Shown: piece after piece, positions 1 through 64,000 of the stretch
Position numbering within the stretch: the stretch's first letter is position 1
Layout of the letters: each line of letters opens with the position of its first letter
Assembly: GCA_038330175.1 (NCBI GenBank)
Contig: JBBQNS010000001.1
Location: 15,552-79,551 of the forward strand
Reading direction: 5' to 3'
Source of the DNA: Kiritimatiellia bacterium
GTDB lineage: Bacteria; Verrucomicrobiota; Kiritimatiellia; CAIKKV01; CAITUY01
DNA length: 64,000 nucleotides
Made by a program: the position numbers and the translations under genes
The notes under the pieces: model-generated
The model's database searches: none
Seen by the model: the letters and a program-made list of their open reading frames with translations, nothing else
Told to the model about the DNA's origin: nothing

Positions 1-55
1 CATTACGTGATAAGGCTAGCGACGATATTTTCCTACTTCAAGCCTAATCGCATCC

Positions 56-125
56 CTAGCAGCCTGTCGGGCTTCGCGCCTGTGGGGGGGGCTACCGGCG
101 GAGACCGCCGGCTCGAGAATATAAT
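56..125. repeat. Partial copy (left arm only) of a GC-rich MITE/REP-like palindromic element. It carries the core CTACCGGCGGAGACCGCCGGCTCC.
   Basis: Near-identical to 7249–7312 and 49833–49890. The core is itself a mini-hairpin (CCGGCGG-AGA-CCGCCGG). Confidence 0.6.
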
Positions 126-386
126 AAGTAATAACCATCAGAATCGCTACCTATCCCGCTTGGGCGCATCTGCGATCATGAGTTCTATTTAGGGACGTCG
201 CTTGCTACGTGCCGCTGGTCTATATGATCGCCGGTATAAGTCCAACGGCACGCCGCAAGCGACATCCCTACATAATGAGCGTGCGCAAAAAAATATCATC
301 ATTTTGGCTTTACACCGTCCCATCAAATGACTAAGTTATATTTATTAATTCGTAATGATGTAGTCTTTTGATGGCCAGAAATTATT

Positions 387-1373
387 ATGGAAGAGCGATA
401 TCAGACTATTGCCAAGGAGTTGCAGGCGGAGATTGATACCGGCATTTTCGTTGCAGGATGCCCGCTCCCTACGCGCGCCAAGCTTGCTGAACGCTTTAAG
501 GTGGCGCGCGCGACCATGGATCGTGCCGTGACCTGCTTGGTCAAAAAAGGCGTACTCACAGCTAGGCGTGGCGCGGGGACAGAAGTAGCCAGCGGCGCAC
601 CACTCAGAACCATTGGAGTGATTGAAGGTGTTTGGCCCTGGCTTTCTCAAATTCTTCCACCTGCTCCGTTCGGAGTTCAGCTCGAACGGATATCCAGTCA
701 TGAGCTACAAACCAAAGCCTATCGCAATACGTTGAGGAAATATGACGGCTTGATCTGGATTTGCCCGGAAGACCGAGAACTGGCGTGGGCACGCGAAACA
801 CCGCCCAACCAGCCTCAACTGCTCGTCAATCGGCATATCAGTGGGTTCAACTATGTCTCCTGTGATCACCGTGGCGCCATTTGCGACATCACTTCACGCC
901 GACTCGCAGAATGCCCGACCGCGCTTCCCGTCTTCCTCTCAGTGGCACAATCTGAAGGCCTGGTGTGGGGAATGCGGGAAAAGGGATTTGTCGACGCCTG
1001 TCGGCAAGCAGACCGCTTTTATGAAATTATCCCGTTACCAAACAGTTTCGACGAACGGCTACTTGTGCTCAACGCAAAACTCAAGGCTACCCCGAAACGC
1101 CCCATCATCCTCGTCTCCGGTAGCCGCATCAATACCGGCTCCGTTATCGCCTGGGTCAAAAGCCAAGGGCTAACTTGGCGCAAGGAAATCTTCTACTCTG
1201 ACTTCGATAACGAATACCCGCCCGATATCTGGGGCTTGACCGTCAGCAGCTTCATCCAAAATATGCCCGTCTTGTTTACGGAAGCACTGAGCAAGGCTCT
1301 TGCCCTAATCAACAACACGCAAACCTCTGCCACCGTGCTCATTCCCCCCACGTTTATCAATGGAGACACCTGA
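387..1373 (+). CDS. GntR-family transcriptional regulator with a C-terminal periplasmic-binding-protein-like (LacI-type) sugar-binding domain
   Basis: N-terminal winged-HTH pattern (IAKELQAEI...LPTRAKLAERFKVARATMDRAVTCLVKKGVL) followed by a ~250-aa PBP-like region. A 328-aa ORF. Confidence 0.65.
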   Translation: MEERYQTIAKELQAEIDTGIFVAGCPLPTRAKLAERFKVARATMDRAVTCLVKKGVLTARRGAGTEVASGAPLRTIGVIEGVWPWLSQILPPAPFGVQLERISSHELQTKAYRNTLRKYDGLIWICPEDRELAWARETPPNQPQLLVNRHISGFNYVSCDHRGAICDITSRRLAECPTALPVFLSVAQSEGLVWGMREKGFVDACRQADRFYEIIPLPNSFDERLLVLNAKLKATPKRPIILVSGSRINTGSVIAWVKSQGLTWRKEIFYSDFDNEYPPDIWGLTVSSFIQNMPVLFTEALSKALALINNTQTSATVLIPPTFINGDT

Positions 1374-1423
1374 TCCATTCACTCAATTTCGGAAATAAAA
1401 CATAGCAACAAACAAGGAGCAAT

Positions 1424-2317
1424 ATGTCAGCAATAACCAAAGTAGCCCTCGTCGGTCTTGACACCAGTCACAGCGTTGATTTCATCAGACTCATGCAAGG
1501 CACCGACTGCCCACCCGACCAGAAAATAACCGGCATGCTCGCCACCGCCTGCATGCGCTTCGACACCCCTTTCCAAAGTAAAGAAGGCCTGGATGACCGC
1601 CAGAAAATACTGGAGAGCTGGGGCGTCAAAGTGACAACCCATTTTGAAGAATGCGTAGCCGATTGCGACGCCATCATGCTCACCATCAATGACCCCGCCT
1701 TTCATCTTGAATATTTCACCAAATGCGCGAGCCTCGGCAAACCTATCTTCATGGACAAACCGCTGGCCGACACGCTCGCAAATGGAAAGGCGATCAGTGC
1801 TTTGGCTGCAGCCAAAGGAGTCAAGGTGATGTCCAGCTCGAGCCTACGCCATACCTCCGCGCTCCTGGAGGCCTGCGCAGCCATCCCCACTCCCGCCCAA
1901 GCCACAACCTTCGGGCCACTCGGAAAAGCTCCTGCAGGAAGCTCGATCGTCTGGTACGGCGTCCACGCCTTCGAGATGCTCGAACGCGCCATGGGCCGCG
2001 GCGCAGCCAACCTGACCGTGTACCGCGACAAGGCAGGCGCCGTGTGCACCGTCGCCTACGCCGATGGACGCCGCGGTGTCGTTGAACTTGCAGAAGGCAA
2101 TTACAGCTACGGCGGCGCGCTTCGAGGTGACGGCAAGGCCGCCGCTTTTGTGGTCGACATGCGCTTCGCTTCCTCGAAGCAATTACAAGATATTCAAACC
2201 TTTTTCCAAACCGGTACGGCCCCCCTCACTTTTGACGACACACTTGAGGTCATGGCACTTCTCGATGCCGCCCAGCATGCATTTACCACAGGAAAGACCG
2301 TAACAATCAACGTATAA
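1424..2317 (+). CDS. Gfo/Idh/MocA-like NAD(P)-dependent oxidoreductase (divergent)
   Basis: N-terminal Rossmann segment KVALVGLDTSH and the family-typical DKP motif (GKPIFMDKPLA). Sits directly upstream of a canonical family member. Confidence 0.5.
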   Translation: MSAITKVALVGLDTSHSVDFIRLMQGTDCPPDQKITGMLATACMRFDTPFQSKEGLDDRQKILESWGVKVTTHFEECVADCDAIMLTINDPAFHLEYFTKCASLGKPIFMDKPLADTLANGKAISALAAAKGVKVMSSSSLRHTSALLEACAAIPTPAQATTFGPLGKAPAGSSIVWYGVHAFEMLERAMGRGAANLTVYRDKAGAVCTVAYADGRRGVVELAEGNYSYGGALRGDGKAAAFVVDMRFASSKQLQDIQTFFQTGTAPLTFDDTLEVMALLDAAQHAFTTGKTVTINV

Positions 2318-2340
2318 CCAACAGCTCAGGAGGACAACAC

Positions 2341-3402
2341 ATGAAGAAATTAAAAGTAGGCATCATCGGGCAAGGCCGCAGCGGCAAAGATATCCACGCG
2401 CACACACTCGTTCTGCTCCCTGACGAATTCGAAATCGCAGCCATAGCGGATCCCCTTGAAGATCGCTGCGAAATCGCACGCCGGGAGTTCCACTGCGAAA
2501 CCTTCTCTACCTGGGAAGGCATGTTAGCGAAACGCCGGGATTTGGACTTGGTCGTCAACGCCACCCCCAGCCCCCTGCACCTTCCGCTTACGGAACAGAT
2601 TCTCAATGCGGGCTTCAATGTACTCTGCGAAAAACCGTTTGGCCGCCTTGTGGCGGATGTCGACCGGGTCATTGCCACAGCGAAAAGAACCGGCAAAACT
2701 CTTGCCATATTCCAACAGTCCCGCTACTCCGCCTATTTCCAACAAGTTAAAGCCGTCGTCGACTCCGGAGTGTTAGGCCGAATCGTGATGGTGAAAATCG
2801 CCTTTAACGGCTACGCCCGGCGCTGGGACTGGCAGACACTTCGCAAAATGGATGCTGGCAATCTCCTGAACACAGGGCCGCACCCGCTCGATCAAGCACT
2901 CCATTTCATCGGCCGCGACGCGATGCCGGAGGTGCTCAGCATCATGGATAACGTGAATACCTTTGGTGACGCTGAGGATCACGTCAAAATCATCCTCACC
3001 CGTAAAGGCCGACCGACCATCGATCTCGAAATTTCGTCCTGCTGCTCCTACAATCCCTACACCTATGTCGTTTACGGCAGTCGCGGCAGTCTGGCCGGCA
3101 CGATGAACCACCTCGAGTGGAAATACTACAAGGAGTCCGAGGCGCCGCAACAGCACCTCATCACCGGCCCGATGCCGAATCAGAGCTACTGTTCCGAACC
3201 GCTGGTTTTCCATGAGGAAAAATGGGATGCCCCTGAAGAGGCCGCCAAAAATCTCTTCGACTTCATGTCAGTCCGTTTCTACCGCGACCTCCACACCTCC
3301 CTCGTTACCGGCGCACCGCTGGTGATTTCCCACGAAGAGGTGCGCCAGCAAATCGCCGTTATCGAGGAAGCACACCGGCAAAACGGAACCTACGCAGACT
3401 AA
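2341..3402 (+). CDS. Gfo/Idh/MocA family oxidoreductase
   Basis: MKKLKVGIIGQGRSGKD N-terminus, a VLCEKP motif and a 353-aa length typical of the family. Confidence 0.85.
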   Translation: MKKLKVGIIGQGRSGKDIHAHTLVLLPDEFEIAAIADPLEDRCEIARREFHCETFSTWEGMLAKRRDLDLVVNATPSPLHLPLTEQILNAGFNVLCEKPFGRLVADVDRVIATAKRTGKTLAIFQQSRYSAYFQQVKAVVDSGVLGRIVMVKIAFNGYARRWDWQTLRKMDAGNLLNTGPHPLDQALHFIGRDAMPEVLSIMDNVNTFGDAEDHVKIILTRKGRPTIDLEISSCCSYNPYTYVVYGSRGSLAGTMNHLEWKYYKESEAPQQHLITGPMPNQSYCSEPLVFHEEKWDAPEEAAKNLFDFMSVRFYRDLHTSLVTGAPLVISHEEVRQQIAVIEEAHRQNGTYAD

Positions 3403-3422
3403 AATCTAGCAATTGTAATTAT

Positions 3423-3444
3423 GCCCCTTTGGGGCCAATTTTCC
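3423..3444 (+). terminator. Possible weak intrinsic terminator (GCCCC-TTT-GGGGC followed by a T-rich tail)
   Basis: Short GC hairpin followed by CAATTTTCC, about 20 nt after the stop of the 2341–3402 gene. Confidence 0.3.
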
Positions 3445-3707
3445 TCGGAGCGGAACGTGTAAACGTTCCGGAATTGCCCGGAATCGTCAACCGCCTTCGT
3501 CAAGCTTCGGCGTGTCATGGCGATTCCGATCCAAAAGAAGCCAAACCGTGGGGGGTAGACAAGGGCCATTGTTTTTGCGACATTACTTTCTTCGTTTTGA
3601 GTGCGGCATGGTGCCGCATAAAAAATGAAAGAAGCAGGTTGGGATGCCCCGTGTACCCCTGTCGGGGGTAAGGAATTTTCAACCTTGCTAGCAAAAAAAA
3701 GGACCCC

Positions 3708-4835
3708 ATGACCACCCCTCGCGTCAACTTCACACCCGGCCCCGAATACGCCGATTCCAACCGCTGTTTCGGTATCGCCTCTAGCATGGCCTGTACCCCC
3801 GGTGGTCGCCTCTGGTGCGGCTTCACCAGCGGAGGCAATGGCGAGGGGCAACTGAACTACGGAGTCGTCGTCCGCAGCGATGATGACGGGGAAACCTGGA
3901 CACCGCCAGCCATCGTCTTCGATGCTCATGACGAGGGGATGATTCGCAGCGACCACGTCACCACCTGGACGGCACCAACCGGCGCGCTCTGGATCATGTG
4001 GAGTCGGTATCCTTCTTCTTTGAATGGTCCCGGTTCCTCCCTTTGGTGCATCATCAGCGATAACCCTGATGCCGCCGCTCCCCGGTGGTCCCAGCCCCGC
4101 CAACTGGCGGAAGGGCAGAATCTTTTAACCAGACCCACTGTGCTCTCGGACGGCACATGGATCTTTCCCACCGGCTGCTGGAACCGCGGCGCCTCGCCGT
4201 CGCGGCCGCTGATTTCGCACGACCAGGGCGCAACCTTTGAACTGGGCGCAGCATTACATGCTGCAAAGGACCCCGACTTCGACGAGTACCAGATCGTAGA
4301 GCGGGGTGATAAGAAGCTGATCATCTTCAATCGCCACGCCGATTCTTTCCTGCAGTGCGAATCAGAAGATGGTGGGCAGAGCTGGACGCGTCAGGAGCCG
4401 AACGGCATTCGCCACACAGACTCGCGGTTCGTCTTCATGAAGCTGGCTTCCGGCAACTGGCTGCTAATCAAACAAGGTCACCTCAACTGGATCTCGGATG
4501 CAAAAGAAGAGCGCACGACACAACGGGGGCGCTCCCACCTCACCGCATATCTTTCAGAAGACGAGGGCAAGACCTGGAAAGGCGGCCTCTCGCTGGACGA
4601 GCGTGAATGCTCCTACCCTTTTGCGACGCAAGCCGCGGATGGCACGATCTACCTCTCCTACGAGCGTAACCGCTGGAACCTGCCGGAAATTTTGCTCGGA
4701 CGCTTCACGGAGGCTGATGCGCTTGCCGGCAAGCTGGTTTCCCCACGATCTGCCCTGCGGCGATTGGTGAACAAGGCCGGCGCGACGGCGAACGGTTGTC
4801 CGAGAAAAACGGCTGCGGCGAAGGAGAATGACTAA
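3708..4835 (+). CDS. BNR/Asp-box repeat exo-alpha-sialidase-like glycoside hydrolase (GH33-like)
   Basis: Four Asp-box motifs (SDDDGETW, SHDQGATF, SEDGGQSW, SEDEGKTW). A 375-aa ORF. Confidence 0.8.
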   Translation: MTTPRVNFTPGPEYADSNRCFGIASSMACTPGGRLWCGFTSGGNGEGQLNYGVVVRSDDDGETWTPPAIVFDAHDEGMIRSDHVTTWTAPTGALWIMWSRYPSSLNGPGSSLWCIISDNPDAAAPRWSQPRQLAEGQNLLTRPTVLSDGTWIFPTGCWNRGASPSRPLISHDQGATFELGAALHAAKDPDFDEYQIVERGDKKLIIFNRHADSFLQCESEDGGQSWTRQEPNGIRHTDSRFVFMKLASGNWLLIKQGHLNWISDAKEERTTQRGRSHLTAYLSEDEGKTWKGGLSLDERECSYPFATQAADGTIYLSYERNRWNLPEILLGRFTEADALAGKLVSPRSALRRLVNKAGATANGCPRKTAAAKEND

Positions 4836-4845
4836 ATGAAGACCG

Positions 4846-5339
4846 ATGTGCAGTTATGGGCTCAAGGGCGCACCGACGGGGAAACGCCCTTGTAAAGAGA
4901 CGCTGAATCATGCCGCGTTGATCAGCCGCGTGAGCGGTCTGGATGTCTATGAACACACACCAGAGGCCTTTCGCCGGGCCTATGCGGCGCTGGGCATTGA
5001 CATCATCAACCGCGTTCCGCTGGACAATGCGACGAAGTGGGTGGGCCACGAGCCGCGCCGCTAGAAGTCGTCGAGGAGCAGTTCGGCCAGACCGGGCACG
5101 TCTTCATCGGTGGTGCGGAAACCGGCCTGTTGACCCGGGGAACGCCAGAACAGGTTCGTAAAATGGTTCAACGGCTGGCACAGTGTACCCGCTACCCTGG
5201 CTTTGTCATCTGCTCGCCGGGGGGGCTGCACGATAATATCCCTATGGAAAATCTCGAGGCCTATTTCGATGCCCGAGTGACACTCGGCGTCACTCCGGAA
5301 AACTGGCGAACGGCGATGAAGTCGGATTTGGCCGAGTGA
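4846..5339 (+). pseudogene. Remnant of a uroporphyrinogen-decarboxylase (URO-D/MtaA-like) family gene. Only the C-terminal ~100 aa are intact in frame, and the upstream part is out of frame.
   Basis: The 5037–5339 product (GTPEQVRKMVQRLAQ...GGLHDNIPMENLEAYFDA) aligns with the C-terminus of the intact URO-D-family gene at 63097–63963. The region is only ~500 bp, versus ~1 kb for a full gene. Confidence 0.5.
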
Positions 5340-5418
5340 GCGAAAGCACGCTAAGGTTACACAGCGGCGCAAATTTCGAGGCGATTTGAATTTGCTGAAA
5401 CTTGATACAGGAGCGAAT

Positions 5419-6765
5419 ATGAAAAATAAATGTGATGTGTGTGTAGTGGGTGGTGGAAGCGGGGGATTTGGCGCAGCGTTGGCGGCTGCACGGCGCGGGC
5501 TGCGCGTGCTGTTGGTCGAGAAGGGCTCCATGCTAGGCGGAACCAGCACGCTGGGCGGAGTGAATACCTGGGAGCCCGGTGTCAGTAGTTCAGGCTTTCC
5601 CCTGGAGTTATATGAGCGCCTGCGTCGACAGCAGAACGCCATTGGCGTAAGCCGCACCATCCAAAATTGGCAGCCCGACAAACCGTGGGGCTGGTCGCGT
5701 GTTGATGCGTTAGCCGACTATCAGAGTTCAGAGAGGCGGGCGGGAACGCCGAGTGATCAATGGGCGCGGATCACTTTTGAGCCGGAGGCGATGGCGGCGG
5801 AAATGCTTGCCATGCTGCAGGAAACTGGGAACGTGGACGTACGGCTGAATACCCGGTTTGTCAGAGCGGAATGTCAGGGTGATCAAGTGAAGCGGCTATG
5901 GTTGTCCGATTCCTCAGGTGAATTTGAGATTGAACCTAGCTATGTCGTGGATAGCACGGCGGAACTGCTTGTGGCCTCCGCCGTGGGATGCCGGACAAGC
6001 ATAGGAACGGAGCCGAAGTCAATGTATGGCGAGGACTGTGCACCCATAGAGCCGTTGACGCAGATCAATGGGGTCACGCTATGTTTCCGCGTCACTCCGA
6101 GTGATGTTCCAAACGTTCAGCCGTTACCGCCCGAGCTGTCGGGCGGCACCTTTACGCCGCCAGTGAGTATCACGGAGTATCCCTGCGGGGACTTGAATAT
6201 GAATTCGCTGCCGACCCTAGATGGCTGGGAGTATCGGCAGCTGGGCGAAGTCGAAGGGCGGCGGATTTGTGAACAGCGGATCGCGTTATTATGGCATTGG
6301 TTACAGGCGGATAAGGGGTTCGACCGGTATCGCCTGGTCCGGCTATTCCCGATGGTTGGGGTGCGAGAAGGTGCTCGGTTGGTGGGGCGCCATGTGTTAA
6401 CCGAGCTGGAGGTGCGGGCAGGGTGTTCAGGACAACAGAACCGAGATCGATGGATCGCTTTGGCAGATCATGCGTTGGATGTCCATGGGCATGGCCACAT
6501 GTGTCGGGAGTTAAGCCAGCCCTATGGGGTCCCTTATGAGTGTTTATTGCCGCAGGAATTCGAGAACCTGATTGTTGCCTGTCGCGGAGCGTCCTTCTCG
6601 CACATTGCGGCTTCGTCCTGCCGGCTATCGCGCACGATGATGGCACTAGGTCATGCCACAGGATTGGCCGTTGCTGAGGCCGTAAAAAAGCGCACCGGGT
6701 TGTCCTCAATTGAGGTTGGACGTATCCAGCCGGAGTTGAACGTCCTGTGTGACGCTGCTGTTTAG
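5419..6765 (+). CDS. FAD-dependent oxidoreductase (FAD_oxidored/PF12831-like)
   Basis: Dinucleotide-binding motif CDVCVVGGGSGGFGAALAAARRG. An AGGAG RBS lies 6 nt upstream of the ATG at 5419. The ORF-track start at 5386 is probably an N-terminal over-extension. Confidence 0.8.
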   Translation: MKNKCDVCVVGGGSGGFGAALAAARRGLRVLLVEKGSMLGGTSTLGGVNTWEPGVSSSGFPLELYERLRRQQNAIGVSRTIQNWQPDKPWGWSRVDALADYQSSERRAGTPSDQWARITFEPEAMAAEMLAMLQETGNVDVRLNTRFVRAECQGDQVKRLWLSDSSGEFEIEPSYVVDSTAELLVASAVGCRTSIGTEPKSMYGEDCAPIEPLTQINGVTLCFRVTPSDVPNVQPLPPELSGGTFTPPVSITEYPCGDLNMNSLPTLDGWEYRQLGEVEGRRICEQRIALLWHWLQADKGFDRYRLVRLFPMVGVREGARLVGRHVLTELEVRAGCSGQQNRDRWIALADHALDVHGHGHMCRELSQPYGVPYECLLPQEFENLIVACRGASFSHIAASSCRLSRTMMALGHATGLAVAEAVKKRTGLSSIEVGRIQPELNVLCDAAV

Positions 6766-6781
6766 AGGCCACATTTTGTCG

Positions 6782-7060
6782 CTAGGCAAGCGGCAAGGGC
6801 GCCGCTTCTACGGTGGTGCCGTATGTCTGAAACAGAGCCAAGGCTTGGCTCACGTCCAGGCGGTCGGCCGCATCAGCGAAGGGATTTCTCAGGTAGGGCG
6901 AGGTGTCCCTACCGAGCCGGAGCAAGTTGTGGCCATGAAATGCGCCAAAATAGTCAAAGTCTTTTGCGGCGCTTCAGATGGATTGCCCTTTACACCACGG
7001 CTCATCGGGACGATTCGCCCTACCGAATCCTTTTCGAATGGGGGCGTAGATAAGAGCGAT
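6782..7060 (-). pseudogene. Decayed 3' fragment of an AbiEii/AbiGii-family nucleotidyltransferase toxin gene
   Basis: Minus-strand translation gives ...LRNPFADAADRLDVSQALAL..., homologous to the C-terminus (LRRQLADAVDRLDVRQAIADV...QALALW) of the intact AbiEii at 20343–21212. There is ~85 % nucleotide identity over the segment cagagccaaggcttg...cacgtccaggcggtcg[g/a]ccgcatcagcga. An in-frame stop lies upstream. Confidence 0.5.
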
Positions 7061-7099
7061 TAGGTGGCTGTCACCGCTGGGGACAGTGGCCACTACAAG

Positions 7100-7131
7100 C
7101 ATGATCAAGCTGTGTTTTAAAGCTTGATCAT
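7100..7131. repeat. AT-rich inverted repeat CATGATCAAGCT-N9-AGCTTGATCAT
   Basis: Perfect 11–12-bp inverted repeat. A related copy (CATGATCAA-N16-TTGATCATG) is at 16942–16975. Both lie in AT-rich non-coding DNA next to AbiE-type loci. Confidence 0.45.
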
Positions 7132-7245
7132 ACAATAAAATACCGACCGCGCATTGTCAGCACATTTCTTTTCTTACAGACCTCAGAGGTATGAGCCCGC
7201 CATTAGCGCAACATGGTTATGTAGCTGACTCAACCACCCGCTACG

Positions 7246-7452
7246 CTAGCAGCCTGTCGGGCTTCGCGCCTGTGGAGGGGCTACCGGCGGAGACCGCCGG
7301 CTCCAGAATATAATTTGCGTCAGCAAACAAGCGTCACGTGCTGCCCATTGCTGAATTCACCGAGGATAGCCCGTTCTTTTAATCTTTGGAGCCGGCGGTC
7401 ACCGCCGGTGGTGGCGGTTGAGTCCGAAGGCTGTGCAAGTCCGACAGGCTGC
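7246..7452. repeat. Complete ~205-bp MITE/REP-like element with ~60-bp imperfect terminal inverted repeats built around the core CTACCGGCGGAGACCGCCGGCTCC / GGAGCCGGCGGT(C/A)(T/C)CGCCGGT(A/G)G
   Basis: Left arm 7249–7306 and right arm 7387–7452 are reverse complements at both termini (GCAGCCTGTCGG...) and in the core. Related copies are at 56–125, 49831–50015 and 62976–63069. Confidence 0.7.
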
Positions 7453-7700
7453 CAGGCGTAGGGCGAACAGTTTGACCCTGTTTTTTTAAGCTCACGGAAC
7501 TGTACAGCGCGGGGCGTTTCGTCTATTTTTCAAGCATGTACATGAAGAACGAAGTGCGCAACCCAGTCTATATCAAGCTGGTAATAGCGATCGCCTTTAT
7601 CCAGCTACTCGCACTGGAGGCCATTTTACCTCCGGCCTTCGGACAAGAGCCTTCCGCCATTCTCGCCACTGTTAACACGCAAACGTAAAATACAGCTAAG

Positions 7701-9512
7701 TTGATAGAGAGCGCAGTCGGACGGGGCGGGAAAGCCTTACAGAACCTTTCATCCGGTGGCCTCTCCACATCATCGAAAGCGGAAGTGAACTCACGTATAC
7801 TTTTACTTGAGCAGGTGGTGGCGCAGGATCCTGGTTCCATGGAAGCTCACTACTGGCTGGGTTATTGCCTCTCCCTTCTGATCTTTGGCGAGGATGATAC
7901 CGTAAAGCGACTTAAGCGCGATGAGCGGCAAACCCGGGAATACGAGGCGGTTCTTGCAGGAACGGCGCCTGGAGACGCCCTGCGCGAGAAAGCCTTTTCC
8001 GAATACATGCAAGGCACCTGTGATCTACAGAATGTGGTTGCGGCACGCGCCACGAGCAACTACATGACGGCTCAAGAAATAGCCGAGTGGCAACCGAAGG
8101 CGCTTGCCGCCTGGCAACGTATGCGGGACTTCGTTGAGCGATATTTGACAGAGCCTCCGAAAAAGAAACGGGGCGATTATTTCCACCTCTTGCCGGCCTA
8201 CCGTTTGCGCCTGGCCAGCACGAACGATGCACAACCCTTAATCGATTGGTTCCTGCTGCTGGATACGGTTTACGGCTCCAATCATGCGGCTTATGACACG
8301 CGCTGCCCCTTCCTGTGCCTCGCCCAGGAGTTACTGTGGGCGAACCGGCCACAGCAGGCGCTGGCATTCTACCTGCGTGGAATGGAGGCGCATGGTCATG
8401 TTGCCACAACCCCGTGCCTCAACGGGAAAACGGCTTGGGGCCTTGAGTTGGAAATCCGCAAGGCACTCGGGGAGGGAGATTCAGATCAAGTGAAGCTGAT
8501 CGAGAAAACACTACAGGCGGAGGAGGCAGAACGTTGGTCATGTCAACCGTTACGGGAAGCCTTCTCCAAGTGGCCCGGCGCTGAGCCGCCCGTGGCCGAA
8601 GCTCCCGAGGGTCTCGTAGCAACCGTCGCCCGGTTCCCATTCGATGGTTCGGTTTTGGCCGCATCGACAGGCCGTTCCGACAGCTACTTCTTCATCGGCG
8701 CGGAAGGACTATCCGGTGGAAGTGGCAACGGTCAGCGCCGTGACCGCTACCGTGTTCATAAGCTCATTCGCAAGTCGCCGGGCTCGGGCATTACCGTGGA
8801 AATACCGCTCGAACGAAATGGAGAAACCGCTCGCGTCACCGTAATACTATCGGTCGGGGATACGGTGTGGTTCGGAACACATCAGGGTCTGGCAAGATAC
8901 GACGCTCGACGCCAAGACTCGCGCTGGCTGGAAAAAGCCGACGGAGTCCCCCTCTGCTCCATCCTGTCGGGCTGTTATGCAAACGGGAAACTGTGGTTCG
9001 GCGGCGACAATGGTGGCAATGCGTCGGTGATCTTTAGCCTGGACCCAGGTGAAGGCCGGGTTCGCACCTATGGTCTCGACATCGGACCGGCTTACGGCCC
9101 CCCATTGGGAATCGCCGTCCGGAAAGATATTGCCTTCGTCATAACACGCCCATGCGTCCATCAAATCGACCTCCGCTCTGGCCGGAGCACAGCGCTTGAA
9201 ATCCTTTCTCCGGCCGGCAAGTTGGCCGTCAATAAAAACGACATACGGCGTACCGGATATCAGCCGACAACCGTTCCTGTCTTCTGCCGGGGACAATGGT
9301 GGGTGGGGACGACAGGAGGATTGGCCTTACTCGAACAAGGGGATCCACCCGCCTTCCGCGTACTGTTTTCCACGGGGCACAATGAGTATCCGAGTGAATA
9401 TGAGGTCTTGGCGCGGCATTGCAAGGCGCGAGCCCTTCCGGGGCGGCGGCTTTGTTCCGAGCCGAGGGCGCGCTCTATCGGGGTCTCTACCACACCGGGG
9501 AAAACGCGCTGA
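7701..9512 (+). CDS. Large hypothetical protein. Its C-terminal part resembles two-component-regulator-propeller (Reg_prop/Y_Y_Y-like) repeats.
   Basis: A 603-aa ORF. Contains repeats such as VWFGTHQGLARYD and KLWFGGDNGG. The ORF continues in other frames downstream (see the 9419–10487 feature). Confidence 0.5.
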   Translation: MIESAVGRGGKALQNLSSGGLSTSSKAEVNSRILLLEQVVAQDPGSMEAHYWLGYCLSLLIFGEDDTVKRLKRDERQTREYEAVLAGTAPGDALREKAFSEYMQGTCDLQNVVAARATSNYMTAQEIAEWQPKALAAWQRMRDFVERYLTEPPKKKRGDYFHLLPAYRLRLASTNDAQPLIDWFLLLDTVYGSNHAAYDTRCPFLCLAQELLWANRPQQALAFYLRGMEAHGHVATTPCLNGKTAWGLELEIRKALGEGDSDQVKLIEKTLQAEEAERWSCQPLREAFSKWPGAEPPVAEAPEGLVATVARFPFDGSVLAASTGRSDSYFFIGAEGLSGGSGNGQRRDRYRVHKLIRKSPGSGITVEIPLERNGETARVTVILSVGDTVWFGTHQGLARYDARRQDSRWLEKADGVPLCSILSGCYANGKLWFGGDNGGNASVIFSLDPGEGRVRTYGLDIGPAYGPPLGIAVRKDIAFVITRPCVHQIDLRSGRSTALEILSPAGKLAVNKNDIRRTGYQPTTVPVFCRGQWWVGTTGGLALLEQGDPPAFRVLFSTGHNEYPSEYEVLARHCKARALPGRRLCSEPRARSIGVSTTPGKTR

Positions 9513-10487
9513 TTGAAATGGTACAGCACAATGATGATCACCACCCGCTGTTACAGGCAGAGGCAGCACGGCTACTGTGGGAAAGTCGGGCTTTCGCCCA
9601 CGGCGTCACCGATACCGCCCTGCTTCAATCGGCCCGCACACATTACCAAGTGGTGGCAAAAGGTCGGGGATCGGAGGCGATGTGGGCATGTTATGGTCTC
9701 ATGCGTCTTGCTGCTGCCTGCGCTGAGGACATCCCTTCACCGGCGCTGGAAGCAGCGCGGCGTTTCCCTCGCAGCGTGATCGCCGAGGAAGCCTGCAGGT
9801 TCTTGAATTCCTCGAATACCAGCACCCCTCCCGTGCTTTGCAGAACTATGGCCAGCCCACAGAAGGTCATAGCCGTTCGCCTCTTTCCCCGACGTGGCTT
9901 TGTCGCGGGGCAGCCGCTATGGGGAATACGGAGGCCTGGGCGGAAACAACGAGATCCAGAACTTGCTCGCAGAACTCCAGATATTGGAGTCATGGCAGAG
10001 CGCCGTGGCAATGGGGCAATACAATCAGCTTTTGGCCAACACCTCAGTGATGGCTACCTATTCTCATCGTTGGAAGCCCGTAACCGCACGCTTCTTACAT
10101 CAGCTTCGCGGAAGCGCTCTGGCCGAGTTAACGGGTTTGAAGGATTTAAAGGTAGCTGAAGGCCAGACGGAAGAACAAGCCGTACTTCTACTGGCACGCG
10201 TGGCAAAGGCTGCAAAAGACTGGAGCGCACTTGTCACCTGTCTCGACGCTTACCGATTAGCCGCCTTCGGAGTCCAACCCGTCCCGATTTGGCTCAATGA
10301 CGGTATTCAGGCCGGGCGGCAAATGGTGGCCGCCCGTCGGTTTGAGCAGGCGGGAGACGTGGCGCGTGCCGCATCGGCGTATGTCACCGTTCTCACGGCG
10401 GTATCGGATTTTGCCCCCGTGGAAGATGCGCTGCTGGATATCGGTCGGCTTCAAAAAATCAGGCCTGATGTCCTTGACTCATTATGA
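9419..10487 (+). pseudogene. Probable continuation of the 7701 gene in two further reading frames (9419–10159, then 9894–10487). This means either a frameshifted pseudogene or indel errors.
   Basis: Both overlapping ORFs read like real protein (helical/TPR-like LLQAEAARLLWESRAF..., then ...LLARVAKAAKDWSALVTCLDAYRLAAFG...). They abut the 603-aa ORF without intergenic space. Confidence 0.35.
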
Positions 10488-10497
10488 ATATGGGGGT

Positions 10498-11028
10498 TTA
10501 TAGAGACCCAGCCTTTGCAATAGTTACCTCGACAGTTGGTCTGTCCGTGAATTTCTCGAAACGCTTGTGTGCCAACACCTGGGCCAGACGCAACCGGTTG
10601 TAACGCTGGGCCAGAATGCACGGCAGATTAGCCACCACGCCATAGGCCACCATGACCAGCCCCACGCGCCAGCTGTTCCATAGAAAGAACAGCAACGCAG
10701 ACCCGCACACAACCCAGTGCACGATCTCGCCACGGCAGGTCTCTGTCAGGAAGCGGGCAAAATAATCTCGTCCGCCGCCTGCAAGTGACTTCTTCCGGAA
10801 TCCCTGTGTGAACAAGGCACCGCCATCTGGCAGAAGATCCTTCCAAGCCTTAATCGCGAAAAAACGTTCATAGACCCGTCCCCCCCGCTCCCACTTGCGC
10901 TCCCGAAAAAGCCAGCCTGCCGGGTTGAACCGCTCCGACGAAATCCGCATCCCCAGATAGGCCACGCCTAGATGGATCGTCAGCCACGCCAGGACATTGA
11001 CGACAACGATCCATAACGGCGAAATCAT
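10498..11028 (-). CDS. Glycosyl-4,4'-diaponeurosporenoate acyltransferase-like (CrtO-like) membrane protein
   Basis: A 176-aa hydrophobic protein with the WLFRERKWERGGRVYERF...KAWKDLLPD pattern typical of the staphyloxanthin CrtO family. Its ATGA overlap with the upstream GT2 gene suggests an operon. Confidence 0.55.
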   Translation of the reverse strand: MISPLWIVVVNVLAWLTIHLGVAYLGMRISSERFNPAGWLFRERKWERGGRVYERFFAIKAWKDLLPDGGALFTQGFRKKSLAGGGRDYFARFLTETCRGEIVHWVVCGSALLFFLWNSWRVGLVMVAYGVVANLPCILAQRYNRLRLAQVLAHKRFEKFTDRPTVEVTIAKAGSL

Positions 11029-12137
11029 ACCGCCCCCTTATCCGTCAGATCAATGCTTCGCCCCTTCCAGGACACATTCTTGCGCAACCCGGTCCTAACC
11101 AGCGAACGCATGAAAACCATGAGATAGAACAGCAGCGCTACGGGGTAACAGAGTGCCGTGATCCAGCGGAAGGATCCGATCCGAATCAGCATCATATAGA
11201 TCTGAACGGCATACAGCACATAAAGTATCAACCACACACCAAGGAGTTCACCCTTTACTGCGGCGATGGCGAGCAAAATGCCTGTGACCAGGCTCCCTGA
11301 TAACCACGCAATAATCGCCAAAAGCAACGTCAGAGGTGTCTGAGCCGCTCCTGTTGCAAATGCCTTAGCCCATCCCGCCTGCAACTCATGCACACCGTGA
11401 GGATACATTCGCATGGTCACAGTTCCCCTTCCCCCGCAGCAACGCATCGGTATGCCAGCCCGGCCAAAAAGCGGCGCCATGAAGAAGTTTTCAAGAATCT
11501 GGCCCCGCACCGCCGCATGCCCGCCAACCAACTCATAGGCCCGGCGGTCCACCATCAGAAAAGGCCCAAAAAGCCCTCCCGGGTTCAGTCTGCGGCCCGC
11601 TATCGTAAAGGCCCCCGTGCCTGCCGTCATGATAAGATTGAAGAAGGCTGACAACTCCTCATAATAACAGCGCACTTTATGATACGGCCCAATGGAAAGA
11701 ACGCCAGGACGGCGCGCATACGTATCCCGGATCGCGCGCAGGGCATGAGGTTCAAGGCGCGTATCGGCATCCATGAAGATCAGTACCGACCCGGAGGCCT
11801 CGTTGGCTCCTTGTTGGCAGGCCCACGTCTTGCCCCGCCACCCTGCGGGCAAAGGATGCGACGGCATCATACGCGCACCACCCGCAACCGCCACGGCGGC
11901 CGTCTGATCGCTCGACGAATCGTCAACCACAATGATCTCGTCTGGTGGCGGATCCTGTGAGGTCAGTGACTGGAGTAACCCCGGCAGATTTTCCTCTTCG
12001 TTCCGGGCGGGCACGATGACTGAAAGCGTGAAACCGGGTTCTGGCGCGGAACTGGGGCGGCATAAGGTAATGCGGCCTAGAAACACAAATCCCAGCGCCC
12101 ACAGCACGGTCACTGTCACCAGCAGCAAAACCGTCAT
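11025..12137 (-). CDS. Family-2 glycosyltransferase (CrtQ-like, 4,4'-diaponeurosporenoate glycosyltransferase-type)
   Basis: GT2 signature SVIVPARNEEENLPGLL...IIVVDDSSSD. The start at 12137 forms an ATGA overlap with the stop of the upstream desaturase gene. Confidence 0.7.
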   Translation of the reverse strand: MTVLLLVTVTVLWALGFVFLGRITLCRPSSAPEPGFTLSVIVPARNEEENLPGLLQSLTSQDPPPDEIIVVDDSSSDQTAAVAVAGGARMMPSHPLPAGWRGKTWACQQGANEASGSVLIFMDADTRLEPHALRAIRDTYARRPGVLSIGPYHKVRCYYEELSAFFNLIMTAGTGAFTIAGRRLNPGGLFGPFLMVDRRAYELVGGHAAVRGQILENFFMAPLFGRAGIPMRCCGGRGTVTMRMYPHGVHELQAGWAKAFATGAAQTPLTLLLAIIAWLSGSLVTGILLAIAAVKGELLGVWLILYVLYAVQIYMMLIRIGSFRWITALCYPVALLFYLMVFMRSLVRTGLRKNVSWKGRSIDLTDKGAV

Positions 12138-13618
12138 GGCCGATCCCATTCGATAATCTTGCGGCACACGTTCTGACCGCACAAAACGACCATGGGCATT
12201 CCGCCACCGGGGTTGACGGAACCTCCGACAAAGAAAAGGTTCGGGTAACGCGCATCTTGCTTAGGCGCCTTGAATCCAAAGTTTTTCCATTTGTCCGCCA
12301 CCACACCATAGATGGAGCCACAGTTCGAGTAGTACTGCTGCTGGATATCGCGGGGCGTCCAGACATGTTCAAACACGATGTGCTTGCGTAAGTCCGTAAG
12401 GCCCATGCGCTCGAGTTTGTCGATGACCCGCTCCTTGAAGGCCATGTAATCCGCATCCGTGAGCGGATGCGTCTCGTCCAGGCAGGGAATGTGGGGCAGG
12501 ATTTTCAGGCAATCACACCCGGGCGGCGCGACGGAGGGGTCTGTCTTCGACGCGGCCACCAGATAGATAGTGGGGTCGGCGGACAGCTCGCCCTTGTGGA
12601 ATACGGCATCGAAATGCTTCCGCGCATTAGCCGAATAGAAGAAGTTGTGGTGTGCCAGCTGCGGGTAGCTGATGTCCAGCCCCAGATCGAGAATCAGCCC
12701 GGAGCACGCCGGCTTGAAGCGCCGTAGTCGCCGCAGTGCGGCTTTATCCGGAGGAAGCAGTTGGCGGTGCGCCGGGATGAGCTCCATGTTCGAGACGACG
12801 ATATCCGCATCGGCCTGCCCACCATCGACCAGGGTGATCCCTGTGACGCGCTCACCCTGTGTTCGAATCCGGGCCACTTCGCGGTTCAGATGCACGACAA
12901 TTCCAAGTTCGTCCATCAACTTTTTTAATCCGTGGGCAATGTTGTATAGCCCGCCGTCCACGTACCAAAGATCATGACGAAACTGAATGGTCGGAAGGCA
13001 GTTCATGAACGCGGGCGCATCGTAAGCGGATGAGCCCACATACTTGATGAAGTAATCGAGCACATCGCGGACATGCGGCTCATCTATGAACCGAGCCACG
13101 CCCCCATGCATCGTGCGAAATAAATCAAACTTCAAAAAATCCATCAGGCCGTAATGGTGCTGAAAATCCTTAAGTGTGTCCAAACCGCGTTCAAAGTAGC
13201 CGGCGTTGACGGTATCGTAAAGTTTGCCTGCGTAATTCAGAAAAGCCTGGAACCGTTCAGGGTCCTGCCCGACCTTGCGCAATTCCGCCACCATCTGGTC
13301 CGTCTCCGGAACGAGGTCGAGCACCGTGCCGTCCTCAAAGAAATTTCGCCAATGCGGCCGCAGGGGCCGGATCGGGATGTAATCGGCCATGCGCTTTCCT
13401 GAGCGCTGAAAGAGCCGCTCGAAGAGATGGGGAAGCGTGAGGATCGAAGGGCCGAGATCAAACGAGTAACCTTGAGCCGTGAGGACATTCAGTTTCCCTC
13501 CGATCTGGGCGTTCTTTTCAAACACTTCGACCTGGTATCCCTCCTGCGCCAGCGAGATCGCCGCAGATAAGCCACCCAGCCCTGACCCGATCACAATCAC
13601 TTTTTTTGTTTCGCTCAT
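12134..13618 (-). CDS. Phytoene-desaturase-family enzyme (CrtN/CrtP/CrtI-like carotenoid desaturase or oxygenase)
   Basis: N-terminal FAD fold KKVIVIGSGLGGLSAAISLAQEGYQVEVFEKNAQIGGK. About 500 aa with a C-terminal NPGGGMP motif. The start at 13618 is MSETKK. Confidence 0.8.
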   Translation of the reverse strand: MSETKKVIVIGSGLGGLSAAISLAQEGYQVEVFEKNAQIGGKLNVLTAQGYSFDLGPSILTLPHLFERLFQRSGKRMADYIPIRPLRPHWRNFFEDGTVLDLVPETDQMVAELRKVGQDPERFQAFLNYAGKLYDTVNAGYFERGLDTLKDFQHHYGLMDFLKFDLFRTMHGGVARFIDEPHVRDVLDYFIKYVGSSAYDAPAFMNCLPTIQFRHDLWYVDGGLYNIAHGLKKLMDELGIVVHLNREVARIRTQGERVTGITLVDGGQADADIVVSNMELIPAHRQLLPPDKAALRRLRRFKPACSGLILDLGLDISYPQLAHHNFFYSANARKHFDAVFHKGELSADPTIYLVAASKTDPSVAPPGCDCLKILPHIPCLDETHPLTDADYMAFKERVIDKLERMGLTDLRKHIVFEHVWTPRDIQQQYYSNCGSIYGVVADKWKNFGFKAPKQDARYPNLFFVGGSVNPGGGMPMVVLCGQNVCRKIIEWDRP

Positions 13619-13890
13619 AGGCCTTCCTTTCTTTCCACGCCTCTTGTAAAACGCTACGGACGACACGGAGGTCGTCCCTCCATCTTGCAAGCCAGGCCGT
13701 TTCCATCATCTTCTGGAGGGTCGTGCTCCGTCACGACCGTCTTCTCTGGAGGTTTTGCAAGAGCCTCCCCCGTATCGTCCGCGTTACCTGTGAAACACAG
13801 TAACCGAGACATGGTCAGACATAGACGCTATTTCATGATCCCTTATACATTAACCTTGACTAGAAACCATGTTTTTTTTCTACTTACGGC

Positions 13891-15273
13891 ATGGGAGTAA
13901 ATTACAGCTTGGAAAACGTGCGTAGTTTATGGGAGACAGGCATAACCTTGCCCCTCTCTTTCCGGCGTGAACAGCTCCTGACGCTGCAACATGCCATCGA
14001 AGTTAACGAAGGCGTCATCCTCGATGCCTTGCGGGCCGATCTTGGTAAGCCGCCTTGCGAAGCCTATGCCTCGGAACTGGGCTTTGTGCTGGCCGATATC
14101 CAGTACGCGTTGAAACATCTTGCCGCCTGGGCGCGCCCCCAACGACACCATACACCGCTCGGGTTGCAGCCCGCGCGAAGCTCGGTACATCCCCAACCCT
14201 ACGGTATCGTTTTGATTATCGGACCTTGGAACTACCCCTTTGCCCTGACCCTCTCCCCGCTGGTATCCGCCCTGGCGGCCGGAAATGGTGTCTGCATGAA
14301 ACCCTCCGAGTTCGCCCCGCAGGTGTCGGCGGTGCTGGCACGTCTTGCCCGTGAGTATTTCCGACCAGACATCCTGACCGTCATCGAAGGCGATGCCACG
14401 GTTGCCGGAACCCTTGCCCGCCTGCCATTTGACAAGATATTCTTCACCGGCAGTACGGCGGTGGGCCGCCGCGTGCTGGAGGCGGCAGCAGCGAATCTCA
14501 TACCCGTTACCCTTGAACTGGGCGGCAAATCACCTTGTATCGTTTGTGACGATGCCGACCTGCGGGTCGCCGCACGCCGCATTGCCTGGGGCAAGTTTCT
14601 CAACGCGGGGCAAACCTGTGTCGCGCCCGATCATGTGTGGGTCCAAGCCTCCTGCCTGCGCCCGCTGGTGGAGCACCTTACGGCTACGATCCAGACATTC
14701 TATGGCCCCAACCCGCAACAGAGCCCCGACTACAGTCGCATTATCAACCTCCATCACCTGCAGCGGCTGACCGCCTATCTCGGGCAAGGACACCTCGAGT
14801 GCGGAGGGCAGCATGATCTGAATGATCGATACCTCGCTCCAACCATTATGACTGGTGTTCCGCTTGCGGCCTCCATCATGCAGGAGGAAATTTTTGGTCC
14901 CATCCTGCCGGTTCTGCCGTTCAACACGCTGGATGAGGTCATCAAGCAGGTCCGGACGCAGCCGCGGCCGCTGGCCCTTTACGCATTCACCGAAAACCGC
15001 GCAACACAAACGCGCCTTCTGGCGGAGACCTCTTCCGGTGGCGTCTGTTTCAACGACACCGTGAGCCACATTCTGGCACGCGATCTCCCGTTTGGTGGTA
15101 TCGGCGCCAGCGGCATGGGCGCCTATCACGGAAAGGCGGGATTCGATGCGTTCACACATTACCGAAGCGTCATGACGCGCTCCTTGCATTGGGATCCAGG
15201 ATTCAAGTATCCTCCGGTTACAACTTCGCTTGTCGCCATGAAACGTATCTATCGATTCCTATTAGGGAGTTAA
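13891..15273 (+). CDS. Aldehyde dehydrogenase family protein (candidate diapolycopene-dialdehyde / carotenoid aldehyde dehydrogenase)
   Basis: ALDH motifs ELGGKSP and FTGSTAVGRRV, plus the catalytic-Cys region GQTCVAPD. A 460-aa ORF. Confidence 0.85.
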   Translation: MGVNYSLENVRSLWETGITLPLSFRREQLLTLQHAIEVNEGVILDALRADLGKPPCEAYASELGFVLADIQYALKHLAAWARPQRHHTPLGLQPARSSVHPQPYGIVLIIGPWNYPFALTLSPLVSALAAGNGVCMKPSEFAPQVSAVLARLAREYFRPDILTVIEGDATVAGTLARLPFDKIFFTGSTAVGRRVLEAAAANLIPVTLELGGKSPCIVCDDADLRVAARRIAWGKFLNAGQTCVAPDHVWVQASCLRPLVEHLTATIQTFYGPNPQQSPDYSRIINLHHLQRLTAYLGQGHLECGGQHDLNDRYLAPTIMTGVPLAASIMQEEIFGPILPVLPFNTLDEVIKQVRTQPRPLALYAFTENRATQTRLLAETSSGGVCFNDTVSHILARDLPFGGIGASGMGAYHGKAGFDAFTHYRSVMTRSLHWDPGFKYPPVTTSLVAMKRIYRFLLGS

Positions 15274-15282
15274 GGAGCCACT

Positions 15283-16794
15283 ATGCCCAAAACAAAACAT
15301 ATCGTCATTGTTGGTGCCGGTCCGGGCGGTTTGACTTCCGCCATGATCCTGGCCCACCGCGGATTCAAGGTCACGCTTTTTGAAAAGCAACCCCAGGTCG
15401 GTGGTCGGAATGCAGCCCTGCGAGCGGGTCCCTTTGTGTTTGACGTTGGTCCGACTTTCCTGATGTTGAAAAGTGTGCTGGACGAGGTTTTCCACGAGGC
15501 TGGCGCAACCACCGATGCTTTGATGGATATGCGCCGGATCGAACCCATGTACCGGCTACAGTTCGCTGACAAATGGATCGAGCCCTCCACCGACCGGGCG
15601 CGCATGAAAGCCGAAATTGCGCGCGTGTTCCCCGGTCGCGAGGATTCTTATGACGCATTCATGGCGAGAGAGCAAGCGCGGTTCCGCCACCTCTTCCCGT
15701 GCCTGCAGAAATCCTATCACCGGTTTTCCTCCCTGTTCTCACCCGACCTGCTCAAAGCCCTGCCCCATATGGCCCTGGGCCGTACTCTTTTCTCGGAGGT
15801 CTTTCGTATCTTCAAACAAGAAGACCTGGCGCTATCCTTCACCTTCCAATCCAAGTACCTCGGCATGTCACCATGGGAATGCCCGGGACTGTTCTCGATG
15901 ATCCCCTACATCGAGCACGCCTACGGCATCTATCATCCCATCGGCGGCTTGAGCCGTATTTCCGAATGTATGGCGGAGGTCGCGCAGCGCAATGGCGCCA
16001 CGATTCGTCTCGGCACACCTGTTGAACAAATCATTGTGCGCAACGGCGTGGCGACAGGAGTGCGCCTGACGGGCGGCGAGGTTGTGGACGCCGACGAAGT
16101 GGTGATCAATGCCGACTTTGGACATGCCGCCACGGAGCTTTTCGCCCCGGGCGCACTTAAAAAGTACACTCCTAAAAAATTAGCAGGAATGAAGCTTTCC
16201 TGTTCTACCTTTATGATGTACCTGGGGCTCGATACGATTCTTGACCTGCCGCACCACTCGATCATTTTTGCGCGCGACTATCGGACCAACATCGAGCGCA
16301 TTTTCAAAGGGCAGGAACTGTCCGGCGATCTCTCGTTCTATATACGCAATGCCAGTATCACGGATCCGACGCTTGCGCCGGCAGGCCAGTCGGCACTTTA
16401 TATCCTCGTTCCCGTCCCGAATCTTCGAAGCGGACTGGACTGGGAGCAGCGTCGCGCGGCCTACCGGGAAATGACTCTGGACGCCGTGACGGCGCGCACG
16501 GGAGTGAATCTGCGCAACCACATCATATCAGAAAATATCGTCACGCCGGCCGACTGGAAAGAAACCTATCAGGTGTATGAAGGCGCCACCTTCAACCTGG
16601 CGCATAACATGGCCCAGATGGTTTACCTGCGGCCACGCAACAAATTTGAGGACGTCGACAACTGCTATCTGGTCGGCGGCGGCACTCACCCCGGCAGTGG
16701 GTTGCCCACAATCTACGAATCAGGGCGGATCTCCGCTAACCTCATCTGCCGCCGCCATAATATTCCGTTTGTTTCAGGTAACCTTGAGGTTTGA
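15283..16794 (+). CDS. Phytoene-desaturase-family enzyme (CrtI/CrtN-like carotenoid desaturase)
   Basis: KHIVIVGAGPGGLTSAMILAHRGFKVTLFEKQPQVGGR FAD-binding N-terminus. A 503-aa ORF with a C-terminal GGGTHPGSG motif. Confidence 0.85.
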   Translation: MPKTKHIVIVGAGPGGLTSAMILAHRGFKVTLFEKQPQVGGRNAALRAGPFVFDVGPTFLMLKSVLDEVFHEAGATTDALMDMRRIEPMYRLQFADKWIEPSTDRARMKAEIARVFPGREDSYDAFMAREQARFRHLFPCLQKSYHRFSSLFSPDLLKALPHMALGRTLFSEVFRIFKQEDLALSFTFQSKYLGMSPWECPGLFSMIPYIEHAYGIYHPIGGLSRISECMAEVAQRNGATIRLGTPVEQIIVRNGVATGVRLTGGEVVDADEVVINADFGHAATELFAPGALKKYTPKKLAGMKLSCSTFMMYLGLDTILDLPHHSIIFARDYRTNIERIFKGQELSGDLSFYIRNASITDPTLAPAGQSALYILVPVPNLRSGLDWEQRRAAYREMTLDAVTARTGVNLRNHIISENIVTPADWKETYQVYEGATFNLAHNMAQMVYLRPRNKFEDVDNCYLVGGGTHPGSGLPTIYESGRISANLICRRHNIPFVSGNLEV

Positions 16795-16941
16795 GGTAAA
16801 TCCTTGATTTTAGGGAGGCTCTCGCCAATCTCAAAATTGCAGGAGGTATATTGCTTCTATCCACATTCTTCAGCGGCGCGATATCGCTGACGCCGAGACG
16901 TCAATCACCTTCGCGACGTCTATAGGCGTGACAGATTAAGA

Positions 16942-16975
16942 CATGATCAAACTTTATAACAAGGCTTGATCATGT
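16942..16975. repeat. AT-rich inverted repeat CATGATCAA-N16-TTGATCATG, related to the one at 7100
   Basis: Lies in the ~370-bp AT-rich spacer that precedes the low-GC island starting at 17172. Confidence 0.4.
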
Positions 16976-17171
16976 TTTCGATATTTTGAATTTCCACTAA
17001 ATTTTATTGCCCCTGATCGACTCTCAACGTGATTAATCGTCGGTTTAAAAATAAAACAGTGCCGGATTTATCTCCTTGATACTATCGGTGCGCAATGATA
17101 TATAAATGCTCATAAATATATTATATCAGTGAACACTAATTATTCGGTTCGAAGTAAAAAGACGCGTTAAA

Positions 17172-18344
17172 ATGAATAGGCAACAATACTTATTTCAGAA
17201 AATGAACCTATGGTTGGAGGCTAAGGGTTACAAACCCGTCTTCTCGCTTTCCAACAAGGATGCTGAACTTGATAGAGATTCTATCTTCAGGAAAGAGGGT
17301 GCGGCTCCTCTTGCTGTCGAGATGCGGGTGCTGAATGCCTACAGGTCTCAGGAATTCAGAGCGTTGATCGGTGATGCGATACTGCGCAACCGATATGGCG
17401 AATCGGAACGGCAAGTTGAAAAGGAATTCTTCCTTGCCATCATGCTTAAACGCATAAGCCCGATGATCGTGAAGGATCTTCAGGATTATGCTCAAAGGTA
17501 TCTGCCATCTTTGAACTGGCTGGCAGTGGATGAAGTGGGCCAAGGACAGGCCTGGTTCAGTGGTGTACAGGAATCGATCTCATTGTCGGATGCCTTCCGA
17601 CAAGAGGTTGATGGAAAGGTTCAGAGCTCACCGGGAAATATCTTTTCCCAAAAGAACCAGTGGTTGTTCAAAATCCTTCTGTTGGCGGGCATTGATAAAC
17701 AGTACTGGGGAGGGCCCTCACGTGTTCCAGGCAGCATCAGCGAACTGGCTCAAATATCGGGCGTTCCCCAGCCCTCAGTCTCATCTTTTGTAATGAAAGC
17801 CGAAAGCGCGGGATTCCTGAAACGATCCCGAGGTGGATTTCACATCATTCGATATCATGAATTGCTGGATGAATGGTTCTACTCCGTCAAACAACGGCGG
17901 CGCTATGAAGTCGGAGCACGCTTTCTCTATGGTGAGGAACCCGATGAACGTTTTGTCGACAAGATGAGGGAGTACTGCCACAAGGCAAAGTCAGGAGTGG
18001 ATGGTCCGGTACTCATTGCCGGTCATCACCTTGCCTGCCATCTTCTGAAACTGGGCCGTTCCAATGTTCAGTTTGCCAAGATTTATGCAAATCGTCCGGT
18101 AGAGGAAATGATGTCGGAACTCGACCTGGCACGAGATGAATCCTCCGATCCTCAACTGGTCCTGGCGGTTCCGCCAATCGCGCAACCGGTCTTTGCGGGC
18201 CACGTTGTTTGCGATGGAATTCCCGTAAGCGATGTACTTCAATGCTATTTAGACGTGAGATCGTCGCTTGCGCGCGGCAATGAGCAGGCAGAATTCATTC
18301 TGGAAAAAATACTCATGCCCCATTTCGAAAGGAAGCCTCTATAA
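17172..18344 (+). CDS. Hypothetical 390-aa protein with a central winged-helix-like segment. Candidate AbiEi-like antitoxin/regulator partner of the downstream nucleotidyltransferase.
   Basis: Markedly AT-rich codon usage compared with its surroundings. A putative wHTH (ISELAQISGVPQPSVSSFVMKAESAGFLKRSRGG) is present. The stop overlaps the next start (TAATG). Confidence 0.4.
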   Translation: MNRQQYLFQKMNLWLEAKGYKPVFSLSNKDAELDRDSIFRKEGAAPLAVEMRVLNAYRSQEFRALIGDAILRNRYGESERQVEKEFFLAIMLKRISPMIVKDLQDYAQRYLPSLNWLAVDEVGQGQAWFSGVQESISLSDAFRQEVDGKVQSSPGNIFSQKNQWLFKILLLAGIDKQYWGGPSRVPGSISELAQISGVPQPSVSSFVMKAESAGFLKRSRGGFHIIRYHELLDEWFYSVKQRRRYEVGARFLYGEEPDERFVDKMREYCHKAKSGVDGPVLIAGHHLACHLLKLGRSNVQFAKIYANRPVEEMMSELDLARDESSDPQLVLAVPPIAQPVFAGHVVCDGIPVSDVLQCYLDVRSSLARGNEQAEFILEKILMPHFERKPL

Positions 18345-19213
18345 TGATAGGAAAAAGATTTGATCCTTTCTTTGCTCAGATTGTACAGACTCTGGGGCCC
18401 TATTTGGATGATGTTTTGTGTATCGGCGGGTGCGCCAACGCTCTTTACCGGTTCCACGATCTCGCGAGTCCTATGCCCTGGGGGTACCTTGGGACCAAGG
18501 ACGTGGATCTCGCCACACCTCAGCACCTGTTCGTGAAGGACGGAAAGTCACTGGCTGTTCTCATGGCGGAAGCCGGGCTTGAGGAGGAACAGAAGGGACA
18601 CGGCCACCAAGCTGTGATTAAATATAAGGCAAAGGATGGCGATCTGGCTGCGGAACTGGAGTTTCTGTGCCCATTGTCAGGAGCCAAGGGCCAACGAGAA
18701 GGATCAGAGTCACCCACTGTCTGTGTGGTTCAGGAAGGGTTGCATGCCCAGCCACTGCGTTACCTTGAAATTCTCTTCAGTCATCCCTGGTCGGTGAGTA
18801 TCGGGAAGATTCCTGAATTCAGGGAACTCGGCGGGTTGCAAGTTCATGTGCCGAATCCGGCGGCCTATGTTGTGCAGAAAATCCTGATTCGTGATCAAAG
18901 GCGGTCTGATCTATCGAAGGCGAAAGACTGTTACTACATCTATGAGATTTCGGTTATCTTCAGGGACGCCTTGGATCAGATCTCATCTGAGTTTGAAGGG
19001 CTGTTCCCATGTCTTCCCGCGTGGAAAAAACGGTTTCAGAAAGAGGCGAGCCACCTGTTTGAATCACAAAATTCAGAAGGGCCCGCTTTGGCTGTACGCA
19101 CATATCATGATGCAGGACGTCCAAGAACGGGAACTAAGATGCCTCCGACACCCGAGATGGTCTATCGCTCGGTCAAAAAACTACTTACGGCAATGAATAC
19201 CAGCCTTCTGTGA
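18344..19213 (+). CDS. Divergent AbiEii/DUF1814-like nucleotidyltransferase (candidate toxin or effector)
   Basis: NTase-fold motif hGG...Y...(D/E)hD (LCIGGCANALYRF...GTKDVDLATP). C-terminal KILIRDQRRSDLSKAKDCYYIY parallels the K..R..K.RDWYDL of the canonical AbiEii at 20343. Translationally coupled to the upstream gene. Confidence 0.5.
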   Translation: MIGKRFDPFFAQIVQTLGPYLDDVLCIGGCANALYRFHDLASPMPWGYLGTKDVDLATPQHLFVKDGKSLAVLMAEAGLEEEQKGHGHQAVIKYKAKDGDLAAELEFLCPLSGAKGQREGSESPTVCVVQEGLHAQPLRYLEILFSHPWSVSIGKIPEFRELGGLQVHVPNPAAYVVQKILIRDQRRSDLSKAKDCYYIYEISVIFRDALDQISSEFEGLFPCLPAWKKRFQKEASHLFESQNSEGPALAVRTYHDAGRPRTGTKMPPTPEMVYRSVKKLLTAMNTSLL

Positions 19214-19287
19214 TCATGACCTTAACGTTTAACGTTTCGTCACCTGATCCTTATATAAATCTGCTATTAACTTGTCCCTGATGAGCC

Positions 19288-20112
19288 TTAGCCTTCTAAT
19301 AGTTGTGTAAGCGCTTGGGGTGCAAGTTGTCGGCCATATTCCGACAGTTCGAACGATTCCACGTAATGGAATGAGTCGGCCTCGACGCCATACTGGGCGT
19401 GAAGTTGGGTCCGGTATAAATCGGCCTGAAGACGGTTGGAGGCTAACCATCGTTTTTCCAAAAAAGCCAATCGTTCAATCCGGGTCATGCGGCTCAGGTT
19501 AAAATCTTTGTTCCCGTCAAGCCAGGGTAGCCATTCGTAAAATTGCGACACGTGGCAGTCGAGCATCGCCAGTTTGGAGCTGACGGCATTGTCAATGGCG
19601 ATGCAGGCATCCGGACGGAACGGGGTGGGCTGTTGAAATCCATCCCAGCTCACGCAAAACACCGGCCACTCCAGGGGAATCGGAATTTCAGGGCAATACA
19701 GCGGCACCCGGATCAAAAAAGAGGCATCCTGTACCAGTTGGGCCGTTGCCCGATGATCAGCGTGGTAATCACATTGGCGATGTGAGATGACGATGTCCGG
19801 GGCGAATTCACGGATGATTTTTACGATTTGTGCCCGGTTCCCCAGTGACGGCACCAGTTGACCGTCGTGGTGATCCAATACTTGGTATTCTGCCAATCCC
19901 GCGATATGGGCGGAGGCCTGGGCTTCTGCATAACGCCGTTTGATCAGTTCAGTGGGGGACATGGCGTAATGTCCGGCATCTCCGTTGGTGGTAGACACGA
20001 ATTTCACTTTGTGGCCCAGTTTGGACAACTTGATGGCACATCCGCCGAACATCCCGTCCGGGTCATCGGGATGGGCTCCGATAATAAGAAATTTTTTGCA
20101 GGTCAACTTCAT
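19288..20112 (-). CDS. PIG-L/LmbE-family N-acetylglucosaminyl deacetylase
   Basis: LIIGAHPDDPD ... HADHRAT zinc-binding motifs. The ATG at 20112 is preferred over the TTG-extended ORF start. Confidence 0.8.
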   Translation of the reverse strand: MKLTCKKFLIIGAHPDDPDGMFGGCAIKLSKLGHKVKFVSTTNGDAGHYAMSPTELIKRRYAEAQASAHIAGLAEYQVLDHHDGQLVPSLGNRAQIVKIIREFAPDIVISHRQCDYHADHRATAQLVQDASFLIRVPLYCPEIPIPLEWPVFCVSWDGFQQPTPFRPDACIAIDNAVSSKLAMLDCHVSQFYEWLPWLDGNKDFNLSRMTRIERLAFLEKRWLASNRLQADLYRTQLHAQYGVEADSFHYVESFELSEYGRQLAPQALTQLLEG

Positions 20113-20342
20113 GGTTTTGTTAAAGAATATTGAATCCCTAGGGTTTTGCAACGTTTGATCAATCAGCCTAATTCATCCTGCCTACCTTCCGCCCCGGTTC
20201 CACTAGCGGCAGCCCCGTATTCGCTCGAGGCATAGAGTCACGAGTGAGTGAGTAGAGAGATCGAAAGATTTTCACGGCGCGATACGATGCGACCCTTCGC
20301 GGTTACGTAAGGGCCAGATGCAAGCCTTATTGCCGCAGACCG

Positions 20343-21212
20343 TCAAACCAACACGATTCGGCGCATGACTTCCGTGAAAAAGTCCTTTGACCACAGAGCC
20401 AAGGCTTGCCGATCCCGCACGAAAGGCTCGACGTCAGCAATGGCCTGCCTCACGTCCAGGCGGTCGACCGCATCAGCGAGTTGGCGCCGTAATTCGTCCG
20501 GCGCCAGTGCATGGGCTGCAGTGTAGTCTCCAGATTGGCGCATGCGAAATTCCAGATGCCGGACGTGCAGCTCCGGGTGTCGCCCCGCATACCAAACCAG
20601 ATCGTACCAGTCCCTTCCCTTTACCCGGTTCTTCCATTTCCGACACAGCACGGCATGGATTTTGCCAGCAAAGAGGTCGGGCAAAGAATAGGTGCGTACG
20701 GCAAAGGGGACAGGCTGGAGAACATACTTCGTTTCAGTGGTAAATCCGGGCGGGGGCTTTGTATCCACTTCCAGTTTGATCGTGAGTTGACGTCCTAAGG
20801 GAAGCGTTGCAACCATTTCAGGAGCCGCCTCCAGCACAATCATTTGTTGCACGGTGTCCGTCTTGAGAAATGCCGACTCAATCGCCGAGGCCTTCCGCAC
20901 GTTCGGTTTCTGATCAAACCGCACTGAAAACCCGAAACTACGGAGTTCATTCTGCAGCGCATCTCCGTAGCGGGCCAGTGTGAAATGGGCATCCGGCTTG
21001 AGGAGCGAGAAGTCCAGATCCTCCGAATAGCGGTCAAGCCCGTGAAGGATCCTCAGAGCGGTTCCTCCATAGAAAGCGGCATGCTCAAAAAACTTGCTTC
21101 GCCACAACCCCAGCAGCGCCAGTTCCTGAAGAATCTCGCGAAGGGCATTCAAGTAATCGTCACGGGTCTTGCAGTCGTACCGAGCCAACATCTGCCTAAC
21201 AGCCTCATTCAT
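20343..21212 (-). CDS. abiEii: AbiEii/AbiGii-family nucleotidyltransferase toxin (type IV TA / abortive-infection)
   Basis: Canonical FYGGTALRILHGLDRYSEDLDFSL motif. A 289-aa ORF. Overlaps the upstream abiEi stop by 4 nt. Confidence 0.85.
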   Translation of the reverse strand: MNEAVRQMLARYDCKTRDDYLNALREILQELALLGLWRSKFFEHAAFYGGTALRILHGLDRYSEDLDFSLLKPDAHFTLARYGDALQNELRSFGFSVRFDQKPNVRKASAIESAFLKTDTVQQMIVLEAAPEMVATLPLGRQLTIKLEVDTKPPPGFTTETKYVLQPVPFAVRTYSLPDLFAGKIHAVLCRKWKNRVKGRDWYDLVWYAGRHPELHVRHLEFRMRQSGDYTAAHALAPDELRRQLADAVDRLDVRQAIADVEPFVRDRQALALWSKDFFTEVMRRIVLV

Positions 21213-21859
21213 CGGTGTTTCCTCCGTGTGCGTTGGACGGCTTCAACCAATCCCGCGATCCGGGAGTCGTTATACCCTCCGGCAATTTCCTGCACCGCCT
21301 TCAGATCCAGTTGGGCAAGTCGTTCCCGGTCAATACGCAAATCGTCAAACAAGTAGACGGCATAATCGATGGACGCCGAGGGTTTAAACCGTCGATCCAA
21401 CCAAACGATATCAGCCAATGCCTTTTCAGGTGATGCGATTAGAAAATAATCAGCGCCGCTCTTCGCCTGCGTTAGTCCCATGGCGTAAGGCATCATGGGA
21501 ATCCGGCGATAAGTGAACAAACCGAACGGCGTCTGAAACCGGCGAGTCTTGCCACTGGTGACGCTCGTGACTACGTTTACCCGCTCGGGAATCATCCCAT
21601 GATGACTGAGGGCATACTGTAAACTGATATAGGAAGGCCCGCAAATGAGGTTAGCAAGAAGTTCCCTGCAAACCGGTTGCCGCCGCCACGCCTCTCCGAA
21701 AACATACAACCCCTTCTTGACACGCACAACGGCCCCTGTGGCCATCAAAGAACTGATCTTGTCACGTGGCTTGGAGTACTCCCGCAGAACATCCATCAGC
21801 TGCTGGTAGTCGATGACTTCCCAGTCAATGCTTCGTCTTAGTTCTTCCATTACATTCAC
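21209..21859 (-). CDS. abiEi: AbiEi-family antitoxin / transcriptional regulator
   Basis: 216 aa. Typical AbiEi N-terminal wHTH plus C-terminal domain (GLYVFG...ALSHHGMIPE). Immediately upstream of abiEii with a 4-nt overlap. Confidence 0.8.
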   Translation of the reverse strand: MNVMEELRRSIDWEVIDYQQLMDVLREYSKPRDKISSLMATGAVVRVKKGLYVFGEAWRRQPVCRELLANLICGPSYISLQYALSHHGMIPERVNVVTSVTSGKTRRFQTPFGLFTYRRIPMMPYAMGLTQAKSGADYFLIASPEKALADIVWLDRRFKPSASIDYAVYLFDDLRIDRERLAQLDLKAVQEIAGGYNDSRIAGLVEAVQRTRRKHR

Positions 21860-21884
21860 AGTTCAGAGTAAACCATATTTAATT

Positions 21885-21915
21885 CCAGTATGTCCAGTAT
21901 TATTGGACATACTGG
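21885..21915. promoter_or_regulatory. Perfect 12-bp inverted repeat CCAGTATGTCCA-N7-TGGACATACTGG, about 25–55 bp upstream of the abiEi start. Candidate AbiEi autoregulatory operator.
   Basis: The exact palindrome is seen in the sequence. AbiEi antitoxins are known to autorepress through inverted repeats in their own promoter. Confidence 0.5.
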
Positions 21916-21991
21916 ATTTCAAAGACGTCGCTGCCGCTTTGAAAAAACACGATACCCCACCCTGATGCGCATACGCGGGCGGGGTTCCTGC

Positions 21992-22828
21992 CTACCGCTG
22001 GAATTCGCGGGGATCTAGGGGCTGGATCGCAAAGTCCGGCTTCCAATGGGGAGATTGGCCATAAAAGGCCATGGCATTATCGAAGGTGAGACGGCTTATG
22101 TCGGATTCAGGGAACCCGTCTAAACGCAGTTGATTCACCACCTTCACCAGACTCAACGGATCGGATACGCCCCAATCGGCAGAGCCATCAACAATCATAC
22201 GCTCACTGCCATATTCCCGGATAATGGCGGTTACCCGCTCCGGATTAAGCTTGGAAATCGGGTAAACGGTCATCCCGCAATAGCAACCGCTTTCCCGTGA
22301 AAGCCGGATCGTATCCTCGGTATTATGATCGATCTCAACCAAGTCCGGATTGATGCCCTCGGCCTTTATAATTTCAAGAGTCCGCTTGGTCCCTCGCAGT
22401 TTATCCAGATGCGGAAGATGCACGATCACGGGCATGTGATGTTCATGGGCGATATGCAACTGGCGGACAAAGGCAATTTCCTCATTTACCGTAATAGCAT
22501 TAAACCCTATCTCTCCGATAGCCACACAGCGGGGATGGGTAAGGTACGGAGTCAGGCCATCCATAACCTCTTTTGCCAAAACCACATCTTCGGCTTCCTT
22601 GGGGTTGAGTGATATGGCGACGTAATGATCAATGCCAAATCGCCGGGCCCGGACCGTTTCAAACTCGAGTATCAGATCGAAATAATCAAAAAAGGTTCCG
22701 GCATATCGACGATTGCGCCCCATCCAAAAAGAAGGCTCCACGCAAGCTCTGATGCCAGCCTGAAACATGGCAACATAGTCGTCCGTGGTTCGCGAGTACA
22801 TGTGAATATGGGGTTCAATAATGCTCAT
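21992..22828 (-). CDS. TatD-related metal-dependent hydrolase (TIM-barrel amidohydrolase-like). Possibly an EboB-type hydrolase.
   Basis: N-terminus MSIIEPHIHMYSRTTDDY (PHxH metal ligands). A 278-aa ORF. Confidence 0.55.
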   Translation of the reverse strand: MSIIEPHIHMYSRTTDDYVAMFQAGIRACVEPSFWMGRNRRYAGTFFDYFDLILEFETVRARRFGIDHYVAISLNPKEAEDVVLAKEVMDGLTPYLTHPRCVAIGEIGFNAITVNEEIAFVRQLHIAHEHHMPVIVHLPHLDKLRGTKRTLEIIKAEGINPDLVEIDHNTEDTIRLSRESGCYCGMTVYPISKLNPERVTAIIREYGSERMIVDGSADWGVSDPLSLVKVVNQLRLDGFPESDISRLTFDNAMAFYGQSPHWKPDFAIQPLDPREFQR

Positions 22829-22837
22829 AACTACCGC

Positions 22838-23878
22838 CTATCTCGTAAAATTAATTCGTGGATCGATCAGAGTATAGCAAAAATCAGAAACAATGTTACC
22901 AAGCAGTCCCAGAATGGAGGTGAGCGCCAAGATTCCCATAAAAACAGGATAATCGCGTCCCACGATCGCGTCCAAACTCAGTCGACCCATCCCGGGAATT
23001 TCAAAAATCTGCTCAATAATCACGGAGCCGGCAAACATCACGCCCAGAATGCCGCCAATCCCTGTGGCGATGGGAATCAGGGCATTGCGCAAGGCGTGCC
23101 CCCAGACCGCACGCTGGGCAGAGCCGCCCTTAGCCAATACCGTCCGTAGGTAGTCTTTTCCTACTTGGTCCAGCAACGAATTTTTCATCAACAAGGTCAA
23201 AACCGCAAAGCCCCCAATGACATAGCAGAGAACCGGCAGCACCATATGCCAGAGTGCATCCGCCATCTGTCCGAGCCAGGAATAGGATTCAAAGGACTCA
23301 GAATGAACGCCCGAGAGCGGGAAGATATCCCAGAGATTATCTGCCGTGCCACACAACATCATCTTAAGCAACATCCCTAAGGCCACGACTGGAATCGCAT
23401 AGCCGCTTAACACAATGACGCTTGAGGCCATATCAAAAGCGCTACCGTTCTTCAGCGCCTTGGAAATTCCCAACGGAATACAGATCAAATAGCTCAATAC
23501 GACCCCGGTAAGACCGAACACAAGGGATACTGGAACCCGCTCGCGGATCAGTTGCCAAGCGGTTTTATTGGGATATTTGAAGGATTCCTGACGCATCCCC
23601 AGCCGGTCGTGTGCCAGCCATTTCCAGTACTGAGTCAGAAAGGGTTTATCGAAGCCAAAATGCTTCTCCAGCGCCTTGCGTTGCTCCGCCGTGATCGTTC
23701 CAGACGCCCCGGCGGCCATCTTCCCTTCCCCGGAGGAAATCCCCTTCATCTGCATGATGATCTGCTCGACAGGCCCGCCAGGGATAACTTGGACGAGCCC
23801 ATAGCATAAGAGGGTGATCCCTAAAAATGTAGGGATCACCATTAACAACCGCCTGATAAAGTAGCTAGCTCGCTCCAT
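22838..23878 (-). CDS. ABC transporter permease, OppB/YejB (peptide/microcin-C-type) family. An orphan with no ATPase or binding protein nearby.
   Basis: MERASYFIRRLLMVIPTFLGITLLCYGLVQ N-terminus and a ...DPRINFTR C-terminus. The true start at 23878 is internal to the longer ORF-track call. Confidence 0.75.
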   Translation of the reverse strand: MERASYFIRRLLMVIPTFLGITLLCYGLVQVIPGGPVEQIIMQMKGISSGEGKMAAGASGTITAEQRKALEKHFGFDKPFLTQYWKWLAHDRLGMRQESFKYPNKTAWQLIRERVPVSLVFGLTGVVLSYLICIPLGISKALKNGSAFDMASSVIVLSGYAIPVVALGMLLKMMLCGTADNLWDIFPLSGVHSESFESYSWLGQMADALWHMVLPVLCYVIGGFAVLTLLMKNSLLDQVGKDYLRTVLAKGGSAQRAVWGHALRNALIPIATGIGGILGVMFAGSVIIEQIFEIPGMGRLSLDAIVGRDYPVFMGILALTSILGLLGNIVSDFCYTLIDPRINFTR

Positions 23879-23894
23879 CGTCTGTGACGATAAC

Positions 23895-25349
23895 TTAAAC
23901 CACGTAGGTTGAAGACACCGTCGTTCCACCGGCGCCTGTCCAATTGGTATGGAAAGCCTCACCCCGCGGCTTATCCACACGTTCGTAGGTATGCGCACCG
24001 AAGTAGTCGCGCTGAGCCTGAAGCAGGTTCGCCGGCAAACGTTCACACCGGTAGCCGTCATAATAATTGAGCGCCGCGCTCATCGCAGGCATCGGGATGC
24101 CCAGCTTAATTGCCATGGACAACACTTTACGCCAGGACGTTTGCGCCCGAGCCGTCGCCTTCTGGAAGAAGGGATCCATCATCAGATTATCGAGACCCGG
24201 ATTCTTGGTGAACGCCTGCTTGATCTTGCCCAGGAAAGCGGACCGGATGATGCAGCCGCCGCGCCACATCAAGGCAATTCCACCATAGTTCAAGTCCCAC
24301 CCGTACTCCTTGGCCGCCGCGCGCATCAACTGATACCCCTGGGCATACGACACAATCTTGGAAGCGTAGAGGGCCTTGCGCAGGTCCTTGATCATCGAGG
24401 CCTTGTTCCCCTTGAACACCGCTTTGGATCCCACCAACACTTTCGAGGCCGCCACACGCTCGGACTTGATGGCCGAAATACAACGTGCGAATACGGCCTC
24501 TGAAATCAGTGTCAGCGGCATCCCTGTATCCAAGGCCGCAATGCAGGTCCATTTACCGGTCCCCTTCTGTCCGGCGGCATCCAGAATCAGGTCCACAACT
24601 TCACAGCCGTTTTCGTCCTTGTAACCAAGGATGTCGCGGGTGATTTCAATAAGATAGCTATCCAGCTCACCTTTGTTCCATTCGGCGAACACCTGATGCA
24701 TTTCGGTATTGGACATGCCCAAGCCGGACTTCATCATTTGATAGGTTTCGCAGATCATCTGCATGTCCCCGTACTCAATGCCATTGTGCACCATCTTCAC
24801 AAAATGGCCGGCCCCGTCCTGGCCCACCCAGTCGCAACAAGGCTCCCCTTTGTCCGTCATGGCACAGATCTTCTGAAAAATGGGCTTCACATGCGGCCAC
24901 GCTGCGGGCGAACCGCCGGGCATAATCGACGGTCCGAGCAAGGCTCCTTCTTCACCGCCACTGACGCCGGTTCCGACATAAAGCAACCCTTTGCTTTCAA
25001 CATACTTGGTGCGGCGCGTGGTGTCCGGGAAATGGCTGTTACCGCCATCGATAATAATATCGCCCGCTTGCAAATGAGGAATCAACTGTTCGATAAAATC
25101 GTCTACCGGCTGACCCGCCTTCACCATCATCATGACTTTCCGGGGCAATTTGAGTTGTGCAACCAACTCAGGAATGCTGTGGGCGCCAAGCAACTTTTTC
25201 CCCTTGCCACGCCCTGCCAGGAATTCATCCACCTTGCTGGTCGTCCGATTATAACACGCCACCGTAAACCCTTTGCTCTCCATATTGAGAACAAGATTTT
25301 CACCCATTACCGCCAAGCCAATCAATCCGATATCCGCTAATTGCGACAT
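23895..25349 (-). CDS. gnd: 6-phosphogluconate dehydrogenase (decarboxylating)
   Basis: MSQLADIGLIGLAVMGENLVLN and GTGVSGGEEGA motifs, with full-length similarity to Gnd. The start at 25349 is internal to the ORF-track call. Confidence 0.9.
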   Translation of the reverse strand: MSQLADIGLIGLAVMGENLVLNMESKGFTVACYNRTTSKVDEFLAGRGKGKKLLGAHSIPELVAQLKLPRKVMMMVKAGQPVDDFIEQLIPHLQAGDIIIDGGNSHFPDTTRRTKYVESKGLLYVGTGVSGGEEGALLGPSIMPGGSPAAWPHVKPIFQKICAMTDKGEPCCDWVGQDGAGHFVKMVHNGIEYGDMQMICETYQMMKSGLGMSNTEMHQVFAEWNKGELDSYLIEITRDILGYKDENGCEVVDLILDAAGQKGTGKWTCIAALDTGMPLTLISEAVFARCISAIKSERVAASKVLVGSKAVFKGNKASMIKDLRKALYASKIVSYAQGYQLMRAAAKEYGWDLNYGGIALMWRGGCIIRSAFLGKIKQAFTKNPGLDNLMMDPFFQKATARAQTSWRKVLSMAIKLGIPMPAMSAALNYYDGYRCERLPANLLQAQRDYFGAHTYERVDKPRGEAFHTNWTGAGGTTVSSTYVV

Positions 25350-25371
25350 AGTTTTCTCCTTCGTATGTATC

Positions 25372-26226
25372 TTACACGCCACTAAACGCACTAAACCCGC
25401 CATCCACAGGAATCACAGTTCCCGTCACAAAACCCGATGCCTCGTGGCTTGCCAACCACAACAGAACCCCCGTCAGGTCTTCAGGCCGTCCGAATTTATT
25501 CATCGGCGTATGCGAGACAATCGTGTTGCCCCGCGCCGTAAGGGATCCATCTGCCTGCGTGAGCAAGGTGCGGTTCTGCTCAGTTAGGAAAAATCCGGGT
25601 GCAATCGCATTCACACGAACCCCCACCTTCGACATGTGAACCGCCAGCCACTGGGTAAAATTACTCACGGCCGCCTTGGCGGCACCATAGGCCATCACCT
25701 TGGTCAAAGGCATCATGGCGCTCATCGAAGTGACATTAATGACTGCGCCACGTCCGGCTTTGGCCATCTCCCGGGCAAAGACCTGAGTAGGAATTAATGT
25801 GCCCAAAAAATTCAAATTAAACACAAGCTCAATCCCCTGCGGATCCAGATCAAAAAAAGTTGCAATCCCGGCCGTGGGCGCCACCAAGTCTTCGGGGAGC
25901 AGATATTCCCGACTGGTGTTTCCCTTGGAATTATTCCCGCCGGCCCCGTTAATCAGAAGCGTAACCATGCCAAACTTTTTTTCAACCACCGTATTCGCCC
26001 GCTCCACACTCGCTTTATCCAGAACATCCAGCGCGACCCCCATGGCGACACCACCGGCGGCGCATATCTCTCCGGCGACCTGATCGACCGCCGCCTGGCG
26101 CCGACTCGCCACCACGACTTTGGCCCCGCACTCCGCCAACGCCTTAGCCATGCACCCACAAAGAATGCCGCTCCCTCCTGTCACCACCACCACTTCATTA
26201 CTCAGATCCACTTTGAAAGGCACCAT
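25372..26226 (-). CDS. SDR-family oxidoreductase
   Basis: VVVTGGSGILCGCMAKALAECGAKVVV Rossmann motif. A 284-aa ORF. Confidence 0.8.
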   Translation of the reverse strand: MVPFKVDLSNEVVVVTGGSGILCGCMAKALAECGAKVVVASRRQAAVDQVAGEICAAGGVAMGVALDVLDKASVERANTVVEKKFGMVTLLINGAGGNNSKGNTSREYLLPEDLVAPTAGIATFFDLDPQGIELVFNLNFLGTLIPTQVFAREMAKAGRGAVINVTSMSAMMPLTKVMAYGAAKAAVSNFTQWLAVHMSKVGVRVNAIAPGFFLTEQNRTLLTQADGSLTARGNTIVSHTPMNKFGRPEDLTGVLLWLASHEASGFVTGTVIPVDGGFSAFSGV

Positions 26227-26272
26227 CGTATGTCTCCTTGAAGAAGTTAATCATTTCTATTCCCACCGGGGC

Positions 26273-27544
26273 TCACCCGCCTAATTCCTTTGGGGCATTT
26301 TTCAACCGATACAAAACTTCACCTGCCTTGGGCACATACAGGATTCCTTCAGCCTCACGATCGGCGTAATCGGCAGGATTAATTTCTCGGTAATCCATCC
26401 AGCCCATATTGATCTTCCGGCAAATCGCCTCAGAAATTCCCGTGGCCAACACGACCTTCACACGCCCTTTTTCCACACCATTCTCATACGTCCCGATTCC
26501 CCGGACATGCGTTGAATGCGCGAGAACGCCCCATGGAAAGCCCTTGAATCGCTCCCACTGCTTGAGGAAATAGTCGCGCGTGTGGTAGCCTAGTTCTTCA
26601 ATCAATTTGCCATGGGAAACCGACACCTCGGTGATATGGGGCGCATAAATGATCAATGTTCCACCATCCGCCACCACGGGCTCCAATTTATACATACACT
26701 TCGCCCCAACCCACAGGTCATCGTACATCTTCGGTGCACAGGACAACACGGTATGAAATGGCTTATCCTTGAACTGGATATGAACCTGGCGAGAAAGATC
26801 CGAAGCCTGTTCCCACGCCTCCTCAGGAGTTCCGGCAAACAGCCCCGCCAGCTCATGCCCCTTAACCACCATGCATAACGCCTTACGCTCCACTTTCAGC
26901 AGGGCCGCCGCGCGGTCGACTACTTTGCGGACCGGCGTCCACTTGCTTCCGATAATCATGGGGTTGGTGATGACGGCCCCCAGCCAGTGAAAAAAATTAA
27001 GGATTTCTTCACCTGCAATACCAGGGAACAAATATTTATTTCCGCCGGAGAACCCTACCACTTCGTGCGGAAAAACCGGCCCGAGGATCACGAGCAGATC
27101 ATAGTTCTGAACCATTCGATTGATGGAAACCCCCACGTCCATCTCGAACAAGCCCCCAGTTAATTCGCGCACCTCGGCACAGGACAGGCGCCCCACTTCA
27201 AATAAAGCCTTGGGGTTATTCCATTCATGATTAAAAAAACGAGTCCGGGAATAGTTCGCATGGTGCTCGGCTTCGGTGATCTCAACCCGCGCATAAATCT
27301 GCTGCATGGTCATGGGTGGATGCGTCCCCAGTGCCACCATGAAATCAAGTTCCGCGGCATCTGCGGCCGCCTCCTGAACCAGCCGGAACATCATGCCGAG
27401 CGGGCATGAGCGCGTGGCATCGGGAATGACGACTAATACCTTTCGTCCACGGACATTCCAGGCGGCAAACGCCTCGCTACAAATGCGTTTGGCGTCCTCC
27501 TCAGTAACTGATTGATCCGGATAACCTAACCCTAATGTCTTCAT
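26273..27544 (-). CDS. LarA-like (DUF2088 / nickel-pincer-cofactor racemase/epimerase family) protein
   Basis: VVIPDATRSCP ... ALGTHPPMT segments and a 423-aa length characteristic of lactate racemase LarA homologues. Confidence 0.55.
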   Translation of the reverse strand: MKTLGLGYPDQSVTEEDAKRICSEAFAAWNVRGRKVLVVIPDATRSCPLGMMFRLVQEAAADAAELDFMVALGTHPPMTMQQIYARVEITEAEHHANYSRTRFFNHEWNNPKALFEVGRLSCAEVRELTGGLFEMDVGVSINRMVQNYDLLVILGPVFPHEVVGFSGGNKYLFPGIAGEEILNFFHWLGAVITNPMIIGSKWTPVRKVVDRAAALLKVERKALCMVVKGHELAGLFAGTPEEAWEQASDLSRQVHIQFKDKPFHTVLSCAPKMYDDLWVGAKCMYKLEPVVADGGTLIIYAPHITEVSVSHGKLIEELGYHTRDYFLKQWERFKGFPWGVLAHSTHVRGIGTYENGVEKGRVKVVLATGISEAICRKINMGWMDYREINPADYADREAEGILYVPKAGEVLYRLKNAPKELGG

Positions 27545-28464
27545 GGAGTCACAATAGCTCTTAACCCTTCCTCTAAACCAAACTTGGGAGCATATCCCAA
27601 AGCGTCCCGAATCTTTGAGATATCGGCCAGGGAGTGCTTGATATCACCGGCTCGCGCCTCCTTGAATTGGGGTGCCACCTGAATCCCTGTAATTTTTTTG
27701 AGCGTGTCCAGCAATTGCAACAAAGAGACCGTCTTTCCCGTCGCCACATTAAATATTTCACCCCGCCCCACCTTCGATGAGCGCATGGCGAGAAGGTTGG
27801 CTTGCACCACATCCTTCACATACACAAAGTCGCGGGTCTGTTGTCCATCCCCGAAAATCGTGGGAGTCCGCCCGTTCCTAAGGTCATCGGTGAACCGCGA
27901 AATCACACCGGAGTACATGGACTTGCCGTCCTGCCGCGGACCAAACACATTGAAATAACGGAGGGCCACCGTCTCCACTCCATAGAGGCTGCTGAATAAT
28001 TTGAGATAATATTCGCCCGTCAGTTTACCCAAAGCATAAGGAGATTCCGGTTCCGGTAACATGTTCTCACGCTTGGGAAGATCGGGATTATTACCATAGA
28101 CGGCCGCCGAGGTGGCAAACACCACCCGCTTGACCCCCGCCACACGGGCCGCCTGCAACACATTCAAAGTCCCCCGAATATTGATCGCATCATTATCCAG
28201 CGGCTTATCAACCGAAACCGCGACAGAAACCAGGGCCGCTTCATGAAACACCTGCGTGATGCCTTTCATGGCGCCATTCAAGGACTCAGGATCACAGATA
28301 TCACCCCGGATCACTTCAATATCAGATCCAAAGCCGTTCAGGTTCTCAAGCTTTCCACTGGAGAAATTATCAAATATCCGCACATTGGTTCCATCCGCAA
28401 CCAACGCTTCCGCAATGTGAGACCCGATAAATCCACACCCGCCGGTGATTAATGTCTTACTCAT
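27541..28464 (-). CDS. NAD-dependent sugar epimerase/dehydratase (UDP-sugar 4-epimerase-like)
   Basis: MSKTLITGGCGFIGSHIAEAL Rossmann N-terminus. Catalytic residues conform to a YxxxK-type arrangement. A 307-aa ORF. Confidence 0.85.
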   Translation of the reverse strand: MSKTLITGGCGFIGSHIAEALVADGTNVRIFDNFSSGKLENLNGFGSDIEVIRGDICDPESLNGAMKGITQVFHEAALVSVAVSVDKPLDNDAINIRGTLNVLQAARVAGVKRVVFATSAAVYGNNPDLPKRENMLPEPESPYALGKLTGEYYLKLFSSLYGVETVALRYFNVFGPRQDGKSMYSGVISRFTDDLRNGRTPTIFGDGQQTRDFVYVKDVVQANLLAMRSSKVGRGEIFNVATGKTVSLLQLLDTLKKITGIQVAPQFKEARAGDIKHSLADISKIRDALGYAPKFGLEEGLRAIVTP

Positions 28465-28468
28465 AATT

Positions 28469-29602
28469 TCAAACGTGTTTCTTTAAATGTTCCTGTACAC
28501 AACGTTCCATGGCGTCCGCTTGGTCCTCCATGCTTCGCACCATTTTGAACTGGCCTCGGCACCGATCGATGTTGTGGCTGGGCCGCTTGATTTTGAAATA
28601 GGTATCGCCCTGCAGGTAATCCGTGAGAAAACGCATTCCGATCTCCATCGTGATCAACCGTCCTGAGAACACCAATTCCTCTCGTTCGGCGGGGTTCAAG
28701 AAGGACGCTTCCGACAAGTACCCGCCTGCCAGCGACTCGAAAACATCCATACGCATATTAACTTTGCGCAAATCCTGCTCGTCCTCACTAGCCGAGGCGG
28801 TCGCACTCCGGACCATATCGCCGAAATCATACAAGGCGAGTCCCGGCATCACCGTATCAAGATCCACAACGCAAACCCCTTCCTGGGTTTTCTCGTCCAG
28901 CATGACATTGTTGAACTTGGTATCATTATGGGTGATCCGTTCAGGAATCTCACCTTTGGCAAAACGATCCAATAACCGTCCACACATCGCCGCCCGGCTT
29001 TCAACAAAGGCGATATCATCTTTGACTTCAGCCGCCCGATTACAGACATCTTTTTGAACCGCCTCTTGCAGTGCCTTGAACCGCATGGGCGTATTATGAA
29101 AATCGGGAATGGTTTCATGCAACCGGGGCGCAGGCAAATCGGCCAGGCACAGTTGAAAACGGGCGTAGGCGCGTGCGGCTTCAAACGCCTGGCGGAAGCT
29201 CTCGACCTTGTCATAGGTGACCGCCCCCTCGACAAAGAGATACATTCTCCACCAATTACCATCGGCATCGTGATGACACGTTTTGCCATCACGCGTGATG
29301 ACTACACACAAAGAATGGCGGGTCACATCAGGACAGCCGTTTTGAGCCAACTTTATGCGCAGATGGTTTGTCACCCGGAGGATGTTATCCATCAAGGCGA
29401 CGGGATCCTTAAAAATCTGGTGATTAATCCGTTGCAGCAGGTAATGAACAGGGGCCCCCGCCATATTAAAGGTGACTTTATAGGTGTCGTTGATATGGCC
29501 AGTTCCATGGGGTTTAATATCAATGATGTCGCCCCATGCACGAAAATGCGACACTACTTTCTTAAATTCCACCTGACTTTTAGCGCAAGTTCCCATGATC
29601 AA
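28469..29602 (-). CDS. APH-fold phosphotransferase (sugar kinase, e.g. N-acetylhexosamine-1-kinase-like)
   Basis: HGTGHINDTYKV nucleotide-binding motif and a conserved HNDTKFNNVMLD catalytic loop. A 377-aa ORF. Confidence 0.55.
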   Translation of the reverse strand: MIMGTCAKSQVEFKKVVSHFRAWGDIIDIKPHGTGHINDTYKVTFNMAGAPVHYLLQRINHQIFKDPVALMDNILRVTNHLRIKLAQNGCPDVTRHSLCVVITRDGKTCHHDADGNWWRMYLFVEGAVTYDKVESFRQAFEAARAYARFQLCLADLPAPRLHETIPDFHNTPMRFKALQEAVQKDVCNRAAEVKDDIAFVESRAAMCGRLLDRFAKGEIPERITHNDTKFNNVMLDEKTQEGVCVVDLDTVMPGLALYDFGDMVRSATASASEDEQDLRKVNMRMDVFESLAGGYLSEASFLNPAEREELVFSGRLITMEIGMRFLTDYLQGDTYFKIKRPSHNIDRCRGQFKMVRSMEDQADAMERCVQEHLKKHV

Positions 29603-29704
29603 TATCCTTCATGCAGACAAAATGATTAAGCCTAAACAGTTACAAAAGTGCCTCATCTTATAGCAGAAAGCGATTCACTCCGTGAGTCTAAATTGCGAAA
29701 AATC

Positions 29705-30577
29705 TCAACCGGAAGTGATGATCCGCCATACACAAGAAAATGAGGTGCCAGGATCCTGCATGATCAAGCCGGGCTTGTGCATCAACTCACCATCATGTTG
29801 AGCGGGGTCCGCATGCCCGTACCACGGCTCGATACATACAAAGGGCGCACCGGGCTTGGCCCAGATCCCGAGATAGGGATAACCCGGGAATTCGACGGTG
29901 ACCCGGCGTGAATGCCGTCGCGAACACAGCCGGACCTGCTTGGACCTTACTTTCAAGAAAATCAAGGCATCGCGATCGAATAGATCTGACCGTAACGGGA
30001 GCACATTCTTATTGGAAAGAATCCGTTCTGATTTATCCGACAATAAGCCATTGGAGTCGAGCCAATGGGTGTCCAGTTTCTCTGCCTTTTCAAACTTTAA
30101 TGCGTAATCAGACACCTTATCCCCTGCCCCCCAGTTCAAGGCAAACCCCGGATGCTCCCCAATGGAAAACGGCATCACGCCTGTTCCGGTATTGAAAACT
30201 TCGGTCGTGATCTCCAGAATACCATCAGTCAGGCGATAGTGGCGCAGCAGAGAAAATTCAAAAGGATACTGTTTCCGGGTTACCGGCGTTGACTGAAGCT
30301 TGAACGATAGGACTTTTTCGGAAGCCTCAACCAATTCGAAGTTCAAATCCCGGGCAAAGCCATGTGGCGCCATCTCATATTTCCTGCCATCGAGGAGGTA
30401 ACTATTGTTGATCAACTTGCCGACAATTGGAAAAAGTAACGGAGCATGGCGCCCCCAGATAGCCGGGTTCGCCTGCCAGAGATATTCCGTTCCATCGGCC
30501 GCCTTCACACTGCTCAGTTCCGCTCCATGCCGTTTCACCGTGACTGATAATGCTGAATTGCTAATCGTGTGCTGCAT
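29705..30577 (-). CDS. Aldose 1-epimerase (galactose mutarotase-like) family protein
   Basis: GRHAPLLFPIVGKL...HGFAR...GEHPGF motifs. The start at 30577 (MQHT) is preferred. The ORF-track N-terminal extension to 30913 is implausible. Confidence 0.75.
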   Translation of the reverse strand: MQHTISNSALSVTVKRHGAELSSVKAADGTEYLWQANPAIWGRHAPLLFPIVGKLINNSYLLDGRKYEMAPHGFARDLNFELVEASEKVLSFKLQSTPVTRKQYPFEFSLLRHYRLTDGILEITTEVFNTGTGVMPFSIGEHPGFALNWGAGDKVSDYALKFEKAEKLDTHWLDSNGLLSDKSERILSNKNVLPLRSDLFDRDALIFLKVRSKQVRLCSRRHSRRVTVEFPGYPYLGIWAKPGAPFVCIEPWYGHADPAQHDGELMHKPGLIMQDPGTSFSCVWRIITSG

Positions 30578-30854
30578 TCTATGTTCTCCATTATTTTTAA
30601 AAGCTGTTTTTGAGGGAGGCCGCAAACCGGTCAACTTTCGCCGGCAAATAATCGCCCCAAAGTTATTCGATACGCCTAAACGGACGTACTTGTACCAAGC
30701 GTCACCAGTCGATGCAAACGCATATATACGCACAAAAAGATTAAAAATATTTGAACAGAAGCACGGTAGAGCCCGCAAAGGGCATCTACGGCGCGAACGC
30801 CGCAGCTGCATATTATTGAAAATCAAAACCGTTGGTATTATCGCCGTAGGCGTA

Positions 30855-30896
30855 AAACCTATTCCCTTCGCGATCTTCGCGTGCTTCTGTTCAAAC
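30855..30896. repeat. Copy of a ~45-bp conserved block AAACC(T/C)ATTCCC(T/C)T(T/C)GCGATCTTCG(C/T)GTGCTTCTGTTCAAA
   Basis: Near-identical to 50021–50066. The 3' part of that copy is in turn shared with 61106–61165. Confidence 0.5.
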
Positions 30897-30967
30897 TCTT
30901 TTCTTTCCGGCACGCCAAACGTCGTCAGTAAAGTGATCGAAGAAATTTGTCATACACCCGTCTTCAG

Positions 30968-31546
30968 TCAATGAATCATCTGCCACTGTTTGATCGCATC
31001 GACCGGACACAACAGCATGAGAATGTTAAGAGTAAGATTGTCGCGGACAATAAAAAGAAGCAGCAACTCAATGGCCACAAACACAACTAAAGCGAGCCGG
31101 AAACCAAGATAACGGGCAAGAATAAAACCGAAACCGCAGCACAAAATATCAGCAAAGGAATTACAGATGGAGTCGCCCTCATAACCCAGTCCCATCGTTG
31201 CTTCCCGATAACGTTGAATGATCAATGGTGAGTTTTCCACCACCTCCCATATCGCCTCAAGAAATAGAGCCAAGGTCAGCCGCCAGGAAAAAGACACGCG
31301 CCGAAATAGCCAGGTCAGGACCCAGAAAAAAAGCACACCGTGTAGAACATGCGTAAAACTATAGGGATCGAAAATATGCTGGGAATTGTGGGCGCTCCAA
31401 ATATCGCCAGCCCACAGATTGGTTCCCCCGCACACACACCACCAAACCCGCCCTTGCCGCCAAAGCTGGAAGGTTGTAGCAGCCAGAATTAATGCTACTA
31501 CCCATCCAGCCCGGACCGTTCCGAATACCCGCTTTATCCGTTCCAT
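30968..31546 (-). CDS. Integral membrane protein (DUF2585/UPF0314-like)
   Basis: A 192-aa ORF with multiple hydrophobic helices. No catalytic motifs were recognised. Confidence 0.45.
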   Translation of the reverse strand: MERIKRVFGTVRAGWVVALILAATTFQLWRQGRVWWCVCGGTNLWAGDIWSAHNSQHIFDPYSFTHVLHGVLFFWVLTWLFRRVSFSWRLTLALFLEAIWEVVENSPLIIQRYREATMGLGYEGDSICNSFADILCCGFGFILARYLGFRLALVVFVAIELLLLFIVRDNLTLNILMLLCPVDAIKQWQMIH

Positions 31547-31646
31547 TTAAATAATAGTCCATTAGCGTCGCACAGGACGCAGGCTAATAGACTGTAGGCT
31601 GTTAGGCAATACGAGAGATCTCATCTGGTTACAGCCCCGGTCATTT

Positions 31647-32386
31647 TCAATTCTTCTGATTTTTGTTTTCCCATTTTCGACTAACAGCCATGGCGTCCTG
31701 TGGGACGCCAGTGGTAATATTCCATTCATTTGCTGGATTGATTAGTACCCTTAAAACTATTGCGTTCCCAGCGCCCTTTCTGCTCCACCCCATTCGCATA
31801 AACAAACACCCCTTCCCCATCGAACGCGCCGTCCTTGAACTCGCCTCGGTAGAGAGCCCCGTTACTGTAAATAAACGTGCCCTTCCCATTAAAGCGATTA
31901 TTTTAAAAATCACCCACATACTGATCGCCACCGGCGCGTGTCAACACCCCCTTGCCGCAAAACTCATTATCGACGAACGCGCCCTGATATTTATCGCCAT
32001 TTGAATAGATAACAATTCCTGGCCCCTGAGCCTGATCATCCTTGAAATCACCCTCAAATCGGTCGCCATTCTTACGAATCATCATTCCCTTACCCTGAAA
32101 AAGTCCATTTGAAAAAGTACCCACATAAGTAGTTGTGTGATTCGAGCAGATCCTGCCCGTGCATCAATCCGTCTTTAAATTCCCCAGTGTAGGAGCAACC
32201 ATCCCTCCGGGCTAACGTCCCTTTACCGTTGAAAAGGCCGTTAGTGAACTCACCCTTATAAACCGAACTATCCGGCAATGAGGCAGATCCCTGCCCATCC
32301 GGAACCATCCCTCCCTGCGTCATTCCGGCCAGAGCGACAATACCAACCCACAAAACCAACCCCATCCTTCGTGGATACCTAATCAT
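31647..32386 (-). pseudogene. Secreted MORN-repeat protein, disrupted. It reads through three frames, with frameshifts or a nonsense codon at homopolymer tracts.
   Basis: Signal-peptide-like N-terminus, then MORN repeats (YKGEFTNGLFNGKGT, YTGEFKDGLMHGQ, YQGAFVDNEFCGKGV, YVGDF). The 'gatttttaaaataat' tract gives an in-frame TAA exactly where a K is expected. Confidence 0.55.
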
Positions 32387-32487
32387 TTTACACTTCTCCT
32401 TTTTCGGGTCTGAGCCGAACTCATTCCATCACGAGTCTTAGCCCATTTTATCCGCGCGATGCGGTTAAGTAAACGCGAACTGGGTTC

Positions 32488-33651
32488 CTATTCTCCGATG
32501 CACCAGAGATGATCCAGGCCGCGAATATACATCCGGGTTCCGGAAAAAATCGGGCATGAACGAAATTTCTCAAGGCTGTTCCGAGACACTTCCTGATACT
32601 CGCGGCCGGGTTGAATCACCACCGTTTGGCCGCCATCGGATGACAAGAAGATGTATTTCCCAGCAAGGGCAGGACTCGGATAGACCGTTCCCTGCAGGTA
32701 TTCCAGCTTCTTCTGATAAACAAGTGCCCCCGTTTTCTGATCCAACACCGATAGATTACGGGCTTGATTGATCGCATAGACCAGTCCGTCATACACAAGG
32801 GGCGTTGCATAATAGCGATCTCCTGCAATCACGACGTTCGTCCAGAGAGCAACAAGGGTTCCATCGGCCGTCGTCGGCAGGGTATAGGCTTGAGGTTTCT
32901 GTTGCAGGTAATACAAAACACCATCCACGAGACAGGGGCTATTATAATCCAACTGCACCAAGCCTTTCGCCAGCTCCTTGCCACTGGCGGCTTCCACGGC
33001 GACCCCTTTACAGGTATACAGAACATCGACCTTGCCGATCCGGGCTACCACAGGCGAGCCCCAACCCCAGCCGGTCTTCAACTTCCACTGCACCACCCCC
33101 GTTTCAGGGTCGAGACCGAACAAATGATCGAACTGCACCACCACTTTCCCGCCCGCCAGTCGCGGAGAGATACAACCACCCCAGTCGTGCGGCGGTTTTT
33201 CCAGTGTTACCGACCAGAGCAACTTACCGGTCAGGTCCCAGCACGCCACGACGCCCTGTCCGAATACAGCCCAGATTCGGCGTCCATCCGAACACGGTGT
33301 TGCGGAGGTATACCCATTGACGTTGTGAGTTTTCGGTAGGGCAGCCGGAAGATCAGTCACGGTATTTTGCCACAGGATTTTGCCCGTGTCCGCTTCGACG
33401 CAGATCAGGGATGCCGGTTCAGCGCAAATGAAAAGGTGTTTTCCAATCAGAAGGGGGCTGGCATTGGACCAATTGGTAGCGGTCGTTTTCCACACCACAT
33501 GGGAGTTTGTCGACCAGGACGTAAACGGCTTAGCTTTAGGATAAAGCCCTGCTCCATCCCCTCTGAATCCAGCCTGCTCAGTTGCTAAAATCGAAAGGCT
33601 GGCAACTCCTGCAAGCACCACACATAACATTCGCTGTATTCCTGCGCTCAT
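32488..33651 (-). CDS. Secreted PQQ-like beta-propeller repeat protein
   Basis: Signal peptide MSAGIQRMLCVVLAGVASLSILA, then repeated GKILWQ / GKLLWS / GVVQWK propeller blades. Confidence 0.7.
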   Translation of the reverse strand: MSAGIQRMLCVVLAGVASLSILATEQAGFRGDGAGLYPKAKPFTSWSTNSHVVWKTTATNWSNASPLLIGKHLFICAEPASLICVEADTGKILWQNTVTDLPAALPKTHNVNGYTSATPCSDGRRIWAVFGQGVVACWDLTGKLLWSVTLEKPPHDWGGCISPRLAGGKVVVQFDHLFGLDPETGVVQWKLKTGWGWGSPVVARIGKVDVLYTCKGVAVEAASGKELAKGLVQLDYNSPCLVDGVLYYLQQKPQAYTLPTTADGTLVALWTNVVIAGDRYYATPLVYDGLVYAINQARNLSVLDQKTGALVYQKKLEYLQGTVYPSPALAGKYIFLSSDGGQTVVIQPGREYQEVSRNSLEKFRSCPIFSGTRMYIRGLDHLWCIGE

Positions 33652-33720
33652 AAAAAACCTTCCAGTGAGATTTATACTAATTACAATTGCCAACGGCCTT
33701 CGCACCTGCATGTCGTGAGG

Positions 33721-33906
33721 TTATGATGCCGGGGTAAAAATGCTTAATTTCCGGGCCTGTTCAGCCAGACATCGCTGGGGGGTGTTGCGTCGCACCGTCG
33801 CTTGGCCTTCCGCCCAGGATATGGCCTCCATAATCAAACGCCATTTTTCCCGTGCATCTAAATGACGGTCACGCTTGTGTTCTTCCTGCTGCAAAATATC
33901 ATTCAT
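33721..33906 (-). CDS. Small hypothetical protein (61 aa) overlapping the 3' end of the upstream nucleotidyltransferase gene
   Basis: Its 8-nt overlap with 33899–34384 suggests a coupled two-gene module. No recognisable domain. Confidence 0.3.
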   Translation of the reverse strand: MNDILQQEEHKRDRHLDAREKWRLIMEAISWAEGQATVRRNTPQRCLAEQARKLSIFTPAS

Positions 33907-34384
33907 GGGGAGTCATGGCTTTCTGCAATTCCTGAATCCGATCGTTTTTCCGGGATTCTACGGGAATGCTTAATTGACAGGCCAGCATATCGGCATCCGA
34001 AAGTCCGGAATAGGCCGTCCCTGAAGCGGTAGTCCCTGAGACGGACACCGTAAACGCCTCATCCCAATCCGACAATCCTTGGACCAACCGAAAAATATCG
34101 ATAGCGCCATGGGGACTGGTAAGGCAAAAGACGGGCTGCTGCGAAAGCCACCCCGCCGCCAAGTTAGCCACCGCCCCCCAATCAGAATCTGTTCGACCCC
34201 ATTCGGCATTCAGTTCGTTTAAGGCTTCTTCACAACGTCGCCGATTCGCTTCGCTATCTTCGATCCAAAAATCAACATCGAATGTGAGAACGGGCTTGTG
34301 CCGGAGGAGAAAGTTCACACCGCCAATGAGCAAATACCGAACCTCATGGCGATTAAAGACGGCCAATATGTGTTCAATATTCAT
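33899..34384 (-). CDS. Minimal nucleotidyltransferase-fold protein (MNT/AbiEii-like small NTase)
   Basis: RYLLIGGVNFLLRH...LTFDVDFWIE matches the hG[GS]...DhD NTase signature. A 161-aa ORF. Confidence 0.45.
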   Translation of the reverse strand: MNIEHILAVFNRHEVRYLLIGGVNFLLRHKPVLTFDVDFWIEDSEANRRRCEEALNELNAEWGRTDSDWGAVANLAAGWLSQQPVFCLTSPHGAIDIFRLVQGLSDWDEAFTVSVSGTTASGTAYSGLSDADMLACQLSIPVESRKNDRIQELQKAMTPHE

Positions 34385-34580
34385 TCCATGAAGGTAACAT
34401 GAAGCCTATTAAGGCGAACAGTGGAATTTACAGGGCATTGGGGGGGGGCGAGACTTGGAGGAATGCCTCCAAGTCGTGAATCGCTTCAGAATTGTTTCCA
34501 TTGACCATATTATGGCGGTGGCCAAAGGGACGGTGGCCGATTCGTTCCATGAAAAAAACATCAACGGGGCTTGAGAAAGC

Positions 34581-36008
34581 TCAGAGATCCCGAGCAGGCG
34601 GGAAACCCTCAATGTAGTCTGGGATCGCTTTCACAACCGCATTGCGCCAGCGCCCAGAACGCCAACGCCACCATAAAGGCACCGGGAAAAGGGTGCAAAT
34701 CAACACCACCAAGGCCCAGGCCGTAATCGAACTTACATGGAATGCCTTGAAGGCGATCAAAACGGTAAAAGCCAGGATCCAGTGCAGGCTCACAGTAAGG
34801 GCCATGGTGAAAAGCGTGTCCCCCGCCCCACGCAAAGCACCGGTGTACACTAGAAACAAACCATTGGAGACCACATAGAACGATGCCAGGCGCAACATGT
34901 GGGTTGCAATGGGGGTGGCCTGCTCAAACACCGGATCCGGCTGACTGGGTCTGAATATGCAGACGAGCTCATGTGGAAAAAACATGAAAACAACAAAAAC
35001 CACCGCTGCAAAGCCCCAGATCACATAGAGTCCGGAACGGGCGGAACGTAGAACGGCCGGTTCATCATGCGCCCCCACATAACGGCCCACCAGACTGGTG
35101 ACCCCAATTTCCACCCCCACTAAAGGGAGAAAGGAAACCATATCCCAGTTGAAAAGGATTGTGGAGGCCGTGGCGGTCGCCGCCCCCTGCTGATAGAGCA
35201 GACCAATGATGATGTTAAAAGCTAGTAAATTAAAAAAAAGTTCCAGACCAGCCGGGTAGCCGAAACGCAATAGCAGCCCCATCAGGGCACGATCAAACCG
35301 GAATGCGGCGACGACGTTGTAGGCTCTGCGCGTTGCCGGAGCCAAATAGGCCACTAGTAAGACCATAAATCCCGCAAACGTTCCGAGCAGCGTTCCTATC
35401 CCGGCCCCGCGAATCCCGAGCGCCGGAAAACCGGCATGCCCGAAAATGAGAATCCACGCAGCCAGGGCATTCACCGTCAGCGCCGTTAGAGCCGCAAGCA
35501 TCACCACCCGCGTACGGCCCACCCCGCAGAAGAAACCGGAAAGGGCGCCACGCAAAAGACTGATTCCCGTTCCGAACATGAGGATCCGAAAATATTGTTG
35601 CTGCAGGGCCGCCTGACCCGGCGGCAAGTTGAAATGGTTAAAAACGGGGGCGAGCAATAACCCAAGGCCTGTCAGGAACGGCCAGGCTACCACGGCCACA
35701 ATCATCGCCTGAAACGCGGCCAGACTCGCCTTCTCCACACGCCCGGCCCCAAACTGCTGCGCCACTAGGGCATTGGTGTATCCGAGCAATCCAACAAAAA
35801 ACGTCATGCACAAAAAACTAGCCAAGCCACCGCCCATGGCGGCATTCATGGATTCAGGCGAAACACGTGCCAGGAAAAGACGATCCGTGAAAATCATAAG
35901 GGTATCGCAACTCAGCGACACCACCATGGGGAAAACCATCGTCATCATTTCGCGAACGCCACCCTTGATCAAGGCAGGCGACTGCGGCGCATTAGTCTCA
36001 ATAGCCAT
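34581..36008 (-). CDS. MATE-family multidrug/metabolite efflux transporter
   Basis: 12-TM profile with MATE motifs (PMVVSLSCDTLMIFTDRLFLARV, GYTNALVAQQFGAG). The start at 36008 (MAIETN) sits 11 nt from the stop of the upstream gene. Confidence 0.8.
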   Translation of the reverse strand: MAIETNAPQSPALIKGGVREMMTMVFPMVVSLSCDTLMIFTDRLFLARVSPESMNAAMGGGLASFLCMTFFVGLLGYTNALVAQQFGAGRVEKASLAAFQAMIVAVVAWPFLTGLGLLLAPVFNHFNLPPGQAALQQQYFRILMFGTGISLLRGALSGFFCGVGRTRVVMLAALTALTVNALAAWILIFGHAGFPALGIRGAGIGTLLGTFAGFMVLLVAYLAPATRRAYNVVAAFRFDRALMGLLLRFGYPAGLELFFNLLAFNIIIGLLYQQGAATATASTILFNWDMVSFLPLVGVEIGVTSLVGRYVGAHDEPAVLRSARSGLYVIWGFAAVVFVVFMFFPHELVCIFRPSQPDPVFEQATPIATHMLRLASFYVVSNGLFLVYTGALRGAGDTLFTMALTVSLHWILAFTVLIAFKAFHVSSITAWALVVLICTLFPVPLWWRWRSGRWRNAVVKAIPDYIEGFPPARDL

Positions 36009-36018
36009 GGTCAGCCCT

Positions 36019-38139
36019 TCACAACCGCACCACTTTAGCCGCAATATCGTTGACGAATTCCGGCACCCCCACGACCAGTTGGCCTTCGCTATCGGGCGTA
36101 ACCTTGCCCCCATGGGTAATTTCACCGGATACGGTGTCCCACCACTCGAGGCGATAATCACCCGCAGGGAGATTTTTCAGGGCCACCCGCATGCCGGTTA
36201 CCGGCTCGACCTTGGTTCCATACCGTGAAGTGTGCCAGGTGTAGTCAGTGTTATAGATCCACAGGAGCGCACGGCCGGGATACTGAAGTCCTTGCACCGT
36301 GACACGGGGAGCATGGGTCCGATAATTCGTCAGTACCATATGGCCTGTCACAAACATCCCCTCACCGACATTGGTGACGCTGACCGTGTGCTTCCCGGCC
36401 GGAACCGGCACTGTTAATCGATCGCAGTAGAGATCCGCCACTGCGGGATCTTGTGGCTTAATCTTAACCGGGCGTCGCAGCGCCACCACATCGTCAACAC
36501 GGATCTCCGCAATAGGGTCACTCGCGCTCTCCGGACCGCTGACGATGCTGTTACAATTATTCCCTCCACCCCAAACCATGGGGGTGAAGGTCCCCTCCTG
36601 CGGAAAATCTACGTGATAGGTCGTACGGAAATTAACATGCGGCCGGTCCACCCCGTAATAGGTATTGGGCACCAAATGCCCTTCGGTTACCGTGCCATTG
36701 CGCACAATATCGAATTGAGAACGGTAATAATCGCTGCCCGACATCGTAGTGGGCACCTTGAGATCCACGGGCGGATCAAATTGACGCGCAGGTATACCCA
36801 GCGCCGCTACCTCAAGCGGCTGGGTTTCTACCTCATGCCACCGCTCGTCACGCAGGAATTTGGCAATGCCGGTGTAATGCTTTAGCAATCCGTAGCGATG
36901 GATATATTCATCCCAAAACCACATGAAGCCCGGCCCACAGGACTTTGCCAAAACCGCTGTTGACCAGAGAATATTATGCAGCGTACTGCCATCGTGTTCC
37001 CACACACTTTGCGCACCGGCAAAAGACACCCCGACTTCGCTGGCGATATGCGGTTTTCGATAAAGCTCAACATTACTCTCGTGATAGCCTTTGAGCAGTA
37101 TGGAAATGTGCTCCACACTATCCATGTATCCGTAGTGATGAGTGTGAGTAAATTCCATCTCCGGCAAACGCCACATCGCAGCGAAATTCAACGGGTGACC
37201 CGTAGAAGTGGTGATGATGTGTGCGACAGGATCAGCTTGCCGCAATACTTGCGCCATCTCCTGATGCCAGGCCAGCTGCTGATGGGCATTAACCGATTCA
37301 ATACCGCATCCATCGACTTCATTCCAAAACTCCCAACACCAAATCGCCGGACTATATCCCCACCGGGCGGCTACATATTTCATCTTTTCCCGCGTCATCA
37401 ACCGTGCTTCTGGCAGATTGAAATAATCCGCAGTAGTCTTACAGGGGCCCCCATTCTCGAGCCCATAGGGCGACCGGGACAAATTGCCCCCCACCCAGTT
37501 ATTCGCCGCGTCGATACAGAACATGATACGCAATTTCAGTCGTTCCGCCGCTTCAATGATGAGATCAAGCGTGGCACAGCCGCCCATCGATAATTCACCA
37601 AATTTAAGAGGAGTCGCCTCCTCGCTCGAGCTCCAGTCGATAGACTGCGCCCATGAGGTGTTGGCCCACAATCGAAAAGCAGTCCCTCCGGCAGCGGCAA
37701 GCTCCTCCATCATGCTTATTAAATCATCAACGTTCTGTCCAGGTTGCGTATTACAGGACCGTGCCCAGCATAAGTTTGAGCCGATCGGGTAAAAAGCCTC
37801 TCCCGCATCTGTCTTAAAAGTGTAGTGGTTGGGGCTAATCCGCACATAACCGGAATGGGCGGCGGCTTCCGCTTTAAAGGTATCCTCACGGCCCGCCAGG
37901 GTTTTGACCTGAGAAAGTTCAAACCAGGTACGCAGATGATACGTGCCCGCGAGCGTCGGCGCATAGCGCAATCGGAACTCCGATGGGCCGACGGCAAAAC
38001 CGTTCACATGTAGCAGTTTGCCATCAGGCAGGGTAAGCTCTCCTCGCAATACAATTTGCCGCGTATCAAAGGGATTACCTGATACATTCGGAGCCAGCAC
38101 GGATATTTCATAACGGGAAAATACGGGTAAGGTCTTCAT
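36019..38139 (-). CDS. Glycoside hydrolase family 5-like (DUF5060 + GH5 catalytic domain) protein
   Basis: The GH5 acid/base region WEFWNEVDG, a TIM-barrel length, and an N-terminal Ig-like domain. The start at 38139 is MKTLPVF. Confidence 0.7.
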   Translation of the reverse strand: MKTLPVFSRYEISVLAPNVSGNPFDTRQIVLRGELTLPDGKLLHVNGFAVGPSEFRLRYAPTLAGTYHLRTWFELSQVKTLAGREDTFKAEAAAHSGYVRISPNHYTFKTDAGEAFYPIGSNLCWARSCNTQPGQNVDDLISMMEELAAAGGTAFRLWANTSWAQSIDWSSSEEATPLKFGELSMGGCATLDLIIEAAERLKLRIMFCIDAANNWVGGNLSRSPYGLENGGPCKTTADYFNLPEARLMTREKMKYVAARWGYSPAIWCWEFWNEVDGCGIESVNAHQQLAWHQEMAQVLRQADPVAHIITTSTGHPLNFAAMWRLPEMEFTHTHHYGYMDSVEHISILLKGYHESNVELYRKPHIASEVGVSFAGAQSVWEHDGSTLHNILWSTAVLAKSCGPGFMWFWDEYIHRYGLLKHYTGIAKFLRDERWHEVETQPLEVAALGIPARQFDPPVDLKVPTTMSGSDYYRSQFDIVRNGTVTEGHLVPNTYYGVDRPHVNFRTTYHVDFPQEGTFTPMVWGGGNNCNSIVSGPESASDPIAEIRVDDVVALRRPVKIKPQDPAVADLYCDRLTVPVPAGKHTVSVTNVGEGMFVTGHMVLTNYRTHAPRVTVQGLQYPGRALLWIYNTDYTWHTSRYGTKVEPVTGMRVALKNLPAGDYRLEWWDTVSGEITHGGKVTPDSEGQLVVGVPEFVNDIAAKVVRL

Positions 38140-38216
38140 TTGGTGGCACATATTGGAGAGAACCCCATAAACCGCAAGCACGAAAATCACGGTAAATTAT
38201 GAGGGTAGCGTAGGCT

Positions 38217-39215
38217 TTACACCCAGTAATAGAGTTCGCGGTACCATTTGGCCCAAGTTCGGAATCCGGGATTATCGGTCACTTCCGCCGCCGCCACTAG
38301 GGCGTCTGATGGGAACCCAAAAAAACGGTCTTTTCGGCCCAATAAGTTTTTAAACGCTTCCATGGCGGGCAAAAGGCGCTCGTTCCGAGGATGATAGACC
38401 ACCGAGGAGAATACCTTCTTATACCGGCCATTCGGATCGGCTTCAATGGCCGTCGCCAACAGCTGATTCCGCCATAATTGATTCAGCGCGCCCTTGAAAG
38501 GACAGGATGCCTCTTTCTGCAGGGTTTCAAGCGGAAAAGCGGATTCATTCTGCAAGGTGATTTTCCAGTAATTAAACTTTTTCGCAGAATGGTAGTAACA
38601 GTTTTCCCGCCCTAACCGTGCCGCTGCATTACTATCACAGGCCTCCTTGTGCCGGTTCGCCGGACTTCGATAAGCCCCGCATGCAGCAAACTCAGCTTCG
38701 GTCAATTTGTGCTCAATCAACCACAGACACAACTCCCCCTCCTGGTTCCGGTACGCGATCGCGATATCCACATCGGTTCCGCTGTCCGGAGTATGGTCAC
38801 CCAGCCGATTCACCCCTTGATCCCAGAATTCGAGGCGAAAGCCATGGCCGAGTTCCTCAACTGCAATCGATTTCAAGTCCGTCTTAACCGTCCTCAAAAC
38901 CTCAGCAGCACACACAGGCGACTCCATCAGCGGCAAAAATAGATTGGCACACGCGATTTGCGAACTGGCCATGTGGCCGGCGAATTTATGCGTCTTGAAC
39001 GGGAAGTTTTTCTGATGATTCAGGAACTGATCTCGAACGGGCCCATAGAGGTGCGGCAGCCCCTTCTGCATCTTCCCCGGCAAAATAACATCGTATAAGG
39101 CCCCGCCGAAACTGCCCGGCAGAGCCGTTATATTCCGGCTTTTCCACTCGCACAAATGGCGATACATCTCTTGCTGGAATTCATTTAATTGTTCAGGTAT
39201 TCGATATTTTATCAT
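38217..39215 (-). CDS. Hypothetical protein with a PD-(D/E)xK restriction-endonuclease-like motif
   Basis: GTDVDIAIAY...GELCLWLIEHKLTE fits the D-x(n)-(D/E)-x-K core of the PD-(D/E)xK fold. No family match was recalled. Slightly lower GC than its flanks. Confidence 0.4.
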   Translation of the reverse strand: MIKYRIPEQLNEFQQEMYRHLCEWKSRNITALPGSFGGALYDVILPGKMQKGLPHLYGPVRDQFLNHQKNFPFKTHKFAGHMASSQIACANLFLPLMESPVCAAEVLRTVKTDLKSIAVEELGHGFRLEFWDQGVNRLGDHTPDSGTDVDIAIAYRNQEGELCLWLIEHKLTEAEFAACGAYRSPANRHKEACDSNAAARLGRENCYYHSAKKFNYWKITLQNESAFPLETLQKEASCPFKGALNQLWRNQLLATAIEADPNGRYKKVFSSVVYHPRNERLLPAMEAFKNLLGRKDRFFGFPSDALVAAAEVTDNPGFRTWAKWYRELYYWV

Positions 39216-39561
39216 TTAGTCTGCCTATTCCATCATCAACGCCCGCTTTGCGAAAGCGGATTAAAAAAGCGGAGCCAGCCGTGAAGCAGGCCACAAATCC
39301 GAGAATAACGGCCATGCGGAACCACGGCTGAGACAAGTCTTGCCGTTGACGGGCAATGCCCACCAGGGTGCGAACCCATTCGGCCGCTGCTAGCGCCAAC
39401 AAAATCTGCACCATGCGTGTGGCCCATACATTTTTAATCAAAGTGAGCCAGGGGAAAACGAGGCCGAGAACCACCAACGGGAGTATCTCCATCCGGAGGA
39501 AATGCGCCGAGATTAACACTCCGCTCACCACTGATCCAACCATTCCTATTTTACGCGTCAT
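39193..39561 (-). CDS. Small integral membrane protein (~4 TM), probably co-transcribed with the nuclease-like gene
   Basis: Overlaps the 3' end of 38217–39215 by 23 nt. Four hydrophobic helices. The start codon is uncertain (39561 or 39675). Confidence 0.4.
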   Translation of the reverse strand: MTRKIGMVGSVVSGVLISAHFLRMEILPLVVLGLVFPWLTLIKNVWATRMVQILLALAAAEWVRTLVGIARQRQDLSQPWFRMAVILGFVACFTAGSAFLIRFRKAGVDDGIGRLNDKISNT

Positions 39562-39657
39562 ATTTTTGCTTTCGTTGCGATCATAAAGCAAGCTGGGGTT
39601 AAATTCAAACTGCAAAACCTGGTTTGGCAAGGGCCTCTGATGTGATAGATTGAAGCT

Positions 39658-40425
39658 ATGTTCGGACTCATCCATAGACGAAGGCGACGATTAAAGGCGC
39701 AATCATTCCCTACGGAATGGGCGGGAATGATTGAACGTAATGTCCCATTCTATCAGCACCTGCCCCTTGACGATCAGCGCGAATTGCAGGGTCATATCCA
39801 GGTGTTCCTGGCCGAAAAACGGTTTGAAGGATGCGGGGGATTGGCGATAACCGATGAGATCCGTGTGACGATCGCTGCCTATGCCTGCATGTTGCTGCTC
39901 CACCGCGAGACAGACTATTATCCCTTGCTTGTCACCATTCTGGTCTATCCCCATACCTTCGTGGTGCCGCGATATAGGGAGGGGCCAGCGGGCCAGGTTC
40001 TGGAGGGCTCCGAAACGCTGGTAGGCGAATCCTGGCGGTACGGGAATGTGGTGCTGGCCTGGGACGAGGTCCGGCGTAGCGCCTTTGATCCTCATGATGG
40101 GCATAATGTGGTGTTTCATGAATTCGCCCATCAACTTGACGAGGAAGACGGATCCTCGAATGGGGCACCTATTTTACCTCAACGGACCCTGTATGGTGCG
40201 TGGTCCCGGATATTAGGAAAAGAGTATGCCCAACTGGTAAATGATGCCGAGGAAGGACGTGTTTCATTTCTGGATCAATATGGGGCCACGAACCCCGCAG
40301 AGTTCTTTGCCGTTGCGACGGAGGCATTTTTTGAGTCACCGGTCAGCCTGCGCGCCAAACACCCCCAACTCTATTCAGAACTGATGGCCTATTATCAGCA
40401 GGATCCCGCCGCGCGGGATGGATGA
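39658..40425 (+). CDS. mtfA: MtfA (Mlc titration factor A) family zinc-dependent peptidase, M90
   Basis: HEFAHQLD zinc motif, and a C-terminus AFFESPVSLRAKHPQLYSELMAYYQQDP that parallels E. coli MtfA ([28 protein letters not shown]). Confidence 0.8.
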   Translation: MFGLIHRRRRRLKAQSFPTEWAGMIERNVPFYQHLPLDDQRELQGHIQVFLAEKRFEGCGGLAITDEIRVTIAAYACMLLLHRETDYYPLLVTILVYPHTFVVPRYREGPAGQVLEGSETLVGESWRYGNVVLAWDEVRRSAFDPHDGHNVVFHEFAHQLDEEDGSSNGAPILPQRTLYGAWSRILGKEYAQLVNDAEEGRVSFLDQYGATNPAEFFAVATEAFFESPVSLRAKHPQLYSELMAYYQQDPAARDG

Positions 40426-40509
40426 TGGGTTCGGCGTCATTTAGCCACGCCCCCAATCTTCGCCTAAACAATCTGAAGCCTCCCTGAGATCTCCGATACA
40501 CCCGGTATT

Positions 40510-40599
40510 CACGCGGCTCAGCAAGCTTCGCCCACCAAAAAATATGATCCATAAGGTGGAGACAATTCTTCTGGAGGGCGAAGCTTGCTGAGCCGCGTG
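40510..40599. repeat. 24-bp perfect inverted repeat (CACGCGGCTCAGCAAGCTTCGCCC ... GGGCGAAGCTTGCTGAGCCGCGTG) with a 42-nt loop containing a nested CCACC/GGTGG stem
   Basis: Exact reverse complementarity is seen directly in the sequence. Not followed by a T-tract, so not a canonical terminator. It lies in the 330-bp gap between mtfA and the large glycoside hydrolase gene. Confidence 0.6.
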
Positions 40600-40752
40600 G
40601 GCAGGGTGAATCAGGCGAGTCTATCGGGGCCGGAACGTTCTCAGGTGCGGATTTCTTGGCCAAACGGCACAAACTATGCCATAGTCTTTACCGCGATGCC
40701 CAAAAAAGGCACGTAATAATAACCCGTTGGATCGTTTTGGAAGGTCAATTAT

Positions 40753-43700
40753 ATGAAAAAGTCCTTACTCGATGTTTTCAAAAACCCCAGTGCCGAATAC
40801 CGTGGCGCCCCGTTCTGGGCCTGGAATGGTAAACTCGAACCCGAAGAACTGCGACGGCAGATCCGGATCATGCAGCAAATGGGCTTAGGCGGATTCTTCA
40901 TGCATTCCCGGATAGGGCTCTCCACCCCCTATCTCTCCAAAGACTGGTTCAACTGCATTGATGCCTGTGTGGACGAGGCTAAGAAACAGGGCATGTCTGC
41001 CTGGCTATACGACGAGGACCGTTGGCCCTCCGGCGCCGCAGGCGGTTTGGTCACTAAAAACCCGGAGTACCGGATGCGGAGCCTGAAGGTTCATACGCTG
41101 GACAAATCAACGGATCTTAAATGGACCCAAGACACCTTGGCCGCCTTTGTTGCACGCATTGAAGGTACTTCTGTATACGATGTCCGACAGGTTTCAAAAG
41201 GAAAAACTGCTCCAAAATTAGCCTCTGGAGAAAAATTGATCGTATTCGTCATAGAATTGCAGCAGGGAAGCAACTGGTATAATGGGTTCACCTACCTCGA
41301 CACCCTCAACCACAAAGCCGTCAAAGCCTTCATTAAAGTCACCCACGAGGCCTATAAAAAACATCAGGGCAAGGAGTTTGGACGCACCATTCCCGGGATG
41401 TTCACGGATGAACCCAATCACGGCAACAAACTTGGGCATGACAACAACACGGGCGATCCGGGTGGTCTTCCTTGGACCGGAGCCCTGCCCAAGACTTTTC
41501 AGAAGCGCTATGGATATAACCTCATCCCGCATCTGGTCGAATTGGTCTTTGACGTCGAAGGGAACGGCATACGCCCCGCACGCCTGCACTACCACGATTG
41601 CGTAACACATCTTTACGTCGACGCCTTCAACCGCCAGATCTTTGATTGGTGCGCGAAAAACAAACTGACCTATACCGGACACCAACTGGAAGAGGACTTC
41701 CTTTCCAGCCAGACCAATATGGTGGGCAGTTGCCTCCGCACCTACGAGTACATGCAAGCACCTGGCATGGATCTGCTGACCGAGCGCTGGCGCGTTTTCA
41801 ACACCGCGAAGCAGGTCAGCTCCGGCGCACGTCAGTTCGGTGCCAAATGGCGATTGACCGAAACCTACGGTTGTACCGGCTGGGATTTCCCGTTCGCAGG
41901 TCATAAGGCACTGGGTGATTGGCAGGTGGCCCTAGGCATCAACCTGCGCTGTCAGCATCTCGCTTGGTACACCATGGAAGGTGAGGCTAAACGCGACTAC
42001 CCCGCCAGCATTTTCTATCAGTCACCCTGGTGGCAGTTGTATCCTAAAGTCGAGGATTATTTTGCCCGTATTCATACCGTCATGACTCGCGGCGAGGAAG
42101 TCCGGGATCTGTTGGTGGTCCATCCCGTGGAGAGCATGTGGATGCAAGTCAAAATTGGTTGGCGCGGTAATCCGGCTACTCATCATTTCGACAACCAGCA
42201 CACGAAACTGACTGAATCCCTTCTGGCACAGCATCTTGACTTCGACTTCGGCGATGAGGAACACATCGGACGTCTTGGCAAAGTGGCCAAGCAAAGCGAC
42301 GGTCCCGTTTTTCGCTTGGGCGATGCCACTTACAAGGCCGTTCTGGTACCTCCACTCAAAACCATGCGCCGGACCACCCTCGCCCTGTTGAGGAAATTCA
42401 AGGCAGCGGGGGGTACGGTCGTGTTTGCTGGCACGCCCTCAGCCTATGTCGACGCCGTCGCGTCCACGGATGTGGTTGATTTCGCCACGACCTGTCCGGC
42501 CGTTCCCCCCAACGGATCAGAGGTAGGCGCGCCGTTGGAAAAGACCTGCCGCCGGATTTCAATTGCCGACGCCGCAGGGAAGGAAATCAGTCCAGCCCTC
42601 TATCTGTTGCGCGAAGATCGCGACACCTTCTTCCTCTTCATCTGCAATACTAGTGAGGATTACACCGCCACGCAGGAGTATATCATGAACCAGCCCCAGG
42701 CACGCGACCGTACGCTAGCGTTTAGCGACGTTCGTATCCGCGGGCTCGCGGGTTGTAAGGGCGTTCCAGTTGAATTGAATCCCGAAACCGGTGCCCCCAC
42801 CGCAGTTGATTTCACCCGCAGTGCGAATGGCCTGGAAATCCGTACCAGCCTACCCACCCTTGGCAGCCGCCTGTTCTTGATACCCAAGGTGGCCACCGGC
42901 CTTCCCCTGGCAGCGGCGCCTATACTCAAAACACTGCGGACCAATAAACTCAGCGGTAAGAAATGGGATATCACTCTTTCGGAGAGCCCTAATCTGGTAC
43001 TGGATCGACCGCGCCACAAAATTGGCGACGAACCGTGGCAAAACGCTGAAGAGATCCTGCGCGTTGATCGCAAGGTCCGAGCTTCCATGGGGATCCCGCA
43101 CCGGTCAGGCGATATGATTCAGCCTTGGGCGAGGACTCCTAATTCGAACCCGAAACGGACGCAGGTCTCCTTGGCCTACACCTTCGACTGTCAGGCCTTG
43201 CCCACTGGCGACCTGTTCGTCGCCCTGGAACAGCCACAGACTTTCCGGGTGTCACTGAATGGCGTCCCCGTAAGTCAGGACGCTCAATGTGGCTGGTGGG
43301 TGGATCTCTCGATGCACAAGTTACCACTGGATCCGGCGGTATTGCGCCTGGGCCAGAATGAACTGGTACTGGAATGTGATTATGTCGAAACTCACCCCGG
43401 CTTGGAAATCGTATACCTGCTCGGGAACTTCGGAACACAGGCCCATGGCACGAACGTGGGCATCACCGCCCTGCCAACCTCACTCCAACTGGGCGACTGG
43501 GTGCCACAGGGGTTAACCTTCTACTCCGGTTCCGTCAGCTACCGACGACGCGTCGAGTTGAAGGCCGGGAAAGGCGAGCGCCTGTTCATCCGCGTCCCCG
43601 AATATCGCGGCGTGGCGGTGAGGGTTTTGGTGGATGGCAAGGAAGCCGGAATTGTAGCCTGGGAACCCAATGAAGTCGAAATCACCGGTCTTGCCAATGG

Positions 43701-43890
43701 CACGGCGGACTTGCAGATCCAACTCATCGGGCATCGGCGCAATTCGCATGGGCCTTTCCATCTGACTGAAAAGTGGCCCAGCTGGACTGGACCGGGCGAA
43801 TTCGTCCGGAGCGGCGATGGATGGCTTGACGGCTATCAACTTGTGCCCTGTGGCCTGATGGCCGAACCTGAACTCATCGTGCGAAGCTGA
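40753..43890 (+). CDS. Large glycoside hydrolase, probably GH106-like (alpha-L-rhamnosidase-type); the family is assigned from memory
   Basis: N-terminus EYRGAPFWAWNGKLEPEELRRQIRIMQQMGLGGFFMHSRIGL...WLYDEDRWPSGAAGG recalls the Glyco_hydro_106 N-terminal consensus. A 1045-aa ORF with no signal peptide. Confidence 0.55.
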   Translation: MKKSLLDVFKNPSAEYRGAPFWAWNGKLEPEELRRQIRIMQQMGLGGFFMHSRIGLSTPYLSKDWFNCIDACVDEAKKQGMSAWLYDEDRWPSGAAGGLVTKNPEYRMRSLKVHTLDKSTDLKWTQDTLAAFVARIEGTSVYDVRQVSKGKTAPKLASGEKLIVFVIELQQGSNWYNGFTYLDTLNHKAVKAFIKVTHEAYKKHQGKEFGRTIPGMFTDEPNHGNKLGHDNNTGDPGGLPWTGALPKTFQKRYGYNLIPHLVELVFDVEGNGIRPARLHYHDCVTHLYVDAFNRQIFDWCAKNKLTYTGHQLEEDFLSSQTNMVGSCLRTYEYMQAPGMDLLTERWRVFNTAKQVSSGARQFGAKWRLTETYGCTGWDFPFAGHKALGDWQVALGINLRCQHLAWYTMEGEAKRDYPASIFYQSPWWQLYPKVEDYFARIHTVMTRGEEVRDLLVVHPVESMWMQVKIGWRGNPATHHFDNQHTKLTESLLAQHLDFDFGDEEHIGRLGKVAKQSDGPVFRLGDATYKAVLVPPLKTMRRTTLALLRKFKAAGGTVVFAGTPSAYVDAVASTDVVDFATTCPAVPPNGSEVGAPLEKTCRRISIADAAGKEISPALYLLREDRDTFFLFICNTSEDYTATQEYIMNQPQARDRTLAFSDVRIRGLAGCKGVPVELNPETGAPTAVDFTRSANGLEIRTSLPTLGSRLFLIPKVATGLPLAAAPILKTLRTNKLSGKKWDITLSESPNLVLDRPRHKIGDEPWQNAEEILRVDRKVRASMGIPHRSGDMIQPWARTPNSNPKRTQVSLAYTFDCQALPTGDLFVALEQPQTFRVSLNGVPVSQDAQCGWWVDLSMHKLPLDPAVLRLGQNELVLECDYVETHPGLEIVYLLGNFGTQAHGTNVGITALPTSLQLGDWVPQGLTFYSGSVSYRRRVELKAGKGERLFIRVPEYRGVAVRVLVDGKEAGIVAWEPNEVEITGLANGTADLQIQLIGHRRNSHGPFHLTEKWPSWTGPGEFVRSGDGWLDGYQLVPCGLMAEPELIVRS

Positions 43891-43943
43891 TTGCAGAGCA
43901 CTTACCTTGCAGTGGCGGGCGTTTTGGATATGATGTTTTCATC

Positions 43944-45626
43944 ATGACGATGAAAGATCAAATCAAGACGCTTGCCACTGAACTGGGGTATCAGGTTTGT
44001 GGCATTACGGGTATCCAGCCGTTTGAAAAATATCAAACGGCTCTCAAAGAACGCTCTCTGCGCTTTCCAGAAGCCGCCCACCTCTATCAGGAGATGGAGC
44101 AGCGTATCGATCCCACCACTAACGCACCTTGGGCAAAGTCCATCATCGTCGCGGTCCGCCGTTATGGAAAATACGACCTACCCGACTCCATCACCGGACA
44201 CATCGGGCGGAACTATCTTTGTGATCGTCGCATCAAGGGGTGTCCCGATAACGCCCTGCCGAAACGCATGAAGCAGGGTCTCATCGCGCTGGGACACCGC
44301 GTCAAAATAGGAGGCGTGCCCTGTCGAGAAGCCGCCGTCCGCGCAGGAATCGTTAAAATCGGGCGAAATGGATTTGCCTATGCCGACGGGTGTGGTTCCT
44401 GGCTGAATATTGAGGCTTGGCTGATTGATGCTGAGCTTGAGCCCGACGCGCCATCCACCCAGAAGGCCCCCTGCCCCCCGGGATGTCGAGCCTGTCTGGA
44501 TGCCTGCCGAACGGGCGCCCTTGCCGAACCCTATGTTATGAATATGAAGCGCTGCATCGCTCGCTTGACCTACGGCGAAGAGGCGCCCATTCCCACTGAC
44601 TTGTGGAATAAAATGGGGCCTTGGATTTATGGATGTGATGACTGCCAGACTGCCTGCCCCATGAATCATGGAAAATGGAGCCCGCTGGAGCCTGCCCCTT
44701 GGATTAAGGACATTGCCGATCGTTTAACGCCAGAGGCGCTCGCCTCCATGGATTTGGATACCTACAAAAAAATCATCTATCCTCTTTTCTGGTACATTTC
44801 CGAAAATGATGTGGAACGTTGGCACCGAAATGCAAAACGCGTGATTGAATTGGCTAAAGAGCACCCACCCGCTCTACCTCGCACGGCGACGTACTTCGAA
44901 GGGACGCGCCCTTTGCTGTTTGAAAACTTATCCCTGCCCTCGGAACTACGCGTCATGGTGCTCGCCCCACATCCCGACGACTTTGATGCTATCAGCGTTA
45001 CCCTTCGGTATCTACACCAGAACGGTAACCCCATTAACCTGGTGGTACTGACTTCAGGTGACAGTGGCGTCGAGGATGACTACGCCAACGCACACCTGCC
45101 GTTGACCAAAGCCGAAATCCGGGAAATTGAACAAAAAGCCAGCTGCCAGTTTTTCGGCCGACCTGCGGAGCATGTCCAATTTCTTCGGTTCGCCACCGAC
45201 GCGATGGGAAGTATGCTGGCGGACACCGAGAATCTCGAAAGTCTCCGCACCTCCATTCTGGCGCTCCGCCCGGATATTGTCTTTTTGCCACACGGAAACG
45301 ACACCAATGCCGATCACCGGCGCACGTATGCCTTTCTCCAAAAATGTGTTCAGCAGGAAAAATTATCACTGGTCGCCTGCTTAAATAGGGATCCCAAGAC
45401 CATCGCCATGCAGGAAGATATGTTGACACTATTTACGGCAGAAACTGCGGAATGGAAAAAAGAATTGCTACGATTCCATGATTCCCAACAGCAACGCAAC
45501 CTTCGCACGCGTGGACATGGCTTCGATGACCGGGTGCTTAAAAGCAATCTACGCTCTTTGCCAGCAGGGCAGGATTCATTACCCTTTGCCGAAATTTTCG
45601 AACTGGAATTCTTTTCCCACGAATAA
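43944..45626 (+). CDS. Fusion protein: N-terminal epoxyqueuosine-reductase (QueG)-like double-[4Fe-4S] domain joined to a C-terminal PIG-L/LmbE deacetylase domain
   Basis: N-terminus MTMKDQIKTLATELGYQVCGI (QueG/DUF1730-like), then CPPGCRACLDACRTGAL...CDDCQTACPMNHG ferredoxin motifs. C-terminus VMVLAPHPDDFD...HGNDTNADHRRT is a LmbE signature. Confidence 0.6.
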   Translation: MTMKDQIKTLATELGYQVCGITGIQPFEKYQTALKERSLRFPEAAHLYQEMEQRIDPTTNAPWAKSIIVAVRRYGKYDLPDSITGHIGRNYLCDRRIKGCPDNALPKRMKQGLIALGHRVKIGGVPCREAAVRAGIVKIGRNGFAYADGCGSWLNIEAWLIDAELEPDAPSTQKAPCPPGCRACLDACRTGALAEPYVMNMKRCIARLTYGEEAPIPTDLWNKMGPWIYGCDDCQTACPMNHGKWSPLEPAPWIKDIADRLTPEALASMDLDTYKKIIYPLFWYISENDVERWHRNAKRVIELAKEHPPALPRTATYFEGTRPLLFENLSLPSELRVMVLAPHPDDFDAISVTLRYLHQNGNPINLVVLTSGDSGVEDDYANAHLPLTKAEIREIEQKASCQFFGRPAEHVQFLRFATDAMGSMLADTENLESLRTSILALRPDIVFLPHGNDTNADHRRTYAFLQKCVQQEKLSLVACLNRDPKTIAMQEDMLTLFTAETAEWKKELLRFHDSQQQRNLRTRGHGFDDRVLKSNLRSLPAGQDSLPFAEIFELEFFSHE

Positions 45627-45638
45627 CAATAAGAGAAT

Positions 45639-46523
45639 TTACAGGCCGTTCGCGCGCCGGGCAGACTCCACAGTGTTGTAAAGCAACATGGTGATGGTCA
45701 TGGGCCCCACCCCACCGGGGACCGGCGTGATCATGCTGGCTTTAGCCATGCATCCATCAAAATCAGCATCGCCTACGAGTCGGAAGCCCGCCTTCTTAGT
45801 GGAATCTTCAATCCGATTTACCCCGACATCAATGACAACCGCGCCTTCGCGAATCATATCGGCGGTCACGGTATTAGGGCGCCCCGCCGCCGCAATCACA
45901 ATATCCGCCTGGCGGGTATACTGAGCAATATTCTTAGTTTTCGTATGACAGACGGTCACCGTCGCATTACCCAGTGGGCCTTTTGCCATCAGCATATTGG
46001 CCAGTGGCTTGCCGACAATATTGCTGCGTCCAACAATCACCACATACGCGCCTTCTATTTTCACGCCACTACGCGCCAACATCTGCAGGACGCCATGGGG
46101 TGTGCAGGGCAGAAAGGCTTTTTCGCCCACCAACATACGCCCGACATTGGTAGGATGGAACCCATCCACATCTTTCTCGGGATCGATCGTCAGCAATACT
46201 TCACTTTCATTCAGATGCTTAGGTAAAGGTAATTGAACCAGAATACCGTTGATGTGGGGATCCGCATTCATTTTTCGGATCAGAGCCAGCAGTTGCGCCT
46301 GCGAGGCATCGACCGGAAGGCGGTTGTCATCGGAGAAAATCCCGATTTCGTGACACGCCTTTTCCTTGGCCGTTACATAGGACCGTGACGCAGGATCATC
46401 CCCAACCAAGATCACCCCGAGACCGGGCACAACGCCCTTCTCTTTTAGTTGCTTAATTTCCACAGTCAATTCTTCGCGAATTTGCCGGGCAATCTCTTTA
46501 CCATCAATAATCTTTGCGGTCAT
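45639..46523 (-). CDS. folD: Bifunctional methylenetetrahydrofolate dehydrogenase / methenyl-THF cyclohydrolase
   Basis: Full-length FolD similarity (AKIIDGKEIA..., GILVQLPLPKH, VVIVGRSNIVGKP). Start at 46523. Confidence 0.9.
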   Translation of the reverse strand: MTAKIIDGKEIARQIREELTVEIKQLKEKGVVPGLGVILVGDDPASRSYVTAKEKACHEIGIFSDDNRLPVDASQAQLLALIRKMNADPHINGILVQLPLPKHLNESEVLLTIDPEKDVDGFHPTNVGRMLVGEKAFLPCTPHGVLQMLARSGVKIEGAYVVIVGRSNIVGKPLANMLMAKGPLGNATVTVCHTKTKNIAQYTRQADIVIAAAGRPNTVTADMIREGAVVIDVGVNRIEDSTKKAGFRLVGDADFDGCMAKASMITPVPGGVGPMTITMLLYNTVESARRANGL

Positions 46524-46552
46524 GGTGTCCTTTGCTTGTGGCGCAAAACCGT

Positions 46553-48325
46553 TCAAAACAAGCCTTTTACCCGACCGGTTTCGACATCAATATCGATGTT
46601 CGCGAAAGCCGGCTCCGAGGCCGTGCCCGGCATCAACTTGATTTCACCAGCCACGGGCACCACGAAACCAGCTCCTCGATAGACCAGCATATCCCTAATC
46701 GGCAGAGTCCACCCTTTTGGCCGCCCCTTAAGCGTGGGATCATGCGAAAGGCTCAAATGCGTTTTTACCATACAGGTTCCCATGGCCGCAGTAGCTGGAT
46801 CCGCCTCTAATTTGAGAGCTTTATCCAGTGCCACCTCGCTATAGCTCACCCCGTCAGCCCCGTAGATCTCCTTGGCAATTAATTCAATCCGCTGGCGGAG
46901 CGGGGTCTTGAGATCATAAAGAAATTTGAAGTCATTCTTCTCATTAGCCGCCGTCACCACCACTTCAGCCAGTTCGCGGGCACCTTCGCCCCCCTTGAGC
47001 CAATGCTGAGAGAGCGCCACATAAGCTCCGTGCTGCTCCGCCACTTTGCGCACCAACGCCACTTCCGCCGCCGTATCCGTGTAAAAACCATTGATGCATA
47101 CCACCGGGCGCACACCGGACTTTTTGACAATTTCAATATGCGCGACCAGGTTCTCACAACCCTTTTCAAGTAAACCGAGGTTCTCGCGAATATACGCCTC
47201 ATCCAATTTGGCGCCGGGTTTAACTTCCGGACCGCCGCCATGCATCTTCAGCGCCCGGATCGTTGCCACCACGACCACCGCACTCGGCTTCAACCCCGAG
47301 AACCGGCACTTCAGGTTCCAGAATTTTTCAAACCCAATATCCGCAGCAAAACCGCTTTCGGTGACATGGTATTCCGCCAATCGGGTTCCAATTTCATCAG
47401 CGATAATGGAACTCTGTCCAATGGCAATATTAGCAAACGGACCGGCATGCACAAAGATCGGCTGACCTTCCACCGTTTGAACTAGGGTGGGATTAATGGC
47501 ATCCACCATCCAGGCGGCCATCGCTCCATCCACCTTCAAATCCGCCGTAGTGATTTCATTGCCATCCCTATCACAGGCCAGAACCATCCGCCCCAACCGT
47601 TGACGCAAATCCTTGAGGTCTTTGGAAACGGCCAAAATAGCCATGACTTCACTGCCCACGGAAATCTGAAAACCGGAGTCCATTTCGAGACCATCCATCT
47701 TGCCGCCGCGTCCAATTGTGATATTTCGCAAGCTCTGGGCGCAGAAATCCATGCACCACTTCACACTCACCCGTGCCGGATCCACATTCAACCGCCGGAT
47801 CCCCGTTCTGGCCAGACGGGCATCATCGTAGTTTTTCTCGTGTTGCATCCGGGAGGTCAAGGCCACCATCGCTAGATTATGCGCATTGGTAATGGAATCG
47901 ATATCACCCGTCATGCGGATGGAGAAAGGTGCCAGGGGAATACACTGCGAAATACCGCCCCCTGCCGCAGAGCCTTTGATGTTAAACGTAGGGCCGCCGC
48001 TGGGCTGACGAATCGCACCGGTCACCGATTTGCCTAGCACCGACAAGCCTTCAATCAGCCCGATCGTCGTGGTGGTTTTCCCCTCGCCCAATGGCGTAGG
48101 GGTGATGGCGGTGACATCGATGTATTTACCCACCGGCCTGGAACCAATCCGCTCCATCACGGCACGCTGATCCACCTTCGCCAACTGCCGCCCCATCATG
48201 ATCACTTCGTTTTCGTGAAGGCCCAACTCGGAGGCCAACTGCATGACCGGCTTCATGGTTTGCTCAGCCGCTTCCGCAATTTCCCAGTCTTTCATCTTTG
48301 TCGGGTCTAATTTCAATCGCGTCAT
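46553..48325 (-). CDS. fhs: Formate--tetrahydrofolate ligase
   Basis: A 590-aa ORF with the P-loop [15 protein letters not shown] and full-length Fhs similarity. Confidence 0.9.
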
Positions 48326-48351
48326 ACAATTTCTCCTGAAACTCGATTAGC

Positions 48352-48591
48352 TCATTCCACCAATTTGCCTTCACGATGGGCCAGAATAAATTCCACGCCG
48401 AATAGGTCCTCACCCGTCAACAACGCCTGGGCAAGCTTAAATGACTCAGACGCTGTATCCACCGCCGTCAAAATTTTCCCGTTCATTTGAAGCGGATCCA
48501 AGATCCCACTGTCGCCGCCCGCTTCCACCACCATCCAGGTAAAGACCTGACGGAAGCCTGAGAGGCCCCCCTTCTCCTCAATTTTCACCAT
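48352..48591 (-). CDS. Small hypothetical protein (~80 aa) overlapping the 3' end of the upstream nuclease gene
   Basis: Overlaps the end of 48578–49165 by 14 nt. The start at 48591 (MVKIEEKGG) is preferred over the longer ORF-track call. No domain recognised. Confidence 0.3.
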   Translation of the reverse strand: MVKIEEKGGLSGFRQVFTWMVVEAGGDSGILDPLQMNGKILTAVDTASESFKLAQALLTGEDLFGVEFILAHREGKLVE

Positions 48592-49165
48592 GCGCTTGCT
48601 CGTATTTTTTGATCGCGTCCCTGATTTTAGCGGCCTCTTCGTAGTTTTCCTTGGCGATCGCTTTATCCAACTTGGCCTTAAGTTGTTCCAGTGGAGGCCC
48701 AGCTGGCTTAGGCGCCGCTGCCACATGCGCTTGATCTCCCGTTTTTGCGGGAGCCTCTTGCGCTTTCGCCTCATCCAGTAACACCCCTACCTTATTCATT
48801 ACCTCCGCGGTAACATAAAGCGGAGTAGAACATCTCAACCCGAGGGCAATGGCATCACTAGGGCGCGCATCAATTTCAGTTTCAACCCCGTCATGCTCCA
48901 GCACCAGCACCGCATAAAATGTGTTTTCGATCACCTCTTTGACCACCACGCGTTTCAACCGGCATTCCATGCAGTCCAAGACGTTTTTAAACAAATCGTG
49001 GGTCAAAGGCCGGGGAATCTGCACCTTTTCGAGCCACAACGCTATCGATTGAGCTTCCGTTCCCCCAATAAAAATGGGCAACGTCCGAGGATCAGGATCC
49101 CCCTTGAGTAGAATCACAAATCCAAGATTTGATAACGACAAACCAGCTACTTTGACATGAACCAT
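48578..49165 (-). CDS. Bifunctional nuclease (BFN/DUF151) domain protein with a C-terminal UVR motif
   Basis: BFN-like core (FIGGTEAQSIALWLEK...RPLTHDL) and a C-terminal UvrB/UvrC-type UVR helix (EQLKAKLDKAIAKENYEEAAKIRDAIKKYE). Confidence 0.6.
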   Translation of the reverse strand: MVHVKVAGLSLSNLGFVILLKGDPDPRTLPIFIGGTEAQSIALWLEKVQIPRPLTHDLFKNVLDCMECRLKRVVVKEVIENTFYAVLVLEHDGVETEIDARPSDAIALGLRCSTPLYVTAEVMNKVGVLLDEAKAQEAPAKTGDQAHVAAAPKPAGPPLEQLKAKLDKAIAKENYEEAAKIRDAIKKYEQAHGEN

Positions 49166-49313
49166 AAATCACCTCTCTATAATCATTTATCTTAACACGC
49201 TTCACCGCACCGTGAAAAGGAGGAAGAGTTCATCAGATACAATGGGGTGCATCTGCGATCATTGGTGTTTTCAATGGATGTCGAACAGCATATCGTTTAT
49301 ATATTCTCCACTC

Positions 49314-49832
49314 ATGAAGATTATCGCCTGTGACCAACGCCACGTACCGCAAATTAGGACCATTTTTAATGATGCCATCTTGAATTCTACGGTACTCTGG
49401 GAATATGAGCCCCGCAGCCTGAAAACAGTCACGGACTGGTTTGAATCGAAGCGAAAGGGATCCTTTCCTGTAATTGGAATGGAAAATGATTTGGGTGAAT
49501 TCATGGGATTTGCCAGTTATGGAACTTTTCGTGACCGGCCGGGATATAAATACACTGCCGAACATTCCGTATACGTCGACCAACGGTTCCGCGGAAAGGG
49601 AATTGGCTCTCTCTTGATGAAGGAGTTGATCGTAAGCGCCCAATCTCACGATCTCCACACCCTGATTGGAGCCATTGATACCACCAATGAAGCCAGCATC
49701 GCGCTCCATCGCAGCCTTGGCTTTGAATACTGTGGCAGCATCAAACAAGCTGGCTTTAAGTTCGGGCGCTGGCTGGACATGGTCTTTTATCAGTTGATCT
49801 TGCCTACTCCGGCCCGCCCCATCGCTGGCTAA
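49314..49832 (+). CDS. GNAT-family N-acetyltransferase (phosphinothricin/PAT-like)
   Basis: GNAT motif A QRFRGKGIGSLLMKELI. ATG at 49314 (MKIIACDQ). Its TAA stop lies at the first bases of the adjacent repeat element. Confidence 0.75.
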   Translation: MKIIACDQRHVPQIRTIFNDAILNSTVLWEYEPRSLKTVTDWFESKRKGSFPVIGMENDLGEFMGFASYGTFRDRPGYKYTAEHSVYVDQRFRGKGIGSLLMKELIVSAQSHDLHTLIGAIDTTNEASIALHRSLGFEYCGSIKQAGFKFGRWLDMVFYQLILPTPARPIAG

Positions 49833-50015
49833 CAGCCTGTCGGGCTGCGCACCCTCGTAAGGCTACCGGCGGAGACCGCCGGCTCCAGAATATAGCTCGC
49901 GTCGGTAATCAAGCGCCATGTGCTTCACATTGCTTAATCCACCGAGGATAGCCCCGGATCTCCATCTTTGGAGCCGGCGGTCTCCGCCGGTAGTGAAGGT
50001 CTAGGCTGAAGGCGG
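49831..50015. repeat. MITE/REP-like element copy (left arm, diverged centre, and a truncated right arm)
   Basis: CAGCCTGTCGGG...CTACCGGCGGAGACCGCCGGCTCCAGAATAT...TTGGAGCCGGCGGTCTCCGCCGGTAG. The centre is ~75 % identical to the 7246–7452 copy. Confidence 0.7.
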
Positions 50016-50020
50016 TTGCA

Positions 50021-50100
50021 AACCCATTCCCCCTTTGCGATCTTCGTGTGCTTCTGTTCAAAAATCCTGCATTTTAGCTAACCGGTTGCAAATAAATAGG
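50021..50100 (+). promoter_or_regulatory. Conserved ~80-bp block upstream of the ECF sigma operon. Its 5' half matches 30855–30896 and its 3' half (...TTCAAAA-TCCTGCATT...GGTTGCAAATAAA) matches 61106–61165, upstream of the chitinase gene.
   Basis: Direct sequence similarity among three loci. Two of them sit ~100–140 bp upstream of plus-strand genes, suggesting a shared promoter or operator (inference). Confidence 0.4.
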
Positions 50101-50198
50101 ACACCGAAATTATCGTGTGCCCAAGAAATACCGACTGGAATATAAAATTTGTAATATATCGTCGCTTCCGCGTAATAGGAACTAGAGGGCTACATCCA

Positions 50199-50756
50199 GT
50201 GAACGAAGAAGAACTAGATCTACTTGTCGAACGGATCCAAAACGGTGACCGGGAGGCCTTTGGCGAAGTAGTGTTTGCCATCCGTAAAGAACTGCGGATT
50301 TTCCTCTCTGCCCACGCTTGCTCCGTCGATATGGTCGAAGAAGTACTCCAACACACCTTGGTGGTATGTTACGAAAACATCGCGAAATATGAACGACGCG
50401 GCACCTTTCTTTCCTGGACCAAGGGCATTGCCCGTAATCTCATGCTCAAAGAGCTTAAGGCCCGCTCCCGCTATGTGGCGCCCGGAGAGGACGAATTGGA
50501 TCGGATCGTTCTCGATGCCTCCATGCAATCGATCAAAGCCTTGGATCGTGAAGAAGTTTACGTGGAACACCTGCGCCATTGCCTCACTAAACTGTCCGAT
50601 GACTCACGCCAACTTGTGCAACAACGGTATTTCGACCGGTTATCAATCCGGGAGCTTGCGGAACGAAATCACCGAACCGAAACCTGGGTTGCTGTCGCCT
50701 TGTTCCGTGTGCGAGACATTCTGAGAGATTGCATGATGAGAGAGGTGGCCTCATGA
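50199..50756 (+). CDS. ECF-family RNA polymerase sigma factor (sigma-70 region 2 + region 4)
   Basis: ELDLLVERIQNGDREAFGEVV (region 2 start) and a C-terminal RQLVQQRYFDRLSIRELAERNHRTETWV HTH (region 4). Probable GTG start at 50199, with a GAGGG RBS 9 nt upstream. Confidence 0.8.
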   Translation: MNEEELDLLVERIQNGDREAFGEVVFAIRKELRIFLSAHACSVDMVEEVLQHTLVVCYENIAKYERRGTFLSWTKGIARNLMLKELKARSRYVAPGEDELDRIVLDASMQSIKALDREEVYVEHLRHCLTKLSDDSRQLVQQRYFDRLSIRELAERNHRTETWVAVALFRVRDILRDCMMREVAS

Positions 50757-52561
50757 ATGAACAAGAATTCATCCTGTTGATGGAAGAATACCTTGAGGGA
50801 AGCATTACCCCCCAAGGCCGGTTTGCCCTCAAGACCGAAGTATTAAAAAATCCCACACGCCGCCAGCTCTTTGAAAACCAGGCGCGGCAACATGTGCGGC
50901 TCCATGCCCAATCCAGCCGGATCGATTTCTCAGAATCTCAACGTATCGCCGTCATGGTCATGGATATTGCAGATAAGCAGAAGGAACCCAATGCCTTCAT
51001 GGAACTGATCCGCAAAAAAACCTTCCGTGAACGGGCCTCGTTGATTCTGAAAGGACTGCGAGCCGCTCCGGGCACGCCCGCCCACCGCGCAGCCAAAGCC
51101 GAATTAATTCGAATATTCGGCCCCGCAAGCCTTTCAGTAGTCGTCAATGTCGCCGCCCTACTCCTGCTCCTGTTCTGGGTTCCCTACGTCCTCCCCCCTC
51201 CGCCCGGCGACAGCAGAGCAGATACCGAAGGCGTCGTCATCAATCTGGGTGATCCCCAGGCGGACAATTCGAAACCACAAGCTGATAATAATCCTGATAA
51301 TTCCCAATCGGACTCACACCCTGATAAGGGCTCGATATCGGCCCCAAATATCGGCACTGCGCAAGGCCCAGTCGGCCCCATCATTCCGGGGTACGATGGG
51401 CCCCCGACGGACATCATGGATATAGCCCCCCCGGGAAAACCAAATAATGATGGCGACCTCCTGGCTATGACCCCGAAAACCAAGGGGATTACAGCGTCCC
51501 TATTTCCCGGTTCCCGCGGTAATCGCGACAGAAAGGATCGTGACCGTATTCTTATTGAACAAAAGGCCACCAAAACGGAGATAGCCGTAGTGAAAGCCCT
51601 CAAGTGGCTCAAAGCCAAACAATTACCGGATGGAAGCTGGCCGGGCCAGGATACTACGGCCATGACCGGCTTGGCGTTGCTCACTTACCTGGCACATAAC
51701 GAAATGCCGACATCACCCCAATTCGGTGACACCGTAACGCACGGCCTGCAAAGCCTACTTAAAAATCAAAGCAAGGATGGCGCCTTTTCACAAAACGTCT
51801 ATGCGCACGCCATTGCCACCTACGCCATTGCGGAAGCGTATACCATGACGCGCATCATGGATCTTAAAGCTCCTCTCGAAAAAGCGGTCAGCGTCATCAT
51901 TAAAGGTCAGCAAACTAATGGCGGTTTCGATTATAACTACCTGAAAGGATCACGGTTCGATACCTCCGTCACGGGTTGGCAAATTCAAGCGCTAAAGGCC
52001 GCGCGTACCGCAGAGCCCGACATGGACGGTTTGGAAGAAGCGCTCGCCCGCTCCACACGATTCCTTCTCTCGGATGCCTTTGCCCGAGATGGAAGCGGCT
52101 TTGTCTATGAGGGAAAAAACGGGGTCGTGTCCGCCAGCGGCGGCAAACAGAGCATGACAGGGGTCGGCACCCTCTGCCTGCAAATGCTTGGCAAAAATAC
52201 TTCAGCCCCGGTCAGGGCAGGACTTAAAGTGCTTCAGAATGCCGAACTCGAATGGGTGCCTGATGGCAAAGCCAATGTCTATACCAGCTATTATGTAGCG
52301 CAAGCCAAGTTTCAGAGCGGGAATCAACCCGAGTGGATGCGCTGGAACCTCAACATGCAAAAAATCCTACTGGCCAGGCAGGATAAAGACGGACACTGGG
52401 AGCAAGGCGACTTCGATAATGGCTCCCATGTCTATACCACCACACTTTGCGTATTGATGCTGGAAGTGTATTATCGGTATCTTCCTTCTGATGCACATCC
52501 AATCGAACAAAAACCAGCAGGAAAGATCGTCTCAGGAGATGTCCTCATTGACGTCCTCTAA
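50753..52561 (+). CDS. Anti-sigma factor-like membrane protein with a C-terminal prenyltransferase/squalene-oxidase-repeat (terpenoid cyclase / alpha-alpha toroid) domain
   Basis: ATGA overlap with the sigma gene stop. The N-terminal cytoplasmic helix EEYLEGSITPQGRFAL is anti-sigma-like. There is one TM segment (VVNVAALLLLLFWVPYVL) and a Pro/Asp-rich linker. C-terminal repeats KWLKAKQLPDGSWPG...NQSKDGAFS...GQQTNGGFDYNY. Confidence 0.65.
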   Translation: MNEQEFILLMEEYLEGSITPQGRFALKTEVLKNPTRRQLFENQARQHVRLHAQSSRIDFSESQRIAVMVMDIADKQKEPNAFMELIRKKTFRERASLILKGLRAAPGTPAHRAAKAELIRIFGPASLSVVVNVAALLLLLFWVPYVLPPPPGDSRADTEGVVINLGDPQADNSKPQADNNPDNSQSDSHPDKGSISAPNIGTAQGPVGPIIPGYDGPPTDIMDIAPPGKPNNDGDLLAMTPKTKGITASLFPGSRGNRDRKDRDRILIEQKATKTEIAVVKALKWLKAKQLPDGSWPGQDTTAMTGLALLTYLAHNEMPTSPQFGDTVTHGLQSLLKNQSKDGAFSQNVYAHAIATYAIAEAYTMTRIMDLKAPLEKAVSVIIKGQQTNGGFDYNYLKGSRFDTSVTGWQIQALKAARTAEPDMDGLEEALARSTRFLLSDAFARDGSGFVYEGKNGVVSASGGKQSMTGVGTLCLQMLGKNTSAPVRAGLKVLQNAELEWVPDGKANVYTSYYVAQAKFQSGNQPEWMRWNLNMQKILLARQDKDGHWEQGDFDNGSHVYTTTLCVLMLEVYYRYLPSDAHPIEQKPAGKIVSGDVLIDVL

Positions 52562-53486
52562 CCCCCATGCCCCTAGCGGCCTGAAAGGCTGGGTTTCGCT
52601 ATTTCGCCCACCTAATCTATTTACGGTACCCGGCGATCCCCTGATCGGCGCCCTTCTGGCTGCCTTGGCGCTGAAAACGGTTCCGCAGTGGAATGCCATT
52701 TATGCCTTAATGGGTGCTGCCCTCGCCTTCTATGCCAGTGGACTGCTGGCGAATGATTTCTTTGACCGCGCGATTGACGCCCAAGAACGGCCTAATCGGC
52801 CCATTCCATCTGGTGCCGTGAATGCCAACGCGGTGAAATGGGTTGCCATTTTACTCTCACTCGTAGGCTTGAGCCTGACTCTCCCTGCGGGGCGTCTTGC
52901 CAGCGAGATCGGACTCCTTTTAACGCTGAACGCCTGGTTCTATGACGCGTATGGAAAAAAGATGGCATGGCTCGCCCCCTTCTCCATGGGATTATGCCGA
53001 GGTTTGAGCGTATTGTTGGGCGCTGCCGCACTGGGCCTCAACGGCCTCACCTCCCCAGCCGTGCTGATTGCCACCCTTTTCATGACCCTTTACATCGCAC
53101 TTATCACAGTCATCGCTCGACACGAAGCTGATCCCGACGCCGCCCCGATTCCCACCGGAATTCGCTGGGGAATCCCGGTGGTTTTGATCCTGTGGCTCAC
53201 CCTCCTCCTGATCAGACCGGGGGCATTAGAATTCCAGTGGAAAAGCCTGGCCACCCTAGTGGCCGCCATGTCTATTCTCTGGTCCATTCTATGGACAGCC
53301 CAGATGAAACCCCATGCCTCCCCTCGCCTCATTCAGGCGGCGGTAGGCGGCCTGATCCGCGGACTGCTCTTTACCCAAGCAGCACTCTGCGCCTCCTATG
53401 GAGCAACGGGTGAAGGCTTCGCCTTCCTCCTGCTCTTCCTGTTCCCGGTAAGTGGCTGGATCGGAAGATGGTTTTATGGTAGTTAA
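52539..53486 (+). CDS. eboC: UbiA-family prenyltransferase (EboC-like)
   Basis: UbiA motifs LLANDFFDRAIDAQERPNRPIPSG and 8–9 TM helices. First of four tightly coupled genes. Confidence 0.7.
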   Translation: MSSLTSSNPHAPSGLKGWVSLFRPPNLFTVPGDPLIGALLAALALKTVPQWNAIYALMGAALAFYASGLLANDFFDRAIDAQERPNRPIPSGAVNANAVKWVAILLSLVGLSLTLPAGRLASEIGLLLTLNAWFYDAYGKKMAWLAPFSMGLCRGLSVLLGAAALGLNGLTSPAVLIATLFMTLYIALITVIARHEADPDAAPIPTGIRWGIPVVLILWLTLLLIRPGALEFQWKSLATLVAAMSILWSILWTAQMKPHASPRLIQAAVGGLIRGLLFTQAALCASYGATGEGFAFLLLFLFPVSGWIGRWFYGS

Positions 53487-53493
53487 GGCTCAC

Positions 53494-54792
53494 ATGAAAA
53501 AGCGACTGGTCATCATTCAAGTGGCAGGATTGGGGCACAATTTCCTAACCGAATCTCTCGGCACACAGTGGAAGGGGCTCACCTTTAAACCGCTCAAGAG
53601 CGTCTTTCCCGCGCTGACCTGCACCGCTCAGGCCACCTTCCGAACGGCCGCACCTATAGCAAACCACGGGATGGTCGCTAATGGGCGGTACCATCGTGAA
53701 CTCCGAAAGCCATTGCTCTGGGAACAATCCTGCGATTTGGTCTCCGGCCCACGAATATGGGACTCTTTTCGCCAAAGCGGAAAACGCGTGGCCCTGCTTT
53801 TCTGGCAGCAATCGTTGGGCGAAGCCGTGGATATTATCCTTTCGCCCTCCCCCATCCACAAACATGGTGGCGGCATGGTCCAAAGCGTATACAGCCAACC
53901 TGCGGGCCTTTATGAATCTCTCTGTAAATCCATCAAACGCACGTTCCCTCTGCACCGTTATTGGGGGCCCCTCGCCTCGCCAGCCTCGTCTGACTGGATT
54001 GCACGCGCGACGGCGCTTCTTCTGGCTGACCGCTCCCAAGCGCCTGATCTTTGCCTGACTTATCTACCCGCCCTCGATTACGATCTCCAGCGGCATGGTC
54101 CCAAACACCCGTCCGCCCAGCGCTCTTTGACCGCCTTGCTTGCGCAGCTTTCACTCATCCGGAACGTCGCCGATGAAAATGGGTACGATCTCATCATCTT
54201 CGGTGATTACGCCATCGGGCATTCCTCTCAAGCCATCTTCCCCAACCGCGCCTTACTTCACGCTGATTTATTCAAAACCCGCACCGTCGAAGGCCGACTC
54301 TATCCGGACTTCCACGCCAGCCAATCTTTTGCGATGGTCGACCATGAGGTTGCCCACGTCTACCTGCGCCACCCCGCCGATCTCGAAGCCACGCGCACCG
54401 TCTTGGCAACCCTTGAGGGAGTTGAAACCATCATGGATGCCCATGCCCAACAGCTTGCCGGAATCGCCCACCCGCATGGGGGCGAATTGGTGCTGGTAGC
54501 CAAACCAGGGTACTGGTTTGCCTACCCGTGGTGGTCCGACAAAAAACAGGCCCCCGACTTTGCCACGCATGTGGATATCCATAACAAGCCCGGCTATGAT
54601 CCTTGCGAACTGTTCTTCGGTTGGCCTCCCATTTCTGTGAGTCAAGATACAAGCCGAATCAAGGGCTCACATGGTACCACGGGGAACGAGCGCGCGGCCA
54701 CGTGGGCCAGCACGTGCTCCTTTAAGGGTACCCCAGCTAATTTGCAGGAACTCGCCCAACTCGTGAAGCAACACCTGGAGACATTATCGTGA
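53494..54792 (+). CDS. eboF: Alkaline-phosphatase-superfamily nucleotide pyrophosphatase/phosphodiesterase (EboF-like)
   Basis: AP-superfamily type-I phosphodiesterase-like pattern (LVIIQVAGLGHNF...LTCTAQATFRT...YLPALDYDLQRHG). Start at 53494 (MKKRLVII). Confidence 0.65.
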   Translation: MKKRLVIIQVAGLGHNFLTESLGTQWKGLTFKPLKSVFPALTCTAQATFRTAAPIANHGMVANGRYHRELRKPLLWEQSCDLVSGPRIWDSFRQSGKRVALLFWQQSLGEAVDIILSPSPIHKHGGGMVQSVYSQPAGLYESLCKSIKRTFPLHRYWGPLASPASSDWIARATALLLADRSQAPDLCLTYLPALDYDLQRHGPKHPSAQRSLTALLAQLSLIRNVADENGYDLIIFGDYAIGHSSQAIFPNRALLHADLFKTRTVEGRLYPDFHASQSFAMVDHEVAHVYLRHPADLEATRTVLATLEGVETIMDAHAQQLAGIAHPHGGELVLVAKPGYWFAYPWWSDKKQAPDFATHVDIHNKPGYDPCELFFGWPPISVSQDTSRIKGSHGTTGNERAATWASTCSFKGTPANLQELAQLVKQHLETLS

Positions 54793-55964
54793 GTCGTCCC
54801 ATCACCGGTTTTCATCAGCATCTCTCGATTCCATTCGACTTCCCCGTGTATTTTCATCGAAAGACTTTTTCACCCGATAACCCCCTGCTTGCCAAAACCA
54901 TTAACCGGCTCCATGAAAAATGCCGACACCGGGTGCTGGTCTGTATCGACCAAGGCGTGTCCCGTGCCTGGCCTCACTACGAATCCCAAATCAAGAAATA
55001 CTTCGCAACTTATCAGGACACACTAGAACTGGCAGGCCCCATCGAAACGCTCACGGGTGGCGCGCAGGCCAAACATAATTTAACTGGCCTGACCCGCATG
55101 ATTGATCTGATGGCCAAACGTAACCTGGCCCGCCAAAGTGTGGTGTTAATCATTGGCGGAGGAAGCATCCTCGATATGGTGGGCCTCGCCGCTTCGCTCG
55201 TTCACCGCGGCTTACGGGTCATCCGTATGCCCACCACCGTGGTCGGTCAAAACGACGTCGGGGTCGGCGTCAAAACCGGTATTGATCTCTATGGATGCAA
55301 AAATTTTCTCGGAACCTTTGCTCCGCCTTTTGCAGTCATCAATGATTTCGATTTTTTGGATCGCCTGCCCGATCGCGATTGGATTGCCGGCATTGCCGAA
55401 GCCTTCAAAGTCGCCATGATCCGGGATCGTCGCTTTTATTCGTATCTCTGTCGCCATACCCAAGCGCTACGCCAACGGAATGCGCCGGTTATGGAACGGC
55501 TCGTTACTGAATGCGCCAAACTGCACCTAGATCATATTCGCGACGGGGGCGATCCTTTTGAGACTGGAAGTGCGCGCCCTCTCGATTTTGGCCACTGGTC
55601 GGCTCATCAACTTGAAGTTATGTCCGGTTATCGACTGCGACATGGCGAAGCGGTATCCATAGGTATCGCCTTGGACTCCTATTACGCCATGCGATTGGGA
55701 TTGATCCCAAAAAGAGCCGTCACCACCGTACTCGCCCACCTGCAAGCGGTGGGGCTGCCCATTTGGAACCGGCATCTGACCACCCGCAAAGCTGACGGGA
55801 CGCTGGCCATTTTAGAAGGGTTGATTCGTTTTCAAGAACATCTGGGTGGCCCGCTGACCATCACCCTCCCCGCCCCCATCGGGGCCAGAATTGAAGTTCA
55901 TACTATGGATTCAAATATCATAGCCGAAGGCATTGTTTATCTTCATTCTGAGTCATCCCTATGA
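54789..55964 (+). CDS. eboD: 3-dehydroquinate-synthase-family sugar-phosphate cyclase (EboD-like)
   Basis: DHQS-fold motifs (LIIGGGSILDMVG, VIRMPTTVVGQNDVGVGVKTG, GIAEAFKVAMI). ATGA overlap with the upstream gene. Confidence 0.75.
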   Translation: MSRPITGFHQHLSIPFDFPVYFHRKTFSPDNPLLAKTINRLHEKCRHRVLVCIDQGVSRAWPHYESQIKKYFATYQDTLELAGPIETLTGGAQAKHNLTGLTRMIDLMAKRNLARQSVVLIIGGGSILDMVGLAASLVHRGLRVIRMPTTVVGQNDVGVGVKTGIDLYGCKNFLGTFAPPFAVINDFDFLDRLPDRDWIAGIAEAFKVAMIRDRRFYSYLCRHTQALRQRNAPVMERLVTECAKLHLDHIRDGGDPFETGSARPLDFGHWSAHQLEVMSGYRLRHGEAVSIGIALDSYYAMRLGLIPKRAVTTVLAHLQAVGLPIWNRHLTTRKADGTLAILEGLIRFQEHLGGPLTITLPAPIGARIEVHTMDSNIIAEGIVYLHSESSL

Positions 55965-57211
55965 AAATGAATGAACACCACCTGACCTACTGCTTGAATG
56001 TTCATCCAGGTGAGACATGGACTGAAAATCTAGCCGCCATACAGACGCATGCCTTAGCCATTCGGGATCACGTCTCATCACGCGCCCCCTTTGGACTGGG
56101 CTTGCGAATCAGTCAGCAGGCGGCCACCACGCTACGCCGTCCCGAGCCCTTGGCCGATTTCAAGAGGTTCATGGCTGAACAAAATCTCTATGCCTTTACG
56201 ATCAACGGGTTCCCTTATGGTGCCTTTCATACCAAGCCGGTAAAAACCGCTGTTTATCAACCCGACTGGGCCTCCCGCAAACGGCTCGATTACACCTTAG
56301 CTCTGGCACAGATTCTGTCATCGCTACTCCCAGACGGAATGGACGGCAGCATCAGCACCCTGCCACTCGGGTATAAATACACGCCCGGAAGCGACGCGGT
56401 TGCTTGCCCCACCGCTGAGATGGTTCAGCATCTTGCAGAATGCGCGGCCGCATTGCATGAAATTCATTTGAAAACCGGCAAGGAAATACATATCGGACTC
56501 GAACCCGAGCCTGACTGCATTCTTGAGACCACCACAGAAGTTATCCAGTTTTTTGAAAACCAGTTGATGCCGCAAGGGATCCCTTATCTGACATCACGGT
56601 TTTCATGTACCCAGGCCGAAGCAGAAACCCTTTTGCGCAAGCATATCGGCATCTGCTTTGACACCTGCCATCTGGCGCTCCAATTCGAGGAGTTGGGGGG
56701 TAGCCTGAATCGACTAGCCCGACATGGCATTCGGATTTCCAAAGTGCAATTGAGTTCTGCGCTTGAAGTCACACCTACGCCTCTCGCCAGAGCGAGATTG
56801 CATGATTTTCTCGACCCCGTCTATCTGCACCAGGTCAAAGCGTTATTACTCAATCAAGACGTAGAGGCCCGTGCCGCCATCCCACCGCCCCCATCAATCA
56901 TCCTCGATCGATATTCGGATTTGGACGAAGCGTTAACGTCAGCAGAACTTCAGAACCCGCCCACAGCACTCTGGCGCATTCATTTTCATGTTCCTTTGAA
57001 TTTTACAGGGAAGGGCGCTCTTCATTCGACGGCCGCCACCATGGATGCACATTTCTGGGATCAGCTTAATAGCCTGAAAATCAAACATCTGGAAATCGAA
57101 ACTTACACATTTCATGTATTGCCCCTGGCCCTGCAAACGGGGGGGGTGGTAGCCAGCACGATCCGTGAATACGAATGGGTGCTCAACAAGATGAAAAAGG
57201 CTCATCAATAA
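55961..57211 (+). CDS. eboE: Xylose-isomerase-like TIM-barrel protein (EboE-like)
   Basis: N-terminal HHLTYCLNVHPGETW and a 416-aa length. ATGA overlap with the upstream DHQS-like gene. Last of the four-gene core found together in ebo/EDB clusters. Confidence 0.55.
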   Translation: MKMNEHHLTYCLNVHPGETWTENLAAIQTHALAIRDHVSSRAPFGLGLRISQQAATTLRRPEPLADFKRFMAEQNLYAFTINGFPYGAFHTKPVKTAVYQPDWASRKRLDYTLALAQILSSLLPDGMDGSISTLPLGYKYTPGSDAVACPTAEMVQHLAECAAALHEIHLKTGKEIHIGLEPEPDCILETTTEVIQFFENQLMPQGIPYLTSRFSCTQAEAETLLRKHIGICFDTCHLALQFEELGGSLNRLARHGIRISKVQLSSALEVTPTPLARARLHDFLDPVYLHQVKALLLNQDVEARAAIPPPPSIILDRYSDLDEALTSAELQNPPTALWRIHFHVPLNFTGKGALHSTAATMDAHFWDQLNSLKIKHLEIETYTFHVLPLALQTGGVVASTIREYEWVLNKMKKAHQ

Positions 57212-57213
57212 GC

Positions 57214-58590
57214 TTAGAGCGCAGGAGGCAAGCGAAGCGACGCATTCAGTAAAGGAACATCAGCCAGAACTTTACCCGCTGCTATTCCGCCCAGCTTCAG
57301 CAGTTTCTCCCCACTGGGCCGGACTCTCCGCTCATAGCTGCCGACAGCATCATTGAACGCATTGTTCGCTTTCTCCAAACCCTGCCGAATCTGTGCAAAG
57401 TGTTCGGTAAAGATCATTACACGGGAGTACAATTCCTGTGCCGCCTCCGCTATGGCCTGGGCATTTTCGGTCTGGGCATGCTGTTGCCAGCTCACACTCA
57501 CGGATCGTAACAAACCGATCAGCGAAGCGGGTGTAGCCAACATGATTTGTTTGCCAGCAGCCCAAACAATCAGATCCCGATCGCCTTCAAGCGCAGCACT
57601 GAACAGGGATTCCGCAGGGAGAAAGAGGACAACATAGTCAAGCGCTGTCGGAAACTCGTGCGGGTAATCGCGATCCGCAAGCGCCTTGATGGTGCCCTTC
57701 AATTTTACGGCATGATTCGCAAAGGCCTCGGCGCGCTTCACGGGATCGGCCGCTTCCATGGCATCGAGGAAATCCAGGTCCGGCACTTTAGCATCCACAA
57801 TGATCAACCGATCGCCGGGAAGCTTGACGATCAGATCCGGCTTGCTGTCGCCAGATTGCGCCTGTTCGACAAAGTCGCAATGCGCACTCATCCCCGCGGC
57901 TTCGACCACACGACGTAACGTTTCTTCTCCCCAACGGCCACGCGCCTGGTTCGAACTCAACACGCGACGAAGTTGCAAGGTTTCATTTGAAAGAGACTGG
58001 CTTTGCGTCGCCAACGTTTCAAGGTGCTTTTTCACTTCCCCAAGGGTAGTTGATTGCGAGGTTTCACTTTGCTGCAAACGCAACTGATAATTCTTCAATT
58101 GCTCTTCCAGCGGCTTGACCAGCGTCGCAATGGACTGCTGACGTTGAGCGAGATCCCCTTTTGCGGTTTCTTGGAACTTGGCTAGCGTTTCATTGGCAAG
58201 CCGCAAAAATTCAGGATGCGTTTGCTTGAGCGCATCAGCGCTCAAGGCCTTAAACGCTTCGCGGAGATCCAGAATCGCTTTGTCCTGTGCCAGGCGCGCT
58301 TCTTTGAGGGCCTGCTCATGAAGTTGACGTTGTTCCGTTAAATGCTTTTCTGCCGCCGCTTGATTGGCATCTGCCGAAGCACGGGCCGCTTGGGATGATG
58401 CCAATAACTCGCGGGTTTGCGTCAGCTCGCTCTCCCTCTGGATAATTTGCTGGCGTAACTCATTCTCAATACGGCTATCAGGTGCAGAAGCCGAAGCCCG
58501 GCGTTGCCCCAACAACCAGCCAATCAAAAGGCCAAGTAAGCCACCAATGGCCAAACCCATCAGGATATATAGTGCCGAATTCATAATCAA
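57214..58590 (-). CDS. rmuC: DNA recombination protein RmuC
   Basis: N-terminal TM anchor, a long coiled-coil (QQLRESELTQTRELL...) and the C-terminal RmuC nuclease-like domain (PDLIVKLPGDRLIIVDAKVP). Confidence 0.85.
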   Translation of the reverse strand: MIMNSALYILMGLAIGGLLGLLIGWLLGQRRASASAPDSRIENELRQQIIQRESELTQTRELLASSQAARASADANQAAAEKHLTEQRQLHEQALKEARLAQDKAILDLREAFKALSADALKQTHPEFLRLANETLAKFQETAKGDLAQRQQSIATLVKPLEEQLKNYQLRLQQSETSQSTTLGEVKKHLETLATQSQSLSNETLQLRRVLSSNQARGRWGEETLRRVVEAAGMSAHCDFVEQAQSGDSKPDLIVKLPGDRLIIVDAKVPDLDFLDAMEAADPVKRAEAFANHAVKLKGTIKALADRDYPHEFPTALDYVVLFLPAESLFSAALEGDRDLIVWAAGKQIMLATPASLIGLLRSVSVSWQQHAQTENAQAIAEAAQELYSRVMIFTEHFAQIRQGLEKANNAFNDAVGSYERRVRPSGEKLLKLGGIAAGKVLADVPLLNASLRLPPAL

Positions 58591-58629
58591 TAAACGTGCC
58601 AGTGCAGTGCCGGGATGTCAAGGGCAACG

Positions 58630-59784
58630 TCAGGCCAACTTCCGACCCTGCGCCAAAGAAAAGGAAGGAAAATAGAGCCACAAATGGCTGGCCCGCTCAT
58701 GCTGGCCGAAGCAGATCTCACCGCCGGCCATCGTCAAGGCACTGCGAAAGTGATAGCCGTATTGTCGAACCGAGAGCGTCGAGACTGGCACGCCCAAGTC
58801 GGCCAAGGCGCCGGTGGCCGGATCATAAACAAACAGGTGACCAATGTCTTCTGTTGTGCCTGCCATGCCGTAAACGCGACCGTCGTGGCTGACCGTTAGA
58901 CAGTGGATCTCATCGAGGCGGGTGGGTTTACCCAGTGGCGTCATCTGCCGGGTCTCCGGATTGAACTTGAAGAAAAACCCATCGGGACTTGTGCCGCCAT
59001 AGATCAGGCCGCTAACCGGATCGACCGCCCAGGCCGAGACGGTGGAATGTGCCTCGCGACCAGCGGCGCAAAGGACGCGCGGGCCCGAAAACACCAGTTG
59101 GCAACTCTGCGGATCGTAGTGCCAGAGATTAGCGGAACCGCTCGTGCCCCACACACGTCCACCACGATCCAACACCATTCGTGACGAGAAAAAAGGCCGG
59201 TGCGGTCTATCCAGCGACTTTGGTGGCGGATCGACAGGCCCCACCACCTCGACTGCGGGGTGCTCAGCCGTCAGATTCAGCATGAAAAACTGGCCGTCGC
59301 CCTCGCAAAGGCCGTACAACCGGCCCTCGGGGGTGAAGACGGCGCCCGTCACACGCCGGTTTGCACACAGGTCACAGACTTTGATGAACTCGCTGCGGGC
59401 CATCCCCCACTCCTGAATAAGAAAGGCGGCAAGCTCCAGCCGAGGATGGCGCCACAAGGCGCTACCAAGGGGCCCAGAGGCGACGAAATAAACCCATTCC
59501 TCGCCGATGCCAATAGCGTCGACACGGTCGGCGTCGGGAATGACGCCAAGATCCTGAATAACACCGCTGTCGGCATGGGTCGCCGCCACCATGGCGTGCG
59601 CCGCCCTGCCACTCGTGCCCAGATAAATCGCCATATTAGCCGCATCCTCCGCCAGAGCGCCGATCAAAGTCTCGTCAGCGGGCGGCGGCAGCGATTGCCC
59701 CGGAAAACACAAAGGCAGCGCCAACATAATGCCATCGCTCACAAAGTCACCAGTTCGTTTCGTCGAATATGAATTCATCTTCAA
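58630..59784 (-). CDS. Hypothetical beta-propeller-like protein. A paralogue of the next gene.
   Basis: Repeated G-rich blade-like segments (GRLYGLCEGDG, GRVWGTSGS, GLIYGGTSPDG, GRVYGMAGT). No known family recalled. Confidence 0.45.
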   Translation of the reverse strand: MKMNSYSTKRTGDFVSDGIMLALPLCFPGQSLPPPADETLIGALAEDAANMAIYLGTSGRAAHAMVAATHADSGVIQDLGVIPDADRVDAIGIGEEWVYFVASGPLGSALWRHPRLELAAFLIQEWGMARSEFIKVCDLCANRRVTGAVFTPEGRLYGLCEGDGQFFMLNLTAEHPAVEVVGPVDPPPKSLDRPHRPFFSSRMVLDRGGRVWGTSGSANLWHYDPQSCQLVFSGPRVLCAAGREAHSTVSAWAVDPVSGLIYGGTSPDGFFFKFNPETRQMTPLGKPTRLDEIHCLTVSHDGRVYGMAGTTEDIGHLFVYDPATGALADLGVPVSTLSVRQYGYHFRSALTMAGGEICFGQHERASHLWLYFPSFSLAQGRKLA

Positions 59785-59813
59785 GTTCCCTTATATTGGT
59801 CAGCCGTCTCTAC

Positions 59814-61043
59814 TCAACCCCAAGTCCGCAGGGGAAGATGCACACCTGTTCCGGCGGCTGGCATCGGTACGCGGGAGAGCCCCACAGGAATCGGACGGTT
59901 CACTTGCCCAAAAAAGAGGTTGCCAAACTTGTCGCGGGCGCCCCGTGAGACGTAGTTGCCGAAGGATCCTGGCTTCAGTAGCCGCACGAAGTCTCGCTTC
60001 TCACCCGTGCGCACATCCATCTGCACGACTACGGTCTCCATCAGGCCCTTGGCATCATGCTCGCATTGACGGAATTCTGCGCCGTCTTGCCAGCGGGTGA
60101 TCGCAAAATAAAGTTTGCCGTCGGTTCCAAAGACCAGCCCACCACAATGGTCGAGATAGAAGGCCACTGGCATGGTGAGGTCGCGCCGCTGGTGCACCGG
60201 CCCTAGATCTTCCATCCGTCCGAACTCCCCCTCCTCCGGCCAATAGCGAAAGAGGTGCGGATCAACTGTCCAAGGTACACCGTATACACAGTCACCCTCC
60301 GGCGAGGCCACCACGTCATAAAAAACGCTGTGCCAACCGTCGAGATACGGGGCGTGCGGCACACGGACGGGGATCTCCAGAAGCCGGTCGGTCTCGGGGT
60401 CGTAACGAACGAGCTGGCCATCGCCATTAGTGGTAAAGGCCCGGCCACGACGATCGGTGAAGACCACTTGGGAGTTCACTGAACCCAGACGCCCAAGATC
60501 GCGGATGGTGCGTTTGTCCAGGTCGAAGATCCAAAAATGATCCCGTGGGTAAGACACGGCGTAGAGGCGACGGCGCGCAGCATCGAGAGCCAGGCAGCGG
60601 CAGCCCTCGCGCGGAATGAACGCACTCGTCCAGGCAACGGTATCAGTTTTCGTGTCGAAGGCGATAAGCACCGAGTGAGGAAAAGAACGGCGGTCATCCT
60701 TCCAGTCGCTCCACGGCGAATAGCGCCGCACCCCCATGCCGGGCGCACTCAAGTGTGTGGCCATGTAGAGAATGCCATCTTCGGCTGACGGCGCGAAGCT
60801 GTAGTGGATCTTACACTGCGACGCGCGCCCGGTGTTACCGGGCTCGCCTGCCGCCTCGGCCACGTTCAAAACGGTATCAAGGCTGTCGGTGGCGTCGTTG
60901 TAGCGAACGATCTTGGCCTCGCCGCCGCCGGCGTATTCGCAACAAGAAGCGGCATAGATACGCCCATCGGGTCCGGTGTGCAGACTCCAGCAACTGTCCG
61001 AGGCGGGCTGATGCTCAAATTGATAAAATCTCGCTGTTGTCAT
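59814..61043 (-). CDS. Hypothetical beta-propeller-like protein. A paralogue of 58630–59784.
   Basis: Similar periodic motifs (GRIYAASCCEYAGGG, DGILYMATH, GKLYFAITRWQDG) and shared YDPxTxxL segments with its neighbour. Confidence 0.45.
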   Translation of the reverse strand: MTTARFYQFEHQPASDSCWSLHTGPDGRIYAASCCEYAGGGEAKIVRYNDATDSLDTVLNVAEAAGEPGNTGRASQCKIHYSFAPSAEDGILYMATHLSAPGMGVRRYSPWSDWKDDRRSFPHSVLIAFDTKTDTVAWTSAFIPREGCRCLALDAARRRLYAVSYPRDHFWIFDLDKRTIRDLGRLGSVNSQVVFTDRRGRAFTTNGDGQLVRYDPETDRLLEIPVRVPHAPYLDGWHSVFYDVVASPEGDCVYGVPWTVDPHLFRYWPEEGEFGRMEDLGPVHQRRDLTMPVAFYLDHCGGLVFGTDGKLYFAITRWQDGAEFRQCEHDAKGLMETVVVQMDVRTGEKRDFVRLLKPGSFGNYVSRGARDKFGNLFFGQVNRPIPVGLSRVPMPAAGTGVHLPLRTWG

Positions 61044-61105
61044 AAATGATTAAACCTTCAACCCTTAACGGGTGTGACTGAAATCGATGGGTGCATTATC
61101 CGTTC

Positions 61106-61165
61106 TGACCTTCGCGTGTTTTCTTTCAAAATCCTTGCATTCCCGCTGAGGGGTTGCAAATAAAA
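61106..61165 (+). promoter_or_regulatory. Copy of the conserved upstream block (CTTCGCGTGTTTTCTTTCAAAATCCTTGCATTCCCGCTGAGGGGTTGCAAATAAA), ~140 bp upstream of the GH18 gene
   Basis: ~75 % identity to 50042–50097, which lies upstream of the ECF sigma operon. Confidence 0.4.
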
Positions 61166-61301
61166 AAACCAACGATCACAAATGCGCCCAAACAGGGATG
61201 CCAGAATTTACCCAAAATAGCTAGGCACGCTAACTGCTACTTAACTTATTCATGCGAAACAGGGAGTTATTTCAGGGCAACATTATCAAAGGAAAGAATC
61301 A

Positions 61302-62951
61302 ATGAATTCAAGCATACAAACCGCATTATGTCTGAAGAATCGGGATTTGTTTCTCAAATCAAAAACAATTCGTTACGCCTCGCTCTGTTTCTCGTTTTTA
61401 AGAAAGGCTGTATTTGGAGCGCTCTTGTTGGCCGTAACAAGCGGAACGGCGTTCAGTCAAATTGTTGCGGGTTATTATGCTGACTATACCGTTTCCGAAT
61501 ATCCGCCTTCGGCTATCCCTATGCAAAATCTGACGCATATTATGCATGCTTTTGCCTGGCCAAATGCCGATGGATCAATTTCGTATCCACAGGGGTTTCT
61601 GACCCCCGTTCCCGAGCTCACTCAGCGCGCTCACGCGGCAGGTAAAAAGGTCCTGTTGTCATTGGGGGGGTATAGCGATTCACTTGGATTCCCTGCAATG
61701 GCAGCCAATTCAAATGCTCGGGCAAAATTTGTGACGGCCCTGACGACATTTTGTCTTGCGAATCACTATGATGGGGCCGATCTAGACTGGGAATACCCAT
61801 CGAGTGCCACTGATTGTCAGAATCTGACCCTTTTGGTACAGGACATCAGGGCCTATTGGAAGCAAGCAGCGCCTGCCTTATTGCTCACCATGACCATCCA
61901 GGCCGATGATTGGCGCGGTAAATATTACGATGTCGCCACTCTGCACCCTTTATTGGATTGGATCGGCGTAATGACCTACTGCTATTATGGCTCATGGTCC
62001 GGGATTTCCGGGCATAATGCGCCTCTTTACTCTAACCCCTTGGATCCGATGGATGCTGGCTCAATCGACCAAAGTATCCGCCAATACTTCCATGACAAAC
62101 GGGGTGTTCCTTACAATAAATTGGTGTCGGGGATCGCATTTTATGGATTGGCTTTTACCGGGACCACCCAGCTCTATCAGCCTGCAGGCGGTGGCACGGC
62201 TTGCGAATACAAAGATTTGGTGGGTCTCAATTACACCTACAACTGGGATAGTGTCGCTCAAGTACCTTATCTGACCACTCCCAATAATGGGAAAATGATT
62301 ATTCCTTTTGATGACCCGGTATCGGCGCGCCTGAAATGTCAGTACACCAAAAAGCAAGGTTTGGCAGGAATCATGATCTGGGAATTGAGCCAGGACGTGG
62401 TCGCTATTGGCAACCAGCCGCTCCTCAGTGCCATTGGTTCAGAAATGTTGGCCCTCACCCCGCCGCCTCCGCCGCCCCCACCGCCGCCGCCGCCCGCAAC
62501 GCCCGTAAATGATTACGCAACAGGTGAAATACGAAGCGCAGGCACCCTTTCAGGCTCAGTGTCAGCCTTGCTCACGTCTGACAATGTCTATGAGTCGCTT
62601 AAAGAAGTACTTTCAAGTGGGACCTACAAAAAACAGTATTCCTATCTGAGCCACACATGGACTTTCAATGTCACTGGCGGAAATACCGTAGTCTTCACTG
62701 TCCAGGCGCACCATTCATCTAATAGCGAGAATGATCACTTTGCCTTCTCTTACTCGACAGATAACGTAAACTTTAAATCCATGCTGACCGTTACCAAAAC
62801 GAAGGACAATAACAGCAACCAAACGTTTTCATTGCCCCCCACCCTGAAGGGGAAAGTCTATATCCGAGTCACAGACACGAATCAATCGGCGGGTAAAAAA
62901 TCATTGGACACGCTGTATATCGACCAAATGTATATCCAATCTTCGCCGTAA
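61302..62951 (+). CDS. Glycoside hydrolase family 18 (chitinase-like), with a poly-proline linker and a C-terminal beta-rich domain
   Basis: GH18 catalytic motif DGADLDWEYP. The hydrophobic signal-like segment AVFGALLLAVTSGTAFSQ lies ~35 aa from the annotated start. A (P)13 linker is present. AAGGAAAG RBS. Confidence 0.85.
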   Translation: MNSSIQTALCLKNRDLFLKSKTIRYASLCFSFLRKAVFGALLLAVTSGTAFSQIVAGYYADYTVSEYPPSAIPMQNLTHIMHAFAWPNADGSISYPQGFLTPVPELTQRAHAAGKKVLLSLGGYSDSLGFPAMAANSNARAKFVTALTTFCLANHYDGADLDWEYPSSATDCQNLTLLVQDIRAYWKQAAPALLLTMTIQADDWRGKYYDVATLHPLLDWIGVMTYCYYGSWSGISGHNAPLYSNPLDPMDAGSIDQSIRQYFHDKRGVPYNKLVSGIAFYGLAFTGTTQLYQPAGGGTACEYKDLVGLNYTYNWDSVAQVPYLTTPNNGKMIIPFDDPVSARLKCQYTKKQGLAGIMIWELSQDVVAIGNQPLLSAIGSEMLALTPPPPPPPPPPPPATPVNDYATGEIRSAGTLSGSVSALLTSDNVYESLKEVLSSGTYKKQYSYLSHTWTFNVTGGNTVVFTVQAHHSSNSENDHFAFSYSTDNVNFKSMLTVTKTKDNNSNQTFSLPPTLKGKVYIRVTDTNQSAGKKSLDTLYIDQMYIQSSP

Positions 62952-62975
62952 GGCGGTTTTGCAAAGCCTTCGGCC

Positions 62976-63069
62976 TAGACAGTCACTACCGGCGGAGACC
63001 GCCGGCTCCAAAAATTGAGAACTGGAGCTATCCTATTATATTCTGGAGCCGGCGGTCCCCGCCGGTAGC
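62976..63069. repeat. Short (~95-bp) variant of the MITE/REP-like element: CTACCGGCGGAGACCGCCGGCTCC - 35-nt loop - GGAGCCGGCGGTCCCCGCCGGTAG
   Basis: Same core palindrome as the other three copies. Located between the convergent ends of the GH18 gene and the URO-D-family gene. Confidence 0.65.
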
Positions 63070-63096
63070 CTTCCTTGGGTGCGAAACCAAACAGGC

Positions 63097-63963
63097 TCAT
63101 AGCCCTTCCACGTCCGGGGCCAATTTCCCATACTCACGAAACGCCGTGCACATGGCGGCGAGTTTCTCTGGGGTGTGCTGAATCACATCCGGCGTGCTGT
63201 AGGCCATGCTGACCAACCCGCCCTGGTGGTTGCCTAGGGTGGCGATCATCCGGCGGACATAGGCACGAATGTCATCGAGCGAGCCATTGATCATCGTCTG
63301 CTGGATATCGACGGGACACCAAAAAGCCAATTTTCCGCCGACAGCAGCATCGAGATTTTCTAAACCCATATTTTCCTGCTGGTCCTGCTGGATCACGTCT
63401 AGACCCCATGCCTGCAGCCGCGGCAACAGGGGCAGGATATAGCCGCAAGAGTGGAGCCAGACATCCATGCCGAGATCATGGGCCAGCTTCCAATTCTCCA
63501 TGTAGTGGGGCATGAAGAATTCCTCAATCAGATCGAAGCCCACCATCATACGATCCTGCAGACCCCAGTCATCGTAGCCCATAACACCGTCGCAACCGGC
63601 GGCATGCAGGCTGCGGATGGAGTCACGCTGGGCATCAGCGAGGCGCGCAATGAGAGCCTTGGTCTCGTCCGGATTCTCATAGTAGGCAATGAACAGATTG
63701 TCCAAGCCGAGCAGATTGTGGGCACCTTCATTGAGGCTCGAGACGGGCATGACGCCAAGGCAGTACTTGGGGTTAGCCGACGCATTATTGGCGCGGATGG
63801 CCTCGCGAGCGCCCTCGAAGTGCCGGGGGTTATTCTGGTCGGGAATGACGTATTCGGCTTGGCGGGCAATATCGGGAATCGGCAATGAGGTCTTCTCGCC
63901 ATGGTTCCCCTCGCCCACGGGCCGAGTCCAGGTCGTGCCCCATGCATCGATTTTGTGCTCCAA
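63097..63963 (-). CDS. Uroporphyrinogen-decarboxylase (URO-D)/MtaA-like family protein. The N-terminus probably lies beyond the window edge.
   Basis: C-terminal conservation typical of the URO-D fold (DIRAYVRRMIATLGNHQGGLVSMAYSTPDVIQHTPEKL). Only 288 aa are in the window, versus ~340 expected. Confidence 0.65.
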   Translation of the reverse strand: MEHKIDAWGTTWTRPVGEGNHGEKTSLPIPDIARQAEYVIPDQNNPRHFEGAREAIRANNASANPKYCLGVMPVSSLNEGAHNLLGLDNLFIAYYENPDETKALIARLADAQRDSIRSLHAAGCDGVMGYDDWGLQDRMMVGFDLIEEFFMPHYMENWKLAHDLGMDVWLHSCGYILPLLPRLQAWGLDVIQQDQQENMGLENLDAAVGGKLAFWCPVDIQQTMINGSLDDIRAYVRRMIATLGNHQGGLVSMAYSTPDVIQHTPEKLAAMCTAFREYGKLAPDVEGL

Positions 63964-64000
63964 ACCGTCGACCCCGACGGCCCACGGCTGCGGATCCGGC

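Follow-up and report, generated by a model that had tools for sequence, protein, structure and literature searches.

A putative solitary, laterally transferred PD-(D/E)xK endonuclease, possibly restriction-like, that probably adjoins a small membrane protein gene by chance

Introduction

The closest described relatives of the nuclease analyzed here are the proteins of the Pfam families REase-ARP (PF22558) and PDDEXK_13 (PF20796), and the literature searched contained neither an experimental characterization nor a demonstrated nuclease activity for any family member. A new restriction-fold domain has been described as a variable effector in ARG operons with a rhodanese-type phosphatase (Iyer et al. 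2022, PMC9503650, section 3.8), and it is most plausibly this domain, as that section presents it, to which the Pfam name REase-ARP refers. The protein studied here resembles REase-ARP / PDDEXK_13 in passing both family cut-offs, in its single-domain build and length of about 330 aa and in its D...ExK motif, but its subfamily is solitary and lacks the ARG or phosphatase genes that the name implies.

Among restriction systems, the nuclease resembles Type IV and other solitary enzymes in standing alone with no adjacent DNA methyltransferase, in its lateral mobility and in its occasional location in defense islands. In contrast to Type IV systems, no modification-reading domain (SRA, YTH, DUF3427 etc.) was detected in the present nuclease, it has no GTPase or ATPase partner, and the PADLOC mREase_IV models did not match it. 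From Type II restriction-modification it differs in that the adjacent cognate methyltransferase is missing, its neighbors in the window being genes for the membrane protein, a GH5-like protein, MatE and MtfA. The window is the whole stretch of DNA analyzed, 64,000 nucleotides of a contig from a Kiritimatiellia bacterium.

Results

Arrangement of the two genes

The minus strand carries two open reading frames head to tail, the membrane gene upstream and the nuclease gene downstream, with the following features.

39193..39561, minus strand: membrane gene, 122 aa, four helices; member of a widespread unnamed family with no Pfam family
38217..39215, minus strand: nuclease gene, 332 aa, predicted solitary PD-(D/E)xK endonuclease (REase-ARP / PDDEXK_13)
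39193..39215, minus strand: overlap of the two genes, 23 nt, ATGATAAAATATCGAATACCTGA, read directly from the sequence
39580..39608, minus strand: weakly supported promoter-like site, TTGAAT-17-TATGAT, ahead of the 39561 start, from a consensus scan

The overlap had been described from the letters alone as involving the 3' end of the nuclease gene. Its length of 23 nt holds, but the orientation is the reverse: the 3' end of the membrane gene runs over the 5' end of the nuclease gene. On the membrane-protein side, the shared nucleotides encode the very end of the C-terminal tail, a part that differs in length and sequence among the members of its family (alignment A2). The nuclease homologs keep an N-terminal motif, YR(I/L)PxxLxxFQ, as shown by an alignment of 40 of them with 47-76% identity and a mean column identity of 59% across phyla (alignment A1). 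Because this motif is conserved, the nuclease start at 39215 and the overlap itself were regarded as real.

For the membrane gene, the homologs found by phmmer were about 110-125 aa long, with alignments that begin near residue 7-12 in query and homolog alike. These lengths and alignment starts fit the 122-aa form, and the start was therefore placed at 39561, as the sequence-only reading had proposed. The longest form of the frame, 160 aa from a start at 39675, would run into mtfA, which is divergent and starts at 39658. The consensus scan returned 2 promoter-like sites versus 2.2 in shuffled sequence; since shuffling yields as many, the site upstream of 39561 is compatible with that start and was given no weight as evidence for it.

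A GH5-like gene on the same strand starts about 26-80 nt past the nuclease gene and is followed by a MatE gene. With the GH5-like gene this close behind the nuclease gene, tight packing is no mark of a unit of just two genes. The membrane and nuclease genes are likely co-transcribed, which is as much as the overlap shows; the 23 nt are also compatible with translational coupling, and the transcript possibly extends into the GH5-like gene downstream of the nuclease.

Surroundings and base composition in the window

The pair lies, as had been noted, between a GH5 gene and mtfA: a DUF5060/GH5-like gene adjoins it on one side and a Peptidase_M90 (MtfA) gene on the other. Its flanks in the window are of an ordinary metabolic kind, concerned with carbohydrates and folate. 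The genes around the pair encode an epimerase, a kinase-like protein, an aldose epimerase, DUF2585, a PQQ-propeller protein, MatE, two glycoside-hydrolase-like proteins, MtfA, a PIG-L/ferredoxin protein, FolD and formate-tetrahydrofolate ligase. No integrase, transposase or methyltransferase occurred among the genes around the pair, no mobile or defense gene was found within about 10 kb of it, and the window contained no tRNA. No direct or inverted repeats were found flanking the nuclease gene, and no Rfam match, including the fluoride riboswitch, was obtained.

The GC content of the two genes is indeed slightly lower than that of their surroundings (51.6-52.0% versus 53.7-54.6% in the neighbors and 54.0% in the window), but the difference that the sequence-only reading had pointed out is trivial: FolD, in the same window, has 52.8%, and the GC3 of both genes falls inside the range of their neighbors. 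The base composition of the two genes is not foreign.

The nuclease: family, fold and conserved residues

A restriction-endonuclease-fold core had been recognized in the 332-aa protein, which the sequence-only reading could not place in any known family. The core was borne out, and a family was found. The protein passed the gathering cut-off, 27 bits in each case, of both PF22558 REase-ARP (81 bits, E 1.4e-22, profile positions 6-227 of 270) and PF20796 PDDEXK_13 (63.1 bits). Judged by these profile matches, it is a further member of an already-named but uncharacterized family (REase-ARP / PDDEXK_13). NCBI gives the name "PGN_0703 family putative restriction endonuclease" to one homolog, P0102, which has 51% identity. 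The NCBIfam and PHROGs libraries gave no match for either the nuclease or the membrane protein. A homolog search among 5.8 billion proteins retrieved 1061, counted as 90% clusters; the 120 listed of these 1061 were all single-domain proteins of 301-362 aa, and all carried both Pfam families.

In alignment A1, E129, D150, H169 and K170 were invariant among the 40 homologs and E168 was at least 90% conserved; the homologs also share two helices, with the motifs HMASSQ and NQLWR. The stretch GTDVDIAIAY...ELCLWLIEHKLTE, highlighted at the outset as the core, corresponds to residues 146-173 of the 332-aa frame. In an AlphaFold2 model (pLDDT 87.6, pTM 0.89), the residues of the catalytic set fall on the predicted strands 126-130, 149-157 and 162-170. 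Since the Pfam matches, alignment A1 and the AlphaFold2 model agree, the PD-(D/E)xK fold, in which helices flank a central mixed beta-sheet, one strand starts with an acidic residue and the next bears (D/E)xK, was confirmed at the level of the model, and the catalytic set looks intact. By the general PD-(D/E)xK pattern, E129, D150, E168 and K170 would be the catalytic residues, and the protein is presumably an active enzyme. The corresponding features are listed below.

38706..38831, minus strand: predicted catalytic core, with E129 at 38829-38831, D150 at 38766-38768 and E168-H169-K170 at 38706-38714
38502..38681, minus strand: insert that separates the ExK strand from the conserved NQLWR helix, with invariant C179, C193, C206 and C238

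The four-cysteine insert may bind a metal, Zn or Fe-S. Model confidence is low within it (pLDDT 51-62 for residues 181-210), which is expected for the presumed metal-organized loop. In the Cas4/AddB iron-sulfur PD-(D/E)xK nucleases, the pattern is one cysteine ahead of the core and a CxxC...C group behind it, four in all, which bind a 4Fe-4S cluster.

Neither a Foldseek search against the PDB, among the checks proposed with the sequence-only reading, nor a search of the PDB with the nuclease sequence profile gave a significant match. Identity to the Can2/Card1 nuclease domain, N.BspD6I/R.BspD6I, BstEII, the FokI cleavage domain, NucS, MspJI and HamA was 7-13%. These solved restriction-fold nucleases have no counterpart to the N-terminal helical domain or the four-cysteine insert, and the present protein carries no fused CARF, helicase or DNA-recognition domain.

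The membrane protein

The second protein proved, as had been described, to be a small four-helix membrane protein. Hydropathy analysis gave four hydrophobic segments, and the AlphaFold2 model (pLDDT 92) placed helices at residues 2-23, 27-41, 45-75 and 81-100, plus a short C-terminal one. Searching with phmmer, we found 738 representatives at E<=1e-3, and a profile search with the family recovered 1654 proteins, none of which carries a Pfam domain. With one exception, the named members are labeled hypothetical; judging by the names, they come from Phycisphaerae, Anaerolineae, Bacteroidota and Holophagales. Residues A19, H20, W62, R73 and I86 were invariant in alignment A2, and the family motifs are AAHFLR, EW and PWxR. 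A word-index search had returned 1 match and suggested an orphan; this was overturned by the 738 representatives of the exhaustive HMMER search.

CrcB/Fluc fluoride channels are alike in size (about 120 aa) and in having four helices, and the protein gave a CRCB match of 17.5-18.1 bits (E 0.004). A CrcB identity was rejected, since this score lies below the cut-off of 32.9. Fluc structures are present in the PDB, of which no chain was matched by the membrane-family profile, and the weak CRCB match was present in 1 of 41 family members. Because the match is below the cut-off, is confined to that one member, and is accompanied by neither a PDB match nor a fluoride riboswitch, we attribute it to chance similarity of hydrophobic sequence. 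AAHFLR, EW and PWxR are presumably not Fluc motifs.

Contexts of the two families in other genomes

Co-occurrence was examined in 13 independent contexts: 8 of the nuclease, in which the upstream DNA could be read, and 5 of the membrane family. The closest nuclease relative examined from outside the organism of the window had 76% identity. The two families were adjacent in 0/8 of the former and 0/5 of the latter. A six-frame search of 24 loci with the membrane-family profile gave matches only in the window and in the L015 and P0122 loci, L015 being from the same organism as the window, and the profile detected no family member in any nuclease-homolog locus outside that organism. The nuclease relatives at 68-76% identity occupied six different contexts, and the membrane gene was present in 0 of the 4 that had readable upstream DNA. 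The nuclease homologs, with their identity to the window's protein, had these surroundings.

L001/L008 and a 45-kb contig, 76%: NIF3, a 90-aa soluble open reading frame and a methyltransferase-like gene
L009, 76%: a secreted protein, encoded by the opposite strand
L024, 68%: V-ATPase genes
L010, 53%: IS66 fragments, HTH, M78 peptidase
L011/L012, 51%: YoeB/Phd toxin-antitoxin, IstB, PrimPol-helicase, AbiEi, PDC-S27 ATPase
L013/L014, 48%: housekeeping genes
L016 and L017, 38-42%: two related viral contigs (IMG/VR)

Two further relatives (L002 and L007, 74-76%) came without upstream DNA, and their downstream genes were unlike those of the window. All-against-all BLAST of the open reading frames detected no recurrent neighbor within 3 kb of the nuclease, except in the two related viral contigs, and none of the window's other genes was found again beside any nuclease homolog. 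No DNA methyltransferase partner was adjacent in the window or in any nuclease context examined; the methyltransferase-like neighbors in other contexts were of PF10672 (Methyltrans_SAM) only, shared 28% mutual identity and had no homolog in the window. We take PF10672 to represent RlmI-type rRNA methyltransferases.

The membrane-family genes had the following neighbors.

MmgE/PrpD: no nuclease
Hemerythrin with peroxiredoxins (AhpC): no nuclease
F420 oxidoreductase and Nuo genes: no nuclease
HPP-family membrane protein: no nuclease
YgbA_NO, overlapping the membrane gene by 4 nt: no nuclease

Among longer proteins containing the membrane domain, those with a Pfam match were fused to ferredoxin or DUF1684 domains and the others had no significant domain match; no fusion of the membrane domain with a nuclease occurred among the longer proteins examined. 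Furthermore, PADLOC-DB 2.0 contained no family at E<=1 for either the nuclease or the membrane protein. We therefore conclude that the two genes belong to separate widespread families and are probably chance neighbors, not a conserved functional pair.

The nuclease family itself is found in bacteria and some archaea. Named homologs and genome records, at about 50% identity or more, came from Verrucomicrobiota, Chloroflexota, Actinobacteria and Thermoplasmatota, and a genome scan with the nuclease alone found three close relatives, all Verrucomicrobiota MAGs. Each of the six relatives at 68-76% identity had the nuclease at a different locus. Two of the 8 nuclease contexts (L010; L011/L012) had the look of a defense or mobile island. 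Plasmid and phage collections gave no nuclease match, and IMG/VR gave only the two related contigs mentioned above. Because the family is rare, retains about 50% identity across distant phyla and shifts its locus even among relatives at 68-76% identity, it appears to be an accessory, laterally moving one. The best reading of the gene, to which we give a probability of roughly 0.8, is a solitary, laterally transferred PD-(D/E)xK DNA endonuclease, possibly restriction-like, that is no functional partner of the membrane gene beside it.

Discussion

The sequence-only reading had proposed the two genes as a candidate defense or DNA-processing system. As a translationally coupled anti-phage pair, such a system would have the membrane protein as its effector, anchor or sensor. 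The genuine 23-nt overlap on one strand speaks for such a pair, as do the intactness of both genes as members of conserved families and the location of one nuclease homolog in a defense island (L011/L012). These points are outweighed by the contexts: in none of the 13 others are the two genes paired, so that the proposal is largely refuted, and the lack of fusion proteins and of any PADLOC match, the metabolic surroundings with no mobile or defense genes within about 10 kb, and the overlap of the membrane gene elsewhere with a quite different gene, YgbA_NO, all weigh in the same direction. The co-occurrence across genomes that had been suggested as a check was not seen as far as the available loci allow it to be assessed. 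We consider a two-gene system very improbable, and we think it highly doubtful that a young or rare, lineage-restricted capture has made the nuclease and the membrane protein into a translationally coupled, membrane-linked nuclease pair. Still less credible is a role for the nuclease as the effector of an ARG-centered (ADP-ribosylglycohydrolase and rhodanese-phosphatase) anti-ADP-ribosylation system. Although the REase-ARP cut-off is passed, the match covers only profile positions 6-227 of 270 and PDDEXK_13 matches too, and the domain is described in PMC9503650 as rapidly evolving, whereas the subfamily here is well conserved. No gene for ARG, a Nudix/WYL regulator, a phosphatase or a chaperone lies within about 10 kb of the nuclease in the window, and the same gene types are absent from the flanks of the 8 other nuclease contexts. 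Because such genes are missing near every homolog inspected, we place this nuclease subfamily outside the ARG system.

A housekeeping or repair-type DNA-processing enzyme, for instance a structure-specific or mismatch nuclease, would accord with the plain housekeeping contexts of the window, L013, L024 and L007, with the high sequence conservation across phyla, with the lack of a methyltransferase partner in every context and with the appearance of NucS/EndoMS among the fold matches. Against it, the family is rare, with 1061 clusters among 5.8 billion proteins, and patchy across phyla, its locus differs even among close relatives, and it occurs in IS-rich and defense-rich islands and in two viral contigs. 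Given this rarity and patchiness, the shifting loci, and the island and viral contigs, an accessory, laterally moving gene is indicated, and a housekeeping function is unlikely. The gene might otherwise be a selfish, homing-type element that spreads by cutting empty sites, with neither benefit to the host nor a link to its neighbors. Its solitary state, its different insertion place in each genome, its high conservation across distant phyla and its tight squeeze between unrelated genes would all suit that explanation; the nuclease gene, however, has no flanking direct or inverted repeats and no intein or intron setting, and its base composition is not foreign. We rate a selfish gene as rather improbable.

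Returning to the solitary, laterally transferred endonuclease, the most likely of its possible roles, held tentatively and at a little under even odds, would be a restriction-like attack on foreign DNA. The missing methyltransferase partner leads us to envisage an attack that would be modification-dependent (Type IV-like) or otherwise controlled. What weighs somewhat against a restriction or defense role is that the family is unusually conserved for a restriction enzyme, as the mean column identity across phyla illustrates, and that most of its contexts are of the housekeeping kind. In favor of such a role are its patchy occurrence, its changes of locus and the two contexts that resemble islands. 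The more specific proposition, that this solitary family represents an unrecognized stand-alone defense nuclease, equipped with a metal site of four cysteines and absent from the current defense catalogs, is possible but doubtful.

This outcome removes a false lead, namely a defense system composed of a nuclease and a membrane effector. It draws attention instead to the PGN_0703 / REase-ARP-like nucleases, well-conserved and laterally mobile proteins with a four-cysteine insert that could supply new DNA-cutting specificities, and to the family of the small membrane protein, more than 1,600 proteins without a Pfam entry or a known function.

In the mechanism that we propose for the nuclease, E129, D150 and E168 would hold Mg2+ and K170 would position the attacking water, while the four-cysteine insert would bind a structural metal. 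This insert and the conserved N-terminal helical domain would jointly shape the DNA-binding surface. Lateral transfer would spread the nuclease gene and land it at different genome sites, in the present genome directly downstream of the membrane gene, whose variable C-terminal tail would then simply happen to read 23 nt into the nuclease gene.

A four-cysteine insert in the nuclease

In the 332-aa PD-(D/E)xK nuclease, the ExK strand is followed by an insert with four invariant cysteines, namely C179, C193, C206, and C238 (spacing x13, x12, x31).

Window 38502-38681, minus strand: four-cysteine insert of the nuclease

Model confidence is low across this insert. The four invariant cysteines suggest a structural Zn or Fe-S site, which would be arranged otherwise than in Cas4/AddB.

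Neighboring methyltransferase and glycoside hydrolase-like genes

Two close relatives of the nuclease (loci L008 and L002) have a SAM-methyltransferase gene of PF10672 (Methyltrans_SAM), an RlmI-type family, nearby.

L008 4001-5011, minus strand: PF10672 methyltransferase gene
L002 4322-5515, minus strand: PF10672 methyltransferase gene

Because the two methyltransferases share only 28% identity with each other and the window contains no homologue of either, they are probably unrelated housekeeping genes and not the nuclease's cognate modification enzyme.

Window 36019-38190, minus strand: 723-aa gene with DUF5060 at the N terminus and weak GH5 likeness

The sequence-only reading had named this neighbor a GH5 gene, which proved a loose label, as its Cellulase match (E 0.004) fell below the cut-off and the N-terminal DUF5060 domain was the sole match above a cut-off. 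The 1045-aa gene at window 40753-43890 matched Glyco_hydro_106 only in part.

Nuclease homologues in a defense island and on viral contigs

One nuclease homologue (51% identity) resides in a dense defense island (L011 553-9835 and L012), together with a PDC-S27-like ATPase, a nucleotidyltransferase, a YoeB/Phd toxin-antitoxin pair, IstB fragments, AbiEi, and an 819-aa PrimPol-helicase (AEP-TOTE plus DEAD/ResIII). Among 2.9 million viral contigs in IMG/VR, the nuclease matched only two related ones from one sample, each about 64 kb.

L016 5001-5981: viral nuclease homologue
L017 5001-5789: viral nuclease homologue

These homologues (38-42% identical) lie close to a contig end and adjoin a repressor-like gene, a metallophosphoesterase, and an SSB fragment; they possibly represent genes of a prophage border, or accessory (moron) genes.

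The small membrane protein family

The four-helix membrane protein (window 39193-39561, minus strand) is one of more than 1,600 proteins in a family without a Pfam entry, in which an AAHFLR motif holds an invariant histidine, with EW and PWxR as further motifs. Related loci elsewhere are as follows.

L018 3513-4351: membrane-family locus
L019 3313-4345: membrane-family locus
L021 3430-4363: membrane-family locus
L023 4001-4728: membrane-family locus

Across five contexts, the neighbors include hemerythrin and peroxiredoxins, an HPP-family protein, an F420 oxidoreductase, and YgbA_NO, whose gene overlaps the membrane gene by 4 nt; the membrane domain is also fused to a polyferredoxin (P0227) and to DUF1684 (P0238). 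Several of these neighbors and fusion partners come from redox or nitrogen-oxide stress families; over only five contexts, this amounts to a hint.

Follow-up and report, generated by a model that had tools for sequence, protein, structure and literature searches.

A maintained in-frame gene fusion of a QueG-fold cobalamin/[4Fe-4S] reductase-like domain and a predicted PIG-L deacetylase in a Kiritimatiellia bacterium

To our knowledge, just two chemistries are established for the class III B12/Fe-S enzymes, namely the epoxide reduction catalyzed by QueG and the dehalogenation catalyzed by RdhA. The active-site and corrin-shielding residues of QueG have been assigned in the Bacillus subtilis enzyme (PMC5175355, PMC4646009), of which Asp104, His106, and Asp134 are described as strictly conserved and yield mutants inactive in vivo when replaced by Ala (PMC4646009, PMC5175355); RdhAs, in place of the Asp of QueG, possess a Tyr with a basic partner (PMC4646009). 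Natural fusions occur among class III B12 enzymes in the form of the self-sufficient RdhAs such as NpRdhA (PMC10463259); those fusions add an electron-donating reductase module. The locus described here likewise presents a class III B12 enzyme-like domain as a natural fusion, but one in which the added module is a predicted hydrolase with no redox role.

This fusion is encoded in a 64,000-nucleotide stretch of a Kiritimatiellia contig (hereinafter the window) by a single open frame (43944..45626, + strand) of 560 aa without internal stops, followed by a TAA stop codon. It comprises an N-module (aa 1-306; 44861 being the last nucleotide of 43944..44861, + strand) with a QueG-fold class III cobalamin/2x[4Fe-4S] reductase-like domain, which we term QueGL; a Pro-rich linker, HPPALPRTAT (aa 307-316; 44862..44891, + strand), predicted to be disordered since the pLDDT of the structural model falls past ~aa 306; and a C-module (aa 317-560; 44892..45623, + strand) predicted to be a complete PIG-L/LmbE (CE14-type) Zn deacetylase. 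In alignments, the linker begins past the point where the standalone QueGL proteins terminate and precedes the conserved lead-in of the PIG-L module. The two-domain architecture proposed in a preliminary description of this stretch was recovered in the single 560-aa frame by matches to Pfam Fer4_16 (aa 180-241, E 1.9e-14), Pfam PIG-L (PF02585; aa 338-467, E 9e-18, 65.5 bits vs a cutoff of 28.2, profile positions 1-127 of 129), and the NCBIfam QueG model TIGR00276 (aa 7-311 vs profile positions 1-312 of 337, E 4e-37). As detailed below, the analysis confirmed this ORF to be a genuine, rare, and evolutionarily maintained in-frame gene fusion.

Both sequence and predicted structure relate the N-module primarily to QueG. 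An AF2 model of it (pLDDT 96.9, pTM 0.92) retrieved the QueG structures 5T8Y, 5D0B, 5D08, and 5D6S as the top matches in Foldseek searches (TMq 0.72-0.76, 24-26% identity, E 4e-17 to 1.5e-15), followed as second-best by RdhA structures (E 1e-6 to 1e-3), and the solved sequences nearest to the N-half are also QueGs (5d08 and 5d6s). As modeled, its overall fold is that of QueG, and it is collinear with QueG from the N-terminus to slightly beyond the second cluster. Eight cysteines predicted to ligate two [4Fe-4S] clusters (C177, C181, C184, C188, C204, C231, C234, and C238; 44472..44660, + strand) align with C188/191/194/198/214/240/243/247 of B. subtilis QueG and are retained in all 61 family sequences, as is R128, the counterpart of the corrin-shielding Arg141 of B. 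subtilis QueG in all four alignments. The view that this region resembles QueG, and is not just a generic ferredoxin, is thus upheld by the full-length TIGR00276 alignment and the QueG fold of the model (TM 0.75). The two CxxCxxCxxxCP motifs previously read here hold as to the eight cysteines and fail as literal patterns, the actual spacing being C177-x3-C181-x2-C184-x3-C188 (then R) and C204...C231-x2-C234-x3-C238-P, with P239 after C238; a DUF1730-like start was also proposed, and Pfam DUF1730 was not detected.

The active-site region (44211..44327, + strand) departs from QueG in alignments between the two. The D-Y-H signature (B. subtilis D104-Y105-H106) was not found in the N-module in any alignment register: the corresponding site is N90-Y91-L92 by HHalign and a small L-INS-i alignment or C100-P101-D102 by gapless HMMER alignment, and the string DYH is present in one of 61 distant QueG-like representatives. 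The site of the catalytic acid Asp134 is occupied by K121 in three alignments and by G123 in that from HHalign, the residue register at both the DYH site and the Asp loop varying with the alignment method (HMMER, MAFFT, or HHalign). Across the family, position 121 is predominantly basic (K in 39, R in 18, Q in 3, and L in 1), and the loop R119-V-K121-I-G-G-V-P-C-R128, which occupies the place of the catalytic-Asp loop of QueG, has no acidic residue between R119 and P126 in either the query or the family consensus. The N-module is further distinguished from QueG by a conserved basic insertion (D94-R-R-x-x-x-C-P-D102...PKRMK) and by being joined to a deacetylase.

The C-terminal part of the N-module differs from QueG as well. 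The stretch past the second cluster is just about 65 aa long, vs about 120 in E. coli QueG; a single helix, 'RW.RNA.RA', aligns with 'RWLRNIAVAL' of the E. coli protein, the following ~70 aa of which have no counterpart; the HHalign alignment to QueG ends at aa 243; and a Pfam scan of the fusion protein returned no HEAT match. By these comparisons, the N-module lacks most of the three-repeat, anticodon stem-loop-binding HEAT domain of QueG, about two of the three repeats being absent. The N-module scores 127.9 bits against TIGR00276, and the other members of the QueGL family that were tested 101.7-136.2 bits, all under the 200-bit cutoff of the model, vs 510.5 bits for E. coli QueG as a control. 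Judged by its sequence, then, the N-half is not a canonical QueG, and because both the D-Y-H/Asp proton-relay signature and most of the HEAT domain are missing, its substrate is probably not epoxyqueuosine-tRNA handled in the manner of QueG.

These departures bear directly on the possibility that the N-half and its standalone relatives are the true epoxyqueuosine reductase of this lineage, i.e., a divergent 'short' QueG with other catalytic residues to which the deacetylase is functionally unrelated. QueG is by far the nearest family in both sequence and fold; the cluster ligands and the equivalent of Arg141 are kept; and the Tyr of D-Y-H corresponds to an invariant Y91 in the HHalign and small L-INS-i alignments. 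The genomic contexts of QueGL are scattered and of a housekeeping type (folD/fhs, leuB, HinT, recR-dnaX, and dnaN) rather than CAZyme-specific, and include one gene lying directly after a bona fide miaB in an operon adjoining the ribosomal-protein cluster and another near TadA-like and RtcB genes (L027). Members of the family are also annotated by JGI as epoxyqueuosine reductase. Weighing against this are the scores of 100-136 bits relative to the 200-bit cutoff and the 510 bits of E. coli QueG, the replacement of Asp104/His106 by N/L (or C/D) and of Asp134 by K/R (or G) in a loop devoid of acidic residues, and the truncated region past the second cluster that HHalign leaves unaligned. Taken together, we regard a divergent epoxyqueuosine reductase as a real possibility, albeit a somewhat unlikely one. 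The window itself contains no queuosine or B12 genes, and an Rfam scan of it found neither a cobalamin riboswitch nor any other RNA element.

With the RdhAs (PceA 4UR3, NpRdhA 4RAS/6ZXX, and 8Q4H) the N-module shares the class III cobalamin plus 2x[4Fe-4S] architecture, but their structures match it with a TM of only 0.3-0.5, it is much smaller, and it lacks a TAT signal or an RdhB context; the RdhA subfamily model TIGR02486 also did not match the query at E<=0.01. In one alignment register, Y91 together with K/R121 resembles the Tyr and basic partner of the RdhAs, such that an RdhA-like Tyr-Lys dyad is a possibility, subject to the method-dependent register of the loop. A bolder proposal is that the standalone ~310-aa proteins found in Kiritimatiellia and Lentisphaeria, which make up at least 110 clusters at 90% identity, constitute a third functional group among the class III cobalamin/[4Fe-4S] reductases, neither epoxyqueuosine reductases nor dehalogenases, in which a basic residue stands where QueG has its catalytic Asp. 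The PIG-L fusion would then report a substrate or precursor with an N-acetylated amine that must be deacetylated in the same pathway; we consider this doubtful. More generally, this QueG-fold family, conserved and widespread, has a rebuilt active site and no HEAT domain for tRNA binding, which suggests either another route to queuosine or a third chemistry, and the 'epoxyqueuosine reductase' labels from JGI affect predictions of queuosine synthesis and B12-dependence in PVC bacteria.

The C-module has the metal-binding and catalytic residues of a complete predicted PIG-L deacetylase intact. H343, D345, and D346 of the HPDD motif and D457-H458 are invariant across an alignment of 14 members of its subfamily. 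The PHPDDFD motif noted earlier is indeed present at aa 342-348; the HxxH motif listed with it does not exist literally, its equivalent being H450-G-N-D453-T-N-A-D457-H458. The module aligns with standalone PIG-L relatives of ~255 aa, and its motifs align with those of archaeal diacetylchitobiose deacetylases, which it matches in profile searches (E about 3e-10). It thereby shares the HPDD and D-H metal/catalytic residues and the size of the standalone members with the PIG-L/LmbE/CE14 proteins (3WE7/8BGN, BC1534 2IXD, TT1542, BshB 6P2T, and MshB), but is only distantly similar to any characterized one: the BshB1 and BshB2 models score 26 and 19 bits vs cutoffs of 183 and 195, and its N-terminal lead-in, F.G.RP..L..L.LP..LRV, is family-specific. 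The subfamily is mostly standalone, with fusions elsewhere to GNAT, radical SAM/SPASM, receiver, glyoxalase, and DUF5060/apiosidase domains. As in the QueGL fusion, the PIG-L module in these has been added at the C- or N-terminus (GNAT-PIG-L, PIG-L-GNAT, DUF5060/apiosidase-PIG-L, radical SAM/SPASM-PIG-L, PIG-L-receiver, and glyoxalase-PIG-L; NCBIfam NF002557, 'glucosamine-6-phosphate deaminase-like protein', is counted among the related fusions), but none has a QueG-fold partner. A link between the PIG-L module and a DUF5060 hydrolase in the window was considered and rejected, as only the small DUF5060 domain is shared, and that weakly, with the DUF5060-containing protein P0112 (23% over 118 aa).

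Two large protein searches recovered a single protein (P0001) spanning both halves, raising the concern of an assembly chimera or of a sequencing error that erased a stop codon or frameshift between adjacent genes. Against this, an independent Logan assembly contig (L001) is an exact, base-identical substring of the window (40584-49861), and two assemblers thus arrived at the same sequence across the fusion; the junctions have no repeat longer than a 5-mer; and the GC3 of the insert equals that of the host genes. Moreover, the fusion is not a singleton: a second copy was concealed in another sequencing run (SRR23617164, contig L008) by a truncated gene call (P0271), the frame of which is open upstream of the called PIG-L start and reads ISENDLDRWHQNAKRA..., i.e., a QueGL C-terminus. 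The C-halves of the two copies are 70% identical, with a dN/dS of 0.12 at a dS of about 1.65, and the N-half has a dN/dS of 0.06-0.10, the same as among its unfused relatives; both halves are hence under purifying selection (dN/dS about 0.1). The frameshift or assembly artifact that the preliminary description entertained is accordingly extremely improbable. In the second copy, no more than 31 codons of N-half plus linker can be read, and the gene downstream of it is unlike that of the window; the two fusions may therefore go back to a single event, with transfer or rearrangement afterwards, or to two separate ones.

The search for the same architecture elsewhere yielded this second copy and, in the two large protein searches, no full-length example besides P0001, and a literature search found no paper on a QueG-like/PIG-L combination and nothing relevant on QueG-like paralogs or on queuosine/B12 in Kiritimatiellia. 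The combination, previously surmised to be uncharacterized, is therefore essentially unreported and was observed here in the window and L008 only. The word-indexed protein search appears to skip targets whose length differs greatly from that of the query (P0271 was missing from one such search, and P0001 and P0112 from another), for which reason the estimates of its rarity are lower bounds.

The standalone relatives of the N-module throw light on how the fusion might have arisen. A standalone QueGL gene is present at ten loci with 64-80% identity, nine of these at 75-80%; the nine close genes code for 302-323 aa, with 308 aa in five of them. In four relatives (L010, L011, L012, and L015), QueGL is followed by convergent folD and fhs genes, their folD being 91-94% identical to that of the window (THF dehydrogenase/cyclohydrolase, Pfam THF_DHG_CYH; 45639..46556, - strand), which served as the synteny anchor. 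In these, the last 8 codons of the standalone gene overlap the end of folD, and the proteins end at the homologous site in ...RALQ[AT][AV]R[AP]PG*. DNA and protein comparisons with them delineated a ~797-nt segment (44842..45638, + strand), which is missing from all four and comprises the linker, the PIG-L coding sequence, the stop codon, and 12 nt. This ~0.8 kb lies exactly at the 3' end of the standalone gene, the ancestral tail of which is left orphaned downstream (TTACAGGCCGTTCGCGCGCCGGGC, i.e., LQAVRAPG; 45639..45662, + strand) with its TGA stop now AGA, overlapping the last codons of folD on the opposite strand.

On this basis, we propose that a Kiritimatiellia lineage normally carries QueGL as a standalone gene (308 aa among the nearest syntenic relatives) and that, in the lineage of the window, the linker and PIG-L segment were placed into its 3' end, replacing the old tail and extending the frame to 560 aa. 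The orphaned tail cannot by itself prove an insertion, because it is the antisense of the conserved C-terminus of folD and would exist under insertion or deletion alike; the direction of the event is hence argued from distribution, at least 110 clusters (90% identity) of standalone QueGL vs one full-length fusion making an insertion in the lineage of the window more parsimonious than a deletion in the relatives. Simple loss of a stop codon between adjacent genes was rejected: at this locus the relatives carry no PIG-L gene, and in the window the old tail follows the insert. Because QueGL overlaps folD and leaves no gap, any insertion there must break into one of the two genes. The fusion offers a clean, datable case of the origin of a bifunctional gene, in which incoming DNA was captured in frame between overlapping convergent genes.

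We also considered whether the PIG-L part is additionally, or even mainly, translated from an internal start to give two proteins. In the second copy (L008), the ancestral PIG-L start is still an ATG, with AGGA six nt before it, and the window offers in-frame alternatives in a GTG (44841), a TTG (44850), and an ATG (M338). However, in the window the ancestral ATG has become CCA (Pro308), neither the GTG nor the TTG is preceded by a Shine-Dalgarno-like sequence, and M338 falls inside the conserved lead-in at a site where relatives do not keep a Met, rendering separate translation quite improbable. With its internal start lost, the deacetylase in the window would therefore be produced solely in fused form.

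As to what the two modules do, the reading we favor, with some confidence, is that of a genuine, maintained fusion of two catalytic modules acting autonomously on one chain. The N-module would reduce a substrate with low-potential electrons relayed to a corrinoid by way of both clusters, the C-module would hydrolyze an N-acetyl group using a His/Asp/His-bound metal, and their union would be tolerated, with both co-expressed, and would not amount to an obligatory two-step machine. This is supported by the failure to find a PIG-L gene within 6-10 kb of QueGL at about 19 other loci and by the varied partners of the PIG-L subfamily. Alternatively, the PIG-L module might remove an N-acetyl group from a small molecule, sugar, or nucleoside, and the B12/Fe-S domain might reduce that molecule or an adjacent pathway intermediate; the fusion would then serve as a 'Rosetta stone' for what the QueG-like family acts on. 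The retention of the fusion in two lineages across saturated dS with both halves constrained, and the lack of an internal ATG or Shine-Dalgarno sequence in the window, would be expected under selection for the fused state and favor such coupling. The same PIG-L subfamily is, moreover, joined to another Fe-S enzyme in a radical-SAM/SPASM fusion (P0157), and the dissimilarity of the N-half active site to that of QueG makes a new substrate plausible. Conversely, no other locus examined has PIG-L near QueGL, the fusion is very rare relative to the hundreds of standalone genes for each half, the PIG-L partners are many and unrelated, and the locus geometry provides a mechanical reason for in-frame capture. 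Coupling of the two predicted activities on one substrate is therefore possible but unsupported, and we deem it rather unlikely; the fusion nevertheless provides a concrete construct for probing a link between them.

The gene upstream of the fusion, taken previously as a hint of a carbohydrate-related role, is indeed a GH106-like hydrolase of 1045 aa (40753..43890, + strand; Pfam PF17132, E 1.8e-12), separated from it by a 53-nt gap with no convincing promoter or terminator. Nevertheless, an 80%-identical GH106-like gene also lies upstream of unfused QueGL in two relatives (L014 and L018), indicating that the two genes were neighbors before the fusion and irrespective of it; given this and the housekeeping contexts seen family-wide, the proposed role is not supported. 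A role in a defense system was likewise set aside, the locus having no PADLOC match. The second, standalone PIG-L gene reported in the window is real (E 5.7e-26) but more extensive than first delimited (19288–20112), running from 19288 to 20151 on the - strand; at just 26% identity to the C-module, it belongs to a different subfamily.

The fusion is encoded by a single unbroken 560-aa ORF (window 43944-45626, + strand), with Pfam matches to Fer4_16 (aa 180-241, E 1.9e-14) and PIG-L (aa 338-467, E 9e-18) and a Pro-rich linker of 10 residues connecting the two modules. The NCBIfam QueG equivalog profile TIGR00276 aligned to aa 7-311 (profile positions 1-312 of 337, E 4e-37) at 127.9 bits, under its curated cutoff of 200; among solved sequences, the two QueG structures came closest, and next, as weak matches, a reductive dehalogenase and an archaeal PIG-L enzyme. 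Both halves having been recovered by domain scans, the preliminary description of a QueG-like reductase fused to a PIG-L deacetylase was right in substance, with several details amended. The DUF1730-like start is absent from the domain matches; the eight cluster cysteines are present but spaced C-x3-C-x2-C-x3-C and C...C-x2-C-x3-C-P rather than as two CxxCxxCxxxCP motifs; and the second PIG-L motif reads H450...D453...D457-H458, not a literal HxxH. The second PIG-L gene placed at 19288-20112 exists, but spans 19288-20151 on the minus strand and belongs to a different subfamily (26% identical).

Among 5.8 billion clusters searched by word index, the sole protein covering both halves was that of the window itself, and the best 150 matches of an exhaustive HMMER scan of 1.84 billion representatives each covered aa ~1-310 or aa ~315-560, never both. 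A unique architecture was nevertheless rejected by one further copy (L008) on a 1149-nt contig from a separate run (SRR23617164), where its PIG-L part is called as P0271, a 258-aa protein that is the nearest relative of the C-terminal half (71% identical). The same frame stays open through the 94 nt 5′ of the called ATG of P0271, which read ISENDLDRWHQNAKRALESTQPESPPSDRIA-MPTPPRAAQYF..., a QueG-like C-terminus continuing into the PIG-L module. The word-indexed search seems to pass over targets whose length differs greatly from that of the query, an effect that can mask "unique" architectures or make others look so: the 560-aa query missed P0271 (258 aa), and the 258-aa query missed both the window fusion (560 aa) and P0112 (776 aa). 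More copies may thus lie on short contigs. The pairing was seen only in the window and L008, and no paper mentions it.

It is extremely unlikely that an assembly artefact or a frameshift, the objection raised at the outset, explains the fusion. A 9278-nt contig of the Logan assembly (L001, run SRR19962012) is an exact substring of the window spanning both junctions, no junction repeat is longer than a 5-mer, the GC3 of the insert (0.567) is in line with that of adjacent genes, and a second copy exists. Between the two copies, the C-terminal halves have a dN/dS of 0.12 (with dS saturated at about 1.65), and the N-terminal half of the window protein gives 0.06-0.10 when compared with unfused relatives, no different from the range among those relatives. 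The fusion is thus genuine, old and under constraint, yet rare.

An AlphaFold2 model of aa 1-315 with 61 family sequences (pLDDT 96.9, pTM 0.92; disordered beyond about aa 306) matched best to QueG structures (TM 0.72-0.76, 24-26% identity, E about 1e-17 to 1e-15), then to reductive dehalogenases and then to MMACHC. The eight cluster cysteines and the corrin-shielding arginine (R128, B. subtilis Arg141) are kept in 61/61 family members, and the N-terminal half would work like a class III B12 enzyme. QueG is its nearest kin, yet four of the defining features of QueG failed. QueG is marked by a strictly conserved D-Y-H motif, the catalytic Asp134 and a three-repeat HEAT domain gripping the anticodon stem-loop (PMC4646009, PMC5175355), none of which is conserved here. 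The D-Y-H site falls on N90-Y91-L92 (HHalign and a small L-INS-i alignment) or C100-P101-D102 (gapless HMMER alignment), and the Asp134 site on K121 in three alignments or G123 in HHalign; position 121 is K or R in 57/61 members, with no acidic residue in the loop R119-P126 of either the query or the family consensus. Only about 65 aa follow the second cluster, where the RWHRNAKRV helix corresponds to RWLRNIAVAL of E. coli QueG, whose next ~70 aa lack a counterpart. TIGR00276 scores E. coli QueG at 510 bits versus 102-136 for family members. With the hallmarks missing and these scores below cutoff, the N-terminal half is by membership criteria a QueG-fold paralogue and not a QueG; it marks a sizeable family (QueGL) likely mis-annotated as epoxyqueuosine reductase.

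QueGL genes occur in scattered, housekeeping-type contexts (folD/fhs, leuB, HinT, recR-dnaX, dnaN), a pattern typical of tRNA-modification genes, and also beside a divergent NuoF/GltD-like flavoprotein. The latter case, in another Kiritimatiellia lineage (L020:2931-7972), places the gene 46 nt from a divergent pair of NuoF-like/GltD-like NAD(P)H-dependent Fe-S flavoprotein genes, conceivably an electron donor. In a Lentisphaeria MAG (GCA_032251435.1; L023:5657-8753), a bona fide miaB (TIGR01574 479 bits, cutoff 355) ends at nt 7000 and a standalone QueGL gene begins at nt 7001, followed by a 265-aa gene without known identity and a ribosomal-protein operon, suggesting, in this one lineage, an operon-like tie to tRNA modification/translation. 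Such contexts, resembling those of tRNA-modification genes, keep alive a divergent epoxyqueuosine or other RNA-modification role for QueGL, which we regard as possible though somewhat improbable. The window itself holds no queuosine or cobalamin genes and no riboswitch.

Scans of genome and metagenome contig collections yielded ten loci from Kiritimatiellia MAGs and lake metagenomes, 64-80% identical to the N-terminal half (nine at 75-80%), all matching solely aa 1 to ~300-310 and with no PIG-L gene in their flanks. Two (L014, L018) share with the window an upstream GH106-like gene (80% identical), and four (L010, L011, L012, L015) have convergent folD and fhs genes directly downstream (91-94% identical to those of the window). 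In these four, the 308-aa QueGL gene finishes ...RALQ[AT][AV]R[AP]PG-TGA, its last 8 codons overlapping the last codons of folD by 24 nt (e.g., L012:1693-1716). The "ALQAVRAPG*" tail is antisense to the "...RRANGL*" C-terminus of FolD, so both protein ends co-evolve. In the window, the homologous 24-nt tail (45639-45662, TTACAGGCCGTTCGCGCGCCGGGC, encoding LQAVRAPG, then AGA in place of TGA) begins 12 nt past the fusion stop codon. The window therefore differs by a segment of ~797 nt (44842-45638) that separates the resident gene, up to about codon 300, from its former tail and comprises the linker, the PIG-L coding region and the stop. Being antisense to a conserved folD end, the tail alone cannot give the direction of change; since the 110 other clusters and the ten loci are without exception standalone, distribution indicates that the fused form is derived. 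The fusion thus appears to have arisen when a PIG-L segment was captured where QueGL and folD overlap, a tidy case of insertion between overlapping convergent genes. The gap separating the GH106-like gene from the fusion lacks any clear transcription signal.

The L008 copy still has an internal ATG, preceded at six nt by AGGA, and a linker 8 residues longer, and is followed by a different, co-directional gene; two separate fusions, or a single one with later transfer or rearrangement, could account for the pair. Pro308 now occupies the ancestral PIG-L start in the window, and neither an in-frame GTG nor a TTG is preceded by a Shine-Dalgarno-like sequence, so that the predicted deacetylase is most likely made solely as a fusion, and its separate translation from an internal start is quite improbable.

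The C-terminal half is a member of the PIG-L/LmbE family: standalone proteins of about 255 aa align with aa 317-560 along the entire length, and they share the lead-in F.G.RP..L..L.LP..LRV, which is specific to the subfamily. HPDD and D-H do not vary in the subfamily alignment. The subfamily profile matches archaeal diacetylchitobiose deacetylases, BC1534, TT1542, LnmX and BshB at E 3e-10 to 3e-6 at best. Members are chiefly standalone; partners in fusions are GNAT domains (before or after the PIG-L module), a radical-SAM/SPASM enzyme, a receiver domain, a glyoxalase, and a DUF5060/apiosidase-like hydrolase with GH5 and WbsX/GH99 genes on its flanks. The subfamily is also similar to the C-terminal portion of the NagB-like fusion family of NCBIfam. 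One close standalone relative adjoins BNR-sialidase-like and sulfatase genes. These associations point to a promiscuous add-on leaning to glycan or amine metabolism. In the HMMER scan of representatives, the radical-SAM case was P0157 (951 aa), with the PIG-L module at its C-terminus.

The ORF encodes one polypeptide carrying two complete, constrained catalytic modules. The N-terminal module would pass electrons via two [4Fe-4S] clusters to a corrinoid and reduce a substrate other than epoxyqueuosine-tRNA as QueG handles the latter; the C-terminal module would be a metal-dependent de-N-acetylase, and the two would act independently. We hold this reading as a whole (a real fusion with intact constrained modules, PIG-L capture, reduction, deacetylation and independence) with moderate confidence. 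Functional coupling could be argued from the long retention of the fusion, the loss of the internal start in the window and the second Fe-S enzyme fused to the same subfamily; however, the two genes are never neighbors elsewhere, the PIG-L module has many unrelated partners and the overlap geometry offers a mechanical cause of in-frame capture. As these points favor independence, coupling is rather unlikely; the fusion is a testable, if weak, functional lead, and nothing shows new chemistry.

Elsewhere in the window, an AbiEii toxin gene (20343-21859, - strand; Pfam 1.5e-35, PADLOC 8e-108) lies directly beside the standalone PIG-L gene, its start overlapped by a 216-aa ORF that is likely the AbiEi partner; the fusion itself had no defence-system match. 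A PD-(D/E)XK "REase-ARP" nuclease-family protein (38217-39215, - strand; E 1.4e-22), with no PADLOC match, is encoded between a DUF5060/GH5-like hydrolase and an M90 peptidase. A run of sugar-metabolism genes (22838-30913, - strand) codes for an ABC permease, 6-phosphogluconate dehydrogenase, SDR, LarA-N-like protein, NAD-epimerase, APH-type kinase and aldose 1-epimerase; in the ORF list, 22838-24061 and 23895-25403 share about 170 nt, and one start probably lies downstream of the listed one. A co-directional cluster (50729-57211, + strand) encoding a squalene-hopene-cyclase-like protein (weak match), UbiA prenyltransferase, type I phosphodiesterase, 3-dehydroquinate-synthase-like protein and a 416-aa protein without a Pfam match could be a prenylated cyclitol or lipid pathway. 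Finally, a GH18 chitinase or endo-beta-N-acetylglucosaminidase with an F5/8 type C domain (61302-62951, + strand), a GlcNAc-releasing enzyme, shares the window with the two PIG-L deacetylases.

Follow-up and report, generated by a model that had tools for sequence, protein, structure and literature searches.

Two plus-strand genes in a 64,000-nt stretch of Kiritimatiellia DNA (hereafter the window), one encoding the ECF sigma factor of a sigma/ebo operon and the other a GH18 chitinase, are each preceded by a similar block of sequence. A preliminary description of the window offered two explanations. The block could be a common promoter or operator, for example the target of the sigma factor itself, which would place the chitinase in its regulon, or it could be what is left of a small repeat bounded by direct repeats. 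Here we ask which of these accounts fits the sequence, and where the promoters of the two genes are most likely to lie. The blocks, designated A, B and C, and the genes beside them are as follows.

50025-50129, plus strand: block A, a solo arm; 50031-50097 is the stretch aligned with C
50031-50062, plus strand: core of A
50063-50097, plus strand: 3′ extension of A, ending in GGTTGCAAATAAA
50108-50125, plus strand: diverged module R of A
61089-61196, plus strand: block C, a diverged A-type copy; 61099-61165 is aligned with A
61099-61130, plus strand: core-like arm of C
61131-61165, plus strand: 3′ extension of C
61171-61192, plus strand: module R of C
30750-30895, no strand: element B, a complete palindromic member of 146 nt
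50199-50756, plus strand: ECF sigma factor gene, 185 aa, GTG start; Pfam Sigma70_r2 and r4_2
61302-62951, plus strand: GH18 chitinase gene, 549 aa; Pfam Glyco_hydro_18, E = 6e-63
29705-30577, minus strand: aldose epimerase, 290 aa (homologues about 290 aa)

Relationship of the three blocks

Aligned over 50042-50097 and 61106-61165, A and C are identical in 45 of 62 columns (73%), close to the figure of about 75% given in the preliminary description, and the local alignment score of 47 is far above the scores of 500 shuffles (17.0 +/- 2.3, maximum 28). C is the top match of the A region in the whole window, self-matches and B aside. The 13-mer GGTTGCAAATAAA is present exactly at 50084 and 61152 and at no third site in the window, and the likeness fades weakly onward to about 50125 and about 61192. 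Both copies do lie 100-140 bp upstream of plus-strand genes, as had been reported: the end of A is 101 nt from the sigma GTG at 50199, and the end of C is 136 nt from the chitinase ATG at 61302. The near-identity claimed between the 5′ half of A and positions 30855-30896 was also recovered, with B at 30855-30895 matching A at 50020-50062 at 88% over 43 nt (blastn E = 3e-7). When up to 3 mismatches were allowed, the 22-nt core matched the window at A and B only, against a chance expectation of 0.00.

B is larger than had been recognized. A perfect left arm, missed in the preliminary description, is present at 30750-30764, and for this reason we regard B as a complete 146-nt element (of the size class with about 126 nt between arms) whose terminal arms, TTTGAACAGAAGCAC ... 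GTGCTTCTGTTCAAA, are perfect 15-nt inverted repeats. As single-stranded DNA it folds with z = -5.1, and its arm spacing and central GCCGYAGGC module are the same as in loci L004, L061, L032, L069 and L072 of other genomes. In contrast to B, A and C have no terminal inverted repeats of their own; no inverted partner of either was found within 450 nt upstream, and we therefore treat both as solo arms.

The longest open reading frame over B (29705-30913, minus strand, 402 aa) runs through it as a 112-codon over-extension of the aldose epimerase, within which B translates as ...FEQKHAKIAKG.... We rejected this N-terminal extension (about 110 codons) as coding, since all homologues are about 290 aa. 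The 402-aa frame is thus an artefact and B is truly intergenic, as first described; it is located between two co-directional genes (DUF2585 / epimerase).

We then took 99 distinct arms from other genomes, built a profile HMM and ran it on the window. It matched the right arm of B (1e-13), A (8e-12) and the left arm of B (2e-4), and gave no further significant match in the 64 kb. C scored marginally (E = 1.3) and so appears to be a diverged relative of A, not a good family member itself; what places it in the family is its likeness to A. Beyond the core, A and C have material that is private to the two of them, namely TCCTGCATT, GGTTGCAAATAAA and the weak module R. Because this lineage-specific 3′ extension is common to both, their sequences indicate two copies of one subfamily.

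Repeats adjoining block A

A second repeat, distinct from the core family and carrying CTAC-tagged palindromes, abuts A on its upstream side. This nested-hairpin repeat is found in the window at four places.

7231-7465: full copy
49-126: copy
49822-50024, plus strand: copy abutting A, with its right terminal arm missing; it supplies the upstream GGTTGCAAA at 50016
62954-63104, minus strand: copy

The copy at 49822-50024 is 80.5% identical over 195 nt to the one at 7245-7438. The repeat measures about 235 nt, its 4 copies in 64 kb are variously shortened, and it is built of two inverted CTACCGGCGGAGACCGCCGGCTCCA palindromes within outer inverted ends of about 30 nt (GCTAGCAGCCTGTCGGGCTTCGCGCC). 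The copy beside A overlaps the stop codon of the GNAT gene.

The sequence GGTTGCAAA is found at 50016 and again at 50084. We set aside as unproven the idea that the pair is a 9-bp target duplication. The copy at 50016 is how the nested-hairpin repeat normally ends on its 3′ side (compare 62959-62975 and 7426-7440), and the copy at 50084 belongs to the block common to A and C. Since the upstream GGTTGCAAA belongs to another repeat, the direct repeats that were proposed to bound the block mark the junction of two repeats instead.

Module R, with the consensus ATGATCGCAGATGCGCCCAAG, was found in A and C (above) and at two further sites, where the copies are better than those in A and C.

159-179, minus strand: module R
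49242-49262, minus strand: module R

The copies at 49242-49262, in A and in C are aimed at a gene start 74-110 nt off, and the copy at 159-179 is aimed toward sequence beyond the window edge. The window also contains a palindrome, CATGATCAAGC...GCTTGATCATG, at two sites (7097-7131 and 16943-16977) and a hairpin at 40510-40599 with 31-nt arms that are 94% complementary; these three may be terminators or another repeat.

The core in other genomes

We scanned one genome per species for exact matches to CTTCGYGTGYTTYYKTTCAAA (185,579 species, 596 Gb, the window's own genome not included). The 21-nt core CTTCGYGTGCTTCTGTTCAAA was matched 86 times in 74 loci, and about 80 of these matches are in PVC-type MAGs. 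One lake Kiritimatiellia MAG accounts for about 40 and a second lake MAG for 10, and the remaining carriers are several Experimental-Lakes MAGs, Verrucomicrobia and Opitutales MAGs, and Planctomycetota (Planctomicrobium, Fuerstiella, Pirellulales), so that Kiritimatiellia, Verrucomicrobiota and Planctomycetota are the PVC groups that carry the family. A few matches fall within coding regions of unrelated phyla, and these are accounted for by the chance expectation for the core pattern in 596 Gb, which by our own arithmetic is about 9 matches. A scan of viral contigs gave a single chance match, inside a coding region.

Upstream the core adjoins one more CCTTCGCGRT unit, and a short run of pyrimidines comes after it. 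With the window's 3 copies included, 47 of 89 core matches have an inverted partner upstream, and the spacings between arms are discrete (about 80, 126-128, 150, 230-240, 272-304 and 421 nt), from which it follows that the core is the arm of a palindromic element with an interchangeable central hairpin. Matches without a partner are mostly at contig ends, and many core copies lie only tens of bases from one, a closeness typical of repeats that break assemblies. The central modules seen were CCGCCTCCGGCGG, GCCGCAGGC and hairpins with a GTAC loop. The arm itself consists of about three 9-nt CTTCGCGNN units with CTTCTGTTCAAA at the end, and the largest forms extend outward through 11-nt CACTRAT units to GACTTCACC termini; the paired ends of an element would read GACTTCACCACTAAT...ATTAGTGGTGAAGTC or TTTGAACAGAAG...CTTCTGTTCAAA. 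The core runs in the same direction as the downstream gene in 31 cases and against it in 23 (crude ORF calls), and copies occur both upstream of genes and right after convergent genes. The preliminary description had set against its regulatory proposal the picture of a generic repeat with dozens of copies, some in coding regions. That picture does not hold inside the window, where only A and the arms of B are significant; in related genomes the core is a generic repeat of high copy number.

We also searched for the part of the block that A and C alone have in common. Neither the 3′ half nor module R was found in any of the fetched loci except L075, the window's own duplicate contig, and the 3′ half was absent from beside the core in the genome and metagenome collections scanned. 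A metagenome scan for the core with GGTTGCAAA at a distance of 15-27 nt gave 0 matches. A scan for the 3′ half alone, as TGCATT-N10-GGTTGCAAATAAA, gave 28 that are unrelated and without the core, most of them representing one conserved gene of another organism.

Presence and absence at orthologous sites

Copies of the family are dispersed, and at orthologous sites they are present in some genomes and missing from others, as is the case for MITEs; three filled/empty pairs were found. At locus L005 the spacer is about 415 nt and contains a full element, and in the syntenic locus L020 the gap between the same genes is about 40 nt. The intervals compared in these closely related lake MAGs are 7190-7575 in L005 and 5905-5945 in L020; the element is about 370 nt and its outer termini are GACCTCACCACTAAT ... 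CAGTGGTGAAGTC. L088 carries an extra, related mosaic repeat of about 480 nt upstream of its chitinase gene that is missing in L087 and L089, although the chitinase proteins encoded at the three loci are identical. Finally, the gap between the GNAT and sigma genes is 366 nt in the window and 52 nt in L076, which has a sigma factor 90% identical, the same GNAT neighbour, and a GNAT stop codon that abuts the promoter motif described below. A thus lies within a stretch of about 314 nt that is missing from its closest orthologous locus.

For the elements that carry the core we could not define a target-site duplication: in 20 full elements the two flanks are rich in purines and mirror each other, with no direct repeats, and the L005/L020 pair shows no clean duplication. 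The only clean target duplication, of 10 bp, is in L072, and it belongs to a different, outer MITE that encloses a core palindrome. This outer element (L072 1985-2295, and also in L041 and L026) has CAGGGCATATTCAC inverted ends, the duplication AATAAATTCC and the core palindrome inside. About 15 near-identical copies of the CAGGGCATATTCAC-ended MITE are present at contig ends in one Kiritimatiellia MAG, and in L026 a further insertion is nested within it. The nesting in L072 shows how such repeats build mosaics. An all-versus-all comparison of 960 ORFs from 74 loci revealed no multi-copy protein beside the core that could be a cognate transposase, a weak negative in a sample of about 0.4 Mb, and no RAYT-type transposase was seen. 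The family itself is an observed entity, multi-copy, palindromic, indifferent to gene orientation and variably present between close relatives.

The pattern at the sigma locus has one exception. In L123, whose sigma factor is 88% identical, a colinear and diverged homologue of A occupies the same position and consists of a hairpin, a diverged arm, TGCATTT, TTGCATAT and GAAATTTGTCGTGCGCCCAA (local alignment score against A 35; shuffles 15.3 +/- 2.2). The L123 block is far more diverged than the promoter next to it. Its existence means that the block either predates the split of the two lineages or was inserted twice, and with either history block A may have some local role. In the same locus, positions 1029-2000 (about 970 nt) contain no called gene, and the GNAT gene upstream of sigma is apparently degraded, with a 3′ remnant ATCAGTTGATTTTATTGCC.

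Conserved promoter-like motifs lie outside the blocks

We compared the regions between the blocks and the two start codons with those of orthologous loci, and in each a short conserved motif stands out.

50150-50177, plus strand: ECF-type promoter-like motif TGTAAT-N15-CGTAATA, 50-80 nt downstream of A
61224-61238, plus strand: sigma54-like -24/-12 motif GGCACGCTAACTGCT (GGCACG-N5-TGCT), upstream of the chitinase gene

The sigma orthologues are 185 aa and start at the same codon. Across seven orthologous loci whose sigma proteins are 73-100% identical, neither TGTAAT nor GTAATA varies, and both stand at a fixed distance from that codon. ECF promoters have an AAC-type -35 element and a CGT-type -10 element and are often autoregulatory, as with B. 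subtilis sigma-W, -X and -M. TGTAAT-N15-CGTAATA, with its AAC-like -35 and CGT -10, has what we take to be the form of an autoregulated ECF promoter, and 50150-50177 is probably the autoregulated promoter of the sigma/ebo operon. Upstream of the chitinase, the window and three chitinase orthologue groups agree on an unvarying GGCACG..A.CTGCT, which has the GG-N10-GC spacing of sigma54 promoters; 61224-61238 is the sole exact match to GGCACG-N5-TGCT in the window. Its conservation suggests a chitinase gene that relies on sigma54 together with an enhancer-binding protein. Judged by these comparisons, the two genes are most likely driven by the motifs at 50150-50177 and 61224-61238.

These motifs bear directly on the proposal that the block is a promoter read by the adjacent ECF sigma factor, with the chitinase in its regulon. 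A promoter of this kind might be placed as the two copies are, sharing one orientation and 100-140 nt ahead of plus-strand genes. However, the pair of elements that defines an ECF promoter, a conserved -35 and -10 at fixed spacing, stands 50-80 nt downstream of A. All six sigma orthologue groups retain it, five of them without the block, and the block itself contains no AAC/CGT-type pair. Nor does it hold a sigma70-like site: scans for sigma70 promoters and intrinsic terminators around A and C found none within the blocks. The pattern TGTAAT-N13-18-CGTAA has one site in the whole window and none upstream of the chitinase, which therefore shows no sign of belonging to the sigma regulon. Elsewhere the core stands in both orientations and also downstream of genes. 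With the conserved promoters outside the blocks and most orthologous loci lacking a block altogether, the common promoter, the ECF target and the regulon are left unsupported together, and we regard a block promoter recognized by the sigma factor as very improbable.

A separate matter is whether the repeat supplied an operator or upstream activating site to a DNA-binding regulator common to both genes, and here it is the part private to A and C that counts, with its TGCA-N15-TGCAA, the exact 13-mer GGTTGCAAATAAA and module R. Sigma54 enhancer-binding proteins bind 80-150 nt upstream of a -24/-12 promoter, and C, at 60-125 nt upstream of the sigma54-like motif, is in the usual enhancer-binding zone and compatible with an upstream activating site. 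The persistence of a colinear homologue of A in L123 and the aim of three module R copies at nearby gene starts point the same way. Against this, the block is missing in five of six sigma and in all three chitinase orthologue groups, with the promoters kept; in the chitinase groups, unrelated sequence stands upstream of the same promoter in place of C. An identical run of 13 nt within a 62-column alignment of 73% identity has by our own estimate a chance of about 0.2, and the 3′ half did not accompany the core in any collection scanned. A single activator for both genes is in addition unlikely because the sigma promoter is of the ECF type and not the sigma54 type. We consider a shared operator improbable, though less so than the ECF promoter.

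Could the block instead encode a structured RNA, whether a small RNA or a leader that regulates in cis? B and the full elements of the family can form long hairpins. In A and C, however, RNA folds on both strands were no better than shuffles (z between -2.0 and +0.45), and orientation with respect to genes is mixed in the family at large. Rfam 15 at gathering scores gave 0 matches in the window and only a tRNA in 19 related loci. Searching 49780-50210 permissively turned up nothing but noise, and a tRNA/tmRNA scan of the window found none. Furthermore, transcription from the conserved motifs, should these be the promoters, would begin downstream of the blocks and leave them outside both leaders. 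A structured RNA therefore seems to us highly unlikely.

There are also generic uses that do not depend on sequence, as spacer, insulator, terminator or nucleoid-protein binding site, and uses of this sort are known for REP/BIME and Correia elements. A and the nested-hairpin repeat lie exactly between the GNAT stop codon and the sigma promoter, B lies between co-directional genes, and the core is conserved across phyla, all of which would suit such a role. The absence of any terminator-like site in or beside the blocks and of a hairpin in A or C argues against it, and we hold generic use of these copies to be improbable.

Comparison with known repeats

In several respects the core family resembles the Correia (CREE/NEMIS, Neisseria) and ERIC/IRU MITEs, which likewise measure about 100-400 nt, have long terminal inverted arms, occur in tens of copies per genome between genes and in either orientation, fall into discrete size classes according to their internal modules, and are present or absent at orthologous sites. 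Correia elements duplicate TA at their target, whereas for the core family no target-site duplication could be defined and no matching autonomous IS was found. Another difference is breadth: known bacterial MITE families are, to our knowledge, usually confined to one genus, and the arm of the core family is near-identical across phyla.

The family also shares features with BOX elements of Streptococcus pneumoniae and with BIMEs, the REP mosaics of E. coli. These have fixed end modules and interchangeable central hairpins, include short units in variable number (here the 9-nt CTTCGCGNN and the 11-nt CACTRAT) and form mosaics with other repeats, as A does with the nested-hairpin repeat and as seen in L026, L072 and L088, but they have no sequence similarity to the core family. 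REPs are described as palindromes of 20-40 nt with a GTAG or CGTC tag (PMC3733652). By that definition the core family is not a REP or BIME, for its arm is not self-complementary and has no GTAG or CGTC tag. ECF promoters, in turn, are matched in position and form by TGTAAT-N15-CGTAATA and not by the block, which has no such pair. No description of the repeat family was found in the searchable literature, by sequence string or by topic.

Discussion

Taken together, these results make it likely that A, B and C belong to a modular, palindromic, MITE-/BIME-like family of intergenic repeats in PVC-type bacteria. Of the two original explanations, remnants of a small repeat is the one that survives, and the block can now be recognized as one arm of a modular palindromic family found widely among PVC-type MAGs. 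A complete element would consist of two inverted arms flanking a variable central hairpin module. B would then be a complete small element, and A and C solo right arms, A having presumably inserted beside or inside another repeat right after the GNAT stop codon. We infer that the family propagates at the DNA level, through transposition or recombination driven by an enzyme acting in trans, and that the copies in the window are passengers and not promoters of the sigma or chitinase genes. Several observations count against a pure repeat reading. Neither a target-site duplication nor a transposase with matching ends came to light in the DNA compared, C matches the wider family weakly, and the source genome was covered over 64 kb only. 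The near-identity of the 21-nt core across phyla exceeds what would be expected of a fast-decaying selfish element, and block A persists in the sister lineage represented by L123.

The last two observations leave room for a more ambitious proposal, which we put forward tentatively as a possibility well short of an even chance. The arm of about 31 nt, CCTTCGCGRTCTTCGCGTGCTTCTGTTCAAA, would mark an undescribed, PVC-wide modular palindromic family whose near-invariance is maintained by a conserved protein partner, or by horizontal movement among co-resident lake bacteria. By analogy with REP sequences and RAYT proteins, such a partner might be a transposase that has been domesticated or a DNA-binding factor of the host. 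On this proposal a local role may have been gained by A-type copies such as the one that two lineages retain ahead of the sigma/ebo operon.

For the window itself, with A, B and C read as members of the repeat family, the verdict is one of ordinary repeat remnants, and it is the wider family that appears to be undescribed. Its unusual feature is an arm of 21-31 nt whose sequence hardly differs between Kiritimatiellia, other Verrucomicrobiota and Planctomycetota. The analysis removes a tempting but wrong inference, that the GH18 chitinase is in the regulon of the ECF sigma factor beside the ebo operon, and offers two concrete conserved promoter candidates in its place. More generally, this modular palindromic repeat fragments the assemblies of freshwater Kiritimatiellia and other PVC genomes, can mimic shared regulatory motifs in motif-discovery runs, and, as at B, can create spurious ORFs or N-terminal extensions. 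A catalogue of the family would aid the annotation of PVC genomes and would help with the question of why its core is so strongly conserved.
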